Sequence record: MH383160
DNA length: 64,000 nucleotides
Direction: 5' to 3' (one strand)
Source of the DNA: Escherichia phage UB
Shown: positions 1 through 64,000 of the stretch, in pieces
Layout of the letters: each line of letters begins with the position of its first letter
Numbering within the stretch: position 1 is the stretch's first letter
Program-made: the position numbers and the translations under genes
The notes under the pieces: model-generated
Databases searched by the model: none
Told to the model about the DNA's origin: nothing
What the model saw: the letters and a program-made list of their open reading frames with translations, nothing else

Positions 1-52
1 ATTCATAAATTGTGTATGCCATCATCTATTCTCTCTTATAATATTAGTACTT

Positions 53-646
53 TTAATATTTTAAAACATCAAACTCTTCGCTTACGCTTGTTACATTATC
101 ACTAACAATTTTAAAAATTGATTTGATACGTTCGTGTAGTGGTTTTTTAGATTCGTTCTCAACTTCAATATATGCTTGCATTGCTGCAATTGCATGATAT
201 GTCCCACTACCTACTGCGGTAATTCTTGTTTTAGGTTGTAGTACTGAAAAGTCTTCTTGAACTTCATAGATTGTATGATTGTGGAGAATGATAAATTGTC
301 CACCACCTACATCTTGTGATGCATCTCGTGCACCCCATTCTTCTTTAAACATTTGACGAATAATTGGAATAACTTTAAGAACCAAATATTGTGAAAATGT
401 TTGACTAGCATCTTGTTCAGGTAAATTAAGGTTATAATTTAACAACTGACCCATACGAAATGATGTAGTATAACCCAATGCCATTACTTCTTTAGTTCTA
501 GTTAGTCCATCATCATGTAACTTGATAAATTCTTTCTCGAATACCTTTGGCTCAGTTTGAACAGTTTTTGTAAATCCATTGCTTCCTAACTTATCCCCAG
601 CAATAAAAGAACTTACTCCGTCAGTGTGTGCAATAATACAGGTCAT
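53..646 (-). CDS. HslV-like / proteasome beta-like Ntn-hydrolase peptidase
   Basis: Track ORF 53..715; internal ATG at about 646 gives N-terminus M-TCIIAHTDGVSSFIAGD with Thr directly after Met (N-terminal nucleophile position); ITAVGSGTYHAIAAMQAY resembles the HslV GSGG-x-A-x-AA segment; ATG overlaps stop of upstream ORF (ATGA). Confidence 0.65.
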   Translation of the reverse strand: MTCIIAHTDGVSSFIAGDKLGSNGFTKTVQTEPKVFEKEFIKLHDDGLTRTKEVMALGYTTSFRMGQLLNYNLNLPEQDASQTFSQYLVLKVIPIIRQMFKEEWGARDASQDVGGGQFIILHNHTIYEVQEDFSVLQPKTRITAVGSGTYHAIAAMQAYIEVENESKKPLHERIKSIFKIVSDNVTSVSEEFDVLKY

Positions 647-903
647 AAAATAGCTCCAATTGCAAATAATGTTGTGTATAAGATATAAATTAGTGCTCCT
701 AACAACATTAGGCACACCAAGTATGAAGTTGATAGTACATAATAAATTATTGCTTCGAATTTTGAATTGAACTTCATTGTAGTTGGATCAATAAAGCCAT
801 TACGATAATCTTTGTAAATGAAAACTGTTAGAAAAAGTACTGTAGCATACATTACTACAGTAGCATAAAAAATAATAGATGTCAAGTTTTGGATGTTTGT
901 CAT
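643..903 (-). CDS. small membrane protein, two predicted TM helices
   Basis: 86 aa ORF; two long hydrophobic stretches (SIIFYATVVMYATVLFLTVFIY and LVCLMLLGALIYILYTTLFAIGAIL); stop overlaps start of downstream peptidase gene. Confidence 0.5.
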   Translation of the reverse strand: MTNIQNLTSIIFYATVVMYATVLFLTVFIYKDYRNGFIDPTTMKFNSKFEAIIYYVLSTSYLVCLMLLGALIYILYTTLFAIGAIL

Positions 904-973
904 AGTTATATAATCTCAATATAATTAATAACAAAGGAAGTACATCATAATCATCCTGTTATTTTAATTATTT

Positions 974-1597
974 TTATTGTTTGACTGAACCGTAAAAAAC
1001 CAGTTCTGGTTTTGTTAATATTACAACATCTTCACCACGAGAACGACTAACTCTAAATAGAACTTCTGGTGGGATTCCATTTGCTGCATATAGTGAAAAA
1101 AGGAAACCTACCTTTGTTGCCATTTCTTCGGTAAAAGTTGATAGCTGTCTTACAGACACAAATGAATTATCACCATCAGTAACATTACTTTTAATCGAAA
1201 TGTTATGAAGACCCAGTACTGAGCGATTTGTCATATATCGCTTTTCGGGAGATACACTAAAGAATACCACAGTACATGCTGAGTTGCAATACCTAGAAAC
1301 AATTAAATTTATACCATTGTCTCTAACGAAGTTTGCCATTTTAATCCCAGCATCAAAATCACCACCAGGAGATGTAATTGTGATGGTATCATAGTGTTCT
1401 TTATCATACAACTCTATCATACGCTTGAGTGACCCATCTGTAATATCTGATATGAAATATACATTTCGGGTTTCAGGATTATACTTTATCACATTTTTAC
1501 TTTCAATACCAGCACTAGCTGGAAAATTTATTAACAATAGAAACATTGCTGCTTGTACCACTTCAAGCCATAGTCTTTTCATATAACAAGTCCTCAA
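974..1597 (-). CDS. secreted ClpP-fold serine protease-like protein
   Basis: N-terminal signal-peptide-like segment (LLLINFPASAG); TITITSPGGDFDAG resembles ClpP/SppA SPGG motif; candidate Ser in CNSACT and His in GLHN. Confidence 0.55.
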   Translation of the reverse strand: MRTCYMKRLWLEVVQAAMFLLLINFPASAGIESKNVIKYNPETRNVYFISDITDGSLKRMIELYDKEHYDTITITSPGGDFDAGIKMANFVRDNGINLIVSRYCNSACTVVFFSVSPEKRYMTNRSVLGLHNISIKSNVTDGDNSFVSVRQLSTFTEEMATKVGFLFSLYAANGIPPEVLFRVSRSRGEDVVILTKPELVFYGSVKQ

Positions 1598-1808
1598 TTT
1601 TGTTTAGGAAGATATAAATAATATAGTACTTAAACACTTAAGTCAAACTTTTTCTGTACTTAACTCAAATTTTTAAAAATAAAACTTAAGGTGTACAGTT
1701 TATAACAGATCATATCATACCACTGATGTTTTGTCAACTAGTTCATGGTGCATCTGATGTAAAAAAACAAATATATTTCATACTTATATTTAAAAAAGGA
1801 AATAAAAT

Positions 1809-2186
1809 ATGAAAGCTATCGCAGCACAAGGTAAACTACCATTCAATATCGGCGGGTTTTGTGTAACCGCAGCTAATATAAACGGTGAATTGAAATATAA
1901 CTTGAACATCTTTAATCAACGTTCTAGTTGTGTTTACGATCTCATTGATACTGATTTTAATGTTTATCGTTTTGTAACTATCACTAGTTATGATAAAGAT
2001 AAAATTAGATTAGATGCATCTAAAACAGCATTGGAAATTGCACCAACTCTAGCCAAAAACACTTTTTGTATTAAGATTGACGATAGTGCATTTGCCGAAT
2101 CATTCCAGTTTCATAAAATTAAATTGAGTACTGGTGCGATGAAATATCACCCTTGGGATTTGTATTATTGTAACCTCCCTGGTTAA
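1809..2186 (+). CDS. hypothetical protein (only convincing plus-strand gene)
   Basis: 125 aa ORF in a gap between minus-strand genes; aagga RBS-like sequence about 8 nt upstream of ATG; followed immediately by a strong hairpin terminator. Confidence 0.5.
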   Translation: MKAIAAQGKLPFNIGGFCVTAANINGELKYNLNIFNQRSSCVYDLIDTDFNVYRFVTITSYDKDKIRLDASKTALEIAPTLAKNTFCIKIDDSAFAESFQFHKIKLSTGAMKYHPWDLYYCNLPG

Positions 2187-2218
2187 CAAAAAAGGAGCCA
2201 TACGGCTCCTTTTTTTTA
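2187..2218. terminator. bidirectional rho-independent terminator
   Basis: A-run, GGAGCC-ATAC-GGCTCC perfect 6-bp stem hairpin, then T8 run; sits between convergent genes 1809..2186(+) and 2216..2473(-). Confidence 0.7.
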
Positions 2219-2473
2219 TTCTACAGTATTAAGCTTCTGACAAATCATATCAGCTTCTACTCGGTCTTTATAATAAATGGTAAATCCAAATCTACTTGTT
2301 ACCCTTTTCTCACTACGGTGTATACAGTTTACAATATAGTACTTATTATTTTGTGCAGAAAAACGAACTTCATAATTTCGAAAAGAAGTATTAGGTTCAT
2401 CCATAGCAACTATATATAACATAAAAATAAAAAACACTGTTATTAGAAAAGCAATAATAATTATTACTGTCAT
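2216..2473 (-). CDS. small membrane protein
   Basis: 85 aa ORF with hydrophobic N-terminus (MTVIIIIAFLITVFFIFMLYIVAM). Confidence 0.45.
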   Translation of the reverse strand: MTVIIIIAFLITVFFIFMLYIVAMDEPNTSFRNYEVRFSAQNNKYYIVNCIHRSEKRVTSRFGFTIYYKDRVEADMICQKLNTVE

Positions 2474-2961
2474 TTATCAAGACCCTTATCATAAATGCAA
2501 TTAACAATAATTCCAGCATCTTCCAGTACTTTAATAGCTTCTGGTGGTGTACGAGGATAATTTTTGAGATAAATTACACGTGAAATCCCACTACCTGCAA
2601 TCAACTTAGAACAAGTATAACATGGTTGTAGTGTTGTGTAAAGAGTAGCACCTTGACGTTCAGTAGGAGAACTATAGAGTAAAGCGTTCATTTCAGCATG
2701 GATTTCATGAATATTACTCCACTCATGATGTTCATGCTTTGCTTCATCACTAACCCAGTCTTGAAAACGTCCATCATTGACTAAGTGTTGATTCACATCA
2801 CAACAATTTGGTTGTTTTGATGGAGTACCATTGTATCCAGTACTCAATACTCGATTATTTTTGACAATAACACAACCAACTTTTTGTGAAATACATTTAC
2901 TTTCCTCAGCAACTACTTCTGCTATCTTCAACCAAGTCGTATGTTTCATTATAAGCTCCAA
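2470..2961 (-). CDS. cd: dCMP deaminase (deoxycytidylate deaminase)
   Basis: Cytidine/deoxycytidylate deaminase zinc motifs H-A-E-x-N-A (IHAEMNALL) and P-C-x-x-C (LQPCYTCSK); overall colinear with T4 Cd as recalled (ESKC, STGYNG, CCD segments). Confidence 0.9.
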   Translation of the reverse strand: MELIMKHTTWLKIAEVVAEESKCISQKVGCVIVKNNRVLSTGYNGTPSKQPNCCDVNQHLVNDGRFQDWVSDEAKHEHHEWSNIHEIHAEMNALLYSSPTERQGATLYTTLQPCYTCSKLIAGSGISRVIYLKNYPRTPPEAIKVLEDAGIIVNCIYDKGLDK

Positions 2962-3430
2962 TACTTAACAATGCGTTTTTACACAAATCATGAATTTTCA
3001 TAACTCGAATATAGTTTAACACATCTGTTTCATTAATTTCAAATGGTTTATCTGCATATGTAGACCACGTTTGATTTAATTCAATAACAAATGTAATTTT
3101 ATCTGTATCCATAATATTATCACAAAATCTACGAAAATCTTGCTCTTCATCGGAAAGTCTGAAATTTAAATCATTTTTTAAACCATTAACTGTGAAGCAA
3201 ATACCAGTACTGTAACCGATGCAAATATCTTCAATATCATATAATCCATAAATTAATTTAGAGATAAACGTGCTATATTTGTTTCTATGATAATAGTTTA
3301 ATATTTCTTGTTTAATATTAATTTCAATATCAGTAGTTTTTTGTAATGTAAGTTTAATTAATTCTAATGTCTTGATTATGTTATCTAACCAGATATTAGT
3401 ATCATCTATACTTAGGTGTGTGTATTTCAT
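2906..3430 (-). CDS. hypothetical protein
   Basis: 174 aa minus-strand ORF in tight tandem arrangement; no motif recognised. Confidence 0.5.
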   Translation of the reverse strand: MKYTHLSIDDTNIWLDNIIKTLELIKLTLQKTTDIEINIKQEILNYYHRNKYSTFISKLIYGLYDIEDICIGYSTGICFTVNGLKNDLNFRLSDEEQDFRRFCDNIMDTDKITFVIELNQTWSTYADKPFEINETDVLNYIRVMKIHDLCKNALLSIGAYNETYDLVEDSRSSC

Positions 3431-3956
3431 TATGTCCCTCTAGATTCCAATCATCAACGAGTTTAGAACAAACTTCCATATGATTATAGTACTTTTCATC
3501 CAATACATACGGTTTATTATGATATTGTCGTACATCAGTGAATATATCATAATTTCTATATATGAATGACATATTTTTATGCATTAATTCTATAGTTTTC
3601 CAAATTTTCTCAATATCATATAGAATTGTTTCTAATGACAAACCTGTTAACTTGGAAATTCTTTCAACTTTAAACCCTGATAACATCATAGTACTATTGT
3701 GTTTAGTTAAGTAACTATATCCAATAGAACTATGTATTAACTCAATACTATCAGTATATGTGATTGTTTTTAGAAATGATTTTATATTTCTATTTAACCA
3801 ATACCACTTTTTGTTTTTATTATAACATCTATACCATTTCTTCAATATATCAATTGCTTCAGAATTAATTTTTAAAGCAAATTCATCAATTAAAAACATA
3901 TGATGGTAAAAAATATCACTTTGTTCTTCAGTTAAATTATATTGCTGCATATTCAC
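3402..3956 (-). CDS. hypothetical protein
   Basis: 184 aa minus-strand ORF; no motif recognised. Confidence 0.5.
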   Translation of the reverse strand: MNMQQYNLTEEQSDIFYHHMFLIDEFALKINSEAIDILKKWYRCYNKNKKWYWLNRNIKSFLKTITYTDSIELIHSSIGYSYLTKHNSTMMLSGFKVERISKLTGLSLETILYDIEKIWKTIELMHKNMSFIYRNYDIFTDVRQYHNKPYVLDEKYYNHMEVCSKLVDDWNLEGHNEIHTPKYR

Positions 3957-4074
3957 CTACCCTAGTAACAATGATTCCTTGGGTATTTAGCTCATATAGA
4001 TCAAAATATGATCAATGGAAATTGATATACAGCAATAAAAATAGGAATCCATGATAGGATTCCTTTTCACGATA

Positions 4075-4521
4075 TTATTTTTGATATGGGGTGTACTGAT
4101 ATTTTTCACAATCAGCGACAGTTAGAACACCTTCATCATAACCATATTGAAGTACAAGGTCAAATGCTTTATCAACCATAGCAACAACATCTTTATAACG
4201 AACAATCTTATGAGATTGATTCTCAACTGCTTTCATAATCCCCATTAGCAACCAGCGACCTTCATCGGTGTGTAATTTAGCAAAGCGTGGACGCTTTGTC
4301 GCTGCCATAATATCAGTCCATTCAGCTTTAAAAATGTGTGGACGTTTTGGAATATCATATAGTGTAGTAGGAAAAGTTACATTATTTTTCTTCATTGCTT
4401 CTGCTTGTGCTGCACGATAGCCCTGACGATATAATGGATGCTGCATTTTTAGCTGTTCAGCACTTAGAACTACTTTTGCTTTGTATGCGTCATAACCATC
4501 TTTATATTGTGCATTGGACAT
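4075..4521 (-). CDS. hypothetical protein
   Basis: 148 aa minus-strand ORF; no motif recognised. Confidence 0.5.
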   Translation of the reverse strand: MSNAQYKDGYDAYKAKVVLSAEQLKMQHPLYRQGYRAAQAEAMKKNNVTFPTTLYDIPKRPHIFKAEWTDIMAATKRPRFAKLHTDEGRWLLMGIMKAVENQSHKIVRYKDVVAMVDKAFDLVLQYGYDEGVLTVADCEKYQYTPYQK

Positions 4522-4522
4522 A

Positions 4523-4840
4523 TTATTCTTTTACCTCATCAGTTTGAATGTATTTTTTGTCAGAGAATGTACCGTGTTCTTTACGCACAGCTTCTGCATG
4601 TTGAACCGCATCAACTGGATTAATGTTCTTTTTAATTAGTACTTCCTTCATTAATTCAAGTACAATTGCAAAACCATTCAGCACACGCTCAGATTCATCT
4701 ACATTTTTTAATTCAAGTGCTACTGCACTAATTTGATCGAACGCAACATTAATAAAATCGGAATCTTCTAATACATTTGCTACTTCCGTATTATTACGTA
4801 CTAGTACTTTCATATAATCTCCACAAAGATGATGCCCCAT
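4523..4840 (-). CDS. hypothetical protein
   Basis: 105 aa ORF immediately upstream of and abutting 4075..4521. Confidence 0.5.
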   Translation of the reverse strand: MGHHLCGDYMKVLVRNNTEVANVLEDSDFINVAFDQISAVALELKNVDESERVLNGFAIVLELMKEVLIKKNINPVDAVQHAEAVRKEHGTFSDKKYIQTDEVKE

Positions 4841-4861
4841 ATTGAGGCATCAAAATCTATC

Positions 4862-5557
4862 TTACACCCACTCTTCCACGCCACCGCGACGCTTAACTAA
4901 GTACTTACCTTCTTCATTGCGTGGCCCAAGAATAATACCATCGATGAAACCATGTTCACCATATTCAAGAGCTTCTTCTGCATTTAACCACAAATCACGG
5001 TCTGCATCTTTAAGTAGTTGTTCGTGTGTTACACCAACTGCTTCTGCAATTTCTTTAGTCAATAGAGTGTTTAGGGCATCAGAATGTTTAAGTGAAATCT
5101 TCTGGTCAGTAATTAGACCTTGTGTACCAGAACTTACTTGGTGACACATGAAATAAGAACGCTTACCACCTAAACGGAAACCTTTAGTGCCAATTACAGA
5201 TTGTGTATAGCAACCCATTGATGCTGCATAGCCCATTACTACAGTGCGAATTGGAGAAATACAAGACTTAGCAACATCTGCAATACCCAAACCTGCGTGT
5301 ACTGAACCACCCGGTGAACTAATGTAGAATGTAATAGGGGAATCACCTTGTGAGTCTAACCATACCAATTGTTGTTTGATGATATGTGCCATTTGATCAT
5401 TGAAATCAGTATCAAGGAAAATGATACGGTCTTGCATCATACGAGATGCTAGATCATATGTACGTTCTGAACCATTAACTTTCTCAACTACGTAAGGAAT
5501 AGAAATGTTACGTACTTCGCCATTAGCATAACCACCAAACATGAATTGTTCAACCAT
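4862..5557 (-). CDS. clpP: ATP-dependent Clp protease proteolytic subunit (ClpP) homologue
   Basis: Canonical ClpP segments: YISSPGGSV, MGYAASMG (catalytic Ser), MCHQ (His), DADRD (Asp); colinear with bacterial ClpP as recalled. Confidence 0.85.
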   Translation of the reverse strand: MVEQFMFGGYANGEVRNISIPYVVEKVNGSERTYDLASRMMQDRIIFLDTDFNDQMAHIIKQQLVWLDSQGDSPITFYISSPGGSVHAGLGIADVAKSCISPIRTVVMGYAASMGCYTQSVIGTKGFRLGGKRSYFMCHQVSSGTQGLITDQKISLKHSDALNTLLTKEIAEAVGVTHEQLLKDADRDLWLNAEEALEYGEHGFIDGIILGPRNEEGKYLVKRRGGVEEWV

Positions 5558-5621
5558 TATTTATTTCCTCTATTATTTCGTTGTTGTGAGTATTATATCA
5601 CTAAGATTTAAAATGTCCAAA

Positions 5622-6062
5622 CTATTTTACTGGAATATTTGAAAAGAAATCAGTCATCCAATACGCCGTCTCTTTGTTGAATAATACTGGATCAAACTTA
5701 AGTAACTCAACATGACTTGTATCATACACGCTTGTATCGGTAATGTCAAACAAAGTTTTAGTACTGAATAGTGGATTACTCACTAGAAAGTAGTAATCAG
5801 CAGTAGTGCTAATGTCATCATAAAACACACCGTCATACCATCCATCATCATATACATAAACAGAATCGTCATGAAGATAGTAAACTTCTATATGTAAACT
5901 CAAGTTCTTCATGGTTTCAATCATTTTTGCCGTATGAGGATTTAACTTATTGACATTTTCAAAAACATAAGAGTGTTTTTTATTCATATCAACAAATGAA
6001 AATATTCGTACTGAACGTATATTCATATTACTCCAAATAAACAAGTGAATTAATGAAATCAT
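5622..6062 (-). CDS. hypothetical protein
   Basis: 146 aa minus-strand ORF. Confidence 0.45.
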   Translation of the reverse strand: MISLIHLFIWSNMNIRSVRIFSFVDMNKKHSYVFENVNKLNPHTAKMIETMKNLSLHIEVYYLHDDSVYVYDDGWYDGVFYDDISTTADYYFLVSNPLFSTKTLFDITDTSVYDTSHVELLKFDPVLFNKETAYWMTDFFSNIPVK

Positions 6063-6411
6063 ATTTCAATTTATCATCAACATAATTCAAATCAACTTTA
6101 ATCATCGGAGCATGGGAACGTATAGACAGTGTTTCCATAAAGTACTGATTAAGTTTGTATGTATGGAAAAGATGAATATCTCGTTTCAACACCACCATTA
6201 CTTCCCCGAACAGATCACAGAGTTCAACTTCAGTGTTAGTTGGGTCAAACCCATAACGATTCTTTAATGTACGTGGTTCTTTATTTCGATAATAATGCAC
6301 AGCTTTATTACTATTCACTAACAAGTGATGATATGCATTACTATAAACTGAGCAAATAACTCGGCTTGGATAATTGGTATATTCTGGTAGTTCAAAATAA
6401 ATTAATGACAC
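6028..6411 (-). CDS. hypothetical protein
   Basis: 127 aa minus-strand ORF. Confidence 0.45.
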   Translation of the reverse strand: MSLIYFELPEYTNYPSRVICSVYSNAYHHLLVNSNKAVHYYRNKEPRTLKNRYGFDPTNTEVELCDLFGEVMVVLKRDIHLFHTYKLNQYFMETLSIRSHAPMIKVDLNYVDDKLKYDFINSLVYLE

Positions 6412-6423
6412 AATATCCTCTCA

Positions 6424-7215
6424 TTAAATTTCAAATACAAATTTAGGATTGTAATCAAAATTCTCACAAGCTCCACTGTATGATTCATAGCCTCGTGGAT
6501 TACAAATGATACGTGTCTTACCAATGTGGTAGTCAAAGCTACTATGAACATGACCATGAATCCAAACATCAGCACCCAAATCTTCAATGTACTGATCCAT
6601 ATCGGAACAGTAACAACCATTCAGTGAATCATTTTTATATTTTGGTGAAACACTTTGATAACTTGGTGCGTGATGGGTAACCACGATGACCTTGAAATCA
6701 TTATCATGCATAAAGCGAACTGTGTCAATAGAATTTTTGATAAATTGTTTATCTTTGTGATGCATAAACTCAGTATCATCTGGTGTCAGTTTCTTACGCC
6801 AAGGCTCTGATGTTGTTCCATGACGGATATGTTTGTAATCGTTCATCTTCTGACGAGCATCAAACTTCGTCAAAGAATTACCTTTATCGAAGTCTGTCCA
6901 CAGAGTACTACCAACAAGCAGTACTCCATCCAGCCATACAAATTTGTTTTGCAAAAAGATGAAATTTGGAATCTCATCTTGTATATCGGACAGTACTTGG
7001 TGCGTCTTGTGAATGTTTGAACCGTAATATTCATGGTTACCTGGAACCAGTACTACATTCTTAAACTGCTTACACAGGGATTCAATGCCAGTACGATAAC
7101 GACTACGTTTAACTTCATCAAAATCCCCAGCAATAATCAGTACTGTATCACTGTAATCACCACTATGGAGGTAATCAGTACCACCGTGTACGTCAGACGT
7201 TACAACAAATTTCAT
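6424..7215 (-). CDS. calcineurin-like metallophosphoesterase
   Basis: Metallophosphatase signature blocks: SDVHGG (D-x-H), GDFD, GNHE, VTHHAP, GHVH. Confidence 0.75.
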   Translation of the reverse strand: MKFVVTSDVHGGTDYLHSGDYSDTVLIIAGDFDEVKRSRYRTGIESLCKQFKNVVLVPGNHEYYGSNIHKTHQVLSDIQDEIPNFIFLQNKFVWLDGVLLVGSTLWTDFDKGNSLTKFDARQKMNDYKHIRHGTTSEPWRKKLTPDDTEFMHHKDKQFIKNSIDTVRFMHDNDFKVIVVTHHAPSYQSVSPKYKNDSLNGCYCSDMDQYIEDLGADVWIHGHVHSSFDYHIGKTRIICNPRGYESYSGACENFDYNPKFVFEI

Positions 7216-7234
7216 AATTACCTCCTATAAGTGT

Positions 7235-8653
7235 TTAGCCAAGTGATTCAATGATACTGTTTGAGAACACCTCAACAGCACTATCACGAATTTCTAAAAT
7301 ACGAGTATAGTCGTCACAAGTGTTTTTGTCAAATCTAAATTCAATAAACACTGGTAAGAACAGTGATGGCTCACCAGTACGCTTGTCGAATACAATGTCA
7401 TTACACTCAACTGTAACCACTTTACCAATAAGTTCTTGCATTCTTTCCCAAATGGTTTTAAAGGTCCATTCAGCATCTTTCTCTTTGATACCAGTACCCA
7501 CATTAACTTTCAATGAACCACAAGCACTTTCCAGTTGTAAAGAACCTAGGCTTCCTTTACGTTTACCTTCACCTTCATTGAAACCAACAATACGCAAGTC
7601 TAGTTGCATTTTCAATTTCATTTTCAACTGCTTCGGAGAAGTGTGAGATTTCCAGATACCATCTTCACATTTCAGTACTGAACCCTCTTCACCTTCGTTC
7701 ATTAGTTCACTATTGTACTCAAATGCTTCTTTGATGTTTAGAACTTTACGGAATCTAACCATACGAACAAAATCACTATTGAGTTCGTTAATTGCATCTA
7801 CTAAGATCTCGCGACGTTCTTTACGTTTTACATCCCATACACCTTCACAAAATGCATCATATGGAACAACATCCCATAGAACGAATACAGTACGCATTGC
7901 TTCATTCTGACTGATGCTATCTTTACCAGCTTTCTGAATTATACCGTTGCCAGTAGTGCGTGGGAGAATGGTTTCTCCATCATTGTCCAGTACTACACCT
8001 TCCCCCATAAAGACCACACCACTACTAAAACGTTCATCTTTACTTTGGATGATGTGAGCAAGACCTGCCATCTCACCATCACGACAACCCAGGAAGTCGT
8101 ATAGTTTACCATTACGGGATGTAGAAGTTAATGAACCATTAATGACAACGTGGTTCAAGTACTGACCATCCATTTTCACTTCTGATATAGCGTAACCATA
8201 ATCTTTGAAGTTGATGTTCTTTGCAGTCTTTTTGTCAATCAAAGAACAACGCATATATGGTTCGTCTTTAATAAAGCCTTTACCAAATACATCATTGCAG
8301 TTCTTTTCTTGAATACCACAATCAAGGTTTTTAGTAAGCATTTTACGGAGAACTTCCTGATCATCTTCAGATACAGAACCCAGTACTGAAGCAATGAAAT
8401 CACGCCCCGCATTTCCTGTCACATCACGCTTGTAAATGCATTCTAGCTTATCAATTGCTTCATCTAACGTCATATGTTGATATACGTCATCAGCGGCAGG
8501 GAGCTTCTTATAGCCACTAACGATAGAAGGGTCTAGAGTATATTTCAGTACTTTTTGTAAAGTTACATTATCTTTATTTTGTTCAAGAATAGCTTTTTTG
8601 CCTAGTGTACTGCTAGTATTTTTAATGCTTTCAAGAATTGCTAAAATGCTCAT
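7235..8653 (-). CDS. 30: ATP-dependent DNA ligase (T4 gene 30-like)
   Basis: Nucleotidyltransferase motif I K-x-D-G (EVKMDGQYL); N-terminal region MSILAILESIK..STLGKKAILEQNKDN closely parallels T4 DNA ligase N-terminus as recalled; 472 aa. Confidence 0.9.
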   Translation of the reverse strand: MSILAILESIKNTSSTLGKKAILEQNKDNVTLQKVLKYTLDPSIVSGYKKLPAADDVYQHMTLDEAIDKLECIYKRDVTGNAGRDFIASVLGSVSEDDQEVLRKMLTKNLDCGIQEKNCNDVFGKGFIKDEPYMRCSLIDKKTAKNINFKDYGYAISEVKMDGQYLNHVVINGSLTSTSRNGKLYDFLGCRDGEMAGLAHIIQSKDERFSSGVVFMGEGVVLDNDGETILPRTTGNGIIQKAGKDSISQNEAMRTVFVLWDVVPYDAFCEGVWDVKRKERREILVDAINELNSDFVRMVRFRKVLNIKEAFEYNSELMNEGEEGSVLKCEDGIWKSHTSPKQLKMKLKMQLDLRIVGFNEGEGKRKGSLGSLQLESACGSLKVNVGTGIKEKDAEWTFKTIWERMQELIGKVVTVECNDIVFDKRTGEPSLFLPVFIEFRFDKNTCDDYTRILEIRDSAVEVFSNSIIESLG

Positions 8654-8664
8654 TGTATATTCCT

Positions 8665-9867
8665 TTATAGATAATACTTTCCAATATAAAGTGGATTACT
8701 AATTGATAGTTGAACGTGACACGGCTTATCTTGGTAGTAACGAGAACTTGATGTTTTGCGTTCATTTGGTGGGAAGAATGGGGAACGATAGCCATTCCAT
8801 GTACTAAATGATGAGTGTTCATTAATATCAACATCCATTACCATAATCCCATTATCATCAATTTGAACTGGATATGCACTAAAGCGTTCAAATTTATCAT
8901 TATAATGGATATTATAATCTCCACTACGCCCATAATAACTACGCGTTGTATTATTACTTACACCAAAAAATACGCGATATGTTTGTTCATTATCTTTAGT
9001 CATAAATGGTACGTTCTCGTTGAAACGTCCATTATTCATAAGATCATCAACATTTATTTCTTCATATTTAATTTTTAGGTCTTTTGCTTTAAATGATTTA
9101 TTGTGTACCAGTACTGGAATGTTAGATTCACCTAATGGGTTATGTCTGTTTGTTCTATAGCTTTGCCAAAATTCATTAGCAAGTTTAATTTCTTCATCTG
9201 CCGTAGTCTTCTTATTCAAGAGTGCACGAGGTTCAAGATTGTAATTATCCAAACGTTGATTCAATGCATAAGTTCCACGAGTACTGTTAAAAAGTAAATG
9301 ATAAACTGAACTTTTGTCTGGATATGCAAATTCTTTAGTTTTCTTTATACAAATTGCATGTACTTTACCGCAGTAATAGTAATCTTCTTTAAGATAAGTG
9401 AAACCATCACCAACTTTAAGACCTGCTACAGTTTCTTTTTGTTGTTCTTTTTTATTTTCTTTTTCAACTAACTTAGCAAACGTTTTTGTTTTACCATTAA
9501 TTAATTCTAAGTTATTGTTGAAAAACATTGGGTCTACAAAAACACCTTTGATTATATCGTTATTGATAATTAAATCATTCATGTTTTTTGCACTAATCAT
9601 AAATTCAAATCCTTCTGGGTGACGGATCGTGAAATATGTTTCTCGTGCATGAGTTGTTAATTTATCAACTACACAAAATCCCGTAGTTGGAACGTTGTCA
9701 ATATATAACGATGGAAGATTGTTCTTCTTTGCCCAGTACTCTGCTCTCTCTTTCTTTGTTTCAAACGCTTTTGTATGTGATTTTGTTGCATCGATAATAA
9801 AACCATCAACTTGGTTGTGGTTTACATAGGAACGTGCAACAAATAACTTCTCTGGAAAATCCATCAA
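8665..9867 (-). CDS. hypothetical protein
   Basis: 400 aa minus-strand ORF directly downstream of ligase; no motif recognised. Confidence 0.55.
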   Translation of the reverse strand: MMDFPEKLFVARSYVNHNQVDGFIIDATKSHTKAFETKKERAEYWAKKNNLPSLYIDNVPTTGFCVVDKLTTHARETYFTIRHPEGFEFMISAKNMNDLIINNDIIKGVFVDPMFFNNNLELINGKTKTFAKLVEKENKKEQQKETVAGLKVGDGFTYLKEDYYYCGKVHAICIKKTKEFAYPDKSSVYHLLFNSTRGTYALNQRLDNYNLEPRALLNKKTTADEEIKLANEFWQSYRTNRHNPLGESNIPVLVHNKSFKAKDLKIKYEEINVDDLMNNGRFNENVPFMTKDNEQTYRVFFGVSNNTTRSYYGRSGDYNIHYNDKFERFSAYPVQIDDNGIMVMDVDINEHSSFSTWNGYRSPFFPPNERKTSSSRYYQDKPCHVQLSISNPLYIGKYYL

Positions 9868-10283
9868 ATTGTCCTCATTGTGCTGATTGCTTTTAATGTG
9901 TCAAACAATGCACCATATTTTACTTGCATTAGTTGATCACCAGCAGGAAGATTCATACGCATAACAGCCATGTCTTCAATCATTTCAGACGTACACAGTA
10001 CTGCTACACAGGTAATAGCATCATTCAATCCAGCTTCATTGAATTTGGCAAACGGAACTTTTCCCTGTTTGCTAAGGTTGTTATAATAAGAATTTAACTT
10101 ATCATGTCCACCAGCATTTAGTACTACAATAGTTTCGTGTTCATAGTACCATTCATCAATAATAGTACTGAAAGCAGTACCTTCATATTCTTTAATTAGT
10201 TTAACACCAGCATGGAATGCTTGAATACCAGCTTGGACACCTTGGCAGTACATATTAGTTAAACAATACAATTTCATTTCCAT
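9864..10283 (-). CDS. hypothetical protein
   Basis: 139 aa ORF; start overlaps upstream stop. Confidence 0.5.
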   Translation of the reverse strand: MEMKLYCLTNMYCQGVQAGIQAFHAGVKLIKEYEGTAFSTIIDEWYYEHETIVVLNAGGHDKLNSYYNNLSKQGKVPFAKFNEAGLNDAITCVAVLCTSEMIEDMAVMRMNLPAGDQLMQVKYGALFDTLKAISTMRTI

Positions 10284-10501
10284 ACCTCTTGTTTTTCTAA
10301 AAACCCTTTACCATCACAGCGTGGACATGCATAATAGCTGCGATAGTCTTCAGATGGCACTTGTTGTGTTCCATTACATGTAGGACACACTTTACGTGCA
10401 CCTGAAATAATACGTTCATGATGTTCAGCTTGTTTAGCTGAATCAAAAATGCGACCATCTTCAGTTTGGTATTTTTCTACCATAACTTGAATTACTTTCA
10501 T
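10274..10501 (-). CDS. small zinc-ribbon protein
   Basis: 75 aa with two Cys pairs, CPTC and CPRC, spaced about 20 residues apart. Confidence 0.5.
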   Translation of the reverse strand: MKVIQVMVEKYQTEDGRIFDSAKQAEHHERIISGARKVCPTCNGTQQVPSEDYRSYYACPRCDGKGFLEKQEVWK

Positions 10502-10511
10502 TTCTATTTCC

Positions 10512-10781
10512 TTATAAAAATGTTAAATCTTCAGTACTTAATTGTGATAATTTACCATCATATTCAATTTCAACATATACATTTTGGTCATAAACAGCAA
10601 CTACACGTTTAATAACTCCAACCTTCACGACATTCTTTTTGTAGTTGAACTCAACTGAACAACCAATAAGTTTATTTGATAGAATCTCACGTATTTGATT
10701 TGCATGATCTTTTAGGATAGAATTAATAGATTTTTTCATAATATATCTATCATTCAAATATTTTTTAACTACATCATGCAT
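10512..10781 (-). CDS. hypothetical small protein
   Basis: 89 aa ORF. Confidence 0.45.
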   Translation of the reverse strand: MHDVVKKYLNDRYIMKKSINSILKDHANQIREILSNKLIGCSVEFNYKKNVVKVGVIKRVVAVYDQNVYVEIEYDGKLSQLSTEDLTFL

Positions 10782-10786
10782 AATTA

Positions 10787-11545
10787 TTACCTTTTGAAAC
10801 GATTGAATGAGTACTCATCTTTTTCTTTACGTAAGTATCTCATTCCACCACTTTGTGGAGTAGCGAGAGTTAAGTCACCCGTCAAGAACTGACTATCAAT
10901 CCAAATGCGATTACCGTAAATTAGTGGATCTGTAACTGCTGTATGTCCACTAAAGACACAATGCACTCCATCTAACTTAGGTGCATAATATGTATTATTA
11001 GTTCTACAATAATCGAATGTTTTTCTATCCCACAAGCACTTATCAATTATATCAGCACTAAGTGATTTTGTCCCATTAACAAATCGTTCCCATGTTGTAT
11101 ATTCCAACGGAACTCCAGCATGAACTAACCCAATCTTCAATCCTCGGTGATTGATTTGGATAATCATAGGGAGATCCTTTAAGTACTGACGAAAGAATTG
11201 AATGCCTGTTCCTCCAACTTCATCAAGGAATTTATCACCACCATTACTTATCCAGCAATGATACCAATCTCGAAGTGTTTCCGAATCAACGCACATCATC
11301 TCATGATTACCCGCAATCATGTAACGATTTTCTCCGAACAAAAATTCAAAAAGGAGCTTTGAATTTTGTTCTCCACGGTCGATAATATCACCTACACTGA
11401 AAACATAATCATTGTGTGTAATACCAAATTCTTTCACTGTAGCATCCCATAGTTTTCCATTACCATGCAAATCACCTACAATGTATAAATCTTTATCATC
11501 AGGTACGGTTACTTCTAAGAAGTGTTTCATTATTACTCCAACCAT
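10787..11545 (-). CDS. Ser/Thr protein phosphatase (lambda PPase-like metallophosphatase)
   Basis: PPP-family motifs GDLHG, GDIIDRG, GNHE, plus downstream His-containing blocks (VHAG, SGHT). Confidence 0.75.
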   Translation of the reverse strand: MVGVIMKHFLEVTVPDDKDLYIVGDLHGNGKLWDATVKEFGITHNDYVFSVGDIIDRGEQNSKLLFEFLFGENRYMIAGNHEMMCVDSETLRDWYHCWISNGGDKFLDEVGGTGIQFFRQYLKDLPMIIQINHRGLKIGLVHAGVPLEYTTWERFVNGTKSLSADIIDKCLWDRKTFDYCRTNNTYYAPKLDGVHCVFSGHTAVTDPLIYGNRIWIDSQFLTGDLTLATPQSGGMRYLRKEKDEYSFNRFKR

Positions 11546-11784
11546 ATAATATTAGTGTGTTTAGTAACTTGTGTTCCAGCAAAAGAACCATCTTTAAGAT
11601 AAGTATTAATTTTAAAACGCCATTCACCACCACTAATATACATATCAGTAATAATATACTTTCCATACCCTCTGGAGTTTATTAATCGTACTTCTTGACC
11701 AATATATTTTGGCTTCAGATCATTTATAAAATCATCAGCCAAAGACATAAGATATCGCAGATGTGATAAGTCAGTGTTGAACAT
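11533..11784 (-). CDS. hypothetical small protein (K-Y-x-G family)
   Basis: 83 aa; motif LKPKYIGQEVRL shared with several other small ORFs in the window. Confidence 0.45.
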   Translation of the reverse strand: MFNTDLSHLRYLMSLADDFINDLKPKYIGQEVRLINSRGYGKYIITDMYISGGEWRFKINTYLKDGSFAGTQVTKHTNIIWLE

Positions 11785-11999
11785 TATTTCTTTCTCTTAT
11801 ATTTGTTAATAATATCTTGGGTAAGTGAAATAAAAATATATACTAATGTTACAGGCCAAATAATAGCCATCAGTGCTGCTGTTTGGAGATTCATGATAAT
11901 CATGATTTCATCTTTAAAACAACCCCAATTGAGTACTAGAAAGTTGGTTATAAATGTAACAAATGCTACAAATCCATATATTGCAAAAAATGTTATCAT
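11784..11999 (-). CDS. small membrane protein
   Basis: 71 aa, two hydrophobic helices. Confidence 0.4.
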   Translation of the reverse strand: MITFFAIYGFVAFVTFITNFLVLNWGCFKDEIMIIMNLQTAALMAIIWPVTLVYIFISLTQDIINKYKRKK

Positions 12000-12001
12000 A
12001 A

Positions 12002-12331
12002 TTATTCCTCATCATCCACTAAAACAAGATAATCCAAACTCAACTCGGTATCTATGTAACAATCACAATTCAAGTACTCAATTTCAGCACCTATAGTTCT
12101 CCCATTCTTAAATATCTCAATGATTTTCATTCTAGTATTGGGATTAATGTGTTCAATGTCGTATTCGTATTCAGGGTCAATATACTGACTTGTCATACGT
12201 TTGATGTATTGTTCCGAATATCGTACAGTTTTACCTATAAGATCATTACTCAACGTCTGATAAAAATCATCTTGAATTTTGAATAATGACCTATAAAAAA
12301 TATTATGTTGAATTAGTGGTTTCATTGACAT
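12002..12331 (-). CDS. hypothetical small protein
   Basis: 109 aa ORF; contains LIGKTVRY similar to the K-Y-x-G family. Confidence 0.45.
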   Translation of the reverse strand: MSMKPLIQHNIFYRSLFKIQDDFYQTLSNDLIGKTVRYSEQYIKRMTSQYIDPEYEYDIEHINPNTRMKIIEIFKNGRTIGAEIEYLNCDCYIDTELSLDYLVLVDDEE

Positions 12332-12960
12332 TAATCACAACTTCCAGACGATGAACTTGAATCAGAACTAGAGCTATCATAGGAACAAGAATCAGAGGAA
12401 GAACTGCTGTGACGGCTATAATCACTGTAATCATCATTGTTGTAGATTGGTGATGTTACGATTGCTGCTGCGGTCGCTGCCGTTGCAATTTGTGCAGTAT
12501 GGTCATGAACATCTAGTTTTGGTTCATCCTTAGATTTACCTTTGTTCTTACCTTTAGTGTAACGAGCTTTCTTTGCAGTTTTAGTATTTTTCTGTACTTT
12601 AGGAGCTTTTGGTTTCACATCTTCAACTACTGGAACTACATTCACTACAACTTTAGGATCAGTTTCTTCAAGTGTATTATACACTTTAACTTGCATTTGA
12701 ACTTCAACTTCTTTAACTTCTTCTTTAACTTCTGGAATAACTGTTTCTGGTGCTGGAGTGATTTTATCAAGTTCTTTAGTAATAAAGAAGCTTGTATTTT
12801 TCTCACCTAGCATAACAAGAAGACCAATGGCAATCACTGGACTTAGTACTGTACCAAGTACTACATAACCTAGAACACTTCTGTTATAGTTATATGCAAG
12901 CATACCAGAAATAATAATACCGATTACATATGCACTGCTAAGAATAATTGGGGTTAACAT
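12331..12960 (-). CDS. membrane protein with Lys-rich linker and Ser-rich C-terminal tail
   Basis: Two N-terminal TM helices, Lys-rich segment (KAPKVQKNTKTAKKARYTKGKNKGKSK), C-terminal low-complexity SSSSSDSCSYDSSSSDSSSSSGSCD. Confidence 0.5.
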   Translation of the reverse strand: MLTPIILSSAYVIGIIISGMLAYNYNRSVLGYVVLGTVLSPVIAIGLLVMLGEKNTSFFITKELDKITPAPETVIPEVKEEVKEVEVQMQVKVYNTLEETDPKVVVNVVPVVEDVKPKAPKVQKNTKTAKKARYTKGKNKGKSKDEPKLDVHDHTAQIATAATAAAIVTSPIYNNDDYSDYSRHSSSSSDSCSYDSSSSDSSSSSGSCD

Positions 12961-13264
12961 ATTCTACTCCTTTGTATATAAATTTACTAACTTCTTCGAT
13001 GTATAAAGACAACCCTGAACGTTCATTTAGAACTAACCAAGCACCAAAACCACATCGAATCTCGGATATACGAAACTCTTCTACACTATAAATTGAATAC
13101 GCGTTAAATGGACATATTTCATCAGATATACTTACCACATAGTTATTATTAATTGAATCTAACACCTGGGTATTGTATAAATTATTAGTACTGAAAATCT
13201 GCATTAACGAGCTAGAAAGCATCTCGGTTGTCTTTTCTAATATTGTTAAAAACGAACCATTCAC
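12938..13264 (-). CDS. hypothetical small protein
   Basis: 108 aa ORF. Confidence 0.4.
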   Translation of the reverse strand: MNGSFLTILEKTTEMLSSSLMQIFSTNNLYNTQVLDSINNNYVVSISDEICPFNAYSIYSVEEFRISEIRCGFGAWLVLNERSGLSLYIEEVSKFIYKGVEYVNPNYS

Positions 13265-13321
13265 TTCAACTTCTCCCTATTGGTGATGTAATCAAATTAT
13301 ATCACCGAATTCTGATACGTC

Positions 13322-13627
13322 TCATGATATTCGCATTTCATCTATATATAATGAACATGATTCAGAATTATCGTCTAAACTTAAACCTAAATCGACCATC
13401 AAACCGCAATGCGTTCCCCAGAATTTCTTTATGTATAGTTTTTTGCTACTATTACCTAAATCATAAACATATTCATTTTTAAATATACTTTTTAATTCTT
13501 CACATATACATTTTATTATCTTCATTACTTGATTATGATATTCGTATGGTATTCCATCAAGTTCGTTAATTATTAATGCAAAACCATTATCATAGTACTT
13601 AAGTTTATTGAATGTTTGTATATCCAT
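13322..13627 (-). CDS. hypothetical small protein
   Basis: 101 aa ORF. Confidence 0.4.
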   Translation of the reverse strand: MDIQTFNKLKYYDNGFALIINELDGIPYEYHNQVMKIIKCICEELKSIFKNEYVYDLGNSSKKLYIKKFWGTHCGLMVDLGLSLDDNSESCSLYIDEMRIS

Positions 13628-13924
13628 TTAATATATAATCTCACTAGCTTCTATTGTGTAGACACCATCATCAGTCATTAATCTTACTGCAACTTTAATA
13701 TTACTAGACATTCGTGTAACTATCAATCCAATAATTATACCATTCTTTAAAGTACCATTATGGTATCTAACTTTTACTTCAGTTTTATTATCAATTAAGT
13801 ATCTTCTAATTATGTGTATTTCATTTCTGAATAATTCTAAAAAAGCTTCACTATTTTCTTTATCTGACCCGTCTGAACACCAGTACAATAAATTTACTTG
13901 TTCAAATAATTTTTTTATATTCAT
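13628..13924 (-). CDS. hypothetical small protein
   Basis: 98 aa ORF. Confidence 0.4.
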   Translation of the reverse strand: MNIKKLFEQVNLLYWCSDGSDKENSEAFLELFRNEIHIIRRYLIDNKTEVKVRYHNGTLKNGIIIGLIVTRMSSNIKVAVRLMTDDGVYTIEASEIIY

Positions 13925-14280
13925 AAAAATCTCACAGATTTAATATTACTGGTTACATGATTTACCCAAGTGTTATCGAACTTGTAAACAATTGTATTAA
14001 GTGATTTATGAAAATTAACCTCGCACACTAAAGCCTTGGAACCATTGATTGTACAGACCGTGGATGGTAAGTTGTTTGCTAATATCTCTTTTTCATCTAA
14101 ACATAGTGAACTAATACAATCATAATAGAGAGGTTCAAGAACTTTTTCAGTACTGAGAAATTCAAAAGAAAGATCATCTATTAGTTTTATGTAATCGAAT
14201 AAATTATGATAATATTCATTCATTGTAGATCCTTTTAAATTTAGCATTATTAGAATATGTATATGAATGACCAAAATCAT
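13921..14280 (-). CDS. hypothetical small protein
   Basis: 119 aa ORF; start uncertain. Confidence 0.4.
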   Translation of the reverse strand: MILVIHIHILIMLNLKGSTMNEYYHNLFDYIKLIDDLSFEFLSTEKVLEPLYYDCISSLCLDEKEILANNLPSTVCTINGSKALVCEVNFHKSLNTIVYKFDNTWVNHVTSNIKSVRFL

Positions 14281-14467
14281 TTACACCATGTACATTTAGT
14301 ACACCGTCACTGAAATAAATTCGATCAATAGTGAGTTCACGTTTATAATCCCAATCATCATACCAGCACAGAACACGAATGCCTTTGTACTTTGTAGTTA
14401 AATCATTTTCTAATATAGTCAAGTAATCAATATGACTTTTGAATATCTCTAAGTCCTGCTCAAACAT
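14216..14467 (-). CDS. hypothetical small protein (K-Y-x-G family)
   Basis: 83 aa; LTTKYKGIRVL motif. Confidence 0.4.
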   Translation of the reverse strand: MFEQDLEIFKSHIDYLTILENDLTTKYKGIRVLCWYDDWDYKRELTIDRIYFSDGVLNVHGVNDFGHSYTYSNNAKFKRIYNE

Positions 14468-14727
14468 TATTGTTCCTCGTATAATTCTATATCATCAACT
14501 CCAACTTGGCGAATTGCAGTACTTCTGATGAATGTATTTTTTTCAAACAAACATACTGTTAAACGTATTTCACACTTCAATGCACTGTAATAAATCATAT
14601 CAATAACACCATATGTTTCATACATTTCTACGTATACATTTCGACCTAAGTACTTTTCTTCTAAATCAGTAATTAGACTATTGATAAGATTACCTATCTG
14701 TGTTATATCTGTGTGAAATTTATCCAT
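14467..14727 (-). CDS. hypothetical small protein (K-Y-x-G family)
   Basis: 86 aa; LEEKYLGRNVYV motif. Confidence 0.4.
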   Translation of the reverse strand: MDKFHTDITQIGNLINSLITDLEEKYLGRNVYVEMYETYGVIDMIYYSALKCEIRLTVCLFEKNTFIRSTAIRQVGVDDIELYEEQ

Positions 14728-14972
14728 TATAATAAACCTCTCACATAAAACATTGATGAAAATAGATAATCATCAGTACTTGTGTTTAGATGTTTAGAAA
14801 AGCTATATTTTTTATTTTTATTTTCGTATAAAGACAATCTATAGAACATTTCTATATTTTCTAAGTATTCTTTTTGTAATAACATCTGTGTTTTTACATT
14901 CATTATAATATTCCTTAAAAGAAAAAGGGACCAACATATGATCCCTTTTGTATTAGAAATTTCCTTCTGCAA
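14727..14972 (-). CDS. hypothetical small protein (start probably at an internal Met)
   Basis: 81 aa track ORF; its 5' part overlaps pseT 3' end and a weak hairpin, so the real start is likely downstream. Confidence 0.3.
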   Translation of the reverse strand: MQKEISNTKGIICWSLFLLRNIIMNVKTQMLLQKEYLENIEMFYRLSLYENKNKKYSFSKHLNTSTDDYLFSSMFYVRGLL

Positions 14973-15885
14973 CTTGAAAAACTTTCAAGCCAAGTAGCTT
15001 ACGCCACATGAATACGACTTGTGCTCGGTCATCATATACCTTTTTAACATCGTAATGATCAACCACATTTTTCATGTACAGGTCGAATTTTACAACATCA
15101 TCAGGACGTTTATCATCGATATCTCGCATAAACAATGCATCGTAAGGAACACCCCAATTCTTAAGCCACTGTTCGGTATCAGCACGACACCCTTCAGTAC
15201 GCCCACTCATGACGATAATCTTGCGTTTATGAAAAACTGCTTCAGCGATAATAGACAAAATAACTTCTTCATCAGGTGTATCCTGAAGAACAGTACTTTC
15301 ATCGTAAGGATTACGACCCCATTTATGAGCAAGAGTACCGTCAATATCAACGATAACAGCAGCTTCGCGTGAATTACCATAGTAACCAATGTGTAATGCT
15401 TTACTATAATAGTACGTATCTGCCATTTTGTCAATGATATCATCTGGTACTGAACGCCCACGCTGGAGGTTATATTTCTTACAAAGTTTTACGAACTCTT
15501 TAATCTTAAAGAATTCATGAACATCTGCACCACGGTCTTCATTAGGTACAAAATCATCATAGAAGTTCTTTTCTTTGTAATCATAACCATTATCTGTAGC
15601 CCATACTTTCCAGAGATCACGGAAATGTGGTTTAAGGTTCGTATCGGATACGATGATGTTCCAACCATTCTCTGCTGCTGAATTTGCTGCACTGAACTGT
15701 AAATTATCTACGTACTGCTCATTAGCATCGTTGAATTTGTAAGCATCATGTGACCCAGCCATAGATTCACGAATATCATCACGGTTGATGTTGATAGTCT
15801 TGGATTTGGCTTTTTTAATCTCTTGCACTGCCCATGTAGTTTTACCACACCCAGGCAATCCAACTGTTAATGTGATAGTTGGCAT
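14953..15885 (-). CDS. pseT: polynucleotide 5'-kinase / 3'-phosphatase
   Basis: Walker A GLPGCGKTT near N-terminus; HAD-like phosphatase motif VIVDIDGTLA; C-terminal DDVVK, DDRAQVVFMWR and QVAEGNF colinear with T4 Pnk as recalled. Confidence 0.9.
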   Translation of the reverse strand: MPTITLTVGLPGCGKTTWAVQEIKKAKSKTININRDDIRESMAGSHDAYKFNDANEQYVDNLQFSAANSAAENGWNIIVSDTNLKPHFRDLWKVWATDNGYDYKEKNFYDDFVPNEDRGADVHEFFKIKEFVKLCKKYNLQRGRSVPDDIIDKMADTYYYSKALHIGYYGNSREAAVIVDIDGTLAHKWGRNPYDESTVLQDTPDEEVILSIIAEAVFHKRKIIVMSGRTEGCRADTEQWLKNWGVPYDALFMRDIDDKRPDDVVKFDLYMKNVVDHYDVKKVYDDRAQVVFMWRKLLGLKVFQVAEGNF

Positions 15886-15888
15886 CCT

Positions 15889-16218
15889 TTAATCCTCTAA
15901 AAATTTAACATGCTCTATATTATGATAGGTGAGCCATTCCTGTGGTGTTCCCTTTCGTATTAAAACACCAATATACGCAATACCATTAATTAGACCATTA
16001 CTATCAGTATTCACATCAACTTTCACAATCTCGGAATCGTACCAGTGTTTAAATGTGTAATCCCAACATCTGACTTTCTTCCCAATAAGATTGCTCTTGT
16101 ATTTGTCAATCATTTCATCGACGATAGTTTGCACTGAATTTTTAATTTCAGCTTCTACTGACTTTATATATAGTAAATTACTTTGTGCATTGTTTATCAT
16201 TATATTTCCCAACTCCAA
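15889..16218 (-). CDS. hypothetical small protein (K-Y-x-G family)
   Basis: 109 aa; IDKYKSNLIGKKVRC motif. Confidence 0.45.
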   Translation of the reverse strand: MELGNIMINNAQSNLLYIKSVEAEIKNSVQTIVDEMIDKYKSNLIGKKVRCWDYTFKHWYDSEIVKVDVNTDSNGLINGIAYIGVLIRKGTPQEWLTYHNIEHVKFLED

Positions 16219-16414
16219 ATCGCTTGGAGATTTTCACAAGTACAGATTCATCACAACGAATACTAGCAGTATCATTGGATGAACTGTACTTTAATGGGGT
16301 CCACTGTAATTGAGATTCTTCTAGGAACTTGATACATCTGAAATAATCTTTCAAGGAAAGAAATTTAACTACTGACATATCCTGAACAATACTATGCTGA
16401 ACTTCAACTTTCAT
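16178..16414 (-). CDS. hypothetical small protein
   Basis: 78 aa ORF. Confidence 0.4.
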   Translation of the reverse strand: MKVEVQHSIVQDMSVVKFLSLKDYFRCIKFLEESQLQWTPLKYSSSNDTASIRCDESVLVKISKRFGVGKYNDKQCTK

Positions 16415-16423
16415 ATGAACTCC

Positions 16424-16681
16424 TTATAGTGGGTCGAATTTATTTTCACGTTTCGATGTATAGCGAGTTACATCATGTATTCTCGGCTTAACACCTTTTG
16501 GTTTCCTTTTCTTCTTGTATTCAGTACTACTACATCCGAAGGTATTCTCGATTCGTTTCTTACTTATCTTCACACCTTTCATTGAGCGTTTGTGCTGTAA
16601 TTCATCGATTTCTTCTTGTATTTTCCTGAACTCAGTCGGAGAAAGGGAACCGTCATTTTTATACTTAGGTTTAGCCATCAC
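16424..16681 (-). CDS. small basic protein
   Basis: 85 aa, Lys/Arg-rich (KKKRKPKGVKPR). Confidence 0.45.
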   Translation of the reverse strand: MMAKPKYKNDGSLSPTEFRKIQEEIDELQHKRSMKGVKISKKRIENTFGCSSTEYKKKRKPKGVKPRIHDVTRYTSKRENKFDPL

Positions 16682-16708
16682 TTCTCCTTGTGCTTAGGCT
16701 AGATAGTA

Positions 16709-17851
16709 CTAAAAATCCTTTAGTACAATTTTCATGTATTTTATAAGAGTCTCTTTGTAATCAACTTTCTTATTGTTATACATTGCAAAGGCCAAGCCCT
16801 GACGATTCAGTTCATTAGTTAAACACTCCTGAACCTTCATTGCGAATTCCTTTCGCTCCAAGTGCTTGTGTTCCTTGACGAAGCTTTCTACTTCATCTTG
16901 TAATGCATTATAGCACGAAAATACCAATTGTTCCATTCTTAATATCTTTTGCATAGCATATTCATCAGTACTGAACAATTGTTTTAAATCATCACTTGAA
17001 CCATTTAATACTGCTTCATATAAATGAGAATCAATAATAATACTATCTTTTGTAAGATGTAATGAACTGTACCAGTCAGTCTTTATTTTACACATTGTCC
17101 CATTATTTAGGATGCACACAAAACCCTCAATATCAAGCATTTTATGAACTTCCTCCACGCTTTCACGGAAGGTATTTCGTACCGGAAAAGTGTGATGAAT
17201 ATCTTTTCCAGTCATATTAGTACTGTACTGTGCAAGACATGGAAACTTATCACGTAGTGCTTTACCACATAGCAACTCACCACTCACACGATGACGAACG
17301 TTCAGTACAAACAGTTGTTCTACCTGATATGGTAATACAATTCGGTACTCTGGGCTTGTATACTCCATATTAACTGTGTAACCTAAACGTTCCGCTTCGT
17401 CGATGTACTGATACAAATTCTGGTTCTCGTTAATAAGTCGAGTACTGTTAATCGCATGGTCAGAATACAATGCTGTATGTGATTTACAACGAATCTCACC
17501 ATCATTATCACGGTAAGTACTGATAATCGAACCATCCAACTTAGGCATCACTACCGCAATGTCATCGCATGTGGTGTTAGCAGGGAACATTGTAGCAGGA
17601 TTCTCGTAAGCATTGAAGAACTTTTTCATTGTACGTGCTGCACAACGTATCATGTCACCTTCTTCATCAATTTCCCACATAGAGCCACGGGTTTCCAATG
17701 CATTTGGTTGCATGAAATCAGTGTATGATGCTAGACGATAACTGAATACACGATACGTGCCACCAGCAGGACTTTTATGATCCACATAAAAGAATGCATC
17801 GTTTGTATTACATAAGTGCATTAAATCTTCATATATTTGCAAAAGGGTCAT
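16709..17851 (-). CDS. rnlA: RNA ligase 1 (T4 gene 63 / Rnl1 homologue)
   Basis: Adenylylation lysine motif K-x-D-G (MPKLDGSIIS); blocks FFY, RVFSY, ASY, EGFV, KIKTDWY, GSSDDLK, DEY colinear with T4 Rnl1 as recalled; 380 aa. Confidence 0.88.
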   Translation of the reverse strand: MTLLQIYEDLMHLCNTNDAFFYVDHKSPAGGTYRVFSYRLASYTDFMQPNALETRGSMWEIDEEGDMIRCAARTMKKFFNAYENPATMFPANTTCDDIAVVMPKLDGSIISTYRDNDGEIRCKSHTALYSDHAINSTRLINENQNLYQYIDEAERLGYTVNMEYTSPEYRIVLPYQVEQLFVLNVRHRVSGELLCGKALRDKFPCLAQYSTNMTGKDIHHTFPVRNTFRESVEEVHKMLDIEGFVCILNNGTMCKIKTDWYSSLHLTKDSIIIDSHLYEAVLNGSSDDLKQLFSTDEYAMQKILRMEQLVFSCYNALQDEVESFVKEHKHLERKEFAMKVQECLTNELNRQGLAFAMYNNKKVDYKETLIKYMKIVLKDF

Positions 17852-18156
17852 TTTATTACCTCTATATCTACATCAGTTCCATAATATGATATTAATCCAT
17901 CATCAGATTCACACTGAATAGACAACTCAGATTCATAGTATGTTACTTTATTCACTGTTAGTACTTGTTCTTCAATTACTCCAGAAAAATAATTCATCTC
18001 ACGTACACGAACTTTAGTTCCTTTAGGTAGTTCATCTGAGATTTTTCGAACAAGATCATAAGCAGCCTGTTCAAGTGTGTACAGTAATTGTAATCTATCT
18101 TGAATATTCATATTATTTCCACCAACTGGTATCACGTCCATTAGACAAAGATTCAT
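17848..18156 (-). CDS. hypothetical small protein
   Basis: 102 aa ORF. Confidence 0.45.
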   Translation of the reverse strand: MNLCLMDVIPVGGNNMNIQDRLQLLYTLEQAAYDLVRKISDELPKGTKVRVREMNYFSGVIEEQVLTVNKVTYYESELSIQCESDDGLISYYGTDVDIEVIK

Positions 18157-18802
18157 TGTACTGATGCCTAAAATTAGTTTTTGGATTATTGTTCATAGTA
18201 CTAATAAAATCAAATTTAACATTCTCTTGAATATATTTTTTAACACTATCTTTAAATTTAATAGTACTGAAGTCTAAATCTAGATGTTCATACAATACCG
18301 GATGACAAAACTCATGTGTACGCAACGCTGGCATGGTATCCTTAATGTATTGCACAGTGTTAATCATTGCATTGTATTCAGGCATAGCACGCATCATCAT
18401 TAGCTGAAAGTGTTCTTCCTCTGACATTGACTCATCCAAATCAATAACGACTTCATCATTTTTAGAGTCATAAACTTTAATGGTACTCTTGGTTGGATCA
18501 AGCATAGCCCACTCTGGATACAGGCATGTTTTCCAAAAAGGATTATTGCACTGAAACATACTAATGAGATTTTGATCTTTATCAAAAATAGCAAATCCAA
18601 GATCCGAACTTGGTTGTACTTCACATACACAAATATCGTAAGACGAGTCTTCAGTACTGAGTGAACCAACTACATTTGATATATGTGAATATGGAGTTTC
18701 TCTTGACTCCAACTGAAATGTACTTTCAATTCGATTGATTTGTGGATGTAATGTAATTACACCCCTTAGTACATATAAAATTCTATCTAAATCTTTAATC
18801 AA
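18113..18802 (-). CDS. hypothetical protein with FQ-family-like motif
   Basis: 229 aa; contains SEEEHFQLMMMRAM, resembling the family A motif of the large array. Confidence 0.5.
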   Translation of the reverse strand: MIKDLDRILYVLRGVITLHPQINRIESTFQLESRETPYSHISNVVGSLSTEDSSYDICVCEVQPSSDLGFAIFDKDQNLISMFQCNNPFWKTCLYPEWAMLDPTKSTIKVYDSKNDEVVIDLDESMSEEEHFQLMMMRAMPEYNAMINTVQYIKDTMPALRTHEFCHPVLYEHLDLDFSTIKFKDSVKKYIQENVKFDFISTMNNNPKTNFRHQYNESLSNGRDTSWWK

Positions 18803-19377
18803 AATTCTATCCCCGTATCAGTTAATTTCGTTCCGTCCATGTACTTAACAGTTATTTCAATGCGTCGATCAGTACTCAATTTTTGAAGATCATTGTAGTA
18901 CAATTTAAATTCTTCAAAGAATTCAAGTGGTGGAATATCGTATAAAGTACTAATCTGGAAGTGCTCAGGTAATCCAAATTCCAATATATCAATCTTAGGC
19001 ATAAGTCCATCGGCTGCTGCACCTTCTGGAGTACTGCTGTCTGCTACATAAAACATAGAATTACCATGACGCTGGATAACGAATACGCAATCATCTTCAC
19101 TTATATAAATCATATTTCCAAGGTATGGATCGTTATCACACCAATTGTCATGGACGAATTGATCAACTTGAAGTAAATCGTGTATAATTCCTCGACCACT
19201 ATCATCGATTCTAATATGTAAACCAGAATCACTTTTGCTCAACCAGCGGTATCTTGAATCACATCCTGATTCCATAAATGGATATTTTGAAAAATCCATA
19301 TCAGTACCATTATAAAACCAATCGTACCACTCATTACGCATACTAATCAGCTTAGTACTTAATTCTAATACATTCAT
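18799..19377 (-). CDS. hypothetical protein
   Basis: 192 aa ORF. Confidence 0.5.
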   Translation of the reverse strand: MNVLELSTKLISMRNEWYDWFYNGTDMDFSKYPFMESGCDSRYRWLSKSDSGLHIRIDDSGRGIIHDLLQVDQFVHDNWCDNDPYLGNMIYISEDDCVFVIQRHGNSMFYVADSSTPEGAAADGLMPKIDILEFGLPEHFQISTLYDIPPLEFFEEFKLYYNDLQKLSTDRRIEITVKYMDGTKLTDTGIEF

Positions 19378-19384
19378 TTTAGTT

Positions 19385-19687
19385 TTATCCTCTTAATTTA
19401 ATAGTACTGGCTGGATATTCTACAAAAGTATTATCTGGTAATCCTATACAGTAATAAGGTAAATACCCCATCTTTATATTAATACCAATTAAAATTCCTG
19501 TTTTATATGAAGTATTAATTCCATAGTAATCGTCTATATCAACAGCAAGTCCATATAATGATATGTTACAATCCTTGATGTATCGGTCAAACATTTTATA
19601 CATTGATGGATATAAAGTTCCATTGGATTGTCTCACCAAATCAGCCAACATTTTGATAGTACTGTTAATTAAATCTATACTGAACAT
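19385..19687 (-). CDS. hypothetical small protein
   Basis: 100 aa ORF. Confidence 0.45.
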   Translation of the reverse strand: MFSIDLINSTIKMLADLVRQSNGTLYPSMYKMFDRYIKDCNISLYGLAVDIDDYYGINTSYKTGILIGINIKMGYLPYYCIGLPDNTFVEYPASTIKLRG

Positions 19688-19700
19688 CTTTGTACCTGCG

Positions 19701-19726
19701 AAAAAAGACCAGCAAACGCTGGTCTA
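19701..19726 (-). terminator. rho-independent terminator
   Basis: AGACCAGC-AAAC-GCTGGTCT perfect 8-bp stem; A6 run on plus strand immediately 5' (T-run after hairpin on minus strand); just downstream of 19732..20013. Confidence 0.6.
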
Positions 19727-19731
19727 AGAAT

Positions 19732-20013
19732 TTAAATTATTTCATAAAGACAATATACACCATCAACGCCAGCATCAGGAAAATCAACATAGAAATTCAC
19801 ACTAACAGTGTCGTAATCTATATTAGTGATTCGTCCGGTTTTACCTACACTTTTTACAAATATATCAGACCCAAGATACACAAACTCGAACTCGTCAGCA
19901 TACTCTTTTATGATATCTGCGAACCAACAACCACACCTAGGTTCTGTGTTAATAATTTCAAGATATAATGTAATATATTGTTCGTATGTCCATGTGTGTA
20001 GATAAAAATCCAT
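19732..20013 (-). CDS. hypothetical small protein
   Basis: 93 aa ORF. Confidence 0.45.
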   Translation of the reverse strand: MDFYLHTWTYEQYITLYLEIINTEPRCGCWFADIIKEYADEFEFVYLGSDIFVKSVGKTGRITNIDYDTVSVNFYVDFPDAGVDGVYCLYEII

Positions 20014-20023
20014 AGAAGTTTCC

Positions 20024-20761
20024 TTAGAAATATATCATACCCATCAATTCAGAATCGGCGGGGCGAGTGTAACCTTGCTTCTTAACTTTAAAATAGAATG
20101 ATTCATGCTCTTCTAAATTATAACGTTTTTTCAAGCAACGAGTGTATGTCTGACAATTTGGGTGAACCCATTCATAAATGTGAATGCCATTTTCGTCATA
20201 ACCATTTATACTACAACGATTTCCTTCATGCTTCATGAAGTTTTTACTTTTTTCAGTAAATTCTTTCACTGTAGTTGTATATGGAGATTTGTATTCAAAA
20301 GGAACTTCAGTCATACGAAAATAATAGTATTCTTCGTCTTCATCATATCCCAAGAGCACTGTGTTAGTTTCACGTACATTGTAATGATTCTTACTTTTTA
20401 ATTCATTTTCGTATATATCTTTCAGTACTTCTGCAAAAACTTCCTCGCTTGATGCATTAGGATTAGATACACCTGATACTCGGCGTTCAATAATAAAATC
20501 AGTGAATTTACGGTCTTCGGCAATATCTTCGTTCATATAAAGACTAACAAACTTATCCTTATATGTCTTTACACTATATTGCTTACTTTGCACTTCACTA
20601 TAAACATCTGCTAACATATTCTCCTGACCACACTGCACACCACTTACAGAATAAGCACATGCATGTTCAGCCATTACTGATGTTAACATTTGGAAATTTG
20701 CCATGTTTAATTCATTCGCCATCTCTGTAGCGAAACGGATACGGTCAAGCATTTCACACAC
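20024..20761 (-). CDS. hypothetical protein
   Basis: 245 aa ORF. Confidence 0.5.
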   Translation of the reverse strand: MCEMLDRIRFATEMANELNMANFQMLTSVMAEHACAYSVSGVQCGQENMLADVYSEVQSKQYSVKTYKDKFVSLYMNEDIAEDRKFTDFIIERRVSGVSNPNASSEEVFAEVLKDIYENELKSKNHYNVRETNTVLLGYDEDEEYYYFRMTEVPFEYKSPYTTTVKEFTEKSKNFMKHEGNRCSINGYDENGIHIYEWVHPNCQTYTRCLKKRYNLEEHESFYFKVKKQGYTRPADSELMGMIYF

Positions 20762-20810
20762 TCCTTGTGTTAATTATTGTTCCTTACCCATTATTATATC
20801 ATGAATTAAA

Positions 20811-21107
20811 CTATTGTCCCTGTTTATAGCAATAAAGATTCTCTAATTTAAAGTCCACTAGGTCACATTCAGAACGTACTCGATTCTTGTTCCAGAATAA
20901 AATACGAATCCTTTCATAATCACGATAAACACTAATAATGCTTCGGTGCTTGGATTTGTAGTACTCCTGTACTATCCCCAGATACACAGTCCTCAATAAA
21001 GACTTAGTTGGATAGGGCATATTCTGTGCTGACGTGATATTGTAAATCATCTTCATTGTTTCAGCAATAAGTACTTCATTTGTTCTCATTGTAATCCTTA
21101 CATACAC
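20811..21107 (-). CDS. hypothetical small protein
   Basis: 98 aa ORF. Confidence 0.4.
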   Translation of the reverse strand: MYVRITMRTNEVLIAETMKMIYNITSAQNMPYPTKSLLRTVYLGIVQEYYKSKHRSIISVYRDYERIRILFWNKNRVRSECDLVDFKLENLYCYKQGQ

Positions 21108-21248
21108 TATGCAAAGTAAACCCTAAACCAACACCGACAAATGGAAATAGTAAATTGATATACCAAGTATTAATTGATGAAAGGAAACAAATCCCACATA
21201 CTGTCAGTACTGCCAATGAAAAAAGACTCCAGATAAAAAATACTGTTC

Positions 21249-21539
21249 TCATAAAAATATTACCTCATCAAATGAAAAGTTTAAGTACGTTGTTGAATCT
21301 TGGTCTAAACTATGAATAGTAATATGACCATTGAAATAAAAAGAAACATCAACTATTTGAAGTTTTGGGTATTTTCTAGTACTGAAATATCTACCCACTA
21401 ACACAGCATATATATAATCCCTGTACTCTTGAGTAATGAATTCATACATATTATGATTTGCACTGCACTTTTCATCATAAGTATTAGTATATTCTTTCAT
21501 CAGTAGAGCATATGTTTTTTGTATTAATATGATATTCAT
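21249..21539 (-). CDS. hypothetical small protein
   Basis: 96 aa ORF. Confidence 0.4.
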   Translation of the reverse strand: MNIILIQKTYALLMKEYTNTYDEKCSANHNMYEFITQEYRDYIYAVLVGRYFSTRKYPKLQIVDVSFYFNGHITIHSLDQDSTTYLNFSFDEVIFL

Positions 21540-21799
21540 AAATCACCTAATACCTCAAAAATTACTGATATTGGGTATAATGGGTTACCAGTTGAAGTAA
21601 TACATACAATTAGTACGTTTTTTCCTGGTCCCACATCCGTTATAGTGAAATTAATATTATTAATATTCAGTGATTTACCAATATAATGCTCTTTCAATAA
21701 TTCAACAAAATAATCCAGTACTGGATTATCTGCACTATATGATAACTCAGTACTTGATATCATTTTATATGTATGAACTATTAGTTCAGCTTTAGTCAT
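21536..21799 (-). CDS. hypothetical small protein (K-Y-x-G-like)
   Basis: Track ORF 21536..21922 trimmed to internal Met (MTKAEL...) to avoid overlap with upstream gene; contains KEHYIGKSL. Confidence 0.35.
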   Translation of the reverse strand: MTKAELIVHTYKMISSTELSYSADNPVLDYFVELLKEHYIGKSLNINNINFTITDVGPGKNVLIVCITSTGNPLYPISVIFEVLGDL

Positions 21800-21992
21800 G
21801 AACACGCTCACAATTAAGGCAATAAATGCACTCAATGTCAGGTCGCCATGATTTATCAAAATCTTTGTGCTGTTCTTCGGTGTATTCTGCATCATCATTA
21901 ATAGGGAAGAAATCACCAGCACCAGTCGCCCAGTCTGAATCTAAACGGAAACGAGCTAATTGAGTACTGTTACAATATGGACATTTATTCAA
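21792..21992 (-). CDS. small zinc-ribbon protein
   Basis: 66 aa with CPYC near N-terminus and CIYCLNC near C-terminus. Confidence 0.45.
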   Translation of the reverse strand: MNKCPYCNSTQLARFRLDSDWATGAGDFFPINDDAEYTEEQHKDFDKSWRPDIECIYCLNCERVHD

Positions 21993-22269
21993 AATTTATT
22001 CCTTCTAACTGATATACGTTTAATGAAAATGACCCACTATTATTATCGCATCTGAAACACAGTGTTAAAGAACCATTAAAACTAACTACATCCGTACAGA
22101 TACATTTTTCACCATTGGATATGATAGATTTTCCTATATATAAATCTCTTACTATAGTACGGTAATGTTGCCATAAAAAATAATACACACTTTCATAGTA
22201 CTCATCTTTTACATATGATAAGTATAAGAATTTATAAAATACTTGTATTTCCTTTAAGTTGTTTTTCAT
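21985..22269 (-). CDS. tandem paralogue family C member
   Basis: 94 aa; N-terminal LKEIQVFYKFLYLSY resembles neighbours. Confidence 0.45.
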   Translation of the reverse strand: MKNNLKEIQVFYKFLYLSYVKDEYYESVYYFLWQHYRTIVRDLYIGKSIISNGEKCICTDVVSFNGSLTLCFRCDNNSGSFSLNVYQLEGINFE

Positions 22270-22543
22270 TCTTCAATTCCAGTAAATTTACACCAATCCA
22301 ATCAACATCACTATCAGTACTTAATTCCAATCGTAGCTTACCGCTATGACTAACAATATCGCGGAATTTGTATATTTTATTATCACGAACTATACACAAA
22401 TCATGGTAATAATCATGTAATTCATCCAAAAACTTTATCCATACCGAACGATAGATTTCACTGTAGAGATATTCTCCAGCATCAACCGTAGCGTATTGGA
22501 TATACAAAAATTTGTATGTGAATTGTATATCATTTAATAACAT
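22232..22543 (-). CDS. tandem paralogue family C member
   Basis: 103 aa; MLLNDIQFTYKFLYIQY N-terminus. Confidence 0.5.
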   Translation of the reverse strand: MLLNDIQFTYKFLYIQYATVDAGEYLYSEIYRSVWIKFLDELHDYYHDLCIVRDNKIYKFRDIVSHSGKLRLELSTDSDVDWIGVNLLELKNEKQLKGNTSIL

Positions 22544-22553
22544 ATGTAACCTC

Positions 22554-22865
22554 TTATAAATTCACCAACTTCACAACTTTAATCTCGATAAATCCCCTAT
22601 CGGTTATTTCCTGAAATTGAACATGGATTATACCATTATATGATTGCACACCATAGAAATCGAATTTATCATTTCCATCGATAAAAGTACTGTAATTCTT
22701 TTTTATATATTCACCTACTGAATCTAAGTACTCAATATATAAATCAATAAATGGTTGTTCTTTGTATCGGTTATGTGAACCTATGTTGTTACTAACAAGG
22801 TATACATCATACAAATCATATAGGATCTTATAAGTGAATTGTATATCATTTAAATTTAATCCCAA
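22554..22865 (-). CDS. tandem paralogue family C member
   Basis: 103 aa; LNLNDIQFTYKILYDLYD N-terminus. Confidence 0.5.
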   Translation of the reverse strand: MGLNLNDIQFTYKILYDLYDVYLVSNNIGSHNRYKEQPFIDLYIEYLDSVGEYIKKNYSTFIDGNDKFDFYGVQSYNGIIHVQFQEITDRGFIEIKVVKLVNL

Positions 22866-23122
22866 GGGAATATCTCCAACGGAATACTGGTAAATCCAAA
22901 ATCAGTGTAGTACTGAACCTCAACTTTACCATCACGTCTAATGATTATATCAGAAAATTCTGCATGGTCATCACCAATAATAACAGTACTGAATTTTTTT
23001 TTAATCTTACCACGAATCGTATGAATCATTTCAGTGCCTGTGTCTTCTAGACTAGGGCTATCATTGTCGTGTGCTAAATCTCGAATAATCTTGTATGTTA
23101 GTAGGAAATCTTTATAATTCAT
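22856..23122 (-). CDS. tandem paralogue family C member
   Basis: 88 aa; MNYKDFLLTYKIIRDLAHD N-terminus. Confidence 0.5.
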   Translation of the reverse strand: MNYKDFLLTYKIIRDLAHDNDSPSLEDTGTEMIHTIRGKIKKKFSTVIIGDDHAEFSDIIIRRDGKVEVQYYTDFGFTSIPLEIFPWD

Positions 23123-23394
23123 ATGTCCACCAAATCTATACTATATCTTTCATTAGTATTACTATCTATAAATGATAGTACTAATTTACCACCAAAACTA
23201 TTAACTTGTTCTATCTTCTGTTTTTTACCACGAATGATTATCTCACTATTAACAAAATATTCACGTATCATTATTAAGTGATTAATCCAGATAGTATGAG
23301 TGAATGTGTTTTCTCGTATTGTATTGAGATATCTTCCATTGTGATGTAAATCAAACAAAACACTGTATGTATATTGTAGAACTTTATAATTCAT
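23119..23394 (-). CDS. tandem paralogue family C member
   Basis: 91 aa; MNYKVLQYTYSVLFDLHH N-terminus. Confidence 0.5.
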   Translation of the reverse strand: MNYKVLQYTYSVLFDLHHNGRYLNTIRENTFTHTIWINHLIMIREYFVNSEIIIRGKKQKIEQVNSFGGKLVLSFIDSNTNERYSIDLVDI

Positions 23395-23404
23395 ATATCC
23401 CCTT

Positions 23405-23433
23405 ACAAAAATAGCCCGAACTTATGTCGGGCT
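23405..23433 (-). terminator. rho-independent terminator
   Basis: AGCCCGA-ACTTATG-TCGGGCT 7-bp stem; A-rich run 5' on plus strand (T-rich after the hairpin on minus strand); downstream of 23441..24127. Confidence 0.55.
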
Positions 23434-23440
23434 ATGTACA

Positions 23441-24127
23441 TTATTCATCGTCGTCATCGTCATCTAGATCGATATAGATACTATCATCACCATCATCAAA
23501 GTACTCCACAATAACTCCTGGAATATTAAGAGCAGTAAACATTGCATCATATTTCTCATCAGATGGAATCAAAACAAATTCATCAATGTTTTGGACTTCT
23601 GGCATTTTATCTTCGGGGATACCCATATCAACAAGTGACTGAATAATCTTTTCTTTGAATTCTAAAAACTTCTCTTCAGATTCAAAATCCATAATAAGCT
23701 GTGCAACATATCCTTCATCGTTACCGAATGAAATTGACATTTGTGCATCAGTACCGACATAGCACCAAACACGTTTGCCTGTGTGTTGCTCAATAAAGTT
23801 TTGAATCTGTAACACAATGTCATGGCGAGAACTGTTAGCAATGTTGTTAAGATTTTCTACACCAGCATTAATTCCAGTACTGTCATTTGTTTCTTCAAAT
23901 TCACCATAATCACCCAATACATACTGTACACCTTCATGATGTAATGCATATGCATAGTCAAGGTCAGCGAGTGAATCGCACTTTCCACGGATCGGACGTA
24001 GGGAAAGACCTAAGCGAAGATAACGGAAGTATGTATTAGTATTTGTATTTGTCAACGTAATGCTCCTTAACAATATAAAAGTAGTTGCTGTTATTGTCAA
24101 AAAAGATAACCATCCCTTTATAGACAT
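23441..24127 (-). CDS. hypothetical acidic protein (start uncertain)
   Basis: 228 aa track ORF; C-terminal poly-Asp (DDDDDDE); N-terminal part overlaps a short TATTTG-type repeat and may be untranslated. Confidence 0.45.
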   Translation of the reverse strand: MSIKGWLSFLTITATTFILLRSITLTNTNTNTYFRYLRLGLSLRPIRGKCDSLADLDYAYALHHEGVQYVLGDYGEFEETNDSTGINAGVENLNNIANSSRHDIVLQIQNFIEQHTGKRVWCYVGTDAQMSISFGNDEGYVAQLIMDFESEEKFLEFKEKIIQSLVDMGIPEDKMPEVQNIDEFVLIPSDEKYDAMFTALNIPGVIVEYFDDGDDSIYIDLDDDDDDE

Positions 24128-24315
24128 TTACACCAATTTTGATTTCACATATGTTATTTGATTTACTGGCTTCAGTCAATAACATTTTGTGCTCTTTACT
24201 GAAAGTGTGGAACAGTGGTTTGACATGCCACATTTCGATACCATCCAGTACTGAAAATTTATCACTAAATTTAATCATTGATTCTTGTAAAAAATATCCT
24301 GTAAGATTTATTTCA

Positions 24316-24609
24316 TCACACATGTAAGTTTCCAAGAAAATTAATCACATCTTCATGGGTTAATGTATCATTACCTTCTAGTACATTAATGATAAACGGC
24401 ACTTGACGATATAGTTCAGCCAGGAATTGAACCTCATCAGATGTGTAAGAATATCCCATAGGAACAACCTGTGCAGTCCAGTTTCCTAGAGTTTTGTTAG
24501 CAATAATTGCAACTACAGTATTACCTTTGTATTCAACATGGATGGAACGAAATCCTGATTGCTCATTTTGATCCCAAAGTACTGGATTGGTTTTGAACAG
24601 TACTGACAT
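24316..24609 (-). CDS. hypothetical small protein
   Basis: 97 aa ORF. Confidence 0.45.
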   Translation of the reverse strand: MSVLFKTNPVLWDQNEQSGFRSIHVEYKGNTVVAIIANKTLGNWTAQVVPMGYSYTSDEVQFLAELYRQVPFIINVLEGNDTLTHEDVINFLGNLHV

Positions 24610-24611
24610 AA

Positions 24612-25145
24612 TTATTTCCTCATGTATTTTATAACGTCTTCAAATAATTGTATTTTTAAGTCCTCGTCATTTCCAGGTAAAAACTCACGAAAACTATCAA
24701 AATCTTCATTTTTTGCGAAGTTACGCATTTGTGTTGAGCTATATTGACTTGATTGGCGGTCAATACCTGCTTGAATTGCTTTTATATTACAAAAATTATA
24801 CAACTTCCCATTGTAACTGTCAAGTGTTTTCTGAAAAGAATCAATACGGTCTGAACCACATATAAAAAATACATCTAAATATTTTCCATCTAATTCACGC
24901 ATTATATCAAAAAGATTATCTTCAGTATAAATGTTTTCTTGAACCGAAGGATAGAAACCCTCAGTGTAATACATCTTTAATTCAGGAGGAAGCGGGTTTT
25001 TTATATTATCAGTACTGGTGCTTAGATATATTTTCAAATCTGCATTGTACTGTTCTTGTAATGTTTTGGCCTTTTCAAAAACTAAACCATGACCATTGTG
25101 GACTGGGTTACATCTCATAAATGATAATATACATGTTTCTTTCAT
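24612..25145 (-). CDS. HxGH-motif nucleotidyltransferase (NMN/NaMN adenylyltransferase-like)
   Basis: N-terminal SFMRCNPVHNGH fits the (H/T)xGH signature of the nucleotidyltransferase alpha/beta phosphodiesterase superfamily; SSTQMR near C-terminus resembles the ISSTxxR motif. Confidence 0.55.
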   Translation of the reverse strand: MKETCILSFMRCNPVHNGHGLVFEKAKTLQEQYNADLKIYLSTSTDNIKNPLPPELKMYYTEGFYPSVQENIYTEDNLFDIMRELDGKYLDVFFICGSDRIDSFQKTLDSYNGKLYNFCNIKAIQAGIDRQSSQYSSTQMRNFAKNEDFDSFREFLPGNDEDLKIQLFEDVIKYMRK

Positions 25146-25663
25146 AAATTCTTCATCACCAATCCAAGAGATTTAAGATAATTGATTTTAGCAGTGGTTA
25201 AGTACTTATCTAGTACTATCAGACACGAAGGAAATGGTGCTGAATCTGTTTTCTTCTCTGGTTCTTCTGGGATACCAAATCGTAACCTTCCCTTAATAAA
25301 ACAAATACAATCACAAACTTTCGCAGCATAATCCTGAAAAGCTATAGTATCCGTTCTTGATGGTACAAGAATTAATACAGTTGCCCCTTTATTATACGCA
25401 TCTACTGCTTTAGATAACCATGTTTTCAAATCACTATATGGAGGGTTCAACCAAACTATATTCTTTCCCCAATCCTGTGAAAGAGAATCATCATTTGGTG
25501 TAAAATAATTCTCACATAATGCAGTCTCATCAACACAAGCAGCATCAAGCGTAAATCCCCATAACTCATCTAACTCTTCAAAGAAATCTTTTGGAGTTGT
25601 CCAGTTATCTTTACCAGTACTGAAGTGTACTGAATGTTTGTTCGAAGTATCCTTCTTCGACAT
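25142..25663 (-). CDS. phage Dam-type DNA N6-adenine methyltransferase
   Basis: Motif IV NPPY (WLNPPYSD) and upstream FTLDAAC block typical of small phage N6A methyltransferases; 173 aa. Confidence 0.65.
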   Translation of the reverse strand: MSKKDTSNKHSVHFSTGKDNWTTPKDFFEELDELWGFTLDAACVDETALCENYFTPNDDSLSQDWGKNIVWLNPPYSDLKTWLSKAVDAYNKGATVLILVPSRTDTIAFQDYAAKVCDCICFIKGRLRFGIPEEPEKKTDSAPFPSCLIVLDKYLTTAKINYLKSLGLVMKNL

Positions 25664-25679
25664 GTTATAAATCCTTTTG

Positions 25680-26300
25680 TTATAGACAGTTCTGTACTAT
25701 CTTATCAAAAGTACTACTGTCAATGTTATATTCATACAAAAATTTAAAATGTGAACCATAACGCATCATCAGATTAAACTCTTCTTCAGTATTAAATTTG
25801 TAATCATGAAGAGTTTCAGGGGTACATGTTAAACCTAAAAACTCAATTATTTCAGATGTTACATCATTTCCTGAATTGAAGTATTTAACCCAAACACATT
25901 TTCCTTGTGGGTTGTATTTTCTATATTCTCCTTCTAGTTCTCCTTTTATAATATGAGCCTTAACACTTATTAAATTATTACTATATCTTTCCTCGAAATA
26001 ATTACCATACTGTGCTTTTAATATTGTTGGTTTTTGTGTAGGAAGTAATTTGACTGAAGTAACTTCAATGCCGTTCTGTAATTCCTTTATGTACGAAATG
26101 CATCCTTTTTCTTTAATAACAACAAATCCTGTAAAGTTATCTTCATCTTGTAATTGGTTTTCACAATCAACAAAATCCAAAGTCTTATAGGTAAAAGTTT
26201 TTTGTTTTCTAATAAATGCCATCATTATTCCTATGGAAACATCAATGAATATACGTGACGTTGATTTCATCAACATCAGTAGAATTACCATGCTACGCAT
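25680..26300 (-). CDS. hypothetical protein
   Basis: 206 aa ORF; start uncertain. Confidence 0.5.
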   Translation of the reverse strand: MRSMVILLMLMKSTSRIFIDVSIGIMMAFIRKQKTFTYKTLDFVDCENQLQDEDNFTGFVVIKEKGCISYIKELQNGIEVTSVKLLPTQKPTILKAQYGNYFEERYSNNLISVKAHIIKGELEGEYRKYNPQGKCVWVKYFNSGNDVTSEIIEFLGLTCTPETLHDYKFNTEEEFNLMMRYGSHFKFLYEYNIDSSTFDKIVQNCL

Positions 26301-26840
26301 GTCTAATTCTACAAGTACTATTTTCTTTTAATTAATATTGACGGGGTTTGCTTGAGCATATTTCATCCCCCCGCAGGGGAAAGAACAAAAAAGTTTGACG
26401 CTGGTGGCCTTCACATAGTTCATATCACGAATTCTCTTACGAGACGAAAGCGGGTTGCTCTGTTTCTCTCTATCGCGGTTCTTGTAGCAACGGTCGTCGG
26501 TCTTAAACATCCCGACACATAATACAAATACCATATGACCAGTACTTGTATTTGATTTCACAAAATTTGGACGCAACTATATTGTATAATTCCGACCGCA
26601 TATTTCTTATGAAATCTCCCTTAGATAATTGGTAAGGTGCGATCCTTATATGTCTATCGAGGAACTCTCTTTATCCTATTGGAGTTCTTTATACAGCCGC
26701 ATTGCCGTGAGTGGTTCAAACTATGCCATCATCTAACGGGTTTCATCTGCTGTTCGTACTGAAAGGACTACTCATCTACCCTCTACATTTTCGAGTGGAT
26801 TAGGCTTTTAATCATTTCCTCATAGGAACCTTTCAGGATT
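26301..26840. other. GC-richer non-coding island (candidate structured RNA or regulatory region)
   Basis: About 540 bp without a convincing ORF; visibly higher GC than surroundings (runs such as CCCCCCGCAGGGG, GGTCGTCGGTC); flanked by terminator at 26841-26874. Confidence 0.35.
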
Positions 26841-26874
26841 AAAAAAAAGGTGACAACAACATCTGCTGTCACCT
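26841..26874 (-). terminator. rho-independent terminator
   Basis: GGTGACA..loop..TGTCACC 7-bp stem with A8 run on plus strand 5' side (T8 after hairpin on minus strand); immediately downstream of 26904..27758. Confidence 0.7.
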
Positions 26875-26903
26875 TACATTATATCATTAACTTATTCTTT
26901 GTC

Positions 26904-27758
26904 TCAGTTATATTCTGTTTTTTCAGTAAAATTTGTCAGTATATCAACGCTTACGCATCTAATAATTTCAATCTTACTTGGCATTAAACGGTGTTTATTT
27001 TTAACGTACAATTCATCATCTTCAATAAAAGACGTAAAAATGAATGCCATATCTTCACGTGGAATTTGTAAAATATCACACATTTCATTTGCCGATGCTA
27101 CTGGTGAATCATTGTAATACTTAGAGTATGCATTGGATTGGCGACCGATTATAATAGAATTTCTGATTAGAAAATTACTACAGTACTGAAAATCTTTGTA
27201 GTACTTTTCAATAATGTACGGCATAAGTGCTTCTTTCACGTCTTCATACCCATTAGTACTATCAATTGCTATACAGTAATCTTCACGTTCTTTTTTCTCA
27301 TGATGGTAATCATAAACATACTCAAAGAATGAATTTTTATTTAATGAATCATTTAAACCAACTGATCCACTATAGTATGATTTTCTATCATTCAATCGAT
27401 CATCTGGGCATGATGCATACATAGAAGTGTCATGTGATGATGTACCAATATAAATTTTCTTAGTAATATGATTATATGCTATGTAATCATAATCTTGAAC
27501 TCCAGTTAGCATTAACTGGAACATTAAATCATCAGGAACATCAATTAACGGGTACTCAAACTTCGAATATCTACTGCGGCAGAAGTTCTTTTCAAATGCT
27601 CGGTATGTGATAAAATCTTTTAGATTTTTACAAGATTCATGTTCATGAGCACTACTGATACGTACATTGACATTAGTCGATGTGCAATATCCATCCGAAT
27701 CTTCGGTGAAGTTACCAGCATAATCCTTATTGTAGTCAACGATTAGATAAAGTTTCAT
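26904..27758 (-). CDS. hypothetical protein
   Basis: 284 aa ORF; contains PDDLMFQLML, a degenerate family A-like motif. Confidence 0.55.
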   Translation of the reverse strand: MKLYLIVDYNKDYAGNFTEDSDGYCTSTNVNVRISSAHEHESCKNLKDFITYRAFEKNFCRSRYSKFEYPLIDVPDDLMFQLMLTGVQDYDYIAYNHITKKIYIGTSSHDTSMYASCPDDRLNDRKSYYSGSVGLNDSLNKNSFFEYVYDYHHEKKEREDYCIAIDSTNGYEDVKEALMPYIIEKYYKDFQYCSNFLIRNSIIIGRQSNAYSKYYNDSPVASANEMCDILQIPREDMAFIFTSFIEDDELYVKNKHRLMPSKIEIIRCVSVDILTNFTEKTEYN

Positions 27759-27770
27759 ACATCTCCAGAC

Positions 27771-27802
27771 AAAAAAAAAGGACGAGATAACAAATCCCGT
27801 CC
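27771..27802 (-). terminator. rho-independent terminator
   Basis: A9 run then GGACG..CGTCC hairpin on plus strand, i.e. hairpin followed by T9 on minus strand; downstream of 27812..28117. Confidence 0.65.
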
Positions 27803-27811
27803 TTTGGTTTA

Positions 27812-28117
27812 TTAGTGACTTGCCCAGCAGTAAACAGGACGTAGATTTTCCATTGGATTTACTTCAGGCTTCAGTACTGTTACACGTACTTCATATGGAG
27901 TTCCATCTGCATGATGGAATGTTTCATAATGAATACTTTCAATAAATGTTTCGTATTCTTCTTGTGAACGTGAACGTACTGCTGATGAATATTTCTTCTT
28001 AGAATCTGCTTTAAGTGTAACACTGACTAGTTCTGATTCCTCACCTTCTTCAAGTTTGTTGAAATCGAACTCTGGTACACCTTCAAACATATCAAATTTC
28101 ATTCCATTGTCTTCCAT
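27812..28117 (-). CDS. hypothetical small protein
   Basis: 101 aa ORF. Confidence 0.5.
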   Translation of the reverse strand: MEDNGMKFDMFEGVPEFDFNKLEEGEESELVSVTLKADSKKKYSSAVRSRSQEEYETFIESIHYETFHHADGTPYEVRVTVLKPEVNPMENLRPVYCWASH

Positions 28118-28166
28118 TTTTAAATTCCTTTTATATAATGTTAATTAGATATTTTTAATAAGCAGA

Positions 28167-28553
28167 TTAGATTGTGTCATACTGTAGTGTTCCGTGACGG
28201 AATTTTTCAAGTCGTGCTAGGACTTCTTTTCGTTCGACAATTTCTGGAACATCTTCTTGTAGTTGATCACAAACTTCAACAATGAAGTCCCAATCACTCT
28301 CACAACTTTGTCGTACCGCCTCAATTGTTTTCCAATCAGTACTGATATCACCATCAGCATTTTGATATACAGGCCAAACTTTTCCATAATCAGCAATGGA
28401 TTTGTCATTTAGAATACGAATGGCATTGAAAATCTGACCAGTACTGAAGTGTTTTGTATTCTTCATATCTTCTAAACAGCATAGCTTTGGTTCACCTTTT
28501 ACTTCAATGAGTAAAACACCACCAATTGCTTTTAGGATTGAACTTGTATTCAT
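28167..28553 (-). CDS. hypothetical protein
   Basis: 128 aa ORF. Confidence 0.5.
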   Translation of the reverse strand: MNTSSILKAIGGVLLIEVKGEPKLCCLEDMKNTKHFSTGQIFNAIRILNDKSIADYGKVWPVYQNADGDISTDWKTIEAVRQSCESDWDFIVEVCDQLQEDVPEIVERKEVLARLEKFRHGTLQYDTI

Positions 28554-28577
28554 CTATATCTCCGTTATCAAAAAAAG

Positions 28578-28616
28578 ATGTGAACATTATATCACAAGAA
28601 TCTAATATGTTCACAT
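28578..28616 (-). terminator. perfect 10-bp inverted repeat (terminator or operator)
   Basis: ATGTGAACAT ... ATGTTCACAT separated by about 19 nt; A7 run on plus strand 5' side; downstream of 28625..28918. Confidence 0.45.
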
Positions 28617-28624
28617 TATTTTCA

Positions 28625-28918
28625 TTAGATTTTAATAATATTGTACCAGTTATCAAAATCCTCAATTGCTAGAATGAACATATTTTCATCATTGAAATCT
28701 AAAATATGTTCATTGTATAGGTAACTAATGTACTTGTTTTTGCATAGTCTAGCATTCATTAGTAACATTTCTACTGCACGTTCATAAGAACAAGGAACAA
28801 GGTATAACTTTGTACCATCTTGGTGAATAATTTCCTCAGCACCATGTGGTATAAAACGTTCTGCTGTATGTGGAATATACGGCTTAGTTTTAAAAATAAT
28901 TTTGAATTTAGTATCCAT
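28625..28918 (-). CDS. hypothetical small protein
   Basis: 97 aa ORF. Confidence 0.45.
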   Translation of the reverse strand: MDTKFKIIFKTKPYIPHTAERFIPHGAEEIIHQDGTKLYLVPCSYERAVEMLLMNARLCKNKYISYLYNEHILDFNDENMFILAIEDFDNWYNIIKI

Positions 28919-28934
28919 ACCAAATCCTCCAGAT

Positions 28935-29789
28935 TTATAATGTTTCTTTTATGTTATGTAACATAGTATTAACTATGCACATCTTACCACCTAACTTGTA
29001 GTAATATTCTAACTTATTAATAATATTACTTTTTAATATATCAAATATTTGATATTCATTTGGATCGAAACTAAGTTCGAATTGGAATGTATATAAATTG
29101 TTAAAGATGTGAACTAATGATGCATCTGGTGATTCCATTGTAACTGTATATTTTTCACGATAACCAGTACTAATCACTACTTCGGATATATCACCTTTCA
29201 TGTATATGTCAATATTGTACATCATTGGTCTGCCTGTGGCAATATCTTTCATGCGAAAGAATGCAGTGCTACGATATACAATGCCTTCTGAAACCTGTTC
29301 TTGTATAGTGATATTTGAAACTTCACTCTCTTGGAATTTGGACTCGAATGAATGAGTGTAATTTGTTTTTTCATTATCCGTGTGCATAGTACATGTGTAT
29401 TTTCCAAAATCATCTCTAGATGTATATGATTTATCACTGCTAGTTTTATAGAACGAAACACCATTGATATGTTGTTCTTTATACATCATCGTGTCATGTG
29501 ATTTGTAGTATGAACAATTAGGTGTTGCAAGAGATTCAAACTTGTTCACATCATGACAGTAAGAAATAGAAGAATCGCTATACATTACTACATCACGAAT
29601 TGCAACTTCTTTTGTAAAACCTTTTTTGACGGAAATTTGAAAGTCATTGTATGGGAAGATTGTATATCCATCGTATGCATCTGATGTACTGATACCAAAT
29701 GGTGTAGTAGAATTCAGAAATTCGTTGATATGTTCAAGTACTGAATACTTTTTAAAATTAAGAAAATCTGAAATGTCTAACATATACAA
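28935..29789 (-). CDS. hypothetical protein
   Basis: 284 aa; track start is a non-ATG codon, probable ATG start about 6 nt downstream preceded by GAGGA RBS. Confidence 0.55.
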   Translation of the reverse strand: MYMLDISDFLNFKKYSVLEHINEFLNSTTPFGISTSDAYDGYTIFPYNDFQISVKKGFTKEVAIRDVVMYSDSSISYCHDVNKFESLATPNCSYYKSHDTMMYKEQHINGVSFYKTSSDKSYTSRDDFGKYTCTMHTDNEKTNYTHSFESKFQESEVSNITIQEQVSEGIVYRSTAFFRMKDIATGRPMMYNIDIYMKGDISEVVISTGYREKYTVTMESPDASLVHIFNNLYTFQFELSFDPNEYQIFDILKSNIINKLEYYYKLGGKMCIVNTMLHNIKETL

Positions 29790-29814
29790 TCCTCATAAAT
29801 TTAGACAAAAAATT

Positions 29815-29835
29815 AGTCGAGAATAAATCTCGACT
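29815..29835. terminator. hairpin, possible bidirectional terminator
   Basis: AGTCGAGA-ATAAA-TCTCGACT 8-bp stem flanked by A-run upstream and T-rich run downstream. Confidence 0.45.
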
Positions 29836-29946
29836 TGTGTTTTACTTTACCATTTTTCATTTCTTTTTTACGATCCACATGTGTCTGTGGCTTGTTAAAC
29901 TCATTCATGTGTTTCTGTACGAAATTGTTTACTTTCTTAGCCATAC

Positions 29947-30420
29947 TTACTCCAAACTGGGATCTTTAACTGTTAGACTTTCTATGTCACTCGCATAAAG
30001 AACTACATTGGATTGATTTTCAGATACTTTAAAGTCGTGATAACTGTCTTTTACAATAAAATTATCTAATATAAACCCTTTACTACAGCACATCATAATT
30101 TTATCATCTTTGATTGTGTAGGTGTTTTTCTTTTTACGTACTTCAGATTGTGGCGTAATACTATCGTTATTACGAATAACACAATCAATATATTGTTCAT
30201 TTGTACTCATAGGCATACCCATGATAAACGAGTTTTCAGTACTGATTGTTAGTATAAAAACGTTAGTATTTGGGTTGTGAAAAAAATCATGCATTGTCTT
30301 GCTACACAAAAATAGACATTGAATAATGTCCTTCACATTAAACATTATATCATGAACTTTGAATGCGTCCAACTCTAAAATGTCATCAATTTTCCCATTT
30401 TCAACAGTTTTAATCTCCAT
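29947..30420 (-). CDS. hypothetical protein (array, no clear motif)
   Basis: 157 aa ORF; ATG start confirmed by reverse-complement reading (MEIKTV). Confidence 0.5.
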   Translation of the reverse strand: MEIKTVENGKIDDILELDAFKVHDIMFNVKDIIQCLFLCSKTMHDFFHNPNTNVFILTISTENSFIMGMPMSTNEQYIDCVIRNNDSITPQSEVRKKKNTYTIKDDKIMMCCSKGFILDNFIVKDSYHDFKVSENQSNVVLYASDIESLTVKDPSLE

Positions 30421-30462
30421 GATCTATCCTTGATCTTCTAATGCACTCCATGTGCGTTTTTA

Positions 30463-30960
30463 TTAAGTCACTGCATTATACTTCTCTATAGCATTAGTAA
30501 TATTTAATATAGCTTCAGGAACCATTTCTTTATTGTATTCACGTTTTAAATTTTCCATTTTCTTAATAATTTCCAAGAAAAATGGCAAAATACATGAAGT
30601 ATCTGTAAAATTACATGAGTACAAAGTACTCATTTGAAATAATTCACCTGAATCAATATTAAGAGTATTGTATTCCTTAACAATGTTTTCGTTTGAATTG
30701 AAAATGTGAAATACTGTTCCCATGTGATGAAGATATACACCATTCTCATTTTGAATATTGCATGGTGTGATTACAATAGCAGTGTTGTCAATATTATTTA
30801 CTATTGATAAACGCAGACTATGTAAACCAAAAATAACAGTGCAATCACTTGAACTGCTTTGAATTTGGTCAGCAGTTTGTGTAACACTTGTAATATTTTC
30901 TCCATCAAGACAACTCTTGATTTTATCAAATGAATTTTTCATTGATTTAGTTAGATACAT
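30463..30960 (-). CDS. family A protein
   Basis: 165 aa; motif GELFQMSTLY. Confidence 0.55.
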   Translation of the reverse strand: MYLTKSMKNSFDKIKSCLDGENITSVTQTADQIQSSSSDCTVIFGLHSLRLSIVNNIDNTAIVITPCNIQNENGVYLHHMGTVFHIFNSNENIVKEYNTLNIDSGELFQMSTLYSCNFTDTSCILPFFLEIIKKMENLKREYNKEMVPEAILNITNAIEKYNAVT

Positions 30961-31364
30961 TTATGAACACCTTCGAAATATTTGATTAATGATTTTATCA
31001 TATCGCTACTAATGCCATGTAAGTCAACACCTAAACACTCGTATTGAAAAAAATCAATATCCTCCAGCGTGTTTAGATCAATTTCCACCTTATCATGACC
31101 CAACGAATTCATAATAACGTTTTTATCATTAATTGTCAAGAAAGTTTTATTACTTGAACCTAAAAAGATTTTAACATGTTTATTTGGCATTGCATCATAA
31201 GACAACGATTGTGAACCATAAATGTATGTACCTTCCATCGAACCAGTATCTATAAAGTATAGACGAATCCCTTTATGGTATTTTGACTCCTTAGTGATCG
31301 CCTCTATTAGTTCATCTGTGGTTGTTAACCTTGTTTCTTTCTTCTCTAAATTGCTCAAATGCAT
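30951..31364 (-). CDS. family A protein (variant motif)
   Basis: 137 aa; DIDFFQYECLG. Confidence 0.5.
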   Translation of the reverse strand: MHLSNLEKKETRLTTTDELIEAITKESKYHKGIRLYFIDTGSMEGTYIYGSQSLSYDAMPNKHVKIFLGSSNKTFLTINDKNVIMNSLGHDKVEIDLNTLEDIDFFQYECLGVDLHGISSDMIKSLIKYFEGVHKCI

Positions 31365-31785
31365 AAAATAATACCTTGATCATTTGTAATGTTTCCGACA
31401 TTACATCAGCAGAAAATTGAACATCAGTGTATTTTACCATAGTACTTTGAGTAAAGAAAGTAGCTTCAATATCTTCAAGGTCAAATGGCTCATCAAATAA
31501 ATTAGTACTGAACATATCAGTTTTTTTCTTATAAGTCAACATAAACTTAGCACTGTATCTCAATACAATTTCATCTTTACTTACTAAAATTCGTGCAATG
31601 TTCTGTCTACCCAGTGTTGTAATGTTAACATTAAACGTATTCTTTCGTGCCTCAACAATATCAACGAAATAACCATCACCTTGGTAAACGTTATGACGAA
31701 CTTCTAATCCTTGTTGAACTGTATTGAACAGTGCGTCCTGGATAAAATAATTTGCAGTATCGATGTTTCCTAAAATATCTAACAT
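31312..31785 (-). CDS. family A protein (variant motif)
   Basis: 157 aa; ATFFTQSTMV. Confidence 0.45.
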   Translation of the reverse strand: MLDILGNIDTANYFIQDALFNTVQQGLEVRHNVYQGDGYFVDIVEARKNTFNVNITTLGRQNIARILVSKDEIVLRYSAKFMLTYKKKTDMFSTNLFDEPFDLEDIEATFFTQSTMVKYTDVQFSADVMSETLQMIKVLFYAFEQFREERNKVNNHR

Positions 31786-32315
31786 AACTTCTCCTTTATA
31801 GCTGTCATATTTAGAAGAAATTCAGTAAGCAATTCCTCCGTAACATGCTCTGTATACCAGAATATCACAATATCTTTTGAAAGTCGTGTATTCATAAAAA
31901 TATCTACTAACTCTTTGTAGTACTCTAGCGTTTCGAGATTTGTGAGAATTAACGAGTACTGAAAGAGTAATTCTTCCGTTAGATTAAATTCTGGATAAAG
32001 TAAATCATTGAACTCATGTGATGCAGTTTGAACTTTAATTTCTTTGAAGTTATTGGTTATACAACCGGAATAAATATTTCGGTGCAACTCTCTGTACAAC
32101 GCAGCATAATCTATGAATTTTGCTTTAGGGTTAAAATCAAGAACACTTTCACCTTTATATGACAATCGGTGGAACGCCGAGAACATAGTCACTTCCCACG
32201 GTTGCTTAATATCTAGCTCAGTAATATCAATATTATTGGACAGAAGAACCGTAAAAATCTCACCAATCTTTAATAGTAACTTAGTACGTGCTAGTACTGT
32301 CATAGGTTCAATCAT
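31779..32315 (-). CDS. family A protein
   Basis: 178 aa; EELLFQYSLIL. Confidence 0.55.
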   Translation of the reverse strand: MIEPMTVLARTKLLLKIGEIFTVLLSNNIDITELDIKQPWEVTMFSAFHRLSYKGESVLDFNPKAKFIDYAALYRELHRNIYSGCITNNFKEIKVQTASHEFNDLLYPEFNLTEELLFQYSLILTNLETLEYYKELVDIFMNTRLSKDIVIFWYTEHVTEELLTEFLLNMTAIKEKLC

Positions 32316-32728
32316 TATACACCTTCATATTCATCAAGGAAATCTTCGATGATCATTTCAGCTTCATCCATATGCATCGCATCAACTTCAATAATACGAA
32401 TTTTAGATGTATCCCAAATCATAAAGCTAGGAACATTGTCTGGCTCGTAATCATTTTTGTACTGAACAGCATCATAACCTTGAGCCGTGCAATTCTCAAT
32501 AAGTGAACGCCACTCATCATCACTGCCTAAATCTTCACACAGAAGCACGTTATCAACATCAACTTCTAAGGTATGCAAGTATACTGTACATGCGTCAACA
32601 ACGTTTAGTGGGCTTCTCAGCTTGCGTAAGGCAGCTTCCAAAGCACTGTGTTTACCTCCCATATGAAGTCCACCATACGGGATATAAAAGTTATCAATTT
32701 TTACAGTACTCGCATGATACAGTTTCAT
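32315..32728 (-). CDS. hypothetical protein (array, no motif)
   Basis: 137 aa ORF. Confidence 0.5.
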   Translation of the reverse strand: MKLYHASTVKIDNFYIPYGGLHMGGKHSALEAALRKLRSPLNVVDACTVYLHTLEVDVDNVLLCEDLGSDDEWRSLIENCTAQGYDAVQYKNDYEPDNVPSFMIWDTSKIRIIEVDAMHMDEAEMIIEDFLDEYEGV

Positions 32729-32737
32729 ATTTCATTC

Positions 32738-33322
32738 CTATTTCAGTACTTTAGTCAATGCTTTCACAGCGGTTTCGAGTTGAGCATAGTCGTTAATTGT
32801 AAGGTAATGAATACCATGTGCATTCATTTCAGCATCTATTTTACTATATAAATCAAACATGTCAAGGATATGATTGTATGCATATGAAGTATTTGAAACA
32901 CACAATTCTTGGAACAAACGTTCTTCCAAGTCATTCACAACTTCACCATGAATGTCAAGTACTACACCATCTTTGTAAGTATAGTATTCTTCACTCCACT
33001 CTTCAGAAAGTCGGAACAGTAACGGATTCCCGCCGAACACTTCCATGTCATAGGAATTTATCTCACTAAGTAGTGTTTCACCTGGTTCTGGTGTGAAGTC
33101 GAAATATGCGAGTGTTGAACCATCATAGTCCTTGAGTGATATACCAGTATGATTTAAGCTTACTTCACCATAATTATTATTCTTGAACTTAATTTTGATA
33201 TTAATCTCAATGTATTTTATTGTCTCATCATCACTGAAATTGTAATCAATTTTATACTTTTCCCAAAGAAGTTTGATATCTTTGAAGTACTTTAATTTAC
33301 TTTCAATTTCTTTAAAGTCCAT
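32738..33322 (-). CDS. family A protein
   Basis: 194 aa; EERLFQELCV. Confidence 0.55.
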   Translation of the reverse strand: MDFKEIESKLKYFKDIKLLWEKYKIDYNFSDDETIKYIEINIKIKFKNNNYGEVSLNHTGISLKDYDGSTLAYFDFTPEPGETLLSEINSYDMEVFGGNPLLFRLSEEWSEEYYTYKDGVVLDIHGEVVNDLEERLFQELCVSNTSYAYNHILDMFDLYSKIDAEMNAHGIHYLTINDYAQLETAVKALTKVLK

Positions 33323-33914
33323 CTGGAACCACCATTTCTTGAATGTGCTTACATTTTATATTTCCCATATTAGTATGCAATATAAGGGTGTGATTACGCA
33401 ATGATTTTACTTTATAGCACTCATTGAGTACTGAAATAATTCCCCATAACTCTTCTACACTAATAGTGATAGGTTCACTTGTACTCAGTTGCATTAGTGC
33501 TGCTTCAACATCATCTTTGTTATTAATAGTGAACTGAATTCCTCTTTTGAGAATTTTAGTTTTTGGATTGTATTCAGCTAATACATCACCTTCTGGATAA
33601 CCCTCATGAAGTAATAATGTTGTTTCAAAATCACCGCAGTTGAAGTTAATTTCATCATAATCAGGTACACAAATGTTTCCTTCCCCGTACTCATTAGGTT
33701 CAGATTCTAGTGTTAAAATACGCTGAGTCTCATTGCTCAGGATGATAGAATCATTCCAGTACTGGGTAGTGAATGCTCTACGTTTCTTTTGAAAGCACAT
33801 ACTCGACATTGACCCATACTTCTTGTATATGGACTTCTTGAACTCAATAGCAGCAGGAGCCACCTTGATAACTTCACGAATTAAGTCAATAGCTTCTTGA
33901 TAACTTTTTCTCAT
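33312..33914 (-). CDS. hypothetical protein (array)
   Basis: 200 aa ORF; motif not evident. Confidence 0.5.
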   Translation of the reverse strand: MRKSYQEAIDLIREVIKVAPAAIEFKKSIYKKYGSMSSMCFQKKRRAFTTQYWNDSIILSNETQRILTLESEPNEYGEGNICVPDYDEINFNCGDFETTLLLHEGYPEGDVLAEYNPKTKILKRGIQFTINNKDDVEAALMQLSTSEPITISVEELWGIISVLNECYKVKSLRNHTLILHTNMGNIKCKHIQEMVVPDGL

Positions 33915-34462
33915 TTATCGTATCCATATAAAATATGATCTAGTGTACTTTGGACTTCTTCATGAAAGAATGAAGGGTAAACTTGTATTAATTTATCTTT
34001 AAGTTCAAGGGAATGGCATAGTTCTAATGTTTTGTAACAATCCTCGTACTGTGCCAGTACATGCAATGTACTTAACTGAAAATGTTGTTCTTCGGAGTAC
34101 AATAAATCATAAACCATATTATCGGATAAAAGATTAGATTTGATTGAAGGATCAAGTACTGTCTGATGGTGACCAACCCAAAAGATAGCTTTGGAGTTAA
34201 TGTTATTACAACCCCATCCTTTCCCCATCTTTTGGTGAATAGCAAATACACAGGAATCATACAAATTAATGTTCAGACGTTCTTCGTCTGCATGGATAGT
34301 TACACCATCAATAGATAGTGTATATTTGAAATCCATAGCCCCCTCACTTCGTGCACGGGAACTAAAGACGAGATATCGATGAATTATGGTATTGATTTTA
34401 TCTGCCCATCCTTCAACACATTTGGATGCACATAATGTAAAAAGATCATGATTGTAGTTCAT
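33911..34462 (-). CDS. family A protein
   Basis: 183 aa; EEQHFQLSTLH. Confidence 0.55.
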   Translation of the reverse strand: MNYNHDLFTLCASKCVEGWADKINTIIHRYLVFSSRARSEGAMDFKYTLSIDGVTIHADEERLNINLYDSCVFAIHQKMGKGWGCNNINSKAIFWVGHHQTVLDPSIKSNLLSDNMVYDLLYSEEQHFQLSTLHVLAQYEDCYKTLELCHSLELKDKLIQVYPSFFHEEVQSTLDHILYGYDK

Positions 34463-34523
34463 AAAATTCTCCTTGAGAACAATGTATCATACAAAAAAAC
34501 CAGAGTCAACCCCTGGTACAAAT

Positions 34524-35105
34524 TTAATCCATCATAAGTGGGATGATTGCCCATATCTTTTTCATAATCATATCTTCAGTAAAAACAAATGTTTTAGGAG
34601 CAGTATATGATATTGACACACCAAATGGAAGTTTGATTGCATCATCAATTATATTATGAATATCAAACCATGTTTTAACATAATCATATGGTGGAAGTTC
34701 ATGAATTGTACTTAACTGAAAGTAATGTTCTTCACCAAAATCATTATATTCAATTTCACAAATTTTAGTGAATTGTTGATTCCATTTAGATATAATACTA
34801 TTTTTATTATTGTACATAGTAGTTCTATGCATAAAACCATTTTTGCTAGTATGATTTGATATTATGTTTTCTTCAATGTCAGTATCTATTTTAAAATTCA
34901 TATCAAAGTTGTAGTACGGACTCGAAGATTCTTTGAATTTTAAATGTAAATTGCGATTGTTATTAATTTCAATTTCAATACAAAACACATCTGAATCAAA
35001 ACGATTAAACTTGTAATCGTTATCTTCCGGTAGATTCTGTATTTTTTTCATAATACTAAGCATAGGGTGTACTACACTTTTAATAAAATCATTTGTTATT
35101 TTCAT
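34524..35105 (-). CDS. family A protein
   Basis: 193 aa; EEHYFQLSTIH. Confidence 0.55.
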   Translation of the reverse strand: MKITNDFIKSVVHPMLSIMKKIQNLPEDNDYKFNRFDSDVFCIEIEINNNRNLHLKFKESSSPYYNFDMNFKIDTDIEENIISNHTSKNGFMHRTTMYNNKNSIISKWNQQFTKICEIEYNDFGEEHYFQLSTIHELPPYDYVKTWFDIHNIIDDAIKLPFGVSISYTAPKTFVFTEDMIMKKIWAIIPLMMD

Positions 35106-35598
35106 AGTATTCCTTTAGAACTTTATATGATTCAACAATACTATCTTGTGTATAATTTGAACTATATACAACAGCACTTGTTTTAGTTGACCATAGATAT
35201 GACATAAAGGTTATAACACTACTACATGGACTTAATGTATTGTTTTGAAATTCAATTTCTTCAATGTTATCAGTACTGGTATAGATGAATTGGAAAGTAT
35301 CTCGTTTCTGATTCGATACCGAAACTAAAGTGCAATCAGTATAAGGGTTGTATATAAATGTCTCATTACTAATTGAACTATCATTAGTATATGAAGGTTT
35401 GGGAATATAAATCAAACGCATGATATCACGTTCAAGACCTGACTTATTACTTTCCACCAAAGAAATCATATCTATAATTGTCATATGTTCAACACTGACA
35501 TGGAACTTTTTGTTTAGAATTACATCTTTTGGAGAATTTTTATATGAAGACAAAATCTCATACATCTCAACCAATTCGCGTGCATTTAATAAACTCAT
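35089..35598 (-). CDS. hypothetical protein (array)
   Basis: 169 aa ORF; motif not evident. Confidence 0.5.
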   Translation of the reverse strand: MSLLNARELVEMYEILSSYKNSPKDVILNKKFHVSVEHMTIIDMISLVESNKSGLERDIMRLIYIPKPSYTNDSSISNETFIYNPYTDCTLVSVSNQKRDTFQFIYTSTDNIEEIEFQNNTLSPCSSVITFMSYLWSTKTSAVVYSSNYTQDSIVESYKVLKEYYENNK

Positions 35599-36023
35599 AT
35601 TTTGTCTCTTAATGAAAGAATATCCTTAGTATAAACTGAAACAGAAATATGATTATATTTCATCATTAATTTATACACATAAGAAGCTAGTACTAAATCG
35701 TAAATTAATTTAGTATTATATAGTACTTGGTATTGTAACGCAAGTGAATCAATATCATCTTTACTTTCAATATCCAGAAATGTACCAAAAATTGTAGTAC
35801 CGTAGAGATGAAAAGTGGAATTAATGCAATCAATGCATTCATTGTCCAACAGAGTAGATGATGATGCCCTCGGTGAATCCCAAATAGTCACTGCGTGTAT
35901 GCCCTCAACGAACAAATCTATCCATATTTTGTGTCGTTGTCTTTTTTTTGTTTTATAATTTTCTGGATTTGAAAGTGTAGTTTCAATTATATCCCATATG
36001 TACAAACAATCATCTCTTGTCAT
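35595..36023 (-). CDS. hypothetical protein (array)
   Basis: 142 aa ORF; degenerate LALQYQVLY. Confidence 0.45.
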   Translation of the reverse strand: MTRDDCLYIWDIIETTLSNPENYKTKKRQRHKIWIDLFVEGIHAVTIWDSPRASSSTLLDNECIDCINSTFHLYGTTIFGTFLDIESKDDIDSLALQYQVLYNTKLIYDLVLASYVYKLMMKYNHISVSVYTKDILSLRDKI

Positions 36024-36601
36024 TATAGCACCTTATCCATTGCTGCATTTAATGCTTTTAAACGATCTACATTCAAATTATTGAAGATGTATGTTCCTAA
36101 CATGTGGAAATCGAACTGGTACTTTTTGTATTCATGATAAATTAAACTACAAAAAATAACAGTACTAAGAACCTCTTCAGGTATAACAGTGCTCATCTGG
36201 AACAGTTCTTCTTCAACTGTACTTGATTCTGGATTGATAGATTTTAACACATACTCTTCATCACCGAATAGTACTTTAATATTATATAAAACACCAATAG
36301 TACTAATATGGAATGGGTGGTGTGAAAAACTTCCATCATCCTTAATTTGTATATCGGTTCTAATCTCACACTCTTGATTACTTTTATTTTTATTTTTTAC
36401 AATACAAATATTTCTAGCCCCAGAAATAGTAAGAATACCGTGATCGTAATATTCATTGGACCAACATTTAGATGAAATTGCTACATCACGGATGAGGTAT
36501 TGTTTTTCAATTTCTTTCGCACTACTAACAATTGATAACATTTTTGTACTGATATCATATAATAACTGATGGCGTTCTGTCATATAACTATAAGCGTTCA
36601 T
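36023..36601 (-). CDS. family A protein
   Basis: 192 aa; EEELFQMSTVI. Confidence 0.55.
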   Translation of the reverse strand: MNAYSYMTERHQLLYDISTKMLSIVSSAKEIEKQYLIRDVAISSKCWSNEYYDHGILTISGARNICIVKNKNKSNQECEIRTDIQIKDDGSFSHHPFHISTIGVLYNIKVLFGDEEYVLKSINPESSTVEEELFQMSTVIPEEVLSTVIFCSLIYHEYKKYQFDFHMLGTYIFNNLNVDRLKALNAAMDKVL

Positions 36602-37172
36602 ATTTTTCCTTAACCGATTCTATATTTTGAAGTAGTGTATTCAGAACATCAGTCTTGTAATTGATAAAATCATTGTACATAACTAGTTCACCACAATCAA
36701 GAACTTTTGCAGTATCGTAACAAAGCATTAAGTACTCGAATTCTTTGTAATTGTCCAACAATGATTTCTGGAAAATGAATGCATCTCGAATATCTTCACT
36801 TTGGTCTAATTCTGGTGGAACATCCAACCCAATAAAACCATCATCTTCACTGAAATCAGATTCTACAATTTTATTCATTTTTTCATGTAATGCATTCGCA
36901 AATACCATATTAGAAGAAATAGAACCAATACGTTCACGATTTCTGGATGTGCGAATGTACATAGTAATCGTATCCCATGAACTTTTAATTTTTTTAGAAA
37001 ATTCATAAGTTTTATATACATCCAACTGAACTGATCCAAAACGATGTTTGGATTTGTTTTCAATTTTCAGTCGATAATCATCAAATTCAACAATTTCTGT
37101 AATGTCATGAATCTCTGAAAGTTCTGCAATGTCATGCATGAGTCTCAAAATTTTAGTTCTGATATGGTTCAT
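36588..37172 (-). CDS. family A protein
   Basis: 194 aa; DAFIFQKSLL. Confidence 0.55.
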   Translation of the reverse strand: MNHIRTKILRLMHDIAELSEIHDITEIVEFDDYRLKIENKSKHRFGSVQLDVYKTYEFSKKIKSSWDTITMYIRTSRNRERIGSISSNMVFANALHEKMNKIVESDFSEDDGFIGLDVPPELDQSEDIRDAFIFQKSLLDNYKEFEYLMLCYDTAKVLDCGELVMYNDFINYKTDVLNTLLQNIESVKEKYERL

Positions 37173-37735
37173 TGTGCATCCTCGAATTTAACAGGTACAT
37201 GTTCATTAATGAAATTCTTAAGAGCCTGTACTAAATCCTCTAATTCTTTTGTACTGTATTTTAAAATAGTTTTAAAGTGAATCAAATCTTTTCTTTCCAT
37301 GATCTTTGGAATTTTATATGCTAACTCTAAACAGCGTACAGTACTGGCATCATACAAAAGGTTTGCGTTGAACATTAGCACATTGTATTCATCAGATGAA
37401 ATTTTATAATTATATGTATCAATCACTTCATGTGTGTATAAATTCTTATACACAATTTTATTCTCACTGAAGTTTGAGCAAACACACAGATAATCGTTGT
37501 AAAATGAAGAACGATAATCTTGTTTACGTTGTACATCTGCTATGATTTGTAATACTGTATATTTTTCTTCAGAATCCAACTCAATGTTAGCATAACTGCT
37601 CGCAGTTTCAGATACAAGGATATTGATGTTATATTTCTCATTAACTTTAATGTACTGGCGTGAACCAGTATCAGGAATGAACTTAAAACAATGCTTCAGA
37701 AGTAAGGTAACTTCTTTAATTAATTCAGTACTCAT
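37169..37735 (-). CDS. hypothetical protein (array)
   Basis: 188 aa ORF; degenerate motif. Confidence 0.5.
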   Translation of the reverse strand: MSTELIKEVTLLLKHCFKFIPDTGSRQYIKVNEKYNINILVSETASSYANIELDSEEKYTVLQIIADVQRKQDYRSSFYNDYLCVCSNFSENKIVYKNLYTHEVIDTYNYKISSDEYNVLMFNANLLYDASTVRCLELAYKIPKIMERKDLIHFKTILKYSTKELEDLVQALKNFINEHVPVKFEDAQ

Positions 37736-37822
37736 ATCTTCTCCTGTCCTCTATTAAAAGCGATTATAACACATCTAAATGCTACTGTAAAGACATAAAC
37801 ACAAAAAGACCCATAAGGGTCT

Positions 37823-38389
37823 TTATTTTGGTAAAACACTGTCAATGTACGCTAGAGCTTCATCTCCGAGGTACGTTCCATCTATTGTTATGTAATAGTT
37901 CATGGGAATATCACACCCAACCTTCTCATAAATTTTCATACATGATATCACATCTTCATCACAAATGGTACTCAATTGAAAAAGTACTTCATCAGTTAAA
38001 GGTACGATATCATGTTTAGATATAGGATTGGTATTTTCATTTAAAACAATATCAAACAAGTTGGGAGTATTCTTTGACGAAATGTAACGATGCTTACTAC
38101 GAATTACCATTCTCGATAGTGAAATACTGGAACTCCATCTTGGATCAACATCTTCATATGATAACGATATTAACATCTCGTGAAAATCTTGGAATTTCAT
38201 TGATGCATAATATGTTTTTTCCTCACCGTACATTCCAAATGATTTGAATTCAATGTCACCTATATTGTGTGTATCACTGGCACTATTCACGAAATTTAAC
38301 AGACTATTGATTAGTCTGATTAGAATATCATCTTTATCCATTCTTAAATAACTCCAAGTGCATGTCGTATAAATCTCTGAAGTCTTCAT
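37823..38389 (-). CDS. family A protein
   Basis: 188 aa; DEVLFQLSTIC. Confidence 0.55.
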   Translation of the reverse strand: MKTSEIYTTCTWSYLRMDKDDILIRLINSLLNFVNSASDTHNIGDIEFKSFGMYGEEKTYYASMKFQDFHEMLISLSYEDVDPRWSSSISLSRMVIRSKHRYISSKNTPNLFDIVLNENTNPISKHDIVPLTDEVLFQLSTICDEDVISCMKIYEKVGCDIPMNYYITIDGTYLGDEALAYIDSVLPK

Positions 38390-38897
38390 AGAAATCTTTT
38401 TCTTCCAGAATATCCTTTAAACTAGGAAACTCTTCCATAATTTCTTCTATATCCGATTCTATGAAAAACCCTGATGGATTATCGTAGTTTTGTAACAGAT
38501 AACTGAAAGTAATAATGTAAAGAAGTTCATTAGGATCGTGAATTAAACTTAGCTGGAACATAGCTGATTCTAAATCGGATTCAGTACTAAGATCAACCCA
38601 ACGTGAATTTCTATAATCAATTCGTACTTGACTTGTATTTGGATTCCATGTGAAGCAATGTGTACCAATATGACCTATACAACCAACCCTTGTACTGTCT
38701 CCGGTATCAACACTGATATCAACAAATAGTTCAACACTGATATCGGATGATGTTACACGACCTTTTTTCAGAAATAAATCATTATCCTTACGAAATTGTT
38801 TGGATGAAAGAGTGTCAATGATGCACATCAATGTTTTTGCAAATGCAACACAATGACGAAATTCAAGCCTATGAAATTGGTAATCATTGATATTCAT
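38334..38897 (-). CDS. family A protein
   Basis: 187 aa; ESAMFQLSLIH; 5' end overlaps neighbour so start is likely internal. Confidence 0.5.
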   Translation of the reverse strand: MNINDYQFHRLEFRHCVAFAKTLMCIIDTLSSKQFRKDNDLFLKKGRVTSSDISVELFVDISVDTGDSTRVGCIGHIGTHCFTWNPNTSQVRIDYRNSRWVDLSTESDLESAMFQLSLIHDPNELLYIITFSYLLQNYDNPSGFFIESDIEEIMEEFPSLKDILEEKDFYEDFRDLYDMHLELFKNG

Positions 38898-39436
38898 AAT
38901 TCAACCCCCAATATTTTATCAGCAATTGATATAACCTTATCATTGAATACATTACCAATCTCAATCCTTATATACATAGCAGGTGGAATCTTTCCTTGTA
39001 GTGAATAATATGTTTGTATACCTAAGTACTCATTATCTGATAATGAAAATTTGATTCTCTCCATATCAATGTCTGTTACTGGTAAATCAATCATTTCATA
39101 ATGGTAGTCAACGTTTTCAGTGTATATTTTATCGAAGTAATTTGAATAATCACTACTAATATAGATGCTATCATCACGAATAATCACTTTATAATCAGAA
39201 GGTTCAAATTTATCTTTAGAAGAAAAGAATGCATCATCTATCTTCTCTTCTCTTATACCGAATAACATTTTACCATCATATTTTACATCAAGAATACTAC
39301 CTAGTATATTAATGGTACAATGCTCATCAATATTATGACGTAAAGAACGAGTCTTGTATTTTGGGTTAATGAAAATTTTCATTAATTTTATACAAATGTC
39401 AGTAATGCATTTTACATTCTCATTTTCTATGTACAT
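38894..39436 (-). CDS. hypothetical protein (array)
   Basis: 180 aa ORF; motif not evident. Confidence 0.5.
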   Translation of the reverse strand: MYIENENVKCITDICIKLMKIFINPKYKTRSLRHNIDEHCTINILGSILDVKYDGKMLFGIREEKIDDAFFSSKDKFEPSDYKVIIRDDSIYISSDYSNYFDKIYTENVDYHYEMIDLPVTDIDMERIKFSLSDNEYLGIQTYYSLQGKIPPAMYIRIEIGNVFNDKVISIADKILGVEL

Positions 39437-39914
39437 TAAAAGCCCTCTTTAATTCTTTTACATTTTTAATGAATACTTTCATTGCAGAAATCTCAAAAGA
39501 TAATGTATTAAATTTGCAGTACTTTTTAAAGTACGACATTATGAATAACATTTTGAGTTCTTTTTCTGTGTAAATTAAACTATTTTGAAAGTAACTTTCT
39601 TCTGATAAATCATCAAGAAACGGATATAAAACTCCATTTGTTCTCAAGAACATGATACCTTCACTCCATGATCTAAATGAAAGGTAATCAGTCTTACCAC
39701 ATTCATATAAGGAGTTTATCATTCCATCAATCATTAAGGAGAACTCAATACTGTATCCTAATCTTTCACACTTGTATCTCTTATCTTCTTTCTTTGTAAT
39801 TACGAAGTGATGACCCAGTGAGTCTTTGTTATCGAAAATGAAATCAACTGTCTCTAAACACTCCTTAGCGAACTTCATAGTTTCTCTGTACTTTCGGTTC
39901 ATTAGTCTCTCCAA
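39420..39914 (-). CDS. family A protein
   Basis: 164 aa; EESYFQNSLIY. Confidence 0.55.
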   Translation of the reverse strand: MERLMNRKYRETMKFAKECLETVDFIFDNKDSLGHHFVITKKEDKRYKCERLGYSIEFSLMIDGMINSLYECGKTDYLSFRSWSEGIMFLRTNGVLYPFLDDLSEESYFQNSLIYTEKELKMLFIMSYFKKYCKFNTLSFEISAMKVFIKNVKELKRAFNVHRK

Positions 39915-40315
39915 ACTTTACCAGGGAAGTGTTTCTCGTAGTACTCATCATCACTTAACATATAATCAGGAGTTTCTACTTCTATGGTTTTGAAGATTGT
40001 TTCTGGAATGTGTGTGACTTTATTGGGTTGTACTTTATGTTCGCGTAAAACCTTCTGTATCGCTCCTAGACGTTGTAAATCGATACATGTAGGAAAGACT
40101 AAGCTGTACTGAAATAGCTCGTCGGGGGTCATTATAGACACATCCTTAGCTTGTTTGATTTTATTGTTGGCATCAATGAATATATCAAATCCTTGTACAG
40201 CATTATAGCTTACATAGGTTGTTTTATTTTTGTCAATAGGAGCACTTAAACGATATCCATATACCCCGTGTTGGTCAACAATGCATCGTTGCATAATTTT
40301 AATCATTTCGAACAT
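39902..40315 (-). CDS. family A protein
   Basis: 137 aa; DELFQYSLVF. Confidence 0.55.
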   Translation of the reverse strand: MFEMIKIMQRCIVDQHGVYGYRLSAPIDKNKTTYVSYNAVQGFDIFIDANNKIKQAKDVSIMTPDELFQYSLVFPTCIDLQRLGAIQKVLREHKVQPNKVTHIPETIFKTIEVETPDYMLSDDEYYEKHFPGKVWRD

Positions 40316-40661
40316 AATTTACCTCGTATGTGTTATAATTCCACGCTTTAACACTATCCATTTGTATATCCTGAACTTCATGGAAATATTTAAGTACCTT
40401 CTGGTATTCCATTATTTCATATACATCTTCAGTATTGACAGTGCTCTCCTGAAACAATTCCTCTTCTGATAAAGTACTATAATCCGGGATTTTTATTTCA
40501 GAATATATCTCATTCATATATGAATCATTTTGGTAAATCTGTAGATAAAACTGATTATATTCAGGGATATAGGTTACGAAATGGTTCTTGTTGAATTCAT
40601 ATCTTGAAGCAAAGCATTCATTGCCATCCGTCATGTACTGAATTGTTTTCTTATTTTGCAT
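40299..40661 (-). CDS. family A protein
   Basis: 120 aa; EEELFQESTV. Confidence 0.55.
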   Translation of the reverse strand: MQNKKTIQYMTDGNECFASRYEFNKNHFVTYIPEYNQFYLQIYQNDSYMNEIYSEIKIPDYSTLSEEELFQESTVNTEDVYEIMEYQKVLKYFHEVQDIQMDSVKAWNYNTYEVNYVRND

Positions 40662-41121
40662 TCAAATAATCCACGCATTTATAGTAGACTGCTAAATCTA
40701 AAAAGAATCGTTGATTGTATTTGTAATGATTAAGTAGTGCACCATAAAATAACATAGCATTAAGTACTTTTACATCATGAATACAAGAACCCTGAAAGTA
40801 CATTTCCTCTGACATGAAGACTAAATCATTATACGGAACAAATACTGCTTCTCTAAATGTATCAATATTAATCTTCAAATCAGACCCAGGGCAATATGAA
40901 ATGTATTCGGCTTTGTAATGAAAGTCATTATCATCAAAGTACTCCGCGTAGATTTGATTACCTCTACCATTAGTAAATGCTAGTCTTCCTTTAGATGAAC
41001 TGAACTCATCGTATTGAAACATACCACCAAAAGGCTTAGGACTTCTGAACTCCTTTGCAATGCGATAGATATTTTCTGTAAATTCTAAAACACCATAGTA
41101 ATCATATTCTGTAGTAATCAT
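40651..41121 (-). CDS. family A protein
   Basis: 156 aa; EEMYFQGSCIH. Confidence 0.55.
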   Translation of the reverse strand: MITTEYDYYGVLEFTENIYRIAKEFRSPKPFGGMFQYDEFSSSKGRLAFTNGRGNQIYAEYFDDNDFHYKAEYISYCPGSDLKINIDTFREAVFVPYNDLVFMSEEMYFQGSCIHDVKVLNAMLFYGALLNHYKYNQRFFLDLAVYYKCVDYLNAK

Positions 41122-41594
41122 AAACCATTTTTCTCCAGGTACTCAATAATACAATCGACATTGTTCAGGTCCAAGTAGAAATGATCACTATCGGAATTTA
41201 GTTCATTTTTAAGGGCTGTTAAAATCACTGAACTGAAAACAATCCTCTCTGGATACACAGTACTGTACTGGAAGAACTCTTCTTCAGTGTTAATTACAAT
41301 CGTATTAAATGCTTCATTTATAAGAAGATGATTGTAGTATTTGAAATTATCTGAACTTGGAAAATGGTATGAAATAAAATCACCACTTGGTACTTCATCA
41401 AGTACTCTAATGCTACAAGTTGATTCATCTGAACTATAGAGTAACCCATCCATAAAGGAAAGGTATCCATTTCGTTTAATAACTTTATGTTCCCCCACGG
41501 AAAAATCTTCAGTAACATTCGCAAGGAATTTATAAACCCTGATAATGTCTTTTGCTATTTTTTGTGCATTGCTAAATGATAGGTCTTTGGACAT
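41118..41594 (-). CDS. family A protein
   Basis: 158 aa; EEEFFQYSTVY. Confidence 0.55.
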   Translation of the reverse strand: MSKDLSFSNAQKIAKDIIRVYKFLANVTEDFSVGEHKVIKRNGYLSFMDGLLYSSDESTCSIRVLDEVPSGDFISYHFPSSDNFKYYNHLLINEAFNTIVINTEEEFFQYSTVYPERIVFSSVILTALKNELNSDSDHFYLDLNNVDCIIEYLEKNGL

Positions 41595-41653
41595 TGTGAT
41601 ATAACCCTTTACAATTAATATAAAGAGATTATATCACAAAGAATCGGAGGGTG

Positions 41654-42238
41654 TCAAGATGGGTTGCGAAGTTCTACCATTTCTTTCCAAACTAATTGGT
41701 AATCTTCTAAGTCCAGATAGAAGTCTTCATTCCAGTGCTCATGAAAGTACTTATACATGAATAGAACTCCTAAATCGTATGCAGGAAACAATAATGATAG
41801 TTGAAAGTAGTATTCCTGATTTAAAACTATATCAATGAACTCTAATGTACGTATGCCACCTTTCGATGAACGTATCTCAATGTGTGAGGTATCCTTTATA
41901 CTGTAACACATGAAACCGCCTCTGAATTCTGGATCATATTCACATTCGAACTGCTCACTGTTGTTATAGAAATCTCTCCCACTTTCTTTATCTTTCGGTC
42001 TACGTACTGATACATGAATATTGTTATCACGGTACATTGAACGATTTAGTATTTTCAAACATTTGAACTTATTTTCTTTAATGAACTTGATAATATCAAT
42101 TATATCTTGTGCAGTACTGATAGCTGATTCGAATGTATCCAACTTAAGATGATTATATTGTGTTCCATTGTTCATTTTTTCATCTAACATATAAACCTCA
42201 TAATTCATACATTTTTGATTTGAACTGCATATGACCAC
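41654..42238 (-). CDS. family A protein
   Basis: 194 aa; QEYYFQLSLLF. Confidence 0.55.
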   Translation of the reverse strand: MVICSSNQKCMNYEVYMLDEKMNNGTQYNHLKLDTFESAISTAQDIIDIIKFIKENKFKCLKILNRSMYRDNNIHVSVRRPKDKESGRDFYNNSEQFECEYDPEFRGGFMCYSIKDTSHIEIRSSKGGIRTLEFIDIVLNQEYYFQLSLLFPAYDLGVLFMYKYFHEHWNEDFYLDLEDYQLVWKEMVELRNPS

Positions 42239-42533
42239 CTATTTCACATGGATAACAATTCATAATTTTGTTCAATAAAATCTGGTATTTTTTAATAACT
42301 TCTATATCAATTTTTATATTACTATTAAAAACTAATGATTCTTGAAATAATTCACCCTCGTCAAGTGAAGTAAAATCATTTATCTTCAACGGTATATTGT
42401 TGCATCGCAAGGAGAATGTATTTTCATCACGAATTAAAGTATAGAAATCATTATGTTTTTTATTATAATCAAATTTCACAAGTAGTAGTTTAATATGAGT
42501 AGCGTACATTACTTTCACTAATTCAGTCTTCAT
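42198..42533 (-). CDS. family A protein
   Basis: 111 aa; EGELFQESLVF. Confidence 0.55.
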   Translation of the reverse strand: MKTELVKVMYATHIKLLLVKFDYNKKHNDFYTLIRDENTFSLRCNNIPLKINDFTSLDEGELFQESLVFNSNIKIDIEVIKKYQILLNKIMNCYPCEIGGHMQFKSKMYEL

Positions 42534-42885
42534 AACGGAATAAAATTCTCCTGTACTGCTCCGGTCCAGTACTCAATCTCTTCACTGGATAATTATCAAA
42601 GATTCTTTTCATTTCTTTCTGGATTAAACATAAGAAATCAAAGTTACAATCGTACTTATTATCCCATACTAAACTTTCTTGGAATAACTCATCCTCTTGC
42701 ATTAGTGTAGTGTCAATTACATCTTCACGAACATAGCTATATACTTCATAGCTCTTGAAGCCATCTTCTGATAATTCTAATTCATATGCCGCCATATCAA
42801 ACATATCATCATGGTTTGTCTTCAATGATATTAAACAAGTAACTAATTTTTTAGTTGTATAGTATGTAATACTTAATGTGTTCAT
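42523..42885 (-). CDS. family A protein
   Basis: 120 aa; EDELFQESLVW. Confidence 0.55.
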   Translation of the reverse strand: MNTLSITYYTTKKLVTCLISLKTNHDDMFDMAAYELELSEDGFKSYEVYSYVREDVIDTTLMQEDELFQESLVWDNKYDCNFDFLCLIQKEMKRIFDNYPVKRLSTGPEQYRRILFRYED

Positions 42886-42890
42886 TTGTT

Positions 42891-43493
42891 TTATACCTCA
42901 GTATAAAGCTTACAATAGCTTTCATCAAAATCACAAACACTTCTCAAGTACTGACACAGGTCAGTAAAAATATTTACATTTGCTATATATACATTATCAA
43001 ATTCTACTCGTTGAAAGAATGTATGCATAGAATTTGTAATATATCTCATTGCAGATTCACGTTCCATCGTTAAATCATTTGTGAACATTGCATCTTCATC
43101 AGTACTGACTAATTCAATATCAAATGATTGCATATATGGAATACTCTTTCCTAGGGCATAACTATCACCATATGATGCTTCTACTGCACCTTTAGAATAC
43201 ACCAATTGATATAAGTCCGAAATAGGGTTATAAAACGTGCGGCAAATTGAGGAACATAATTTATTATTCATCCAATAGAAAACCCTATTTGAATTACCGT
43301 CAAATGCTATACGCAATCCATCACCATCTAGAGTAATAATCCCATCCAGCATAAAAGAGAACTGAACTAATGCTTTTTCTAAGTCCATTCTTTTGTGATA
43401 AATGATTTCTTGCATATAGATAATATCATTTACTAATTTCTTAAAAAACAAATGCACATCTGCACTACAACATTTATTTGCATTTATTGGCAT
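42891..43493 (-). CDS. hypothetical protein (array, degenerate motif)
   Basis: 200 aa; DEDAMFTNDL. Confidence 0.5.
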   Translation of the reverse strand: MPINANKCCSADVHLFFKKLVNDIIYMQEIIYHKRMDLEKALVQFSFMLDGIITLDGDGLRIAFDGNSNRVFYWMNNKLCSSICRTFYNPISDLYQLVYSKGAVEASYGDSYALGKSIPYMQSFDIELVSTDEDAMFTNDLTMERESAMRYITNSMHTFFQRVEFDNVYIANVNIFTDLCQYLRSVCDFDESYCKLYTEV

Positions 43494-44044
43494 AATAGTT
43501 CCTTATACATATTATGTACTTTACAAATCTCATTATAGTATTTCATATCAATATCATTTGTATTAAAAACGGAAACAGACAATACCGCTAAATCATCAAT
43601 GAAGTAATTATTATCGGCGTACTCTTTTAACTTATTGAACATATAGATGCATTTTATACTTAATTCATCATGCAACACACTGTTCTGAAAAATATTCTCT
43701 TCAGTATTAGGAGATAAGTAATCTTCAATTATATACGATAAACTACTATCGCAATCTTTATAGATTGAAATTGATGGATGTAATGTGTCATACATTACAC
43801 TAAACAGATCACCGTCATATGTGGATATTAAACTATTATTGGAAACAGTAGGATGATAATATTTCAGTACTGAAAACTTTGAACAATCAGTGCAGTAAAA
43901 ATGATCCATCCCTCGACGACTTTCGTATGAGAATAGTTTACTTGTATATTCAATCCCTTTGGTGCGACGGATTGTTTCATGCATTTCTGCACATTGCATT
44001 AAAATTACCATACGTTCAAACGCAAGATCTAAATCATCGTACAT
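43484..44044 (-). CDS. family A protein
   Basis: 186 aa; EENIFQNSVLH. Confidence 0.55.
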   Translation of the reverse strand: MYDDLDLAFERMVILMQCAEMHETIRRTKGIEYTSKLFSYESRRGMDHFYCTDCSKFSVLKYYHPTVSNNSLISTYDGDLFSVMYDTLHPSISIYKDCDSSLSYIIEDYLSPNTEENIFQNSVLHDELSIKCIYMFNKLKEYADNNYFIDDLAVLSVSVFNTNDIDMKYYNEICKVHNMYKELLCQ

Positions 44045-44225
44045 AACGGATATCCTTCTTCAACGAATTAATATATTCCAAAATAACTTGTTCCTGATAT
44101 TGAGTTCCCAAGTACATCAGGACTTTCAACTCTTTGAATTCAGTACTATATGAGTCTGTTTGCATCATTCTAGTAGAATATATATTGAATAGTTTAGCAA
44201 TGTCATTTTGGTCTATTATTTTCAT
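44034..44225 (-). CDS. family B small protein (outlier copy)
   Basis: 63 aa; LMYLGTQYQEQV. Confidence 0.45.
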   Translation of the reverse strand: MKIIDQNDIAKLFNIYSTRMMQTDSYSTEFKELKVLMYLGTQYQEQVILEYINSLKKDIRYVR

Positions 44226-44421
44226 ATATTCTCTTCTGGATTAGTTCCTGTAAGTGCTGAATATAACCCTTCATTGCAACATCCTGTTTGTTAGAGCCAA
44301 CGAAGAACAAGAGCTTAAAGTCATGGTAATCCATTTTTGGTTTAGTAGTGAACCATATGTCCCACACTGCACTCACAGTTCTCATGTATTCAATTCGATT
44401 AAATGTTTTTGAATACTTCAT
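44203..44421 (-). CDS. family B-like small protein (outlier copy)
   Basis: 72 aa; FFVGSNKQDVAMKGY. Confidence 0.4.
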   Translation of the reverse strand: MKYSKTFNRIEYMRTVSAVWDIWFTTKPKMDYHDFKLLFFVGSNKQDVAMKGYIQHLQELIQKRIYENNRPK

Positions 44422-44935
44422 CGATGTTCATCGCCAATAAGTTAATATACAAATTACTGTTAAATGCTATCTGCAATTCCATATAGAACTGAATGATAGC
44501 ATAGTCAGGGTCAGTACACGATAGTTGAAAGCACTGTTCTTCAAATGAATTGTAATTGTACTTAGGGATGTGAATTTCACGCTTCAAATCAGGTTGACCC
44601 CACTTCATCGCGTACACACCAATGTTATTGTTCTTTTTCCTTTTCTTAAATGTTAATTGTTGAATATTTCCTGCGTCATCCAGGAAAATAGTATTATTCG
44701 ACACAGGTGCACCAATAGAAAACAATGATGTATCAATTACGTGTGTCGCACGCACCTCACACTTCTGGAATGCCCCAGTACCCTGTAATACATAATGAAA
44801 ATTGTACTTCTCATTAACAACAGTACTAGGATCGATTAAACCAGTACTGCATTTTTTGAGTACTGGTACAATGGTGCGAATCTTTTTTGATAAATCTTGT
44901 AATGCATCAAAGTCATTGATGTTAACTTTCATCAC
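44399..44935 (-). CDS. family A protein
   Basis: 178 aa; EEQCFQLSCT. Confidence 0.55.
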   Translation of the reverse strand: MMKVNINDFDALQDLSKKIRTIVPVLKKCSTGLIDPSTVVNEKYNFHYVLQGTGAFQKCEVRATHVIDTSLFSIGAPVSNNTIFLDDAGNIQQLTFKKRKKNNNIGVYAMKWGQPDLKREIHIPKYNYNSFEEQCFQLSCTDPDYAIIQFYMELQIAFNSNLYINLLAMNIDEVFKNI

Positions 44936-45381
44936 TCGAATGTAGCCTCTTCAGTAGTAACAAAATTGGTTAGTGTATCCAGTTCAGCAGTGTCAAGATA
45001 AAATACATCTAGTACAGATTTCTGATATATTACACTGAATGTGCATAGATTGTCAAGTGTTCCTTGTTCATAAACAGTACTACCCTGGAAGTACCCTTCT
45101 TCAGTACTCAGGGATAAAATATCTGAAATTTTAAAAGATTCTTCAGTTGCATGTCTTTCTATATTAACTATATTGCCGTTTCGGTTCAATGAAATATAAT
45201 CGTATGCTAACTCAATTAGACTATAATTATCCGCATTAGTGTCAAATAAAGCGACAATTTTTCGTCTCAATCTCTCATCGTGATCATGGTTTTCATCAGC
45301 TAAGTATTCAGGATTTTCTTTGAAGAATTTAACGACGCGTAGAATATCATTTGCTTTCTTGATTGCACTTTCGTAACTCAT
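44932..45381 (-). CDS. family A protein
   Basis: 149 aa; EEGYFQGSTVY. Confidence 0.55.
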   Translation of the reverse strand: MSYESAIKKANDILRVVKFFKENPEYLADENHDHDERLRRKIVALFDTNADNYSLIELAYDYISLNRNGNIVNIERHATEESFKISDILSLSTEEGYFQGSTVYEQGTLDNLCTFSVIYQKSVLDVFYLDTAELDTLTNFVTTEEATFE

Positions 45382-45686
45382 AATAATTCAACCACTCCAT
45401 CTCTAAAGTACATATAACTACCACCATTGGATACTGTGAATTCTATTGTCCCCAATAATATATTATATTTTTTTATTTCACATGTAGTACTTGTAGTGTA
45501 AGGCTCACCATCTCCTAAGTACATTGACATATGACATAGAACTTTTCTACCAGCATATTTCTCTTCAAACGATTGTTCAAAACTATGCATAATTTGATTT
45601 AAAGCTGAAATGTAATTAATAAAGTCAGGTATTTCTGTCAATGAATTATAAACCGTACAAAGTGAATCAAATTCATTTTTAGTCAT
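45378..45686 (-). CDS. hypothetical small protein (K-Y-x-G family)
   Basis: 102 aa; EEKYAGRKVLC. Confidence 0.45.
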   Translation of the reverse strand: MTKNEFDSLCTVYNSLTEIPDFINYISALNQIMHSFEQSFEEKYAGRKVLCHMSMYLGDGEPYTTSTTCEIKKYNILLGTIEFTVSNGGSYMYFRDGVVELL

Positions 45687-46000
45687 TATATTTCTATCTC
45701 AATGTAATCCTGTGTGATTAAATAATCCCAATGATACTTCACCTGCTTTTGTAATTCAATTAACGTAAAGAAGTTGATCGATTTATCCCATACGAGCGAT
45801 TCCTGGAAAATAAATGATTCATGTTCATCGTAATAATCACACTCTAAAAAATCAGGTATATATTCACTATCGTGAATGTATTCAACAAACGAACTAGCTT
45901 GGCATTTCTTTACTACTAGTAATAATGAATTATCATGATCAAACAGATACAATAAACTAATTTCACCAGGGACGTACTGAACACTGAATAAGTTTTTCAT
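45686..46000 (-). CDS. family A protein
   Basis: 104 aa; ESFIFQESLVW. Confidence 0.55.
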   Translation of the reverse strand: MKNLFSVQYVPGEISLLYLFDHDNSLLLVVKKCQASSFVEYIHDSEYIPDFLECDYYDEHESFIFQESLVWDKSINFFTLIELQKQVKYHWDYLITQDYIEIEI

Positions 46001-46449
46001 TCTATACCTTCTGGATCTTTACGAAGTTCTTCGAAATCCAAATAAAATCGAGGACAGTTAACACTCTTTAAGTACCACATAATAACTAATGCTTCAAGTA
46101 CTTCATCATCGTAAACAGTACTGTTTTGGAAGTAATACTCTTCACTATCCCACGGACCTTCCAGTACTTCATAATTCAAAATTAATGGTTTTTTGCGATT
46201 AATAAAACGAATGCTACCATTTTCAACATAACTAATAAATTCTGCATCTCTATTGTATTCAGAAAACGATATAGGACTATTGGAATTCAACCCAAGAATA
46301 ACCCTTACACCAACGGAGTTATTATACATTTCATCCTTGTAGTAGTTGCCGTTCTCGGCTTTGTACACTTCTTTGAACTTTCCTGCCTTTATATCGTCAA
46401 AGTATCCATGTAGTTCTTTTGCTTTTTCAAGAGCACTTTGTAATGACAT
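45997..46449 (-). CDS. family A protein, MSLQSAL subfamily
   Basis: 150 aa; N-terminus MSLQSALEKAKELH; EEYYFQNSTVYDDEVLEALVIMWYLKSV. Confidence 0.6.
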   Translation of the reverse strand: MSLQSALEKAKELHGYFDDIKAGKFKEVYKAENGNYYKDEMYNNSVGVRVILGLNSNSPISFSEYNRDAEFISYVENGSIRFINRKKPLILNYEVLEGPWDSEEYYFQNSTVYDDEVLEALVIMWYLKSVNCPRFYLDFEELRKDPEGIE

Positions 46450-46915
46450 TACCTTCTCCTACAGTATTCTCTACATATTCATAATCAAAATAGAAACTAC
46501 TGGAGTCAATACTTTTGAAATACCACATAATTACAATAACATCTAATTCTTCTTCATTGTACAACGTACTATTCTGGAAGTAATATTCTTCACTATCCCA
46601 CGGTCCTTCCAGTACTGAATAAGGAATGATAGTGTCATCAGCATCACTATCTGTGTTGTAGATGGTAATATCTTCATTACGGCAATAACTAATGTACTGA
46701 TTGTACATATGATATTCACAGTTATCACTGTCACCAGTATCAGTGTGCAGTACTAATGTTTCTGCACATATCTCGGACTCGTCATAATCGTCACGGTCTT
46801 TTACAAAAAATTCAGTATCAGATGTTTTATACACCCCAGGTACTGAACCTTCCTGTACCATAATCATGTACTCATGAATCTTCTTTGCTTCTTTCAATGC
46901 ACTTTGTAACGACAT
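46427..46915 (-). CDS. family A protein, MSLQSAL subfamily
   Basis: 162 aa; MSLQSALKEAKKIH; EEYYFQNSTLYNEEELDVIVIMWYFKSI. Confidence 0.6.
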   Translation of the reverse strand: MSLQSALKEAKKIHEYMIMVQEGSVPGVYKTSDTEFFVKDRDDYDESEICAETLVLHTDTGDSDNCEYHMYNQYISYCRNEDITIYNTDSDADDTIIPYSVLEGPWDSEEYYFQNSTLYNEEELDVIVIMWYFKSIDSSSFYFDYEYVENTVGEGNVITKCS

Positions 46916-47358
46916 TACAAATCCCCTGTACTTAAATATTCACATGCTCCCCAGTCAAGAAAAAATGGTTCAAACTTCAATTCCTTAAAGTACCACAAAA
47001 CAACCAAGGAATCAAGCATTTCTTGGTTAAAAATAAGACTCTGTTGGAAGTAATACTCTTCAGTACCCCACGGGCCATCAAGTACCCCGAAGTCAACAGG
47101 TGTATTTGATGTGTCAAACGTAATCTTAGTACCTGGAATATATACAAAAAAACTAGTATATTGACTACATGAAGAGTACTGTATAGTATTGTCTTTATCC
47201 TGTCCCATAAGTAAAATATCATCAGAGTATGTCTTTATACCTGATAGATAATACTCATCACCAAATGCACTTACTTTATCACCATAGAACCCACTTTTTA
47301 TGTTATCGTGGAAGTGATGTATTCTGTGTGCTAGTTCAAGTGCACTTGCTAAACTCAT
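46915..47358 (-). CDS. family A protein, MSLQSAL subfamily
   Basis: 147 aa; MSLASALELAHRIH; EEYYFQQSLIFNQEMLDSLVVLWYFKEL. Confidence 0.6.
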   Translation of the reverse strand: MSLASALELAHRIHHFHDNIKSGFYGDKVSAFGDEYYLSGIKTYSDDILLMGQDKDNTIQYSSCSQYTSFFVYIPGTKITFDTSNTPVDFGVLDGPWGTEEYYFQQSLIFNQEMLDSLVVLWYFKELKFEPFFLDWGACEYLSTGDL

Positions 47359-47825
47359 ATATCCTCTTTAATAACTCGTAGTAGATCCAAGTCCAAATAG
47401 AAGCTAGGACAATCTGTATTATTAAAGTACCACAGAATGACAAGCTTGTCAAGTACATCTTCCTCGTAGATAGTATTCTGCTGGAAGTAGTACTCTTCAC
47501 TTCCCCAGTCATTATCCAGTACTGAATACGGAAGATGTTTCTCTGCTGCACCAGATATAATGTCAGAATCTTGTATTAAAATATCAGCATCACGACAGAA
47601 GTACATGTAATTATCTTCCAAATTAACATCACACCCATTGAGTGTTGTTTCAGAAGAATCTAAGTTTTCTTCATACATGTGAATGTACTCACTACTGTCA
47701 TCGTATCTCATTCGACAATAAGATTTACCTTCCTTGAATAGATATCCATTAAGACAATTTGCTACAATTTCTTTGCTGCATAAATCAATTAACTTCGCAA
47801 TCTCTAATGCTCTTTCTAAACTCAT
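47355..47825 (-). CDS. family A protein, MSLQSAL subfamily
   Basis: 156 aa; MSLERALEIAKLID; EEYYFQQNTIYEEDVLDKLVILWYFNNT. Confidence 0.6.
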   Translation of the reverse strand: MSLERALEIAKLIDLCSKEIVANCLNGYLFKEGKSYCRMRYDDSSEYIHMYEENLDSSETTLNGCDVNLEDNYMYFCRDADILIQDSDIISGAAEKHLPYSVLDNDWGSEEYYFQQNTIYEEDVLDKLVILWYFNNTDCPSFYLDLDLLRVIKEDI

Positions 47826-47826
47826 T

Positions 47827-48318
47827 TCAACCCCTGTTAATACCGTTATCTACAGTTTTCTTTACGTATTTGTAATCGAAATAGAAGTTCCCAGAACCAA
47901 TACTTTTAAAGTACCACATAATTATAATAACATCAAGTACTTCATTATCATATACAGTACTTTGTTGGAAGTAATACTCTTCACTATCCCACGGACCTTC
48001 CAGTACTTCACTCGGAATTATAATGTCATTGGAATCGCTGTCAGTACTGTTGATGGTATCTGTATCATTAATATAGACCATGTACTCATTATGCATATTA
48101 ATGAAGCATTCATAATCATTAGGGTCGGTATCTAGTATGCACGTTTCTGTATCCAGTACGCACGTTTCTGTATCTGAGCAGTCATTATAAAGGAGGTTAT
48201 CCGGTACATAATATTGAGTACTTGTGTCTTTGAAAACACCGTAAACTGAACCTTCTTTTGCCATATTCATGTACTCATGAATCTTCTTTGCTTTTTCCAA
48301 TGAACTCTGTAATGTCAT
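47827..48318 (-). CDS. family A protein, MSLQSAL subfamily
   Basis: 163 aa; MTLQSSLEKAKKIH; EEYYFQQSTVYDNEVLDVIIIMWYFKSI. Confidence 0.6.
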   Translation of the reverse strand: MTLQSSLEKAKKIHEYMNMAKEGSVYGVFKDTSTQYYVPDNLLYNDCSDTETCVLDTETCILDTDPNDYECFINMHNEYMVYINDTDTINSTDSDSNDIIIPSEVLEGPWDSEEYYFQQSTVYDNEVLDVIIIMWYFKSIGSGNFYFDYKYVKKTVDNGINRG

Positions 48319-48327
48319 TTTATAATC

Positions 48328-48687
48328 TCATATATTGAAATAATAATTATTCGTTCTTGATGGGGATGGATTAAATACGTTTTCTTTTTCAAATCTCTTC
48401 ATTTCATTTTGCAAAGAAACCATTTCTTCAAATGTACAGGAGTACTTATTCTTATCAAACACTAATGCAGCCTGAAATAGTTCGCCATCGTCCAGTACTG
48501 TATAATCTATAAGACTCTCAGATTCATAGTCATAGTCGTCATGTGATACATGAATAAATTTAAAACAAGAATCTTTGTAATGCATATATAAACTCAACTC
48601 ATGTTCCGAGTCGCCCTTAATAAGATTACAGCACAAGTCCCATCCTTTAGGTAACTTATAATAGTACATAGAATAATCATATGTCAT
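48328..48687 (-). CDS. family A protein, LVFDK subfamily
   Basis: 119 aa; DGELFQAALVFDKNKYSCTFEEMVSLQNEMK. Confidence 0.55.
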   Translation of the reverse strand: MTYDYSMYYYKLPKGWDLCCNLIKGDSEHELSLYMHYKDSCFKFIHVSHDDYDYESESLIDYTVLDDGELFQAALVFDKNKYSCTFEEMVSLQNEMKRFEKENVFNPSPSRTNNYYFNI

Positions 48688-49043
48688 TCTTGAATTCCTA
48701 AATTGAATTTGTATTCTTGATTAATACTTGCATTGGGTTTATGCAAAGCAGCATACTCTTTCATTTCATTTTGTATTGCAATAACTTCTTCAAATGTACA
48801 CAAGTACTTCTTATCAAATACTAATGATTCTTGGAATAGTTCTGCGGTATCCATTAATGTATAGTCCGGCATATCTTGGTGTGGATACTGTAATGAACTG
48901 TAATCAATGAATGTAAATTTACCCTGAGTGTAATGAATATACTCATTCGCACTGTGCATTAAATCACCTTTGTTTAAATTACAAAAGTACTGATAACTGT
49001 GCTTGAAAGTATGTACTGATATTAAAAAATCAAATTCCATCAC
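48684..49043 (-). CDS. family A protein, LVFDK subfamily
   Basis: 119 aa; TAELFQESLVFDKKYLCTFEEVIAIQNEMK. Confidence 0.55.
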   Translation of the reverse strand: MMEFDFLISVHTFKHSYQYFCNLNKGDLMHSANEYIHYTQGKFTFIDYSSLQYPHQDMPDYTLMDTAELFQESLVFDKKYLCTFEEVIAIQNEMKEYAALHKPNASINQEYKFNLGIQE

Positions 49044-49417
49044 TCTTCTCCTAGATTAAAAAATTTCCAGAAATCGGCCTCACCAGTACTGCACCAGATA
49101 TCTATACATTCCCTGTGAATACATTTAATTCTACGCTGTAATTCAATCATCTCTTCTAATGTACAGATGTACTTCTTATCAAATACTAATGCCTCCTGGA
49201 ACAGTGCAGCATCATCAAGTACTGTATAGTCCGGCATCTCGATAGATATCCCATGAAACCCAGTACTAAAATCCATCAAATAAAAGTCAGCATTCCAGTA
49301 CTTTAAAATCTTGTCCCTAGCGTAGTTTAAATCACCCTTGTATAAGTTAGAGTGCGTAACTAACTCACCAGTGTACATCCATGTCCTTGCACAAAATTCA
49401 TTATATTTTATTTCCAT
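49040..49417 (-). CDS. family A protein, LVFDK subfamily
   Basis: Track ORF 49040..49525 trimmed to internal Met (MEIKYNEF) by analogy with paralogue length; DAALFQEALVFDKKYICTLEEMIELQRRIK. Confidence 0.5.
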   Translation of the reverse strand: MEIKYNEFCARTWMYTGELVTHSNLYKGDLNYARDKILKYWNADFYLMDFSTGFHGISIEMPDYTVLDDAALFQEALVFDKKYICTLEEMIELQRRIKCIHRECIDIWCSTGEADFWKFFNLGEE

Positions 49418-49614
49418 CTTAATCTCTACTATAATTAATAAGGTAAACTCCAATATAAGGAGCACGTTGCGGGGGCGGGGTATTTTTTGTTTCAGGAAAC
49501 ATGAACTGTACTCTGAAAAACACAATATAAAACTTTATATTAAACATATACCTTAGCATGTTTTTCAGCGGAAATTTTTTTGACCCCCCTGCGGCCTGTA
49601 AAAATGAAACGTCT

Positions 49615-49824
49615 CTATTTATTCAGCCTAGAAAGCTTGATTTCTTCAATCCTTTTCATCGCACAAAGCCTTCGACTCGTCATCTCGTATAAATTCAATA
49701 CTCGGTGTACCGTATTATCTACACTCTGAACCAAATATGTATCCTTCAAAATCAAATCCATCATGTATTCAAAACCCTTAATACTATGCGAACTTAACAC
49801 TTCCGGCTCTTCAAACGTAATCAT
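49615..49824 (-). CDS. hypothetical small protein
   Basis: 69 aa ORF. Confidence 0.4.
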   Translation of the reverse strand: MITFEEPEVLSSHSIKGFEYMMDLILKDTYLVQSVDNTVHRVLNLYEMTSRRLCAMKRIEEIKLSRLNK

Positions 49825-50041
49825 AATTCCAATCCCCTATCCCATCTAACCTTCTAAGATATCTTGCGTAAATTATTTCGAAATATCTGTGCAACGAAAT
49901 TACGGATTGCTCATAATCATCATTCCTGTACATTGTGCATGTAAGAAAATCATTTAACCCAAAATCTAAACTGCACTTGAACTTCTCCTTTGCAATATCA
50001 CTATTACTTGCACTTTTCATAATAAACCCTTTGTACCGCAT
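49811..50041 (-). CDS. hypothetical small protein
   Basis: 76 aa ORF. Confidence 0.4.
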   Translation of the reverse strand: MRYKGFIMKSASNSDIAKEKFKCSLDFGLNDFLTCTMYRNDDYEQSVISLHRYFEIIYARYLRRLDGIGDWNYDYV

Positions 50042-50195
50042 TGGTGTACTGTGAACTCAGCACCACTAATAGGTAATCTATATTGTAAGCACGATTTCCT
50101 CGTTGACTAGCACGGCTGGAATAAAGAATATTATCCACATATGTATTGAACTGATCTTCAAATAACTCTTTCATCAGCATTATCCCATCACATAA

Positions 50196-50819
50196 TCATA
50201 CATTAACAACTTTATCGATGTAATCTTCTAACATATCAATATATCTGGTATTGGTTCTAACTAAAAGGTATGCAAATCCAGAGAACTCATGTGTATAATG
50301 CTTTACAGCGTACATACAACGAAGCTTATCATTGTCATACATTGTACTGTACTGAAACAAACTCTCGTCTGATAGCTCTAATAACGCTTGGGCTTCACTT
50401 CTCGTGAACTTCATAGGGTCATGTACTGCATCACAAAAACAAACCTGTGTCTCGCTATTGAAACCCTGTGATAGATATATACCTTCACACTCTGAACGCA
50501 CCGATACTGCATTATAACTATGTGTTGCCCCCATCATATCTGAACTCAAAACTAAAATCAACCCATTTTTATTTTTAATCAACAAATCTGACTTAAGGGA
50601 TTTGATCTCCGTATGGGAAATATCACCAAATCTTCCTGGGACTTCAAACTTATCAACGTTGTATACAATCTTTTGTACTTGCTCTTTTAAACGCTTAATT
50701 GCACTTCTGTCTTTTTCTAATGTATCTAATAAACTCATTGAACTCATTGTGCTTTCCTTACATATTTGTACCGAACAAAACGGAACTTTGAATGCCATTA
50801 ATCGACACTTCATGTACAT
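50196..50819 (-). CDS. family A protein
   Basis: 207 aa; DESLFQYSTMY; start likely internal. Confidence 0.55.
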   Translation of the reverse strand: MYMKCRLMAFKVPFCSVQICKESTMSSMSLLDTLEKDRSAIKRLKEQVQKIVYNVDKFEVPGRFGDISHTEIKSLKSDLLIKNKNGLILVLSSDMMGATHSYNAVSVRSECEGIYLSQGFNSETQVCFCDAVHDPMKFTRSEAQALLELSDESLFQYSTMYDNDKLRCMYAVKHYTHEFSGFAYLLVRTNTRYIDMLEDYIDKVVNV

Positions 50820-51102
50820 ATATATTTTGTCTGAACAAAGGAACTAATTGAACTAAACTCGTTTGCATAATAATATGCATATGTACATTGTCATATGCCG
50901 TTTCGTATTGGAAACGTGCAGCTTCATCTTCTATGAAATTCGGAACTTGGACTGGATTCTCAAAATTTGTCCTTGTACTGAACTGTACATCATTGTCCTG
51001 TACCTTAATACCATATGAATTATCATTGTTATCAACTACATCAAATTCAATTAAACTACCATCTTTACTGACGTTTACTATATAAACCGAAAATCGACTC
51101 AT
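50758..51102 (-). CDS. family A protein (variant motif)
   Basis: 114 aa; EAARFQYETAY. Confidence 0.5.
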   Translation of the reverse strand: MSRFSVYIVNVSKDGSLIEFDVVDNNDNSYGIKVQDNDVQFSTRTNFENPVQVPNFIEDEAARFQYETAYDNVHMHIIMQTSLVQLVPLFRQNIYVHEVSINGIQSSVLFGTNM

Positions 51103-51647
51103 AAACCTATTTCCTCTAAATCTTTGACAAATGTATCATAATCCGATAATGACAAAAATATGTCTGTACTGATGTTTTGACGTAATGTATTAAACAAATT
51201 ATGTACCTGTAATAAATCAGGTGCATAAATCAGGGATTGCTGGAAATACGATTCTTCTGTATCTAATATATCCCTGCACTCAATTTCACGAACTCGTTGG
51301 TATATTGAATTTAATAATACATTTTCATCTTTGAGCATTGGAAGGTATCGGATGTACATGTGCTCCATCAACTCATCCTGGATTGAACCCCTGAACTGCA
51401 ACACGTATTCAAAACACATCACTACATCTTGTAGGTAATTGGCACTGTAATTATTGCTGTAAACAATCTTATGACTTCTGAACTCATCATCATTTCTGAA
51501 CCAATTGTCACCTACTTTGGTGTACTTATGACTAAGCTTCCCATCCTCCAACGCTCGAATGAACTTCATAATGTTAATTGCAAAATCATATGAATGATGC
51601 TTGTGTTGATGCATTTTTACCTCAATTCTGTCCGAAAAAATAACCAA
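51099..51647 (-). CDS. family A protein
   Basis: 182 aa; EESYFQQSLIY. Confidence 0.55.
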   Translation of the reverse strand: MVIFSDRIEVKMHQHKHHSYDFAINIMKFIRALEDGKLSHKYTKVGDNWFRNDDEFRSHKIVYSNNYSANYLQDVVMCFEYVLQFRGSIQDELMEHMYIRYLPMLKDENVLLNSIYQRVREIECRDILDTEESYFQQSLIYAPDLLQVHNLFNTLRQNISTDIFLSLSDYDTFVKDLEEIGL

Positions 51648-51817
51648 AATGTTTAAAGCAAGAAAGCATTACTATGTTCATCACTCTATCATCAAATTCA
51701 TCTTGTGTTTCTGCACATAATGTTTCACAGATATTCAAATGTAATAATTCAAGCTGGAAACTGTCGGTGAACCAATCAAACTTACGGTATTTTTGTTTAA
51801 CATCAACTGTAAGCATA

Positions 51818-52441
51818 CTATATATCCAACCCTTTTACAACATCTACGAAATGTTCAAACACTTCTTTTGAAAAATAACCACCTTCACAAAAAAGCATAC
51901 TAAACGGTGGCAGCATGTCCGATAACTCTTTAGCTAAATTGATTTCTGCTCTTAACTCTTGAACATCAATGATATCATGTACTAAAGATAATTGAAACAT
52001 GAATGCATCTACATCTTCATTCATTTCTGAATTGTAATATAACTCTTCAGGGAATTTGTCGGTTTCGTAATAATAAAAAACTTTATTGTTGAACACACCA
52101 CTAATAGGAACATCATTTTCATCTTTCTTTGAAATGTTTGTTTCCCATGACTCTATATTATTAGGAACAAAAAAATCATAGGCTGACTTTGAACCCTGTA
52201 CTGAATCCAACTTTATTCCATAATATTCCGTATCCATGTATTTCTGCTGTAATGTAATACCACGTGTACTGACATTCACTTGGAATATATCATCTTTATC
52301 TGGAACACTAAATGGAATACATAACACTGAATTCTCAGGGTATTTGGCAATGAATGCATCCAGCACTTTATTAAGCACTGGAATGGCAATTTTACTGTAC
52401 TGCATCAAATCATACATTTTAATTCTGGTCATATCATTCAC
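51818..52441 (-). CDS. family A protein
   Basis: 207 aa; DAFMFQLSLVH. Confidence 0.55.
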   Translation of the reverse strand: MNDMTRIKMYDLMQYSKIAIPVLNKVLDAFIAKYPENSVLCIPFSVPDKDDIFQVNVSTRGITLQQKYMDTEYYGIKLDSVQGSKSAYDFFVPNNIESWETNISKKDENDVPISGVFNNKVFYYYETDKFPEELYYNSEMNEDVDAFMFQLSLVHDIIDVQELRAEINLAKELSDMLPPFSMLFCEGGYFSKEVFEHFVDVVKGLDI

Positions 52442-52973
52442 CTGTGTATGTTTTCACCCTTAGCGATTCAAAATCCCATACATCACTGATTGTACCATTG
52501 TGCCTGTAATCATAATATTCTACTAATACATTATACAATAACTTCAACGATACAAATTCATGATTCCACGGAGCTTTATTGTCATGAACACATTTGGTGA
52601 TATAAGGTATAATATATAAACTAAACAACACTAATGGTGAATGTATACATTGCATTTGAAAATATTCTTCTTCTTGCATACAATGTTCAGGAATAATTAG
52701 ATCATAATGTGTCTCAAATAAATGTAAACCTATTGTGGTTTTTTTCGTATCACATGCGTACCATATTGTACTATCCGAAATAAATGGAATGATACCATTA
52801 TTGTTTGCAATGTACATCATATGGTAAGAGCGATTTGTCTTGTTAAATATCTCGATACTTTCGATATTACTACAAATCATGTATTCAAGGCAATCAATGA
52901 TCTTATCTTTAAATGTACCAATTTCATTGAATGACATTGCTTTCTGTACTTTTGATACTGTTGTACTGCTCAT
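52434..52973 (-). CDS. family A protein
   Basis: 179 aa; EEEYFQMQCIH. Confidence 0.55.
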   Translation of the reverse strand: MSSTTVSKVQKAMSFNEIGTFKDKIIDCLEYMICSNIESIEIFNKTNRSYHMMYIANNNGIIPFISDSTIWYACDTKKTTIGLHLFETHYDLIIPEHCMQEEEYFQMQCIHSPLVLFSLYIIPYITKCVHDNKAPWNHEFVSLKLLYNVLVEYYDYRHNGTISDVWDFESLRVKTYTGE

Positions 52974-53512
52974 ATGTTCTCCTTAAAAAAATCCAAATAC
53001 TCTTCATTGAAAGCATATGTATCATCTTTTTTGTTATGCACCACATAATCATAAAGAGCTATGAATGCAGGGATTATGATCTTACATGATTTATTATTGT
53101 ATTTGTACTGCTCCAAATCAACGGTGTTCAATTTAGCAATAAGCATAGCAGCAAAGATATCTTCATGGCGGTGTACTGTGCTGTACTGAAAATACTCATC
53201 CTCTCCAATATCGGGATGATATAACGGTATAACCAAATTATTACGAATTGACATTTTATATTTTTGTAATGCAGCTAAATGCATGAACCACAATCTATCT
53301 TCATGGAAAGATGGAAAAATAATTTTGTCTGTGCTAATAAAAATTTCTTCATTTCGATTATTTGTCACAAGAGGTGCATACATTTTAATTTTTGCAGATT
53401 TAATAATTAAATTAAAAATATAATGAATCTTATGAACTGCACTTGATGCATCTTCGTATGTACTTGGGATTATGAAACTCACTATATGTTCTCCTTTAAA
53501 ATGAATACACAT
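52970..53512 (-). CDS. family A protein
   Basis: 180 aa; EDEYFQYSTVH. Confidence 0.55.
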   Translation of the reverse strand: MCIHFKGEHIVSFIIPSTYEDASSAVHKIHYIFNLIIKSAKIKMYAPLVTNNRNEEIFISTDKIIFPSFHEDRLWFMHLAALQKYKMSIRNNLVIPLYHPDIGEDEYFQYSTVHRHEDIFAAMLIAKLNTVDLEQYKYNNKSCKIIIPAFIALYDYVVHNKKDDTYAFNEEYLDFFKENI

Positions 53513-53564
53513 GATAACAGCTTTGGTCTTCTATGTCAATACCAAAACGAAAAAAGCCCATATC

Positions 53565-54071
53565 TTACGATACAGGCGTTATGGGCATGTTGATTTGAAT
53601 TTCATTGTACAAATCATCAATATATAGACATGAAAAAAATACACTATCTTGTACTATATTGTTGTGATAAAGCATTTTAAATACTACATAAAAAAATAAA
53701 TCAATATCATCGTGGACTAAATTCTGCTGGAACCACCACTCGTCTGTTAAATCTTGTGCATTAAAATCATCAGGAACTTCAATGAACGACATATCACAAT
53801 CTTCTTTGTACTCAAACCACATGTCGTCATTCGGATAACGTTCATGCTTCTCTGGGTAACAATTGCTGGGATTAAATGTTAAAATATTAAACCCCGTAGA
53901 GCAACGTTCTTTATTTAAAAATGTATTATTCCATACCTGATATTTTTCACCAACATCAAGCTCTTCTGTTACTGATTTTATTGCACATAATGTACTGTAT
54001 ATTGTTTCTATCTTGTGAACATATTTAAATGCAGCATCTAAGCTGAACTCTAAATCATACATGTACTGCAT
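53565..54071 (-). CDS. family A protein
   Basis: 168 aa; DEWWFQQNLVH. Confidence 0.55.
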   Translation of the reverse strand: MQYMYDLEFSLDAAFKYVHKIETIYSTLCAIKSVTEELDVGEKYQVWNNTFLNKERCSTGFNILTFNPSNCYPEKHERYPNDDMWFEYKEDCDMSFIEVPDDFNAQDLTDEWWFQQNLVHDDIDLFFYVVFKMLYHNNIVQDSVFFSCLYIDDLYNEIQINMPITPVS

Positions 54072-54391
54072 AAAATTACCTCAACTAAAGCAAGGACTGT
54101 ATTGAATTCCACTATACTTGTAATTCCTTGAAGGTACATGTACTTTGCTACTACATATTTCTGTACTAAATTATAATTATTAAATTCCTCAAAATTGTAA
54201 TTTAGAACATAATCTGTACTCAAAAATATCTTATGCATCTCTAATGCACTTTGATAATACGCGTACAACTCACGGATATCAATACTGGTTAAATTATATT
54301 GTTCATATCTATGATACGGGATGGCTTCAATTTCAATACTATAAAACCATTCTCTTAACTTATTAATATCAAATGTATTATTCAGCTTCAT
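54050..54391 (-). CDS. hypothetical protein (array)
   Basis: 113 aa ORF; motif not evident. Confidence 0.45.
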   Translation of the reverse strand: MKLNNTFDINKLREWFYSIEIEAIPYHRYEQYNLTSIDIRELYAYYQSALEMHKIFLSTDYVLNYNFEEFNNYNLVQKYVVAKYMYLQGITSIVEFNTVLALVEVILCSTCMI

Positions 54392-54944
54392 AACTCAATA
54401 CCTCCATTAAACACTCATACACACCGTCAATCGCATAAGCACAAAAATTGAAATTAATTTTGTGATTCTTGTGTAATGGACTATTGTGTACTGTACTCAT
54501 TATGACATTATAAAATAACAAACGCACTGGTACAAGCATTGAACCTTGGAAAAATTCTTCCTCTGATTTATATGTATTGTACTCTATTGCGTTGTTCGTT
54601 TCTTTATCATATGTTACCATTACTAACGGGGCATTTTTATTATACCATGCGTACTCTAAATCATTCTTTCCAATAACAGAACCAGGTGCGAAATCCAAAA
54701 GACCAATAACACTACGGGCATTTGGTATATCTGGTGTATTGAATCGTTTATCAAAATGACTCGTGCACGCAATATATGTATTGTACTTCGATGGAATAAT
54801 ACCAATACATTTGTGGAAATGACGCTTGTGATATTTCTGGGCATTATATAAGGCTGCAACAATACAAGCTAACTTTTGTCCCATAAGGATGGCATTAGCG
54901 TAGGTGTACTGAATTTCATTGCTGGTATGGTACTTCGAGGTCAT
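54378..54944 (-). CDS. family A protein
   Basis: 188 aa; EEEFFQGSMLV. Confidence 0.55.
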   Translation of the reverse strand: MTSKYHTSNEIQYTYANAILMGQKLACIVAALYNAQKYHKRHFHKCIGIIPSKYNTYIACTSHFDKRFNTPDIPNARSVIGLLDFAPGSVIGKNDLEYAWYNKNAPLVMVTYDKETNNAIEYNTYKSEEEFFQGSMLVPVRLLFYNVIMSTVHNSPLHKNHKINFNFCAYAIDGVYECLMEVLSYEAE

Positions 54945-55227
54945 AATATTTCCTTTGCCATATCATGGGCTTAAAATCAATAACAGCTTTCTGTATCTTT
55001 TTTAATAATAAGACATCATAACCACCCGTGTCAATCACTAATTGCTGTTGGAACAATTCTTCATCGGATAATGTATTGAAATCTACAAAATAATCTGTAA
55101 CTATCGAATCATTTAAATGTGCCATGTACCAACCTGAACTTCTTGAATAAATCAAATTCCACCCATCGTCATCATCTTCTAATTCAACATAAATCATATC
55201 TGGGGTATACATCATTTTATACTTCAT
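54916..55227 (-). CDS. family A protein
   Basis: 103 aa; DEELFQQQLVI. Confidence 0.55.
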   Translation of the reverse strand: MKYKMMYTPDMIYVELEDDDDGWNLIYSRSSGWYMAHLNDSIVTDYFVDFNTLSDEELFQQQLVIDTGGYDVLLLKKIQKAVIDFKPMIWQRKYYDLEVPYQQ

Positions 55228-55765
55228 AACTATATCCTTGCATTAATAAATCATAAACTACATGGACTAAATTTAATTGAATATAAAATTTTAAACCTTT
55301 AATTAATGAATTCAAATGCATTGTACTGAATAACATTAGATACATCATCTCATGCGGTTTTGTGATTAATGATTTTTGAAATACTTCAGCTTCATCATAA
55401 GGGTCTATGAACTGAAATTTGTCTTCATCATAATTTGTATTGGAATGCTGATATATAAAATAATCATCATTGGTATTGTACCACAAATATCCTTCGAATC
55501 CTGTACTAACATCTTTGGTCAATGGGGATGCTGATACTGGATTTGAACTGATTAATGCACCTACATCAACAATCCCCGTTGTATCATATTCGATTTCAAC
55601 ATCAATATCAATGTATTTCCTTGCGATATCTGCGTTTATGGACAAATATAAACTACCACCTGTCCTCTGACTCAGGATTCCATCTATCTGCGATATAGGA
55701 TGGTTGTTATTGAGGATAAGCATTATTGTACTTATCTTGTGTGCTAATAACTCTATCTCATTCAT
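55217..55765 (-). CDS. family A protein
   Basis: 182 aa; EAEVFQKSLIT. Confidence 0.55.
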   Translation of the reverse strand: MNEIELLAHKISTIMLILNNNHPISQIDGILSQRTGGSLYLSINADIARKYIDIDVEIEYDTTGIVDVGALISSNPVSASPLTKDVSTGFEGYLWYNTNDDYFIYQHSNTNYDEDKFQFIDPYDEAEVFQKSLITKPHEMMYLMLFSTMHLNSLIKGLKFYIQLNLVHVVYDLLMQGYSYEV

Positions 55766-55965
55766 AATTTACCTATCGATGGATACCTAGGATTTGTAGG
55801 ATGTAAAATCCTGTCCTGTACTGAAAGGTGCTCAAATGTAATTAAACTCAAATAATAATCGTAATTATCAATACCACCCTTCAAATGTATATTGTAATAC
55901 ATCTTAATACTATCTAATAATGAATCCTGTAATGCATTTAATGTTATCGTATTAATCTTTTGCAT
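55762..55965 (-). CDS. hypothetical small protein
   Basis: 67 aa ORF. Confidence 0.35.
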   Translation of the reverse strand: MQKINTITLNALQDSLLDSIKMYYNIHLKGGIDNYDYYLSLITFEHLSVQDRILHPTNPRYPSIGKL

Positions 55966-56171
55966 TAATGTTCTTCTCTTAAAAATCGTTTGATAGCATA
56001 ATCTAAATAAAATTCATAACACATGCTATCTCTGTTCTTTATCCATATTTTGTAATCGGATTTTATATTACTCAACAAATAATTTGTATTAATTGTGTAA
56101 TAATCCAAACGACCTAATCGTGCCATTTGATAGGATACTCCGTTCCATTTATTGTATAAGATATAATCCAT
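55965..56171 (-). CDS. hypothetical small protein
   Basis: 68 aa ORF. Confidence 0.35.
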   Translation of the reverse strand: MDYILYNKWNGVSYQMARLGRLDYYTINTNYLLSNIKSDYKIWIKNRDSMCYEFYLDYAIKRFLREEH

Positions 56172-56524
56172 CCGTAATGAATAGGACTATTCTTTTCTCC
56201 TTTAGGAATAAAATATAAAGATGTACTGGGGTTATAACTGAATAAATCGTTGTTACCAAATGTAAAATGCGATAACTCAATTTTCCTTGTACCTGTACTT
56301 GGACGAAGAGCATTCTTAACACCGAAGACTGTACCTTGATATTTCTCGGAAAATTCAAACAATACATCTGTAATTAAATCACGAAACTCCGCATGTATGG
56401 TTTCAAAAAAATCTATATTACACGATGTTTTAATATCCTTGAACTCATTATAAAAAGCATGTCTTGTATTCAAAAGAAATATTACTTTTTTAAGATCCTG
56501 AACTATTTCTGGATTCATATTCAT
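56114..56524 (-). CDS. hypothetical protein
   Basis: 136 aa ORF. Confidence 0.45.
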   Translation of the reverse strand: MNMNPEIVQDLKKVIFLLNTRHAFYNEFKDIKTSCNIDFFETIHAEFRDLITDVLFEFSEKYQGTVFGVKNALRPSTGTRKIELSHFTFGNNDLFSYNPSTSLYFIPKGEKNSPIHYGWIISYTINGTEYPIKWHD

Positions 56525-56756
56525 TTATCTCATTCTGTAACTTAAGCATCAAAATTTGCATATTAATTTTTTGTAAAAGGTGCTTGATAAATTTCTGTGC
56601 CATTTCTTCTTGTTCTTTTGTACCAAGATAAAATAACAGATTAAATTCTGATAATCGCAAAGAAAAATCTTCATCACCACCCTTTAAACAAAAATCCCTG
56701 TACTTTGTAGCGTACAAATATTGGTTTACCTTTTTATAATACCCTGTGTTTTGCAT
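56490..56756 (-). CDS. family B small protein (outlier copy)
   Basis: 88 aa; FYLGTKEQEEMAQKFIKHL. Confidence 0.45.
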   Translation of the reverse strand: MQNTGYYKKVNQYLYATKYRDFCLKGGDEDFSLRLSEFNLLFYLGTKEQEEMAQKFIKHLLQKINMQILMLKLQNEINEYESRNSSGS

Positions 56757-56944
56757 ACTATCTCCGTTCGCAACGAATTTATATAATAATGAACAAATTG
56801 TTCTTGTGAACGTGTTCCAAGAAAAATAAACATATCAAACTCTGTTGTTTTTAAATTCAATGCATCTTTTGTAAAATTCCTGTTGAATTCCCTGTACTTT
56901 TGGGTCTTCCATTCTTGATTAATTGTCTTGTATATCGATTTCAA
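56726..56944 (-). CDS. family B small protein (outlier copy)
   Basis: 72 aa; IFLGTRSQEQFVHYYINSL. Confidence 0.45.
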   Translation of the reverse strand: MKSIYKTINQEWKTQKYREFNRNFTKDALNLKTTEFDMFIFLGTRSQEQFVHYYINSLRTEIVCKTQGIIKR

Positions 56945-57239
56945 TGATTCTCCCTGACATACCTTGTATTAGCTTATCATACATATCGAGCATCACTTTT
57001 TGAATATTAATTAGTACTGGCATCGTGCAAATATCAATGTCGTATACTAAGCTGTACTGGAATAATTCATCTTCCTGCATTTGTACTAAATTAGGTAAAA
57101 GATAATTGTCTGCCTCTTCATCCTGGTACTTGAAATGCATAACACCATCCTTTTTGTACAAAAGAATGTCAATATCACCTAACTCTTCTGCATAACCAAA
57201 AATACATATACTCGATGTTTTTGCTATATTAAATTTCAT
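56919..57239 (-). CDS. family A protein
   Basis: 106 aa; EDELFQYSLVY. Confidence 0.55.
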   Translation of the reverse strand: MKFNIAKTSSICIFGYAEELGDIDILLYKKDGVMHFKYQDEEADNYLLPNLVQMQEDELFQYSLVYDIDICTMPVLINIQKVMLDMYDKLIQGMSGRIIEIDIQDN

Positions 57240-58045
57240 GATTTATATTGTTCCTTAAAAACACCACAATGATAATTTTTATTGTATTGTGTAATACTAT
57301 AATCACACGGCATTGTCCCGCACGAAGCTCTGTGTTTTAAACGTTCCAATACCTTATCGTAATCTTTACTGAAAATGCCATTTTCATTGGGCGTAGCAAT
57401 CATTAATGCTTGCTCATATAAATCTTTTGTTCTTGTTGAACCATGCGAATGTTTGTTAAAATAAAATACATATTCAACTTCCCAATTACTTCTTAAATAG
57501 GATATTCCGTAATTGATAATCATATAATAATGTAAATCCTTGTAATAATTGAATGTCTTATCTGTATTAATCAAAATATATGAAGAACTATCATTGTCCT
57601 TAATAACAAATAAACGACCAATCTTATTTTCTTTATCTTTAACTAATTGTCTAATTTCATCACCTTCTTCAAATTTACGATGCACTTCAATTACAGATTT
57701 AGCAATCCCAGTCTGTACTAAAGATTCATATGTTGCGTACATAAAATCACTTACATGACCTAAACCAACATCTTCTTTTCTTGGTGTCTCTGTTGTATTG
57801 ACAAACATATTCAATAACTTTTGAATTGAAAAATCAGTACTGCAATCTTTATTAATTTTAATTTTTTCTCGAATCTCTTCCTTTAATGCATTAATATATT
57901 GCTCTTGTGCTGCTTCCTGATAATTTGTACCAAGATATAAACTCAAGGCAACTGAACCTTTGTAAGATGCTGATTTCTTTAAATCACCAGAACTAAATTT
58001 TTTCATAATCAAATTGGTTGCTTCAGATTCTGTTAAAAATTTCAT
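57236..58045 (-). CDS. family B module fused to a larger C-terminal domain
   Basis: 269 aa; N-terminal about 75 aa carries LSLYLGTNYQEAAQEQYINALKEEI; followed by about 190 aa unrelated region. Confidence 0.55.
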   Translation of the reverse strand: MKFLTESEATNLIMKKFSSGDLKKSASYKGSVALSLYLGTNYQEAAQEQYINALKEEIREKIKINKDCSTDFSIQKLLNMFVNTTETPRKEDVGLGHVSDFMYATYESLVQTGIAKSVIEVHRKFEEGDEIRQLVKDKENKIGRLFVIKDNDSSSYILINTDKTFNYYKDLHYYMIINYGISYLRSNWEVEYVFYFNKHSHGSTRTKDLYEQALMIATPNENGIFSKDYDKVLERLKHRASCGTMPCDYSITQYNKNYHCGVFKEQYKS

Positions 58046-58153
58046 ATCATTGTACCTTATCTTAAAATTGAATAGGTAAACATGTTAACACTATTCAAAT
58101 GGAGTGTCAACATTGATCTTCATTCTGTGAATATTAAATTTCATATTATTCTC

Positions 58154-58486
58154 TTATATATTGAATTCACATACGTGTTGAACAAAATTCTTTGGAAGAT
58201 GACAATGTGCAATCATCTGCTGTTGCACTTTCTTCATATCTTCTAATGTAAAACCTAAAGAATCATCGTGTACTAACATGTACTGAAACTCTTCTTCTTC
58301 AGAGATAGAACATAAATTCGGTACTGAAATTGTTTTTGTTTTTCTTGCACCTAATTTCCAATGAAAAGAATTATTGCATTTTCTGTACTCAAATATCTTC
58401 AACCCAGCACCTCTATTAAAATCAGCTACTACAATGTAACATGAATTCTTACGTACAATACAATTAAATTTACGCATTATCTCCAC
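58154..58486 (-). CDS. family A protein
   Basis: 110 aa; EEEEFQYMLVH. Confidence 0.55.
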   Translation of the reverse strand: MEIMRKFNCIVRKNSCYIVVADFNRGAGLKIFEYRKCNNSFHWKLGARKTKTISVPNLCSISEEEEFQYMLVHDDSLGFTLEDMKKVQQQMIAHCHLPKNFVQHVCEFNI

Positions 58487-58722
58487 CTCTCTCCGTCATC
58501 GCAAGAGTACTGGTACGTTGTCGTTAGGGTAGGGACCATGTTGGTAATGGGCATATTATTAACAATAACCGTAACAGGCATAAGAATCGTCTCTACTCTA
58601 CTCTGTCCTGTCCTTGTGCAATTCATCTTTTGCATTTCATCTGAATCCATGAAATACAATACAAATGGTGCAATCCCAAGAACAATACACAAGACGATAA
58701 GGAAATTTAAAAAATTTAACAT
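58477..58722 (-). CDS. small membrane protein
   Basis: 81 aa with N-terminal hydrophobic helix (FLNFLIVLCIVLGIAPFVLYF). Confidence 0.4.
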   Translation of the reverse strand: MLNFLNFLIVLCIVLGIAPFVLYFMDSDEMQKMNCTRTGQSRVETILMPVTVIVNNMPITNMVPTLTTTYQYSCDDGERWR

Positions 58723-58781
58723 AATTTTTACCCTATGATTAACGTTAGTGTACTATATCAGTAATGAAAAGTACTGTCAAG

Positions 58782-59177
58782 CTAGTACTGCACTGTTCTA
58801 ATGAAAGTACCTTTACTCATGGATTTAAGCTTATGAACCTCTTCCTGCATACCCTTAATTAACCCTAAAGGTATAGGTAAATCATGTACTAAGCTGTACT
58901 GAAAGTATTCTTCTTCAGATAAAGTACTAACATCTGGGACTCCAATTTTAGTTAGATAATCTTGATGTGTTGACCAATAAATTATATCTTCAGTACTATT
59001 GTACTCCCCATATACTGAACAATATTGATGAATATCTTTCCTGTACCCTTGAGCAATAAAGAACTTATCTACTGCATTACCAGCATTAATAGAATTCACT
59101 TCTATTGTCACAGTACTTGAGCTTGTATAACTCTTAATATTATCAGTACTCAATAATGTGTTCTTCATAATCACCAT
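58782..59177 (-). CDS. family A protein
   Basis: 131 aa; LSEEEYFQYSLVH. Confidence 0.55.
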   Translation of the reverse strand: MVIMKNTLLSTDNIKSYTSSSTVTIEVNSINAGNAVDKFFIAQGYRKDIHQYCSVYGEYNSTEDIIYWSTHQDYLTKIGVPDVSTLSEEEYFQYSLVHDLPIPLGLIKGMQEEVHKLKSMSKGTFIRTVQY

Positions 59178-59487
59178 TAGGCTCCTGTTTAGATTCTTTC
59201 ATTAGTACTATCATCTTATGTACTAATGGCATAGGAAACTCTAAATCCCATACTAATGATTCCTGAAAGTATTCTTCTTCAGATAAAGTACTTAAATCTT
59301 TAATATCAACGTGCTTGTATATTTTATTTTCGTAATTAACAAATGATATATATAAATCACTAACATAAGAATCATAGGTAATTGTGAATGGCTTACCCTT
59401 GTAATCCATTACATCTCTACATAGACTACTTTTGATATATGTATGTTCAAATGATTTATATACCTTGAGTTGTATATTAGTTTTCAT
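59143..59487 (-). CDS. family A protein
   Basis: 114 aa; LSEEEYFQESLVW. Confidence 0.55.
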   Translation of the reverse strand: MKTNIQLKVYKSFEHTYIKSSLCRDVMDYKGKPFTITYDSYVSDLYISFVNYENKIYKHVDIKDLSTLSEEEYFQESLVWDLEFPMPLVHKMIVLMKESKQEPNGDYEEHIIEY

Positions 59488-59752
59488 ATTTCTCTTTATT
59501 AGCTTGTTTTGTTTTATGGTGAATTAAATCTATTAATGTAATCAAGTACAACGTCAAATAGTACTCTTGTTGATCTGTACCTAATGATACAAAGAACTTG
59601 TGCTCATAGATTAAAACCTGTTTCTCTTCAAATGGACATTTAATCCTCTGTATAGGCTTAAGTAAATGATAGTACTTATTAAATCTATGATACATTTCTA
59701 GTTCTGTCAGTACTTTCATATTAAACACGTACTCCATTAGCAGTAGCATCAC
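59477..59752 (-). CDS. family B small protein
   Basis: 91 aa; VSLGTDQQEYYL. Confidence 0.5.
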   Translation of the reverse strand: MMLLLMEYVFNMKVLTELEMYHRFNKYYHLLKPIQRIKCPFEEKQVLIYEHKFFVSLGTDQQEYYLTLYLITLIDLIHHKTKQANKEKYEN

Positions 59753-59942
59753 GTAAAGCTGTCAAATACTTCTGTACTGCTTGCTCTTGTTTATTTGTAC
59801 CTAAAAGTATATACATCCATAATTCACTGTAATGTACATCTTCTGTATAAGGGTTGTTGTAACTTTTTGATAATATAGCATCAAATTCAGATGCATGAAC
59901 CCTTGTGAACTTAAGAATATCTTGTTGTGTTATGATTCTCAT
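59721..59942 (-). CDS. family B small protein
   Basis: 73 aa; ILLGTNKQEQAV. Confidence 0.5.
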   Translation of the reverse strand: MRIITQQDILKFTRVHASEFDAILSKSYNNPYTEDVHYSELWMYILLGTNKQEQAVQKYLTALRDATANGVRV

Positions 59943-60154
59943 ATCTTTTCCTGTACAATCTGTATAAGAATACCTATGTGTGAATTAACAGTTCTCTCTT
60001 GATGCTGTGTTCCTAAGAGTGTCAGTACTATCATATCTGAACGCAAAAGATTTTTTTCAAGTTCACTTATATCAGTTCTTGAATCAAGTGCCATATATTT
60101 GTGATTATTCTTCCTGAATAGTGCCAAGTACTCTTGATTTGATATTTCCTTCAT
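59939..60154 (-). CDS. family B small protein
   Basis: 71 aa; LTLLGTQHQERTV. Confidence 0.5.
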   Translation of the reverse strand: MKEISNQEYLALFRKNNHKYMALDSRTDISELEKNLLRSDMIVLTLLGTQHQERTVNSHIGILIQIVQEKI

Positions 60155-60372
60155 AGTTTATTCCTGATGCCATTTAAAAGTGCTCTAATATGCTCATTGA
60201 CAAATCGCTCTTGGGAATCTGTTCCTAGAGTGAGTAGCAATCTTAAATCTGAACTTTTGATGTGATATTCTAAATCATTATTTGATTCTTGCATCAGTTT
60301 CTTAAAGGATGAGAAGTTTGCAGCCATTAGTTCAATGTATTCTGCTGTTCCTAGTGGTTTGTGTGTTGACAT
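60151..60372 (-). CDS. family B small protein
   Basis: 73 aa; LLTLGTDSQERFV. Confidence 0.5.
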   Translation of the reverse strand: MSTHKPLGTAEYIELMAANFSSFKKLMQESNNDLEYHIKSSDLRLLLTLGTDSQERFVNEHIRALLNGIRNKL

Positions 60373-60584
60373 TTGAGTTGTATTACCCTTTTGAGTGTAT
60401 TAATGTAATTATACACATTGGCTTCTTGATAGTTTGTTCCTAGAGTAGCTTGAACATAGATTTCATTTAACTTAATAATTTTATCAGTATCTGGTAGTTT
60501 TGATGTGTTAATGGCAAATAACTTCAAAAACAGTCCATTTAAGATTGTTAGGTATTCTTCGTCGGTAATGATTCGCATTTGCAT
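60351..60584 (-). CDS. family B small protein
   Basis: 77 aa; ATLGTNYQEANV. Confidence 0.5.
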   Translation of the reverse strand: MQMRIITDEEYLTILNGLFLKLFAINTSKLPDTDKIIKLNEIYVQATLGTNYQEANVYNYINTLKRVIQLKCQHTNH

Positions 60585-60796
60585 TGGATAAACCTTTTTA
60601 GTTCTTTGATGTAATCATTAATATTGCATTCTTGGTAGTTAGTTCCCAGTGTAGCTTGAACATAGATTTCACTTACTAGAATACTTATTTCATCATCTGG
60701 TAATTTCATGCTTTTTGTTATAAACAACTTTAGAATTAAACTACTTAATAGTTGGTTGTATTCTGTGGGTGAAATGATTTTCATTTTCATTTGCAT
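60548..60796 (-). CDS. family B small protein
   Basis: 82 aa; ATLGTNYQECNI. Confidence 0.5.
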   Translation of the reverse strand: MQMKMKIISPTEYNQLLSSLILKLFITKSMKLPDDEISILVSEIYVQATLGTNYQECNINDYIKELKRFIQCKCESLPTKNT

Positions 60797-61002
60797 TTTC
60801 TCAGTACTGATTCTTTAAGTTCATTGATGTAGTCCTCAACGAATTGTTCTTGTAGGTTTGTTCCGAGATATAACAGTACTCTTAAATCTGCTCTAAGTAC
60901 TTCTTTGTCATCTTCATCTATATCAGACAGTGTTATGTTTAAGAATTTACTTGAATTCTCTACAAGTAATATTACTTCTTCACCTTCTCTTAAAATTTTC
61001 AT
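60787..61002 (-). CDS. family B small protein
   Basis: 71 aa; LYLGTNLQEQFV. Confidence 0.5.
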   Translation of the reverse strand: MKILREGEEVILLVENSSKFLNITLSDIDEDDKEVLRADLRVLLYLGTNLQEQFVEDYINELKESVLRKCK

Positions 61003-61208
61003 AATCTTAGTGCTTTCCTCGACAGTAGGTACAGGTAACGTTCAGTGCATTGTTCTTGATAGTTTGTTCCTAATAAATGAACTAAATGTTGTTCAGCTAT
61101 AGAAAGCTGCTTGTCTTCATAACAAGCGTATCGTTGTTTCCTATGGTATTCTTTATTGATAACATCAAGGATGATAACACCGTATTCGTCATCTGTCAAG
61201 TGTTTCAT
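60999..61208 (-). CDS. family B small protein
   Basis: 69 aa; HLLGTNYQEQCT. Confidence 0.5.
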   Translation of the reverse strand: MKHLTDDEYGVIILDVINKEYHRKQRYACYEDKQLSIAEQHLVHLLGTNYQEQCTERYLYLLSRKALRL

Positions 61209-61446
61209 GCTTTTTTCTTTTTCTTATATGTTTAGTTAAAAGGTATATTAGTTTTCTGATGTATTCTTCCTGATAGTTTGTTCCTAAGAGTGCAAGAAGT
61301 TTTGCTTCAACTAAAGCTAATTGACGTTCTTCGAATGTGTGTTCCAGTATGTACTTGGGGTTTGATTTTTTAGCGTAAGCACTATTAGTCTTCATTACAA
61401 TCTTATGATATTCATTAGCTGTTAGGATTTTTAAATACTTGATCAT
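61189..61446 (-). CDS. family B small protein
   Basis: 85 aa; ALLGTNYQEEYI. Confidence 0.5.
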   Translation of the reverse strand: MIKYLKILTANEYHKIVMKTNSAYAKKSNPKYILEHTFEERQLALVEAKLLALLGTNYQEEYIRKLIYLLTKHIRKRKKHETLDR

Positions 61447-61666
61447 GTATCTTTTCCTTTATAGAGAATTTAAGATATCGAAGCATACTTTCAATGTAAT
61501 ACTCTTGTCTGTCAGTGCCAAGAAAGTACATGAGTTGAATGTATAAAACTTCTGCACTCCTTTCCGCTGGAGACTTGTTTGTGTCGTTTGGAAGTTGATT
61601 TGTATGTTTTCTTGATTTAATTAGTCGTTCTTTTAACTCATCGTCTGTTAAGTATTTCATTTTCAT
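61415..61666 (-). CDS. family B small protein (PAERSAEVL subtype)
   Basis: 83 aa; PAERSAEVLYIQLMYFLGTDRQEYYI. Confidence 0.5.
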   Translation of the reverse strand: MKMKYLTDDELKERLIKSRKHTNQLPNDTNKSPAERSAEVLYIQLMYFLGTDRQEYYIESMLRYLKFSIKEKIHDQVFKNPNS

Positions 61667-61892
61667 TTACTTTTTCCTTAATAGTAATTTTAAGATATCT
61701 AATCATACGTGCAACATATTCCTCTTGTCTATCAGTTCCCAGAAGATATGGTAGTGATTGGAATAATACTTCTGCACTCCTTTCTGCTGGGGTTTGGTTT
61801 AGGTCAATTGGACGTTTATTGGTATATCTCTTGGCACGAACTAATCTCTCGACGTATTCATTATAGGTTAAGTATATCATTTCATTTTGCAT
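61638..61892 (-). CDS. family B small protein (PAERSAEVL subtype)
   Basis: 84 aa; PAERSAEVLFQSLPYLLGTDRQEEYV. Confidence 0.5.
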   Translation of the reverse strand: MQNEMIYLTYNEYVERLVRAKRYTNKRPIDLNQTPAERSAEVLFQSLPYLLGTDRQEEYVARMIRYLKITIKEKVNENEILNRR

Positions 61893-62118
61893 TTACTTTT
61901 TCCTTAATAGTAATTTTGAGATATTTAATTATACGTTCAATGTGATACTCTTGCCTATCAGTTCCAAGAAGGTATGGTAATCTTTGGAATAAAACTTCCG
62001 CACTCCTTTCTGCTGGGGTTTGATTTGTGTTGTGAGGAAGTTTATTTGTAAGTCTTTTGGATTTATCTAGTCTTTCTGTTAACTCATCATGTGTTAAGTA
62101 TATCATTTCATTTTGCAT
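61882..62118 (-). CDS. family B small protein (PAERSAEVL subtype)
   Basis: 78 aa; PAERSAEVLFQRLPYLLGTDRQEYHI; N-terminus MQNEMIYLT identical to neighbour. Confidence 0.5.
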   Translation of the reverse strand: MQNEMIYLTHDELTERLDKSKRLTNKLPHNTNQTPAERSAEVLFQRLPYLLGTDRQEYHIERIIKYLKITIKEKVNAK

Positions 62119-62345
62119 TTAATGTTCCTTACGTAAATTGTCTGGATTAAACAATCAATCCAAGTTTGAATATATTGGTTTTGATACTGTGTGCCTAAGA
62201 GACTCTGCATTTTAAACTCTGCTTCAAGTTCATATCTCTTTTCTATAGAAAAGCTCAAATGACCATATTCTTTATCGTATCTTCTCAGTGCTTCCCCAAT
62301 TCTATTAAATCTTTCTGCTAATCTGATGTTATTCACAATATTCAT
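62103..62345 (-). CDS. family B small protein
   Basis: 80 aa; SLLGTQYQNQYI. Confidence 0.5.
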   Translation of the reverse strand: MNIVNNIRLAERFNRIGEALRRYDKEYGHLSFSIEKRYELEAEFKMQSLLGTQYQNQYIQTWIDCLIQTIYVRNIKCKMK

Positions 62346-62632
62346 CGATCAGTATACCTCAGTGGTTGGGTCATTTGATAAAAGTACAGCTTACCTTTGA
62401 TTTCCAGTAGTAACTCCGCGATTAAGCGATTTACTTCTGTATCTTGATAGTTTGTTCCTAAGAATACACCCATCTTTAACTCACGCATCATAATCATTTT
62501 CTTACTGTGTTGGATTTCTGGGTTGTGATAAATTGTATTACGTTTGTGCGTAATTTTTGTCATACGCTCGGTATATTCATCTTTACTTAAATTGATCATT
62601 TGCATGTTAATTACCCTTACATTTATTTTCAA
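62342..62632 (-). CDS. family B small protein
   Basis: 96 aa; VFLGTNYQDTEV. Confidence 0.5.
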   Translation of the reverse strand: MKINVRVINMQMINLSKDEYTERMTKITHKRNTIYHNPEIQHSKKMIMMRELKMGVFLGTNYQDTEVNRLIAELLLEIKGKLYFYQMTQPLRYTDR

Positions 62633-62837
62633 TACTATTCATGAGTTCTATAAGATAGTTTTCTACCTTACCTTCCTGATAGTTAGTCCCTAGGAAGTTG
62701 CACAACACGGCTTCTATGATTTTGATTTTCCTGATATCAGGCTTCAATCTTTTGTTATTGAATATTTGAATCCTTATATCTCTGGATGCATTTAAACGTT
62801 TTTGATATTCATGGTAAGTTAAATGAATCATTTTCAT
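62607..62837 (-). CDS. family B small protein
   Basis: 76 aa; NFLGTNYQEGKV. Confidence 0.5.
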   Translation of the reverse strand: MKMIHLTYHEYQKRLNASRDIRIQIFNNKRLKPDIRKIKIIEAVLCNFLGTNYQEGKVENYLIELMNSIENKCKGN

Positions 62838-63052
62838 TTACGTTTAACCTCTCGCTGGAGGGCATCAATTAACATCAGTACAGCATTCTCTTGATAGTTT
62901 GTTCCTAAGACTGAAAGCATCTTTATCTCATTTACTAAAATCAACTTCTTTGAGGGTTCAATAATGTGACTATCATAAACGGCCTTACGTGCTGGATAAG
63001 TTTTCGCCAGTATAACATAAAATTCGTCTTTACTTAAATTAATCATTTGCAT
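62834..63052 (-). CDS. family B small protein
   Basis: 72 aa; SVLGTNYQENAV. Confidence 0.5.
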   Translation of the reverse strand: MQMINLSKDEFYVILAKTYPARKAVYDSHIIEPSKKLILVNEIKMLSVLGTNYQENAVLMLIDALQREVKRK

Positions 63053-63261
63053 TTACTTTTAACCTCTTTCTGTAGAGCGTCAATCCATAGATCTACATAC
63101 ATTTGTTGATAGTTTGTGCCTAAGAGTGCACCTACATAGAGTTCAGTTACTAGTGCGTGCTTAAGGTTAGCTTGGATGCTCTTATCGCTTGATATCATTC
63201 TCCTTCTGCTTCCACATGTTTTCAGGAGTCTGATGTATTCAAAGCCTTGTAAATTTCTCAT
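63043..63261 (-). CDS. family B small protein
   Basis: 72 aa; ALLGTNYQQMYV. Confidence 0.5.
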   Translation of the reverse strand: MRNLQGFEYIRLLKTCGSRRRMISSDKSIQANLKHALVTELYVGALLGTNYQQMYVDLWIDALQKEVKSKCK

Positions 63262-63473
63262 ATTTTGGATACCACCTTGTTACGTAAGGAACTTAATAAT
63301 ACGTCAGTGTAGATGTTTTGATAGTTTGTCCCTACGAATACACCCAACTTCATTTCAGCTATTATAACACATTTGTCCTCTTGTGCAATAGATTTGTTTA
63401 ACACAATACTATACACTTTTGATTTGATAGTTTGTAACCTCCAATGATACTGATACTCATTAAGGATTATCAT
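63258..63473 (-). CDS. family B small protein
   Basis: 71 aa; VFVGTNYQNIYT. Confidence 0.5.
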   Translation of the reverse strand: MIILNEYQYHWRLQTIKSKVYSIVLNKSIAQEDKCVIIAEMKLGVFVGTNYQNIYTDVLLSSLRNKVVSKI

Positions 63474-63708
63474 TCTCTTTCCTCCAGATTTCGGTTCTCA
63501 TGTGTTGGCAGTGTGCTTCGATGAACATATCTATTGATTTGGCAATTGCGTTTTTATCAGTGCCTGTCATCAGTACAAGCATCTCGGCCTCACAGTGAAG
63601 TAAACGCATGATATCATAGGGTAATATTTCAGATACAGTGTCATAGTGTTTCTGTGCCAGTGTCTGCAATAGTTTACAATACATTTTGTGATTTAGTCTT
63701 TGTCGCAT
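63460..63708 (-). CDS. family B-like small protein (divergent)
   Basis: 82 aa; LVLMTGTDKNAIAKSI. Confidence 0.4.
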   Translation of the reverse strand: MRQRLNHKMYCKLLQTLAQKHYDTVSEILPYDIMRLLHCEAEMLVLMTGTDKNAIAKSIDMFIEAHCQHMRTEIWRKENDNP

Positions 63709-63965
63709 TGTTTATTCCATTCTTTTTTGGCCTTGATGGTTTTATATTGGATTTGGTTTCTTAATGCTGATAAGTATCGTTGAATGAACAGATCTTGATA
63801 GTTTGTTCCAATGAATTTCATAAGATAAAGTTCACCGTTGATAACATCCACTTCAGGTGCACCATATAAGGCATTGTTTTTTCTAAGGGCATGGATTAAA
63901 GAGAATAGGGCAGTTTGATACTCAACTCCTGATAAAGTCTTCATGTTTTGTGAGCAAATAATCAT
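63693..63965 (-). CDS. family B small protein
   Basis: 90 aa; KFIGTNYQDLFIQRYL. Confidence 0.5.
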   Translation of the reverse strand: MIICSQNMKTLSGVEYQTALFSLIHALRKNNALYGAPEVDVINGELYLMKFIGTNYQDLFIQRYLSALRNQIQYKTIKAKKEWNKQCDKD

Positions 63966-64000
63966 CTAGTTTATCCTGTATAACATTCGTTAATTGTTCG

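Follow-up and report, generated by a model that had tools for sequence, protein, structure and literature searches.

A tandem family of small, fast-evolving proteins at a variable locus of Asteriusvirus jumbo coliphages

Organization of the array locus

The 64,000-nucleotide stretch of DNA analysed here (the window) belongs to a jumbo coliphage, an Asteriusvirus of the 121Q/PBECO4/G17 type: it is 99.3% identical to phage JP4 and 96-99% identical to 121Q, PBECO4 and G17. It contains an array of small genes whose neighbours encode Dam methylase, the RNA ligase RnlA and the polynucleotide kinase PseT; every gene at this locus lies on the minus strand (Table 1). A sequence-only reading had described five tandem paralogous ORFs here (P1 to P5), and we found all five exactly where it had placed them, with the N-termini that it had quoted among MLLNDIQFTYKFLYIQY, LNLNDIQFTYKILYDLYD, MNYKDFLLTYKIIRDLAHD, MNYKVLQYTYSVLFDL and NLKEIQVFYKFLYLSY. 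In phage G17, the same five coding sequences have been annotated as encoding hypothetical proteins, and the phAPEC6 annotation lacks P1. Even larger paralogue arrays are also present in the window.

Table 1. Features of the array locus, listed in the direction of transcription
Feature	Position	Strand	Description
Intrinsic terminator hairpin	23411-23435	-	ATAGCCCGAC-ATAAG-TTCGGGCTAT, then TTTTTG; 9 bp stem
P5	23119-23394	-	91 aa; first gene of the array; phrog_32291
P4	22856-23122	-	88 aa; phrog_35943; most divergent among the contiguous five
P3	22554-22865	-	103 aa; TTG start, GGAG site 9 nt upstream; phrog_21004
P2	22232-22543	-	103 aa; phrog_21004; protein modelled with AlphaFold2
P1	21985-22269	-	94 aa; last of the contiguous five
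Zinc-ribbon protein (not a family member)	21792-21992	-	66 aa; CxxC...CxxC; TTG start
Probable seventh member	21536-21799	-	87 aa; phrog_33961; N-terminus ELIVHTYKMI; HYIGKS motif as in P1
Sixth member	21249-21539	-	96 aa; phrog_28826; N-terminus MNIILIQKTYALLMKEY
Next strong minus-strand terminator downstream of the array	19706-19725	-	AGACCAGC-GTTT-GCTGGTCT, then TTTTTT

The array genes abut or overlap, and are thus probably co-transcribed; each has its own ribosome-binding site. The start of P4 overlaps the stop of P5 (ATGA), and P1 shares its first 38 nt with the C-terminal tail of P2, a segment modelled with low confidence. For P3, the TTG start and its GGAG site are kept in G17, Ecwhy_1, WPEC5 and ph0011, and use of this start restores the N-terminal family motif. 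The encoded proteins (87-103 aa, pI 4.8-8.0, without hydrophobic segments) are small, soluble and mostly mildly acidic.

Transcription signals flanking the array

The sequence-only reading had also proposed that a hairpin terminator closes the array. The hairpin at 23411-23435 is indeed a terminator: TTTTT adjoins the stem on the minus strand, the G17 annotation records it as such, and both stem and T-run are kept in the Asteriusvirus lineages Ecwhy_1, ph0011, A4, JNE01 and Turkey5. On the coding strand, however, it lies 5' of the array and 3' of the gene for an acidic protein (23441-24055/24127). Since the array is read from 23394 downwards, the hairpin terminates this preceding gene rather than the array. 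Only about 16 nt separate the hairpin from the first start codon of the array, and they include an AAGGGG ribosome-binding site, leaving no room for a sigma-70 promoter. We assume that the array would be transcribed through read-through of the upstream terminator, a route that would make the array less strongly expressed than the upstream gene. The terminator at 19706-19725 is likely the 3' end of the transcription unit that includes the array. Our literature search found no Asteriusvirus transcriptome.

The array proteins are homologous over their whole length

We compared the five ORFs with all 259 ORFs of the window by blastp and found that they are linked in a chain, from P1 to P2 (E 2e-6) and to P5 (E 3e-5), from P2 to P3 (E 5e-5) and from P3 to P4 (E 4e-4). 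Smith-Waterman z scores for the linked pairs ranged from 9.1 to 12.4 (500 shuffles), with the lowest value belonging to the link between P4 and P3. We also built leave-one-out profiles, in which one orthologue group was omitted and the left-out paralogue was scored against 1000 shuffles of itself. All five paralogues beat every shuffle: four scored 46-54 bits, and P4 reached 13.2 bits, the best of its shuffles 9.3.

The similarity was not limited to the short N-terminal stretch. With the N-terminal ~20 residues removed, 6 of the 10 pairs remained similar, with no more than 6 of 1000 shuffles equalling the observed score (z 4.1-12.3), and C-terminal-only leave-one-out profiles recovered four paralogues with E values of 1e-7 to 2e-11. 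P4 was not recovered by such a profile (E 0.1); its sole C-terminal link among the five is to P3 (z 7.1). Together, these results demonstrate that the five ORFs derive from one gene as genuine, diverged copies, with homology along the full protein and P4 as the weakest case.

The family extends beyond these five ORFs. The ORF at 21249-21539 matched a profile of the five sequences (E 0.0015), scored 19.7 bits (shuffle maximum 11.0), and entered an iterative profile search at iteration 2 without bringing in decoy ORFs; it is clearly a family member. The case for 21536-21799 is weaker. This ORF scored 14.5 bits (shuffle maximum 9.9), with size-matched neighbouring ORFs scoring 1.0-6.4 bits in the same test; it matched C-terminal-only profiles at E 3e-4 to 7e-3 and gave an hhalign P of 3.4e-4, compared with 0.25-0.77 in controls. 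It entered the profile after RaK2 sequences had been added. In addition, it has a YIGKS motif in common with P1 and the family's predicted order of two helices followed by four strands, and we conclude that it is probably a member. Both iterative searches with the extended family converged without plus-strand decoys. The tandem family of the sequence-only reading therefore stands, but its count of five rises to seven members in the window.

We left out 20811-21107, for which the scores were only marginal (E 0.03-0.66; hhalign P 0.017). Weak iterative-profile matches were also seen at 12938-13264, 13628-13924, 14216-14467 and 19385-19687 (E 0.01-0.06).

In the PHROG collection, family proteins found full-length matches (E 1e-43 to 1e-63) to phrog_21004, phrog_32291, phrog_35943, phrog_28826 and phrog_33961, all of them labelled 'unknown function'. 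The window proteins were thus already catalogued there, but as separate families without a function. Our analysis unites at least five PHROGs, together with RaK2 ORF456, ORF471 and ORF478, in one family with one predicted fold.

A predicted two-helix hairpin on a small beta-sheet

AlphaFold2 modelled P2 with a pLDDT of 85.4 and a pTM of 0.73, as two helices (residues 3-19 and 25-45) followed by four strands (50-53, 56-66, 69-75 and 82-86). In the fold predicted for the family, a hairpin of two helices packs onto a small beta-sheet of four to five strands. The high-confidence model is that of P2 only; the model of 21536-21799 has the same order of elements at low confidence (pLDDT 68), and BFVD matches to other members have TM scores of 0.64-0.70. 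A 96-aa protein of phage slurp01 is a further BFVD fold match (TM 0.69/0.73), its orthology to 21249-21539 being inferred from length only.

In the predicted structure, the N-terminal motif is helix 1 and the best-conserved element of the fold. Column entropy is lowest there (1.94 bits), and gaps concentrate in the loop between helices 1 and 2, which is longer in P3, in the loop between strands 3 and 4, and in the C-terminal tail. Across the family, only one glycine, in a beta-turn, is invariant and one tyrosine is nearly so; the alignment contains no conserved polar residue.

These features bear on the possibility that the family consists of degenerate or minimal PD-(D/E)XK nuclease domains akin to type II restriction enzymes. 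P4 matches the PADLOC family REase_II (E 1.2e-4) and Pfam DUF4928 (E 0.012) over nearly its whole length, 21536-21799 weakly matches Pfam DpnI (E 0.02), and the alpha-then-beta-meander order loosely fits the PD-(D/E)XK fold. However, the REase_II and DUF4928 matches occur in 1 of 27 family members, every score falls below the curated cut-offs, and the family conserves neither a D...(D/E)xK motif nor any other acidic or basic residue. Because the orthologues of P4 have no such match, we take the REase_II match as chance, and we consider a nuclease origin barely credible. More generally, Pfam, NCBI and defence-library families gave no reproducible match to the family.

The tandem genes of T4 that encode the internal head proteins IPI, IPII and IPIII are polymorphic and specify a conserved N-terminal stretch of ~15 residues. 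The present family likewise forms a tandem array, has a well-kept N-terminal stretch and is polymorphic between phages, and one might suppose that its members are packaged in the same way, with the N-terminus acting as a capsid-targeting signal that is removed by the prohead protease and the variable bodies being injected to act against host defences. Both a T4-like prohead protease and an inner body of unreported composition occur in Asteriusviruses (PMC7247149). Several observations argue against such a role. Homology among the array proteins persists along the C-terminal two thirds; instead of a detachable leader, the motif forms helix 1 of a compact fold predicted with confidence; and the protease site is not conserved, a site of the L/I-x-E type following the motif in P1 only (LKE). 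Furthermore, gp386c-gp389c of phAPEC6, the orthologues of P2 through P5, are not among the 62 proteins identified in its virion by ESI-MS/MS (PMC7247149), although small, low-abundance proteins can escape detection. We therefore regard packaging as very improbable.

An embedded zinc-ribbon gene and a possible link to transcription

The zinc-ribbon gene within the array (21792-21992) differs from the family that surrounds it: it is very strongly conserved (dN/dS 0-0.05), its product is 71% identical to RaK2 ORF454, and it shows no similarity to the family proteins (hhalign P 0.77). We found this gene in Asteriusvirus and Alcyoneusvirus records only, the two genera that also carry the family, and it lies within the array in every examined lineage with the family (Asteriusvirus, metagenomic contigs and RaK2).

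Foldseek found no significant match to the P2 model in the PDB (best E 0.17). The weak matches (query-normalised TM 0.26-0.38 over about 45 residues) were nearly all small beta-barrels: the PcrA/UvrD Tudor domain, Mfd, the KOW-like domains of eIF5A/EF-P, the WYL domains of PafBC, BrxR and CapW, and Rof. The C-terminal ~45 residues of the family are predicted to form a short, strongly bent antiparallel sheet, which may resemble such barrels (SH3, Tudor, KOW, Sm or WYL-like). Taken with the zinc-ribbon gene and its constant position, these matches could indicate that the proteins modulate transcription or RNA metabolism, with the C-terminal barrel docking on RNA polymerase, Rho or RNA, perhaps together with the zinc-ribbon protein, whose K64-1 counterpart is labelled 'transcription factor IIS-like protein' in RefSeq. 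Yet all the fold matches are non-significant (E at least 0.17), and a small beta-barrel is a generic fold for binding. Pfam holds no match to the zinc-ribbon protein, whose joint occurrence with the family in two sister genera counts as just one evolutionary event. In addition, seven fast-diverging copies are ill-suited to one conserved target such as RNA polymerase. On balance, we consider this role unlikely.

Distribution, copy number and turnover

The family is narrowly distributed. Only 19 matches were found among 1.84 billion representative proteins, and tblastn detected the family in 35 of 50,697 phage records, all of them Asteriusvirus. RaK2 gave weak profile matches and one fold match at the syntenic site. 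The family is thus detectable in Asteriusvirus and Alcyoneusvirus (RaK2) only. In GAP32 and 7t3, unrelated genes occupy the slot between the acidic protein and a 245-aa protein. Searches of IMG/VR with single distant family proteins, and a tblastn search of GenBank phages with P0047, found nothing.

Copy number, which the sequence-only reading had proposed to check among related phages, does vary, from 4 to 7 per locus. The contiguous block has five copies in 121Q-like phages and A4 and three in JNE01 and Turkey5, in which the overall arrangement is 3+1; metagenomic relatives have a 1+5 arrangement. Individual copies also differ sharply in how well they are kept. Relative to Ecwhy_1, P1 is 100% and P2 96% identical at the amino acid level, and the other three are 64%, 74% and 60% identical. 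In WPEC5, P1 is 100% and P2 64% identical; in A4, the corresponding values are 96% and 42%, and the remaining three copies are in every case closest to P5. These patterns of identity indicate that single paralogues have been swapped or replaced between phages. We rejected a fusion ORF in the Salmonella phage SD-6_S16 as evidence of unequal crossing-over: its junctions are not at homologous positions, and this, together with deletions in many flanking genes, makes it a possible assembly artefact.

Values of dN/dS were 0.17-0.70 for family members and 0.01-0.14 for flanking genes, and were below 1 in every comparison. The array genes are under purifying selection and evolve several times faster than their flanks. 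With dN/dS below 1 throughout, the cause of this fast evolution could be relaxed constraint on dispensable genes instead of an arms race.

Such relaxation would fit a reading in which the array is ballast, that is, translated genes of weak or redundant function that drift and are tolerated by a 350-kb genome. In keeping with this, dN/dS is raised, copies have been lost in JNE01 and Turkey5, and G+C is lower in the array than in the window (29% versus 32.5%); the larger arrays in the same window suggest, moreover, that duplication is a general habit of this genome. What ballast does not readily explain is that reading frames, ribosome-binding sites and fold-defining residues have been kept despite near-saturated synonymous sites (dS up to about 1.6), and that the position of the array is common to two genera. 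With dN/dS never reaching 1, we give this reading a real but minor chance of being correct.

Discussion

A sequence profile search of the PDB returned AcrVA1 only (E 0.81), the family matched no characterised anti-defence inhibitor in that search, with all BFVD matches being to uncharacterised proteins, and a literature search found no description of the family.

Our preferred explanation, to which we assign a probability of roughly 45%, is that the array consists of old tandem duplications encoding non-enzymatic binders that act against host factors or defences. The sequence comparisons show that the array arose by old gene duplications. The proteins would be non-virion binding modules made during infection from a locus in what may be the accessory, host-takeover part of the genome. 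Each paralogue would present different surface loops on the same scaffold, and hence recognize a different partner, most plausibly a host protein or defence component; an arms race between host and phage would then have left its trace in duplication, divergence and recombinational exchange. A more specific version, in which a constant core displays hypervariable loops and tails, each paralogue neutralises a different host protein (immune or housekeeping), swaps of single paralogues between co-infecting phages tune the host range and the zinc-ribbon protein is a possible common partner, is speculative and rather doubtful. If true, it would define a new multi-target anti-defence family specific to RaK2-like jumbo phages.

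The array resembles the accessory regions of T4-like and jumbo phages, which likewise contain small, overlapping ORFs on one strand next to Dam, RnlA and PseT, and show variable copy number or content at a fixed slot, mosaic exchange of single genes and a narrow range. Unlike these parallels, the present family has no Pfam model and is spread over at least five PHROGs. A comparable expansion, of about 35 zinc ribbon copies in Bacillus phage G, was reported in a survey of jumbo phages (PMC7824862). Tandem, fast-evolving families of small genes are thus expected in large phage genomes, and our finding is real but ordinary, without a new principle.

Jumbo phages of the 121Q, PBECO4 and phAPEC6 type are under development against pathogenic E. 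coli, and 83% of the predicted gene products of phAPEC6 are without known function, according to its authors. Our analysis brings seven 'hypothetical proteins' of each genome, and at least five PHROGs, together in a single family with one confidently predicted fold, and corrects the start codon of one member. It also identifies the locus as a gene-turnover hot spot in phages that are otherwise nearly identical, and hence as a reasonable candidate for determinants of host range or anti-defence activity.

Organization of the array

The stretch at 21000-25000 matches Escherichia phage JP4 at 99.3% identity and 121Q, PBECO4, G17, phAPEC6 and further members of Asteriusvirus, jumbo myoviruses with genomes of about 350 kb, at 96-99%; G+C content is 29% in the array, compared with 32.5% in the window. 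Because nearly all long window ORFs lie on the minus strand, we take the reading direction to run from high to low coordinates. The sequence-only reading had placed five small paralogous genes with a shared N-terminal motif, (L/Y)-x-(F/Y)-T-Y-K-(F/I)-L-(Y/F)-D-L, at 21985-23394. We found that five consecutive minus-strand ORFs, termed P5 to P1 in reading order, exactly fill this interval, and that all the N-terminal strings quoted occur in them; G17 carries the same five coding sequences, annotated as hypothetical proteins. From P5 to P1 the junctions are an ATGA, a 10-nt overlap, a 10-nt gap and a 38-nt overlap, and each gene has a plausible ribosome-binding site. After P1 come a zinc-ribbon gene and members of 87 and then 96 aa. 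The neighbourhood, which includes genes for Dam methylase, a cytidylyltransferase-like protein, RNA ligase RnlA and PseT, resembles the accessory, counter-defence regions of T4.

P3 begins at a TTG that has GGAG 9 nt upstream. Four other phages keep this start, which brings back the family motif lost in annotations that use a later ATG. Several GenBank orthologues of P3 (including those of PBECO4, Ecwhy_1, L009 4570-4881, and WPEC5, L008 4567-4878) start at this internal ATG, giving 83-86 aa and dropping the conserved N-terminal helix; the true start is likely the conserved TTG. The phAPEC6 annotation omits both P1 and the zinc-ribbon gene.

Array genes and larger paralogue families in the window
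Feature	Coordinates	Strand	Length and remarks
P5	23119-23394	-	91 aa
P4	22856-23122	-	88 aa
P3	22554-22865	-	103 aa, TTG start
P2	22232-22543	-	103 aa
P1	21985-22269	-	94 aa
Zinc-ribbon gene, non-member	21792-21992	-	66 aa, TTG start
Member beyond zinc-ribbon gene	21536-21799	-	87 aa; weaker case
Member beyond zinc-ribbon gene	21249-21539	-	96 aa
22-ORF family	44034-63965, densest 59721-63965	-	mostly 63-96 aa
10-ORF family	40299-59487	-	106-161 aa
8-ORF family	39420-48318	-	147-164 aa

The five genes are paralogues, and the family has seven members

Comparisons by blastp, Smith-Waterman and profiles link the five, in agreement with the proposed tandem family. Against all 259 window ORFs, blastp linked P1-P2 (E 2e-6), P1-P5 (3e-5), P2-P3 (5e-5) and P3-P4 (4e-4) over 70-100 residues, and phmmer agreed. 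Linked pairs scored 9-12 standard deviations above 500 shuffles in Smith-Waterman alignments, versus z of about 2 or less for size-matched neighbouring ORFs. Nor is the similarity confined to the N-terminal stretch: with about 20 N-terminal residues removed, 6 of 10 pairs gave scores that no more than 6 of 1000 shuffles could reach (z 4.1-12.3), and leave-one-out profiles of the C-terminal parts alone recovered P1, P2, P3 and P5 (E 1e-7 to 2e-11). P4 stands furthest apart. Only P3 provides a link to its C-terminal part (z 7.1), and in the full-length leave-one-out comparison it scored 13.2 bits, with 9.3 bits as the highest value among 1000 shuffles. Pairwise identity is merely 11-27%, and the duplications are therefore old.

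All five are related, as claimed, but five is an undercount. The 96-aa ORF was matched by the five-sequence profile (E 0.0015; 19.7 bits versus a shuffle maximum of 11.0) and was taken in by an iterative search with related-phage sequences that converged with zero plus-strand decoy ORFs. The 87-aa ORF probably belongs as well, on weaker but consistent evidence: it gave an hhalign P of 3.4e-4 versus 0.25-0.77 for controls and 14.5 bits versus a shuffle maximum of 9.9, ranked within the top three non-member matches for 4 of 5 C-terminal-only profiles (E 3e-4 to 7e-3), and joined the profile once RaK2 sequences were added. Its HYIGKS matches LYIGKS of P1, and its low-confidence AlphaFold2 model (pLDDT 68) has the same order of two helices and four strands. 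A further candidate, 20811-21107, was excluded, as its scores were marginal.

Downstream of RnlA and PseT, several other small minus-strand ORFs (12938-14467, 19385-19687), about 85-110 aa long, also matched the family profile weakly (E 0.01-0.06). In the jumbo phage RaK2 (L015 11010-14700), ORF469, ORF471-474, ORF478 and ORF479 give weak matches at E 2e-5 to 4e-2. There are hints here that the accessory region holds a larger, more diffuse superfamily of ~90-aa proteins.

The zinc-ribbon protein (CxxC...CxxC) is almost invariant inside this fast-evolving array (dN/dS 0-0.05; 71% identity to RaK2 ORF454). Its occurrence is limited to Asteriusvirus and Alcyoneusvirus, the same two genera with a detectable paralogue family; it has no Pfam match, and the RefSeq record of K64-1 names it 'transcription factor IIS-like protein'.

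A conserved hairpin opens the array

The hairpin thought to close the array instead opens it, since this minus-strand stem-loop with a T-run (23411-23435) lies 3' of the stop codon of the upstream acidic-protein gene and before P5. The G17 annotation lists it as a terminator, and all Asteriusvirus lineages examined keep it. Between it and the first ATG of the array there is a ribosome-binding site alone, leaving too little room for a sigma-70-like promoter; going downstream, no other strong minus-strand terminator comes before the one at 19706-19725. We infer that the array would be transcribed by read-through of the hairpin, which would attenuate its expression.

A near-consensus sigma-70-like promoter of its own (24100-24072, 11/12) and a conserved terminator make the acidic-protein gene (minus strand, 23441-24055 by its annotated start, to 24127 as the longest ORF) appear to be a single-gene unit with strong expression. 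Its very acidic product (pI 4.1, net charge about -28), with a C-terminus of poly-Asp/Glu, is kept in all RaK2-like genomes examined (Asteriusvirus, RaK2, K64-1) and might act as a DNA mimic or similar protein. A 12/12 sigma-70 consensus (TTGACA, 17-nt spacer, TATAAT) at 24823-24795 (-), inside the cytidylyltransferase-like gene (24612-25145), is oriented toward the downstream small genes.

Distribution and turnover

HMMER, run exhaustively on 1.84 billion representative proteins, gave 19 matches, all of 52-105 aa (most 85-105 aa) save one repetitive false positive, and a word-indexed scan of 5.8 billion proteins gave 33. By tblastn the family occurs in 35 of 50,697 phage records, every one Asteriusvirus. 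The flanking 245-aa protein (20024-20761) is kept across the wider RaK2-like clade, and gene content between it and the acidic protein varies: RaK2 has the zinc-ribbon gene with ORF453, ORF455 and ORF456, which weakly match the family profile, and GAP32 and 7t3 have entirely different, unrelated genes. Across RaK2-like jumbo phages, this slot (window 20024-24127; L015 in RaK2, L016 in GAP32, L017 in 7t3) is a region of plasticity; RaK2 and GAP32 have in common a 205-aa gene predicted to be phosphohydrolase-like.

As the sequence-only reading had proposed to check, copy number differs among related phages. By profile it is 5+1 in the window, G17, Ecwhy_1, WPEC5, ph0011 and A4, 3+1 in JNE01 and Turkey5, and 1+5+1 in two metagenomic contigs (L012, L014), where the zinc-ribbon gene follows the first member rather than the fifth. 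Orthology is not one-to-one: relative to the window, A4 shows 96% identity in P1 and 42% in P2, its other three copies being most like P5. Compared with the window in the same way, Ecwhy_1 shows 100%, 96%, 64%, 74% and 60% from P1 to P5, and WPEC5 shows 100% in P1 and 64% in P2. These abrupt shifts at gene borders indicate recombinational exchange of single paralogues. With dN/dS of 0.17-0.70, versus 0.01-0.14 for flanking genes, the members are real coding genes under purifying selection, with weaker constraint. That they are ballast, persisting under relaxed constraint, we consider rather unlikely.

Salmonella SD-series Asteriusvirus genomes (L002, L003, L005; 310-326 kb versus ~350 kb) carry in-frame deletions within the array. 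In SD-6_S16 (L002 2070-2360) one ORF fuses the N-terminus of the P4 orthologue to pieces of the P3 orthologue; the junctions fall at non-homologous positions and flanking genes are truncated too. The deletions could be assembly artefacts or mark a genuinely deletion-prone lineage.

Larger families, grouped by blastp clustering at E <1e-4, have 22, 10 and 8 members, all within 39420-63965 (-). Such arrays are expected in jumbo phages; the finding is real, correctly recognised and ordinary. GenBank and PHROGs already list the member sequences as hypothetical proteins, and the papers searched contained no description of the family. What is new is the joining of at least five PHROGs and of RaK2 ORFs in a single family with one predicted fold, confident for P2, together with the array's correct extent, the hairpin's correct role and the turnover pattern.

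Predicted structure and function

An AlphaFold2 model of P2, built on a 33-sequence alignment (pLDDT 85.4, pTM 0.73), predicts helices at 3-19 and 25-45, strands at 50-53, 56-66, 69-75 and 82-86, a short helix and a low-confidence tail. The N-terminal motif corresponds to helix 1, the most conserved element (mean column entropy 1.94 bits); indels cluster between helices 1 and 2, in the strand 3-strand 4 loop and in the tail. An enzymatic role is disfavoured because the family alignment contains one invariant Gly, one nearly invariant Tyr and no conserved polar residue. P4 matched PADLOC REase_II (E 1.2e-4), a match we attribute to chance, as it is missing from every other member, P4 orthologues included, and lacks a conserved catalytic motif; degenerate nucleases are hardly credible. 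Foldseek gave a best E of 0.17 against PDB, nearly every weak match being a small beta-barrel (Tudor, KOW, WYL or Sm type). Each BFVD match was an uncharacterised protein, either another one from Asteriusvirus or, for one of 89 aa (TM 0.61/0.69), from RaK2. A role as transcription or RNA modulators, possibly partnering the zinc-ribbon protein, seems improbable.

Pfam and PADLOC assigned no member to a functional family, every PHROGs match is of 'unknown function', and PDB sequences gave no functional lead. A likeness to T4 internal proteins is otherwise attractive; here, however, homology spans the full length and no protease site is conserved. Moreover, mass spectrometry of phAPEC6 virions identified 62 proteins (PMC7247149), and gp386c-gp389c, orthologous to P2 through P5, were not found in that set; we regard T4-type internal proteins as very improbable. 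From the solubility of the proteins (pI 4.8-8.0), the failure to detect P2 to P5 orthologues in the phAPEC6 virion, the neighbourhood and the lack of functional homology, our preferred reading, with a probability of roughly 40-45%, is that the family may comprise non-enzymatic binding modules that act on host factors or defences and have been diversified by duplication and exchange.

What the first reader, a model, noticed from the sequence alone, without database searches (positions are those of the whole stretch)
24612..25663. Adjacent HxGH nucleotidyltransferase and Dam-type N6-adenine methyltransferase
An NMNAT-like nucleotidyltransferase (SFMRCNPVHNGH) sits immediately upstream of and overlapping a phage Dam-family methyltransferase (NPPY). 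This suggests NAD-salvage or nucleotide-modifying activity coupled with DNA methylation as anti-restriction. It is worth asking whether the methyltransferase targets GATC or another site, given the AGTACT enrichment.
Basis: partly seen in the sequence, partly recalled or inferred. Interest (0 to 1): 0.45.

Follow-up and report, generated by a model that had tools for sequence, protein, structure and literature searches.

The report
Annotated methylase and nucleotidyltransferase gene pair
Two neighbouring genes of a known giant E. coli phage encode a small DNA adenine methylase and a nucleotide-transferring enzyme of unknown substrate; both are already annotated in public records and nothing indicates that they work together.

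Summary
Both ORFs are real and lie on the minus strand. The methyltransferase (25142..25663, 173 aa, NPPY) comes first. The HxGH nucleotidyltransferase (24612..25145, 177 aa) follows, with a 4-nt ATGA overlap. The window is 99.8% identical to Escherichia phage vB_EcoM_E9.1, a jumbo phage related to PBECO4/121Q, where both genes are already annotated as 'DNA methyltransferase' and 'cytidyltransferase'.

The methyltransferase is a clear Pfam Dam (PF05869) member. The transferase belongs to the HIGH/ISSTxxR superfamily. By fold and profile it is closest to adenylyltransferases (PPAT, NMNAT), not cytidylyltransferases. It is the jumbo-phage version of the uncharacterised cyanophage 'cytitidyltransferase' family.

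Functional coupling is not supported:
- The pair sits in a collinear six-gene block conserved in four host genera.
- 0 of 80 distant viral loci with a transferase homologue have a Dam gene nearby.
- In relatives, another gene is inserted between the two, or the transferase is missing.
- Overlapping junctions are the norm in this window.

No NAMPT, NadR or PnuC partner is annotated anywhere in the genome. The methylase target remains unknown.

By-product: AGTACT is enriched about 8-fold (1030 sites per genome) and GCGC is absent (0 against about 200-320 expected). Both traits are conserved in this lineage. One methylase-clade relative sits in a genome with neither bias.

The parts
25142..25663 (-). 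Orphan PF05869 (phage Dam family) N6-adenine DNA methyltransferase, 173 aa; first gene of the pair
   Evidence: ORF. Pfam PF05869 E 5.9e-32, 111.1 bits against cut-off 28.1. phrog_111 6e-57. TIGR01712 scores 93.1 against cut-off 97.05. 2419 homologues, all PF05869. 100% identical to E9.1 XDC03394.1 'DNA methyltransferase'.
25436..25447 (-). Catalytic motif IV, NPPY (residues 73-76)
   Evidence: Read (reverse complement AAC CCT CCA TAT). N73, P75 and Y76 are invariant in 31 homologues.
24612..25145 (-). HIGH-superfamily nucleotidyltransferase (phage 'cytitidyltransferase' family), 177 aa; second gene of the pair
25089..25100 (-). HxGH motif (H16-N-G-H19), the nucleotide-binding signature
   Evidence: Read (CAC AAT GGT CAT). 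H16, G18 and H19 are invariant in close homologues. H19 is invariant across the wider family.
24723..24743 (-). YSSTQMR, the ISxTxxR-type second signature motif of the superfamily
   Evidence: Read. S136 and R141 are invariant across 20 diverse homologues. Aligns with PPAT 'ISSSIVR' and MJ0951 'ISGTKIR'.
25142..25145 (-). ATGA stop/start overlap between the two genes
   Evidence: This is the common junction type here: 27 of 134 same-strand junctions in the window.
25680..26300 (-). Upstream neighbour in the same unit (206 aa, phrog_16210, function unknown); part of the conserved syntenic block
24316..24609 (-). Downstream neighbour (97 aa, phrog_14956, function unknown); part of the conserved syntenic block
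23441..24127 (-). Second downstream neighbour (228 aa, acidic C-terminus, function unknown); part of the conserved syntenic block
26847..26875 (-). Terminator-like hairpin with a T-run, upstream boundary of the putative transcription unit
   Evidence: 13 pairs, T-run.
23411..23435 (-). Terminator-like hairpin with a T-run, downstream boundary of the putative transcription unit
   Evidence: 9 pairs, T-run.

Best explanation
These are two independent accessory genes that happen to be neighbours in one co-transcribed, conserved block of a RaK2/PBECO4-type jumbo phage.

(1) The 173-aa protein is an orphan N6-adenine methyltransferase of the phage Dam family (PF05869), with no nuclease partner. It has intact catalytic (NPPY) and cofactor-binding motifs and no separate target-recognition domain. 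By inference it uses S-adenosylmethionine to methylate adenines in a short sequence of the replicating phage DNA. That would protect the DNA from host restriction or mismatch-repair nucleases. Its target is unknown. GATC is the family default.

(2) The 177-aa protein is a HIGH-motif (HxGH ... SSTxxR) nucleotidyltransferase of the widespread, uncharacterised phage 'cytitidyltransferase' family. By fold and profile it resembles adenylyltransferases (PPAT, NMNAT). By inference it transfers AMP from ATP onto the phosphate of a small phosphorylated acceptor, releasing pyrophosphate. The acceptor is unknown.

Shown here: the family memberships, the motifs, the fold, the synteny and the lack of conserved linkage. 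Inferred: enzymatic activity, substrates and biological role.
For: Identity and prior annotation.

Methyltransferase:
- Pfam, PHROG and NCBIfam hits.
- 2419 homologues, all PF05869.
- Invariant D40, N73-P-P-Y76, G125-R126, A142-P-F-P-S146.
- Neighbouring genes have no Pfam family and only function-unknown PHROGs, so no nuclease partner was found.

Transferase:
- Both signature motifs are conserved.
- Confident model.
- Foldseek best hits are PPAT, NadD and NMNAT1.
- The family profile aligns full-length to PPAT, including KNPL against KNPMF.
- The family is large (3685 representatives) and holds the cyanophage genes (558 phage records). One cyanophage paper calls the function 'unclear' (PMC9146016).

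No coupling:
- 0 of 80 distant loci have a Dam gene nearby.
- The six-gene block is collinear in relatives.
- A gene is inserted between the two in L098, and the transferase is absent in L096 and L097.
- Overlapping junctions are the norm.
- Terminator-like hairpins bound a five-gene unit.
Against: - The pair stays adjacent and tightly spaced down to 38-43% protein identity (Erwinia phage Kaldavass). It contains the two best-conserved genes of the block in the Salmonella and Erwinia relatives (in Klebsiella RCIP0023 the second downstream gene is conserved as well), so some selective linkage cannot be excluded.
- No biochemical data exist for either protein.
- The methylase clade has a loop insertion after GRLxF and a C-terminal extension of about 25 aa that typical family members lack. 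Only the catalytic core aligns with the Stx-phage and T1-like Dams, at 31-36% identity. The GATC default may therefore not apply.
- The absence of NAD-salvage partners rests on annotation of one near-identical genome, not on sensitive searches of every ORF.
Confidence: 0.62

Rival explanations
1. The transferase is an NMN (or NaMN) adenylyltransferase. It rebuilds NAD+ during infection, for example to counter NAD+-depleting defence systems.
For: - Weak NCBIfam hits point to NadD/NadR models.
- The GSDRxxxF segment resembles the GxD segment of NadD/NMNAT enzymes (my knowledge of those families; sequence).
- Related jumbo phages CBB and GAP32 are reported to carry NMNAT-like genes, NAMPT and PnuC (PMC5259590).
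- Phage NAD+ reconstitution pathways are established (NARP2, NARP3).
- The phage encodes NAD-consuming Sir2 and Nudix genes about 25 kb away.
Against: - All NMNAT equivalog models are far below cut-off: 19 bits against 112-150.
- No conserved tryptophan of the kind that stacks on the pyridine ring in NMNATs (my knowledge) appears among the invariant positions.
- No NAMPT, NadR-type kinase or PnuC is annotated in the E9.1 genome.
- The family's distant members sit in multidomain proteins, one of which was detected in a cyanophage virion proteome, not in NAD gene clusters.
Confidence: 0.2
2. The methyltransferase targets the hyper-abundant AGTACT (or its GTAC core) rather than GATC, so the phage genome is densely marked at about 1000 sites.
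For: - AGTACT is the most over-represented hexamer of the genome: 1030 against 124-200 expected, z 58.7.
- Sites occur in all three coding frames.
- The bias is present in seven of nine loci that carry this methylase clade, at 9- to 14-fold.
- The clade has a specific loop insertion and a C-terminal extension.
- GATC is under-represented: 698 against 1160-1271.
Against: - All enriched loci belong to one syntenic lineage, so the association cannot be separated from common descent.
- L095 carries a clade member (46% identical, with the same insertion and extension) in a genome with no AGTACT excess (5 against 4.0) and normal GCGC.
- L097 shows only a 2.5-fold excess.
- Characterised family members (T1, HP1 and Stx-phage Dams) methylate GATC (my knowledge).
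- A methylation target does not by itself explain why the site is enriched.
Confidence: 0.12
3. The two proteins form one functional module, for example a two-step DNA base modification, or methylation coupled to nucleotide-cofactor supply, used for anti-restriction.
For: - Adjacent, co-oriented and overlapping.
- Adjacency is kept in four host genera, down to 38% identity and in L094.
Against: - 0 of 80 distant loci link the two families.
- A 253-aa gene separates them in L098, and the transferase is missing in L096 and L097 while the methylase stays.
- The flanking genes are just as collinear.
- The overlap type is the commonest junction in the window.
Confidence: 0.06
4. The methyltransferase acts on RNA (for example tRNA or mRNA adenines) rather than DNA.
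For: - The nearest solved fold is the cap-specific mRNA m6Am methyltransferase PCIF1/CAPAM: TM 0.66-0.70, E 6e-6. KsgA and RlmJ rRNA adenine methylases follow.
- RNA repair genes (Rnl1, Pnk) lie 8-13 kb downstream in the same gene orientation.
Against: - No PF05869 structure has been solved, so the nearest fold is only the best available proxy.
- Characterised PF05869 members are DNA Dam enzymes (my knowledge).
- Pfam and TIGR01712 place the protein with the phage DNA methylases.
Confidence: 0.04

Closest known systems
Phage Dam-family N6-adenine methyltransferases (Pfam PF05869 / TIGR01712), e.g. Dams of Stx2-converting phages and T1-like phages
   Same: - Same Pfam family, well above threshold.
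- Same size class (135-175 aa).
- NPPY and GR(L/I)xF motifs.
- Orphan, with no adjacent nuclease.

   Different: - Only 31-36% identical, over the catalytic core.
- Just under the TIGR01712 equivalog cut-off: 93.1 against 97.05.
- The jumbo-phage clade has a 6-10-residue insertion after GRLxF and a C-terminal extension of about 25 residues.
- Target sequence untested.
Cyanomyovirus 'cytitidyltransferase' / phrog_3041 and phrog_395 family
   Same: Homologous HIGH nucleotidyltransferase domain with the motifs GRxNPxH/TxGH, KNPL, GSDR, YNGxxYxF and SSTxMR.
   Different: - Here the domain is a stand-alone 177-aa protein.
- In most distant relatives it is part of proteins of 375-1130 aa, with DUF5824, P-loop kinase, Hint or ATP-grasp-like regions.
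- 30-37% identity.
- Function unknown in both.
Phosphopantetheine adenylyltransferase (PPAT/CoaD)
   Same: - Full-length alignment.
- Comparable size (157-165 aa in PPAT).
- T/HxGH, KNP(L/M) and SSxxxR motifs align.

   Different: - 13-18% identity.
- No CoaD model hit in NCBIfam at E <= 0.1.
- PPAT's RGLR segment is replaced by GSDR.
- A C-terminal helical extension is present.
- No CoA pathway context.
NMN/NaMN adenylyltransferases (NadD, NadM, NadR, archaeal NMNAT) and the phage NAD+ reconstitution pathways NARP2 and NARP3
   Different: - Far below all equivalog cut-offs.
- No NAMPT partner (NARP2), and no PnuC or ribosylnicotinamide kinase domain (NARP3; PMC13464706), is annotated in the genome.

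Membership tests
Pfam PF05869 Dam (phage N6-adenine DNA methyltransferase) | Profile score above the curated gathering threshold | tested here: met
   111.1 bits against 28.1, E 5.9e-32, covering profile positions 7-149 of 169.
Pfam PF05869 Dam (phage N6-adenine DNA methyltransferase) | Catalytic (D/N)PP(Y/F) motif and conserved cofactor-binding and GRxxF motifs | tested here: met
   NPPY at residues 73-76. D40, G125-R126 and APFPS 142-146 are invariant in 31 homologues.
NCBIfam TIGR01712 phage_N6A_met (equivalog) | Score above the equivalog cut-off | tested here: not met
   93.1 bits against cut-off 97.05, a marginal miss.
Dam-type methyltransferase in the functional sense (GATC-specific m6A) | Methylation of adenine in GATC | not testable with these tools
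   No methylome data found for these phages. Identity to GATC-specific relatives is only 31-36%.
Type II restriction-modification system | Cognate restriction endonuclease encoded next to the methyltransferase | tested here: not met
   The flanking ORFs have no Pfam family and only function-unknown PHROGs. All neighbours are annotated as hypothetical.
HIGH (HxGH) nucleotidyltransferase superfamily / Pfam PF01467 CTP_transf_like | Pfam gathering threshold | tested here: not met
   15.9 bits against 21 for this protein. Homologues of the same family reach 27-32 bits.
HIGH (HxGH) nucleotidyltransferase superfamily / Pfam PF01467 CTP_transf_like | H/TxGH motif near the N-terminus and ISxTxxR-type motif near the C-terminus | tested here: met
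   H16-N-G-H19 and Y-S-S-T-Q-M-R141. H19, S136 and R141 are invariant across 20 diverse members.
HIGH (HxGH) nucleotidyltransferase superfamily / Pfam PF01467 CTP_transf_like | Rossmann-like nucleotidyltransferase fold | tested here: met
   [not shown]
NMN adenylyltransferase (NadD / NadR / NadM / archaeal NMNAT) | Score above equivalog model cut-offs | tested here: not met
   NF000840 scores 19.2 against 150. TIGR00482 scores 18.7 against 112. No TIGR01526 hit for this protein.
Phage NAD+ reconstitution pathways NARP2 (Nampt + Nmnat) and NARP3 (PnuC + NadR-like) | Partner gene (NAMPT; or PnuC transporter plus ribosylnicotinamide kinase domain) in the same genome or cluster | tested here: not met
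   None is annotated in any of the 736 features of the 99.8%-identical E9.1 genome. This test is annotation-based only. Pathway definitions come from PMC13464706.
NMN adenylyltransferase | NMN- or NaMN-dependent NAD(+) or NaAD formation | not testable with these tools
   Requires an enzyme assay.
Glycerol-3-phosphate / choline-phosphate cytidylyltransferases (source of the 'cytidyltransferase' label) | Closest structural and profile similarity to CTP-using members | tested here: not met
   [not shown]
Phosphopantetheine adenylyltransferase (CoaD) | Equivalog-level sequence match | tested here: not met
   No CoaD model is listed at E <= 0.1. The profile-to-PDB match to PPAT reaches only E 1.8e-4, 24.6 bits.

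The most novel reading that the evidence does not exclude
The jumbo-phage clade of the small Dam-family methylase, with its loop insertion and C-terminal extension, has changed specificity. It would methylate the roughly 1000 AGTACT sites that this lineage has accumulated. Together with the total avoidance of GCGC, this would form a genome-wide system for telling phage DNA from host DNA. The neighbouring adenylyltransferase would have no part in it.
Probability: 0.1. Interest if true: 0.6.

Novelty: already known. Interest (0 to 1): 0.17.

Why it matters
As stated, the finding adds little. Both genes are already annotated with the same family names in more than 30 public genomes of this phage group, and the proposed functional coupling is not supported.

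Two things of wider interest came out of the check.

1. The 'cytidyltransferase' label is probably a misnomer. The protein is closer to adenylyltransferases. Its family is very large (thousands of sequence clusters, including genes annotated in hundreds of cyanomyovirus records) and still has no known substrate. A single enzyme assay would therefore inform many annotations.
2. RaK2/PBECO4-type jumbo phages show an extreme, conserved sequence bias: AGTACT about 8-fold enriched and GCGC completely absent. I found no description of this in the searchable literature. It calls for a methylome and a search for the protein that reads these sites.

Tried and rejected
- **Direct sequence search of both proteins against PDB chains.** Nothing useful.
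- **Word-indexed homologue search for the transferase.** It reached only close relatives; the exhaustive profile search was needed.
- **NCBIfam equivalog models.** No NMNAT, PPAT or GCT assignment.
- **Literature.** No methylome of PBECO4-type (Asteriusvirus) or RaK2-like phages was found, and nothing on AGTACT in jumbo phages. The RaK2 paper mentions restriction and bisulfite data only as 'not shown'. 'cytitidyltransferase' gives no hits. The PF05869 papers say nothing about specificity.
- **Whole-genome annotation of E9.1 for NAD-salvage partners.** None found.
- **Paralogues in the E9.1 genome.** One copy each of the transferase and the Dam-family methylase.
- **AGTACT as a translated peptide repeat or promoter element.** Rejected. 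Sites lie in all three frames (74/57/41), only 10 of 184 are intergenic, and the flanks carry almost no information beyond a weak C...G.
- **AGTACT bias linked to the transferase.** Rejected. None of the 80 distant loci with a homologue is enriched (maximum 1.8-fold), and L096 is enriched without the transferase.
- **Translational coupling as evidence of function.** Rejected. Overlaps are the norm in this window.
- **Predicting methylase specificity from solved relatives.** Not possible. The nearest fold is an RNA cap methylase.
Full report
**What is there.** The interval 24612..25663 is filled by two minus-strand ORFs.
- The 5' gene (25142..25663, 173 aa) carries NPPY at residues 73-76.
- The 3' gene (24612..25145, 177 aa) begins MKETCILSFMRCNPVHNGH.
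- They overlap by the four bases ATGA.

**Source of the window.** The segment 24000-26400 is 99.8% identical to Escherichia phage vB_EcoM_E9.1 (368 kb). It is 93% identical to PBECO4, 121Q, phAPEC6 and other members of the same jumbo-phage group (the genus Asteriusvirus in the literature), with 34 matching phage records. In those records the two genes are already named 'DNA methyltransferase'/'methylase'/'DNA N-6-adenine-methyltransferase' and 'cytidyltransferase'/'putative cytitidyltransferase'. Both proteins are 100% identical to the E9.1 products.

**The methyltransferase.**
- Pfam Dam PF05869 matches at E 5.9e-32: 111 bits against a threshold of 28. phrog_111 matches at 6e-57.
- NCBIfam TIGR01712 'phage N-6-adenine-methyltransferase' scores 93.1, just under its equivalog cut-off of 97.05.
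- 2419 homologues were found, all PF05869 and mostly 135-175 aa.
- In an alignment of 31 of them, D40, N73-P-P-Y76, G125-R126 and APFPS142-146 are invariant. The enzyme therefore looks active.
- The flanking genes show no nuclease or any Pfam family, so it is an orphan methylase.
- Against phage genomes it is 36% identical to the Dam of Stx2-converting phages and 31-33% to Dams of T1-like phages, over the catalytic core only.
- The jumbo-phage clade differs from typical members by a 6-10-residue insertion after GRLxF and a C-terminal extension of about 25 residues.
- No family member has a solved structure. The AlphaFold model (pLDDT 82.6) is closest to the cap-specific mRNA adenosine methylase PCIF1/CAPAM, TM 0.66-0.70.
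- Specificity cannot be read from sequence, and no methylome for this phage group was found in the literature. The RaK2 paper reports, as data not shown, that RaK2 DNA behaves as methylated (PMC3622015).

**The nucleotidyltransferase.**
- Pfam CTP_transf_like is below threshold (15.9 against 21 bits). phrog_3041 (1e-55) and phrog_395 (3e-23), both labelled 'cytidyltransferase', match strongly.
- Close homologues keep H16, G18 and H19 (HxGH) and S136, S137 and R141 (YSSTxMR) invariant. Across 20 diverse members P14, H19, N50, R100, N112, S136 and R141 are invariant. These are the two signature motifs of the HIGH nucleotidyltransferase superfamily.
- The AlphaFold model is confident (pLDDT 89.6).
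- Foldseek against the PDB puts PPAT/CoaD first (E 3.5e-6, TM 0.62-0.67), with NadD and human NMNAT1 close behind.
- A family profile aligns full-length with PPAT (E 1.8e-4), including the family's KNPL motif against PPAT's KNPMF.
- All NMNAT/NadD/NadR equivalog models are far below their cut-offs.

The protein is therefore best described as an adenylyltransferase-like enzyme of the PPAT/NMNAT branch with an unknown acceptor.

**The transferase family.** An exhaustive profile search finds 3685 representative proteins, 2426 of them below 1e-10. In phage genomes 558 records match, mostly cyanomyoviruses (375 Synechococcus, 59 'Cyanophage', 22 Prochlorococcus). This is the long-annotated but uncharacterised cyanophage 'cytitidyltransferase'.
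- In 80 distant viral contigs the domain sits mostly inside proteins of 375-1130 aa.
- Among ten long (317-1224 aa) relatives from the profile search, fusion partners include DUF5824, Zeta-toxin/AAA_33 P-loop kinase domains and a Hint domain.
- In cyanophage S-SZBM1 a 362-aa 'cytidylyltransferase' was detected in the virion proteome, and the authors state that its function is unclear (PMC9146016). I did not verify that this protein is the one matched.

**Are the two genes coupled?** The evidence says no.
1. None of the 80 distant loci with a transferase homologue encodes a PF05869-like protein within 6 kb.
2. The pair is adjacent in Klebsiella phage RCIP0023, Salmonella phage 7t3 and Erwinia phage Kaldavass. 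But so is the whole block of six genes (two upstream, the pair, two downstream), which is collinear in all of them. The adjacency reflects general synteny of the lineage.
3. In metagenomic relatives carrying the same methylase clade the pair can be broken. L098 has a 253-aa gene (DUF723/CapR hits) inserted between the two. L096 and L097 keep the methylase and, in L096, the downstream RNA-ligase/PNK synteny, but lack the transferase. L094 keeps the pair.
4. The ATGA overlap is the commonest junction type here: 75 of 134 same-strand junctions overlap, and 27 of those overlap by 4 nt.

The two genes are probably co-transcribed. Terminator-like hairpins on the minus strand at 26875-26847 and 23435-23411 bracket a five-gene unit.

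**NAD salvage.** I read the annotation of the complete E9.1 genome, 736 features. No NAMPT, NadR-type enzyme, PnuC or other NMNAT is annotated.
- The only NAD-related entries are a Sir2-type deacetylase and an adjacent Nudix hydrolase about 25 kb from the pair, just outside the window, plus two further Nudix genes.
- The known phage NAD+ reconstitution pathways need such partners. NARP2 converts nicotinamide to NAD+ via NMN. NARP3 is a PnuC-like transporter plus a NadR-like bifunctional enzyme (PMC13464706).
- A lone NMNAT remains possible but is not favoured.
- The genome has a single copy of each of the two genes.

- In the window there are 184 AGTACT sites against about 21 expected. They lie in all three coding frames (74/57/41), and only 10 are intergenic.
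- The flanks add little, only a weak extension to CAGTACTG.
- In the E9.1 genome there are 1030 sites against 124 (base composition) or 200 (order-2 model), z 58.7, the top hexamer. Density is highest in the terminal regions.
- GATC is under-represented: 698 against 1160-1271.
- GCGC is entirely absent: 0 against 317 or 198 expected.
- Both the AGTACT excess (9- to 14-fold) and the GCGC absence recur in RCIP0023, 7t3, Kaldavass, L094, L096 and L098. They do not occur in a cyanophage locus, and none of the 80 distant loci shows an AGTACT excess.
- All the enriched loci carry the methylase clade, but they also share hundreds of other genes.
- Two cases argue against a simple link. L095 carries a 46%-identical clade member with the same insertion and extension, in a different type of phage. 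It shows no AGTACT excess (5 against 4.0) and normal GCGC (27 against 24). L097 shows only a 2.5-fold excess.
- The bias is independent of the transferase, since L096 is enriched without it.

The target of the methylase remains open. I give the AGTACT reading about 10-12%.

**Verdict.** However, both genes are already annotated in public genomes, the proposed NAD-salvage role lacks support, and the proposed coupling with methylation is contradicted by comparative data. Interest in the finding as stated is low. The AGTACT/GCGC composition bias of this phage lineage and the unknown substrate of the large 'cytitidyltransferase' family are the points worth passing on.

Noticed in passing
whole window (184 sites; e.g. 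24578, 24599, 25011, 25201, 25212, 25616); E9.1 genome loci L093, L086, L001, L087-L092: AGTACT is about 8-fold over-represented: 184 against 21 in the window, and 1030 against 124-200 in the 368-kb genome (z 58.7, the top hexamer). Sites lie in all three coding frames, and the flanks carry almost no information beyond a weak CAGTACTG. The bias is conserved at 9- to 14-fold in Klebsiella, Salmonella and Erwinia relatives and in three metagenomic contigs. It is absent from cyanophage and from 80 distant viral loci. No description was found in the searchable literature.
   Followed up: partly
whole window; E9.1 genome; L082-L084, L094, L096-L098: GCGC is completely absent: 0 in the window against about 19-43 expected, and 0 in the 368-kb genome against 198-317. 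It is also absent in all related loci examined. Several GC-containing 6-bp palindromes (CTGCAG, GGTACC, GCATGC, CCATGG, CAGCTG) occur 0-2 times in the genome. This suggests strong selection, for example against a GCGC-specific nuclease of host or phage origin.
   Followed up: partly
window 49297-57013 and 60896-64000: Two stretches contain no AGTACT at all, 7.7 kb and at least 3.1 kb long, in a genome that otherwise has one site every 150-600 bp. They contain only small hypothetical genes. The same gaps appear in E9.1 (record 27196-34904 and 19971-24751). Comparing gap positions suggests the window carries about 1.4 kb more than E9.1 somewhere between window 57 and 61 kb.
   Followed up: partly
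window 24795-24823, minus strand: A perfect 12/12 sigma-70 consensus (TTGACA, 17 nt, TATAAT) lies inside the nucleotidyltransferase ORF, oriented to drive the downstream genes. Overall, promoter-like sites are not more frequent than in shuffled sequence (29 against 24.6).
   Followed up: no
window 26300-26850: About 550 bp have no convincing gene, lying between a strong terminator-like hairpin (26847-26875) and the first gene of the unit. The E9.1 record annotates only four ORFs of about 30 codons on the opposite strand there. This could be a regulatory region.
   Followed up: no
L098:10528-11289; L096:10544-10897; L097:10497-11225: In related metagenomic contigs the methylase-transferase pair is broken. 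A 253-aa gene with DUF723/CapR hits is inserted between them in L098. The transferase is missing from the syntenic position in L096 and L097.
   Followed up: yes
L087:4454-5754 (E9.1 record 84670-85970, just beyond window position 1): The phage encodes a Sir2-type NAD-dependent deacetylase directly followed by a Nudix hydrolase, that is, NAD-consuming or ADP-ribose-processing enzymes. No NAD-synthesis genes are annotated.
   Followed up: no
proteins P0150-P0290; loci L002-L081: The transferase domain is mostly found fused into viral proteins of 375-1130 aa. In the long relatives scanned against Pfam, the partners include DUF5824, Zeta-toxin/AAA_33 P-loop kinase domains and a Hint domain. One locus product (L045) appears to carry an ATP-grasp-like region, judged by eye only. 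The pairing of a nucleotidyltransferase with a P-loop kinase recalls CoA synthase, NadR and PAPS synthase.
   Followed up: partly
window 25142-25663 (model m5600fcc61241): The nearest solved structure to the predicted fold of this small Dam-family methylase is the eukaryotic cap-specific mRNA m6Am methyltransferase PCIF1/CAPAM (TM 0.66-0.70), ahead of any DNA methylase. No PF05869 member has a solved structure.
   Followed up: no
L092:1-12360 and L091:48246-50000 (E9.1 record about 328.5-342.6 kb): A tandem array of more than a dozen paralogous genes of about 380 aa, annotated 'regulator of chromosome condensation' (RCC1-like), lies outside the window.
   Followed up: no

Follow-up and report, generated by a model that had tools for sequence, protein, structure and literature searches.

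An intergenic, covariation-supported RNA element of RaK2-like jumbo phages, with relatives in integrated elements of bacteria

Large RNAs with elaborate folds are rare, and historically they have proved to be ribozymes or core parts of central molecular machines. Phages and prophages carry GOLLD and ROOL as stand-alone genes. The P4 CI RNA (seqA/seqC sites) and the P1/P7 C4 antisense immunity RNAs are 77–79 nt long and pair with repeats via a complementary seqB. GOLLD, ROOL and OLE have been described as large 'ornate' RNAs (Kretsch et al., 2025, PMC12286853; Weinberg et al., 2017, PMC5737381), and RNA-only oligomers of all three were shown by cryo-EM (PMC12286853). In the related jumbo phage PA5oct, RNA-seq yielded four intergenic, ORF-less RNAs of 236–619 nt, ncRNA001–004 (Lood et al., 2020, PMC7318152), of which ncRNA001 and ncRNA002 each accounted for ~1–5% of phage reads at the sampled time points (PMC7318152). 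The main text of a 2023 catalogue of 10,006 candidate viral structured RNAs (PMC10690425) names none of the phages considered here; fragments of the element described below might be in the catalogue itself. The literature on RaK2-like phages, structured viral RNAs, GOLLD and ROOL was searched and no description of the element was found, nor was a transcriptome found for any phage carrying the family.

The DNA analysed was a 64-kb stretch (the window) of an Asteriusvirus, one of the 121Q/PBECO4-like jumbo coliphages with genomes of ~350 kb. Its top blastn match was JP4 (99.5%), and nearly all of its genes lie on the minus strand. The initial annotation had singled out 26301–26840 as a GC-rich non-coding island. 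G+C content was indeed 0.400 in this interval against a mean of 0.325 for the window, a value that high being found in 0.85% of 540-nt windows, and the two motifs quoted from it were located, CCCCCCGCAGGGG at 26367 and GGTCGTCGGTC at 26492. The non-coding interval around the element is wider, 26223–26903; 26301–26840 is the core of the RNA, which extends past both ends of that interval. The island had also been called the only sizeable stretch without a convincing ORF. It holds no conserved ORF, but there are other ORF-poor stretches in the window. No ORF of at least 90 aa was found in 59753–62341 or 62633–63692, which by comparison with 121Q (~155–160 kb) are probably arrays of very small genes. 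Composition shifts abruptly in 60001–64000 (AT skew dropping to ~-0.22, GC skew climbing to ~0), unlike the other 60 kb. In 121Q, an unannotated gap of 1,967 nt (135194–137161) is not a member of the RNA family.

Reading frames across the element were compared among 56 family members. No conserved frame was found, a protein-coding ORF conserved by homology being what the initial annotation had named as evidence against its own reading. The longest ORF per member varied in strand, frame and sequence (median 63 aa, minimum 37). The 82-aa ORF (26328–26576, minus strand) exists but is present only in the window and its 121Q orthologue. Cross-genus alignments contained indels of 1–2 nt inside conserved blocks of the element, and since these lengths are not multiples of three, coding was ruled out. 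A 206-aa ORF called mechanically at 25680–26300 (minus strand) runs over-extended at its N-terminus into the RNA tail. It was judged so because curated relatives begin this gene at the equivalent of 26222; its likely start is the ATG at 26222–26220 (minus strand), which is preceded by the ribosome-binding site AGGAA and agrees with the G17 annotation. In several deposited genomes, 3–6 spurious 'hypothetical protein' ORFs were placed across the RNA.

The gap was found in syntenic position, between the same flanking genes and almost always unannotated, in 121Q, G17, Munch, Kaldavass, Serratia BF, GAP32 and RaK2. The conserved flanks are a hypothetical gene and its terminator upstream, and a hypothetical gene, a Dam methylase and a cytidylyltransferase downstream. 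A core of ~480 nt is 66–75% identical across RaK2-like genera, with long invariant blocks. Synteny extends over at least 6 genera, and the element is under purifying selection in structure as well as in sequence. When the whole 121Q genome was searched with a profile built from the orthologues, four copies came up, each on the same strand: P1, the orthologue of the window copy (192758–193340); P2, antisense to both neighbouring genes (326617–327295); P3, just after a sigma-factor gene (90265–90789); and P4 (247501–248100). No second copy was found within the 64-kb window (blastn, word size 7). GAP32, Serratia BF and Yersinia phage Yen9-04 carry five copies each, CBB at least four and RaK2 at least two. 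Exact-pattern scans of IMG/VR with two conserved motifs returned 27 and 57 loci, which appear to be RaK2-like jumbo-phage contigs, judging by their sizes and by the known isolates among them, and a metagenome scan returned 72 loci. Copies share one orientation within each contig (~20 contigs). UPGMA clustering produced groups that each held one copy per genus, giving four to five ancient orthologous groups; the paralogues are thus ancient and retained. Within the phage collection the family was confined to RaK2-like jumbo phages. A divergent branch, with a match to the central domain only (profile positions ~230–521), was found in other large lytic phages adjoining DHFR and Dda-like helicase genes (metagenome contigs L129, L130, L098, L103 and L108), so that the core domain may be older and more widespread than the full-length RNA. 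No relatives were found among 72,556 plasmids.

Comparative RNA folding with related phages was among the checks proposed by the initial annotation. RNAalifold on 26 members returned 63 pairs, 39 of them with compensatory double changes. Mutual information with helix extension on 56 non-redundant full-length members yielded 17 helices, of which four are pseudoknots; the top mutual-information pairs were 100% Watson-Crick with 3–4 pair types. On alignment A2, 95.6% of cells were paired in the curated structure against 39.5–43.4% with the 3' partners slid by 1–3 columns, a percentage that is inflated because the structure was derived from the same sequences, as the counts of multiple pair types (UA12/CG10/AU4; CG14/UA12) are not. 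Double-sided changes occurred in 61/84 pairs, and the covariation score was 0.521 against 0.07–0.10 and was reached by 0/500 shuffles (both A2). G.U cells numbered 155 and A.C cells 20, an excess that assigns the transcript to the minus strand of the window. Folding of the single sequence was not significant against shuffled controls (z = -1.1 for the RNA strand, -0.5 for the other strand), so the evidence for structure is entirely comparative. Conserved structure, whose absence was to have counted against the island, is present as covariation-supported helices, and the window element is almost certainly a structured RNA gene. Of the 'structured small RNA' originally suggested, 'structured' stands, with 17 covarying helices, and 'small' does not, the RNA being ~620 nt or more, and up to ~750 nt in paralogues.

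A sigma-70 promoter with an extended -10 was predicted on the minus strand at the 5' end of the element (score 10/12, 16-nt spacer, TG present). The -35-like hexamer GAGACA (26900–26905) overlaps the stop codon of the upstream 284-aa gene. The extended -10, TGATATAAT (TGnTATAAT), lies at 26878–26886; its TATAAT was invariant in 26/26 aligned members and its TG was conserved. A GGAACA/GAGACA/GAAACG -35 box stands at equal distance in all paralogues and in the bacterial copies, and all four 121Q copies combine a GGAACA/GAGACA-type -35, a spacer of 16–17 nt and TGnTATAAT. A promoter cluster had been one candidate for the region; one strong minus-strand promoter was found. Directly after the -10, a terminator scan placed the intrinsic terminator of the upstream gene, a hairpin with 8 U (26839–26875, minus strand). 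This is the upstream terminator of the initial annotation, now resolved as a 13-bp hairpin and T-run at 26875–26847 with a tail to ~26839. Transcription is predicted to start at ~26872–26870 and, since the -10 directly precedes the hairpin, this start would lie within the hairpin's 5' arm. Upstream stop codon, -35, extended -10 and terminator follow in that order within ~70 nt (26839–26910, minus strand). Such a packed arrangement would halt incoming transcripts while new ones start with a truncated hairpin. The same layout of promoter, hairpin and T-run occurs in the P1 orthologues of Munch, Kaldavass, Serratia BF and GAP32, and the annotations of G17, Munch and GAP32 record the hairpin as a terminator. 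No terminator was found between the element and the downstream gene, and the island is thus not terminator-bounded on both sides, contrary to its description as lying between two terminator-bounded units.

Taken from the predicted start, the RNA gene would span ~26871 to ~26250 on the minus strand, ~620 nt or more. All features below are on this strand. The 5' domain (26554–26836, RNA positions 48–330), delimited by mutual information and helix extension on the 56 sequences, contains pseudoknots PK1 (26836–26829 with 26766–26759) and PK2 (26702–26700 with 26652–26650), together with hairpins P2 and P3, long-range helices P4 and P5, and helices P7, P8 and P9. Its pair counts on A2 include UA11/CG8/AU7 for 134–147 and AU14/UA12, with zero broken, for 153–230. 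The central domain (26419–26552, RNA positions 332–465) contains the motif GGTCGTCGGTC. PK3, a 7-bp pseudoknot, is formed from the loop of the long hairpin P10 (26539–26533 with 26425–26419), and PK4 joins 26491–26487 with 26458–26454; helices P11, P13, P14 and P15 also belong to this domain. PK3 pairs were CG14/UA12, GC19/AU7, UA17/AU8 and AU20/GC6, with 1 unpaired cell in the helix (99.5% paired), and pairs of P13 were UA12/CG10/AU4 and CG12/UA12/AU2 (all A2). One central-domain pair was UA23/CG22/GC11 on the 56-sequence set. Long invariant single-stranded blocks are held within the element.

The 3' module (26338–26418) consists of repeat r1, a U6 tract (26392–26387), the invariant hairpin P16 and repeat r2. 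P16 is CCCCUGCGGGG, and GGAUGAAA comes directly after it; the two together (26380–26360) correspond to the motif CCCCCCGCAGGGG. GGGGGGAUGAAA and CGUCA in this module are nearly invariant across members. In paralogues other than P1, an extra covarying, terminator-like hairpin with U6 lies between r1 and P16. The tail domain (26250–26337) was read from the sequence; in the window copy it is reduced to two hairpins (26312–26279 and 26277–26257) with no terminator after them. Other paralogues have a homologous and better-conserved tail, in which a GAAUUGAG...CAGUAC-AAACGAAGUGAA-GUACAG...AAUUC hairpin is followed by a second hairpin, and many end in a true terminator after conservation that runs ~200 nt into the tail domain. 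Conservation past the internal hairpin-U6, together with the terminal terminators, gives full RNAs of ~650–750 nt. As the window copy has no terminator of its own, transcription should continue into the downstream operon (hypothetical protein, Dam methylase, cytidylyltransferase), of which the window RNA would form a ~650-nt 5' leader unless processed out.

Repeats r1 (AYCANCGUCAR, 26404–26395) and r2 (AYCNCGUCAR, 26346–26338) are direct repeats that change to the same letter within each molecule (U/U 34 against C/C 22; G/G 35 against A/A 17). Rare variants occur in both repeats of one molecule: CUUCA in RaK2, UGUCA in three genomes and CGACA in a Serratia copy. A complementary partner for r1/r2 was sought in each element and its flanks, and none was consistent across members. 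Local pairing is plausible for both repeats, r1 with a GAC upstream of it and r2 with the invariant GAUG, but it accounts for only part of the concerted variation. The complements of the repeats read TTGACG, and antisense promoters were considered at both; no usable -10 was seen by eye and none was returned by the promoter scan.

Copies in bacterial chromosomes were sought in a genome scan, and full-length members were found in Serratia fonticola, Serratia sp. 2723, Silvania hatchlandensis and an Enterobacteriaceae MAG (nhmmer E ~1e-82 to 1e-89); in E. coli, copies were found in 2 of 5,426 genomes by blastn. The bacterial copies are single, and every one lies within an integrated element, with a recombinase gene close by in 4/5. 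The gene order is rimO, serine recombinase, RNA and cI-type repressor in Silvania; dapE, arsC, serine recombinase and RNA in Serratia sp. 2723; serine recombinase, two ParB/RepB-like genes, RNA and a duplicated rof in Serratia fonticola; and thiD, thiM, RNA and cI-type repressor in the MAG. In E. coli the RNA is in an island between ffs and ybaA with an integrase fragment, an IS3 and hypothetical genes. Unrelated integrases adjoin the bacterial copies, and the promoter type is kept in those of Silvania, the MAG and both strains of Serratia. Identity between the E. coli copy and one Eneladusvirus paralogue is 80.6%, which indicates horizontal acquisition from a jumbo phage. Three flanking island proteins were tested for a co-transferred phage protein and had no homologue in RaK2-like phages. 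Movement to bacteria with no phage protein detected alongside means that the RNA moves, and presumably works, as a self-contained module.

The island of E. coli LR-29-1 (NZ_AP027515.1), perhaps a defence island, covers ~10.5 kb (locus coordinates 4752–15302). Besides a tyrosine integrase disrupted by IS3 it includes a small recombinase and genes of the DUF4326, DUF488 and dual-OB types. Its RNA is at locus coordinates 8956–9553, inside an unannotated 1.4-kb gap. In Serratia fonticola CP183218 (locus coordinates 4775–5490), two near-identical 87-aa rof genes stand in tandem beside the RNA element, an arrangement suggestive of integration into rof with duplication of the target.

Known RNA families were searched as the initial annotation had advised. 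The 4227 covariance models of Rfam 15, which include group I/II introns, RNase P, tmRNA, 6S, GOLLD, ROOL, OLE, HEARO, raiA and self-cleaving ribozymes, gave 0 matches at gathering score in the whole window. At permissive E, only chance-level hits were seen in 26100–27000 (E 0.6–10, far below gathering), and six other members, including bacterial copies, gave 0 matches at E <= 0.1. ARAGORN found 0 tRNA or tmRNA genes in the window. A group I/II intron does not fit: the genes on either side of the element are complete, a terminator and the element's own promoter precede it, and the paralogues are likewise intergenic. The hammerhead ribozyme was considered for CAGAUGA, a G-C closed stem and GNN, set against the invariant CUGAUGA...GAAA; the two positions after the G vary and covary in helix P4, and the reading fails because positions that are required to be invariant covary as part of that helix. 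Antitermination of the put/nut type presupposes a leader position, which is true for the window copy but fails for copy P2 and three bacterial copies.

Several other readings of the element were weighed. That its multi-pseudoknot core is a ribozyme, processing itself or acting on tRNA or mRNA with r1 and r2 as substrate or processing sites releasing a smaller RNA, is unlikely. Large size, pseudoknots and invariant unpaired nucleotides are the historical mark of ribozymes and RNP cores, and the element has the size, four pseudoknots and many invariant unpaired nucleotides in a covarying scaffold. Its arms vary between paralogues around a constant core, and a near-hammerhead string, CAGAUGA-stem-GAA, occurs at RNA positions 106–131. 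However, no Rfam ribozyme model matched, the hammerhead-like G12-A13-A14 is not conserved and covaries within helix P4, and no cleavage-site logic could be derived. Each copy could instead be a replication origin, its RNA forming a persistent R-loop via the G-run and priming the leading strand as ColE1 RNA II or T4 oriF/oriG do. This seems quite improbable, even with a strong promoter, an invariant G6 run beside a U-tract, and phage-encoded RNase H, UvsW and T4-type replication proteins. The four 121Q copies are 55–112 kb apart (record coordinates; up to 112 kb if circular), and one bacterial copy is beside two ParB/RepB-like genes. The shared orientation within a genome (~20 contigs) is weak evidence for an origin, because ~93% of 121Q genes are on that strand (a rough tally from annotation tables). 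Homologues were absent from the 72,556 plasmids, there is no skew inflection at the site, and island copies are at the integrase end, not by replication genes. Moreover, conservation continues ~200 nt past the G-run, and four pseudoknots are more than priming needs.

In the window, a strong promoter precedes the element and an operon follows it with no intervening terminator, a position that would suit a cis-acting leader, either for processive antitermination (HK022 put, lambda/rrn nut) or as a large attenuator or riboswitch, controlling read-through of the hairpin-U6 and the downstream genes. So would the terminator-like hairpin and U6 within the conserved region of the non-P1 paralogues, with more conserved sequence beyond, and a putatively boxA-like CUCAACAAAUC after hairpin P16. 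But copy P2 and three bacterial copies are transcribed towards convergent genes and so lead no operon, many paralogues have their own terminator, and known put/nut elements are ~70 nt long against >600 here; a leader function is accordingly rather doubtful. The identical, non-complementary variation of r1 and r2 matches the expectation for a pair of sites recognised by a single factor, or for crossover cores, as in a DNA-level element made of single-stranded DNA structures or of an array of protein sites (iterons, recombination cores) with r1 and r2 as matched sites. A promoter stands before every copy and is oriented accordingly, the nested helices, the pseudoknots and an excess of G.U specific to one strand (155 cells against 20) speak for a transcript, and no recombinase or initiator gene is consistently adjacent in phages, all of which make a DNA element very improbable. 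A degenerate intron or mobile-element remnant, as the initial annotation had proposed, or a small protein gene is hardly credible. The island is GC-rich in an AT-rich genome, 121Q has several HNH and GIY-YIG endonuclease genes in other places, and the 82-aa ORF exists; yet the element is intergenic with its own promoter, splits no flanking gene, matches no group I/II model and is syntenic in at least six genera with structure and sequence under purifying selection across them, and the ORF is neither conserved nor free of frame-breaking indels.

The preferred reading is that of an autonomously transcribed, independent RNA acting in trans, to which we assign a probability of about 0.55; any particular molecular target deserves far less confidence. 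Autonomy is indicated by copy P2, which is antisense to both neighbours, and by other paralogues with their own terminators. The consensus early promoter, the retained ancient copies and the independent capture by islands suggest a conserved, self-sufficient activity. Under this model, host RNA polymerase would transcribe the RNA right after infection, giving an abundant early RNA that would fold into a compact core with variable peripheral arms. The stable RNA might then work in trans, alone or with a component common to all Enterobacterales. It could be a scaffold, sponge, decoy or mimic directed at some part of the host apparatus for transcription, translation or RNA processing, or a ribozyme. 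Specificity could be set by the variable arms together with r1 and r2, which may be duplicated docking or pairing sites, and the diverged paralogues could provide different specificities or timing. In an island, a copy might confer this activity on its bacterium or prophage outside the jumbo-phage setting, and one use could be to interfere with a jumbo phage that enters the cell. A bolder version of this model is tentative and on balance not expected to hold. In it the family would be an unrecognised giant multi-pseudoknot RNA class of ~600–750 nt, either a new ribozyme or, built of RNA only, a machine or a mimic of host machinery, with four to five specialised paralogues at work from the first minutes; islands would repeatedly have captured single copies for anti-phage defence or superinfection exclusion, and r1/r2 would be a duplicated recognition site for a partner.

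Carriers of the family include 121Q, PBECO4 and phAPEC6, which are well-studied coliphages and therapeutic candidates. The element is an unannotated gap, or is covered by spurious small ORFs, in the majority of deposited genomes. The loci merit annotation as ncRNA genes, not as hypothetical proteins. If the suggested self-sufficient activity is real, the family would allow a new function of RNA in phage takeover or defence to be sought in E. coli, where it is tractable, and would be a new target for RNA structure determination.

We regard the element as a new RNA class, and it is a member of no catalogued family. Like the PA5oct lncRNAs it is intergenic and ORF-less; no nhmmer homology (E > 0.25) and no signature motif in common were found between those RNAs and the family, so that their abundance says nothing on its expression. 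It resembles ColE1 RNA II and T4 oriF/oriG as a promoter-driven folded transcript of ~500 nt whose G-rich segment by a U/A-rich tract could hold an R-loop, in a phage with RNase H. Unlike them, it has a far more complex fold and conservation past the G-run, and no antisense regulator and no plasmid relatives were found. The P4 CI and P1/P7 C4 RNAs serve here as a lead only. Shared features are two direct repeats per transcript that covary identically and, in integrated elements, a gene position flanked by int and the immunity region, whereas no complementary partner for r1/r2 was found in cis. The element differs from GOLLD, ROOL and OLE in having no match to their Rfam models, in having 4–5 diverged paralogues per genome with no tRNA-gene association, and in its hosts, which are Enterobacterales and Xanthomonas jumbo myoviruses, whereas those of the three are mostly Firmicutes, rumen and lake organisms. 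In kind, GOLLD, ROOL and OLE are nonetheless the closest known things to it: like them it exceeds 500 nt and combines many helices and pseudoknots with conserved unpaired regions.
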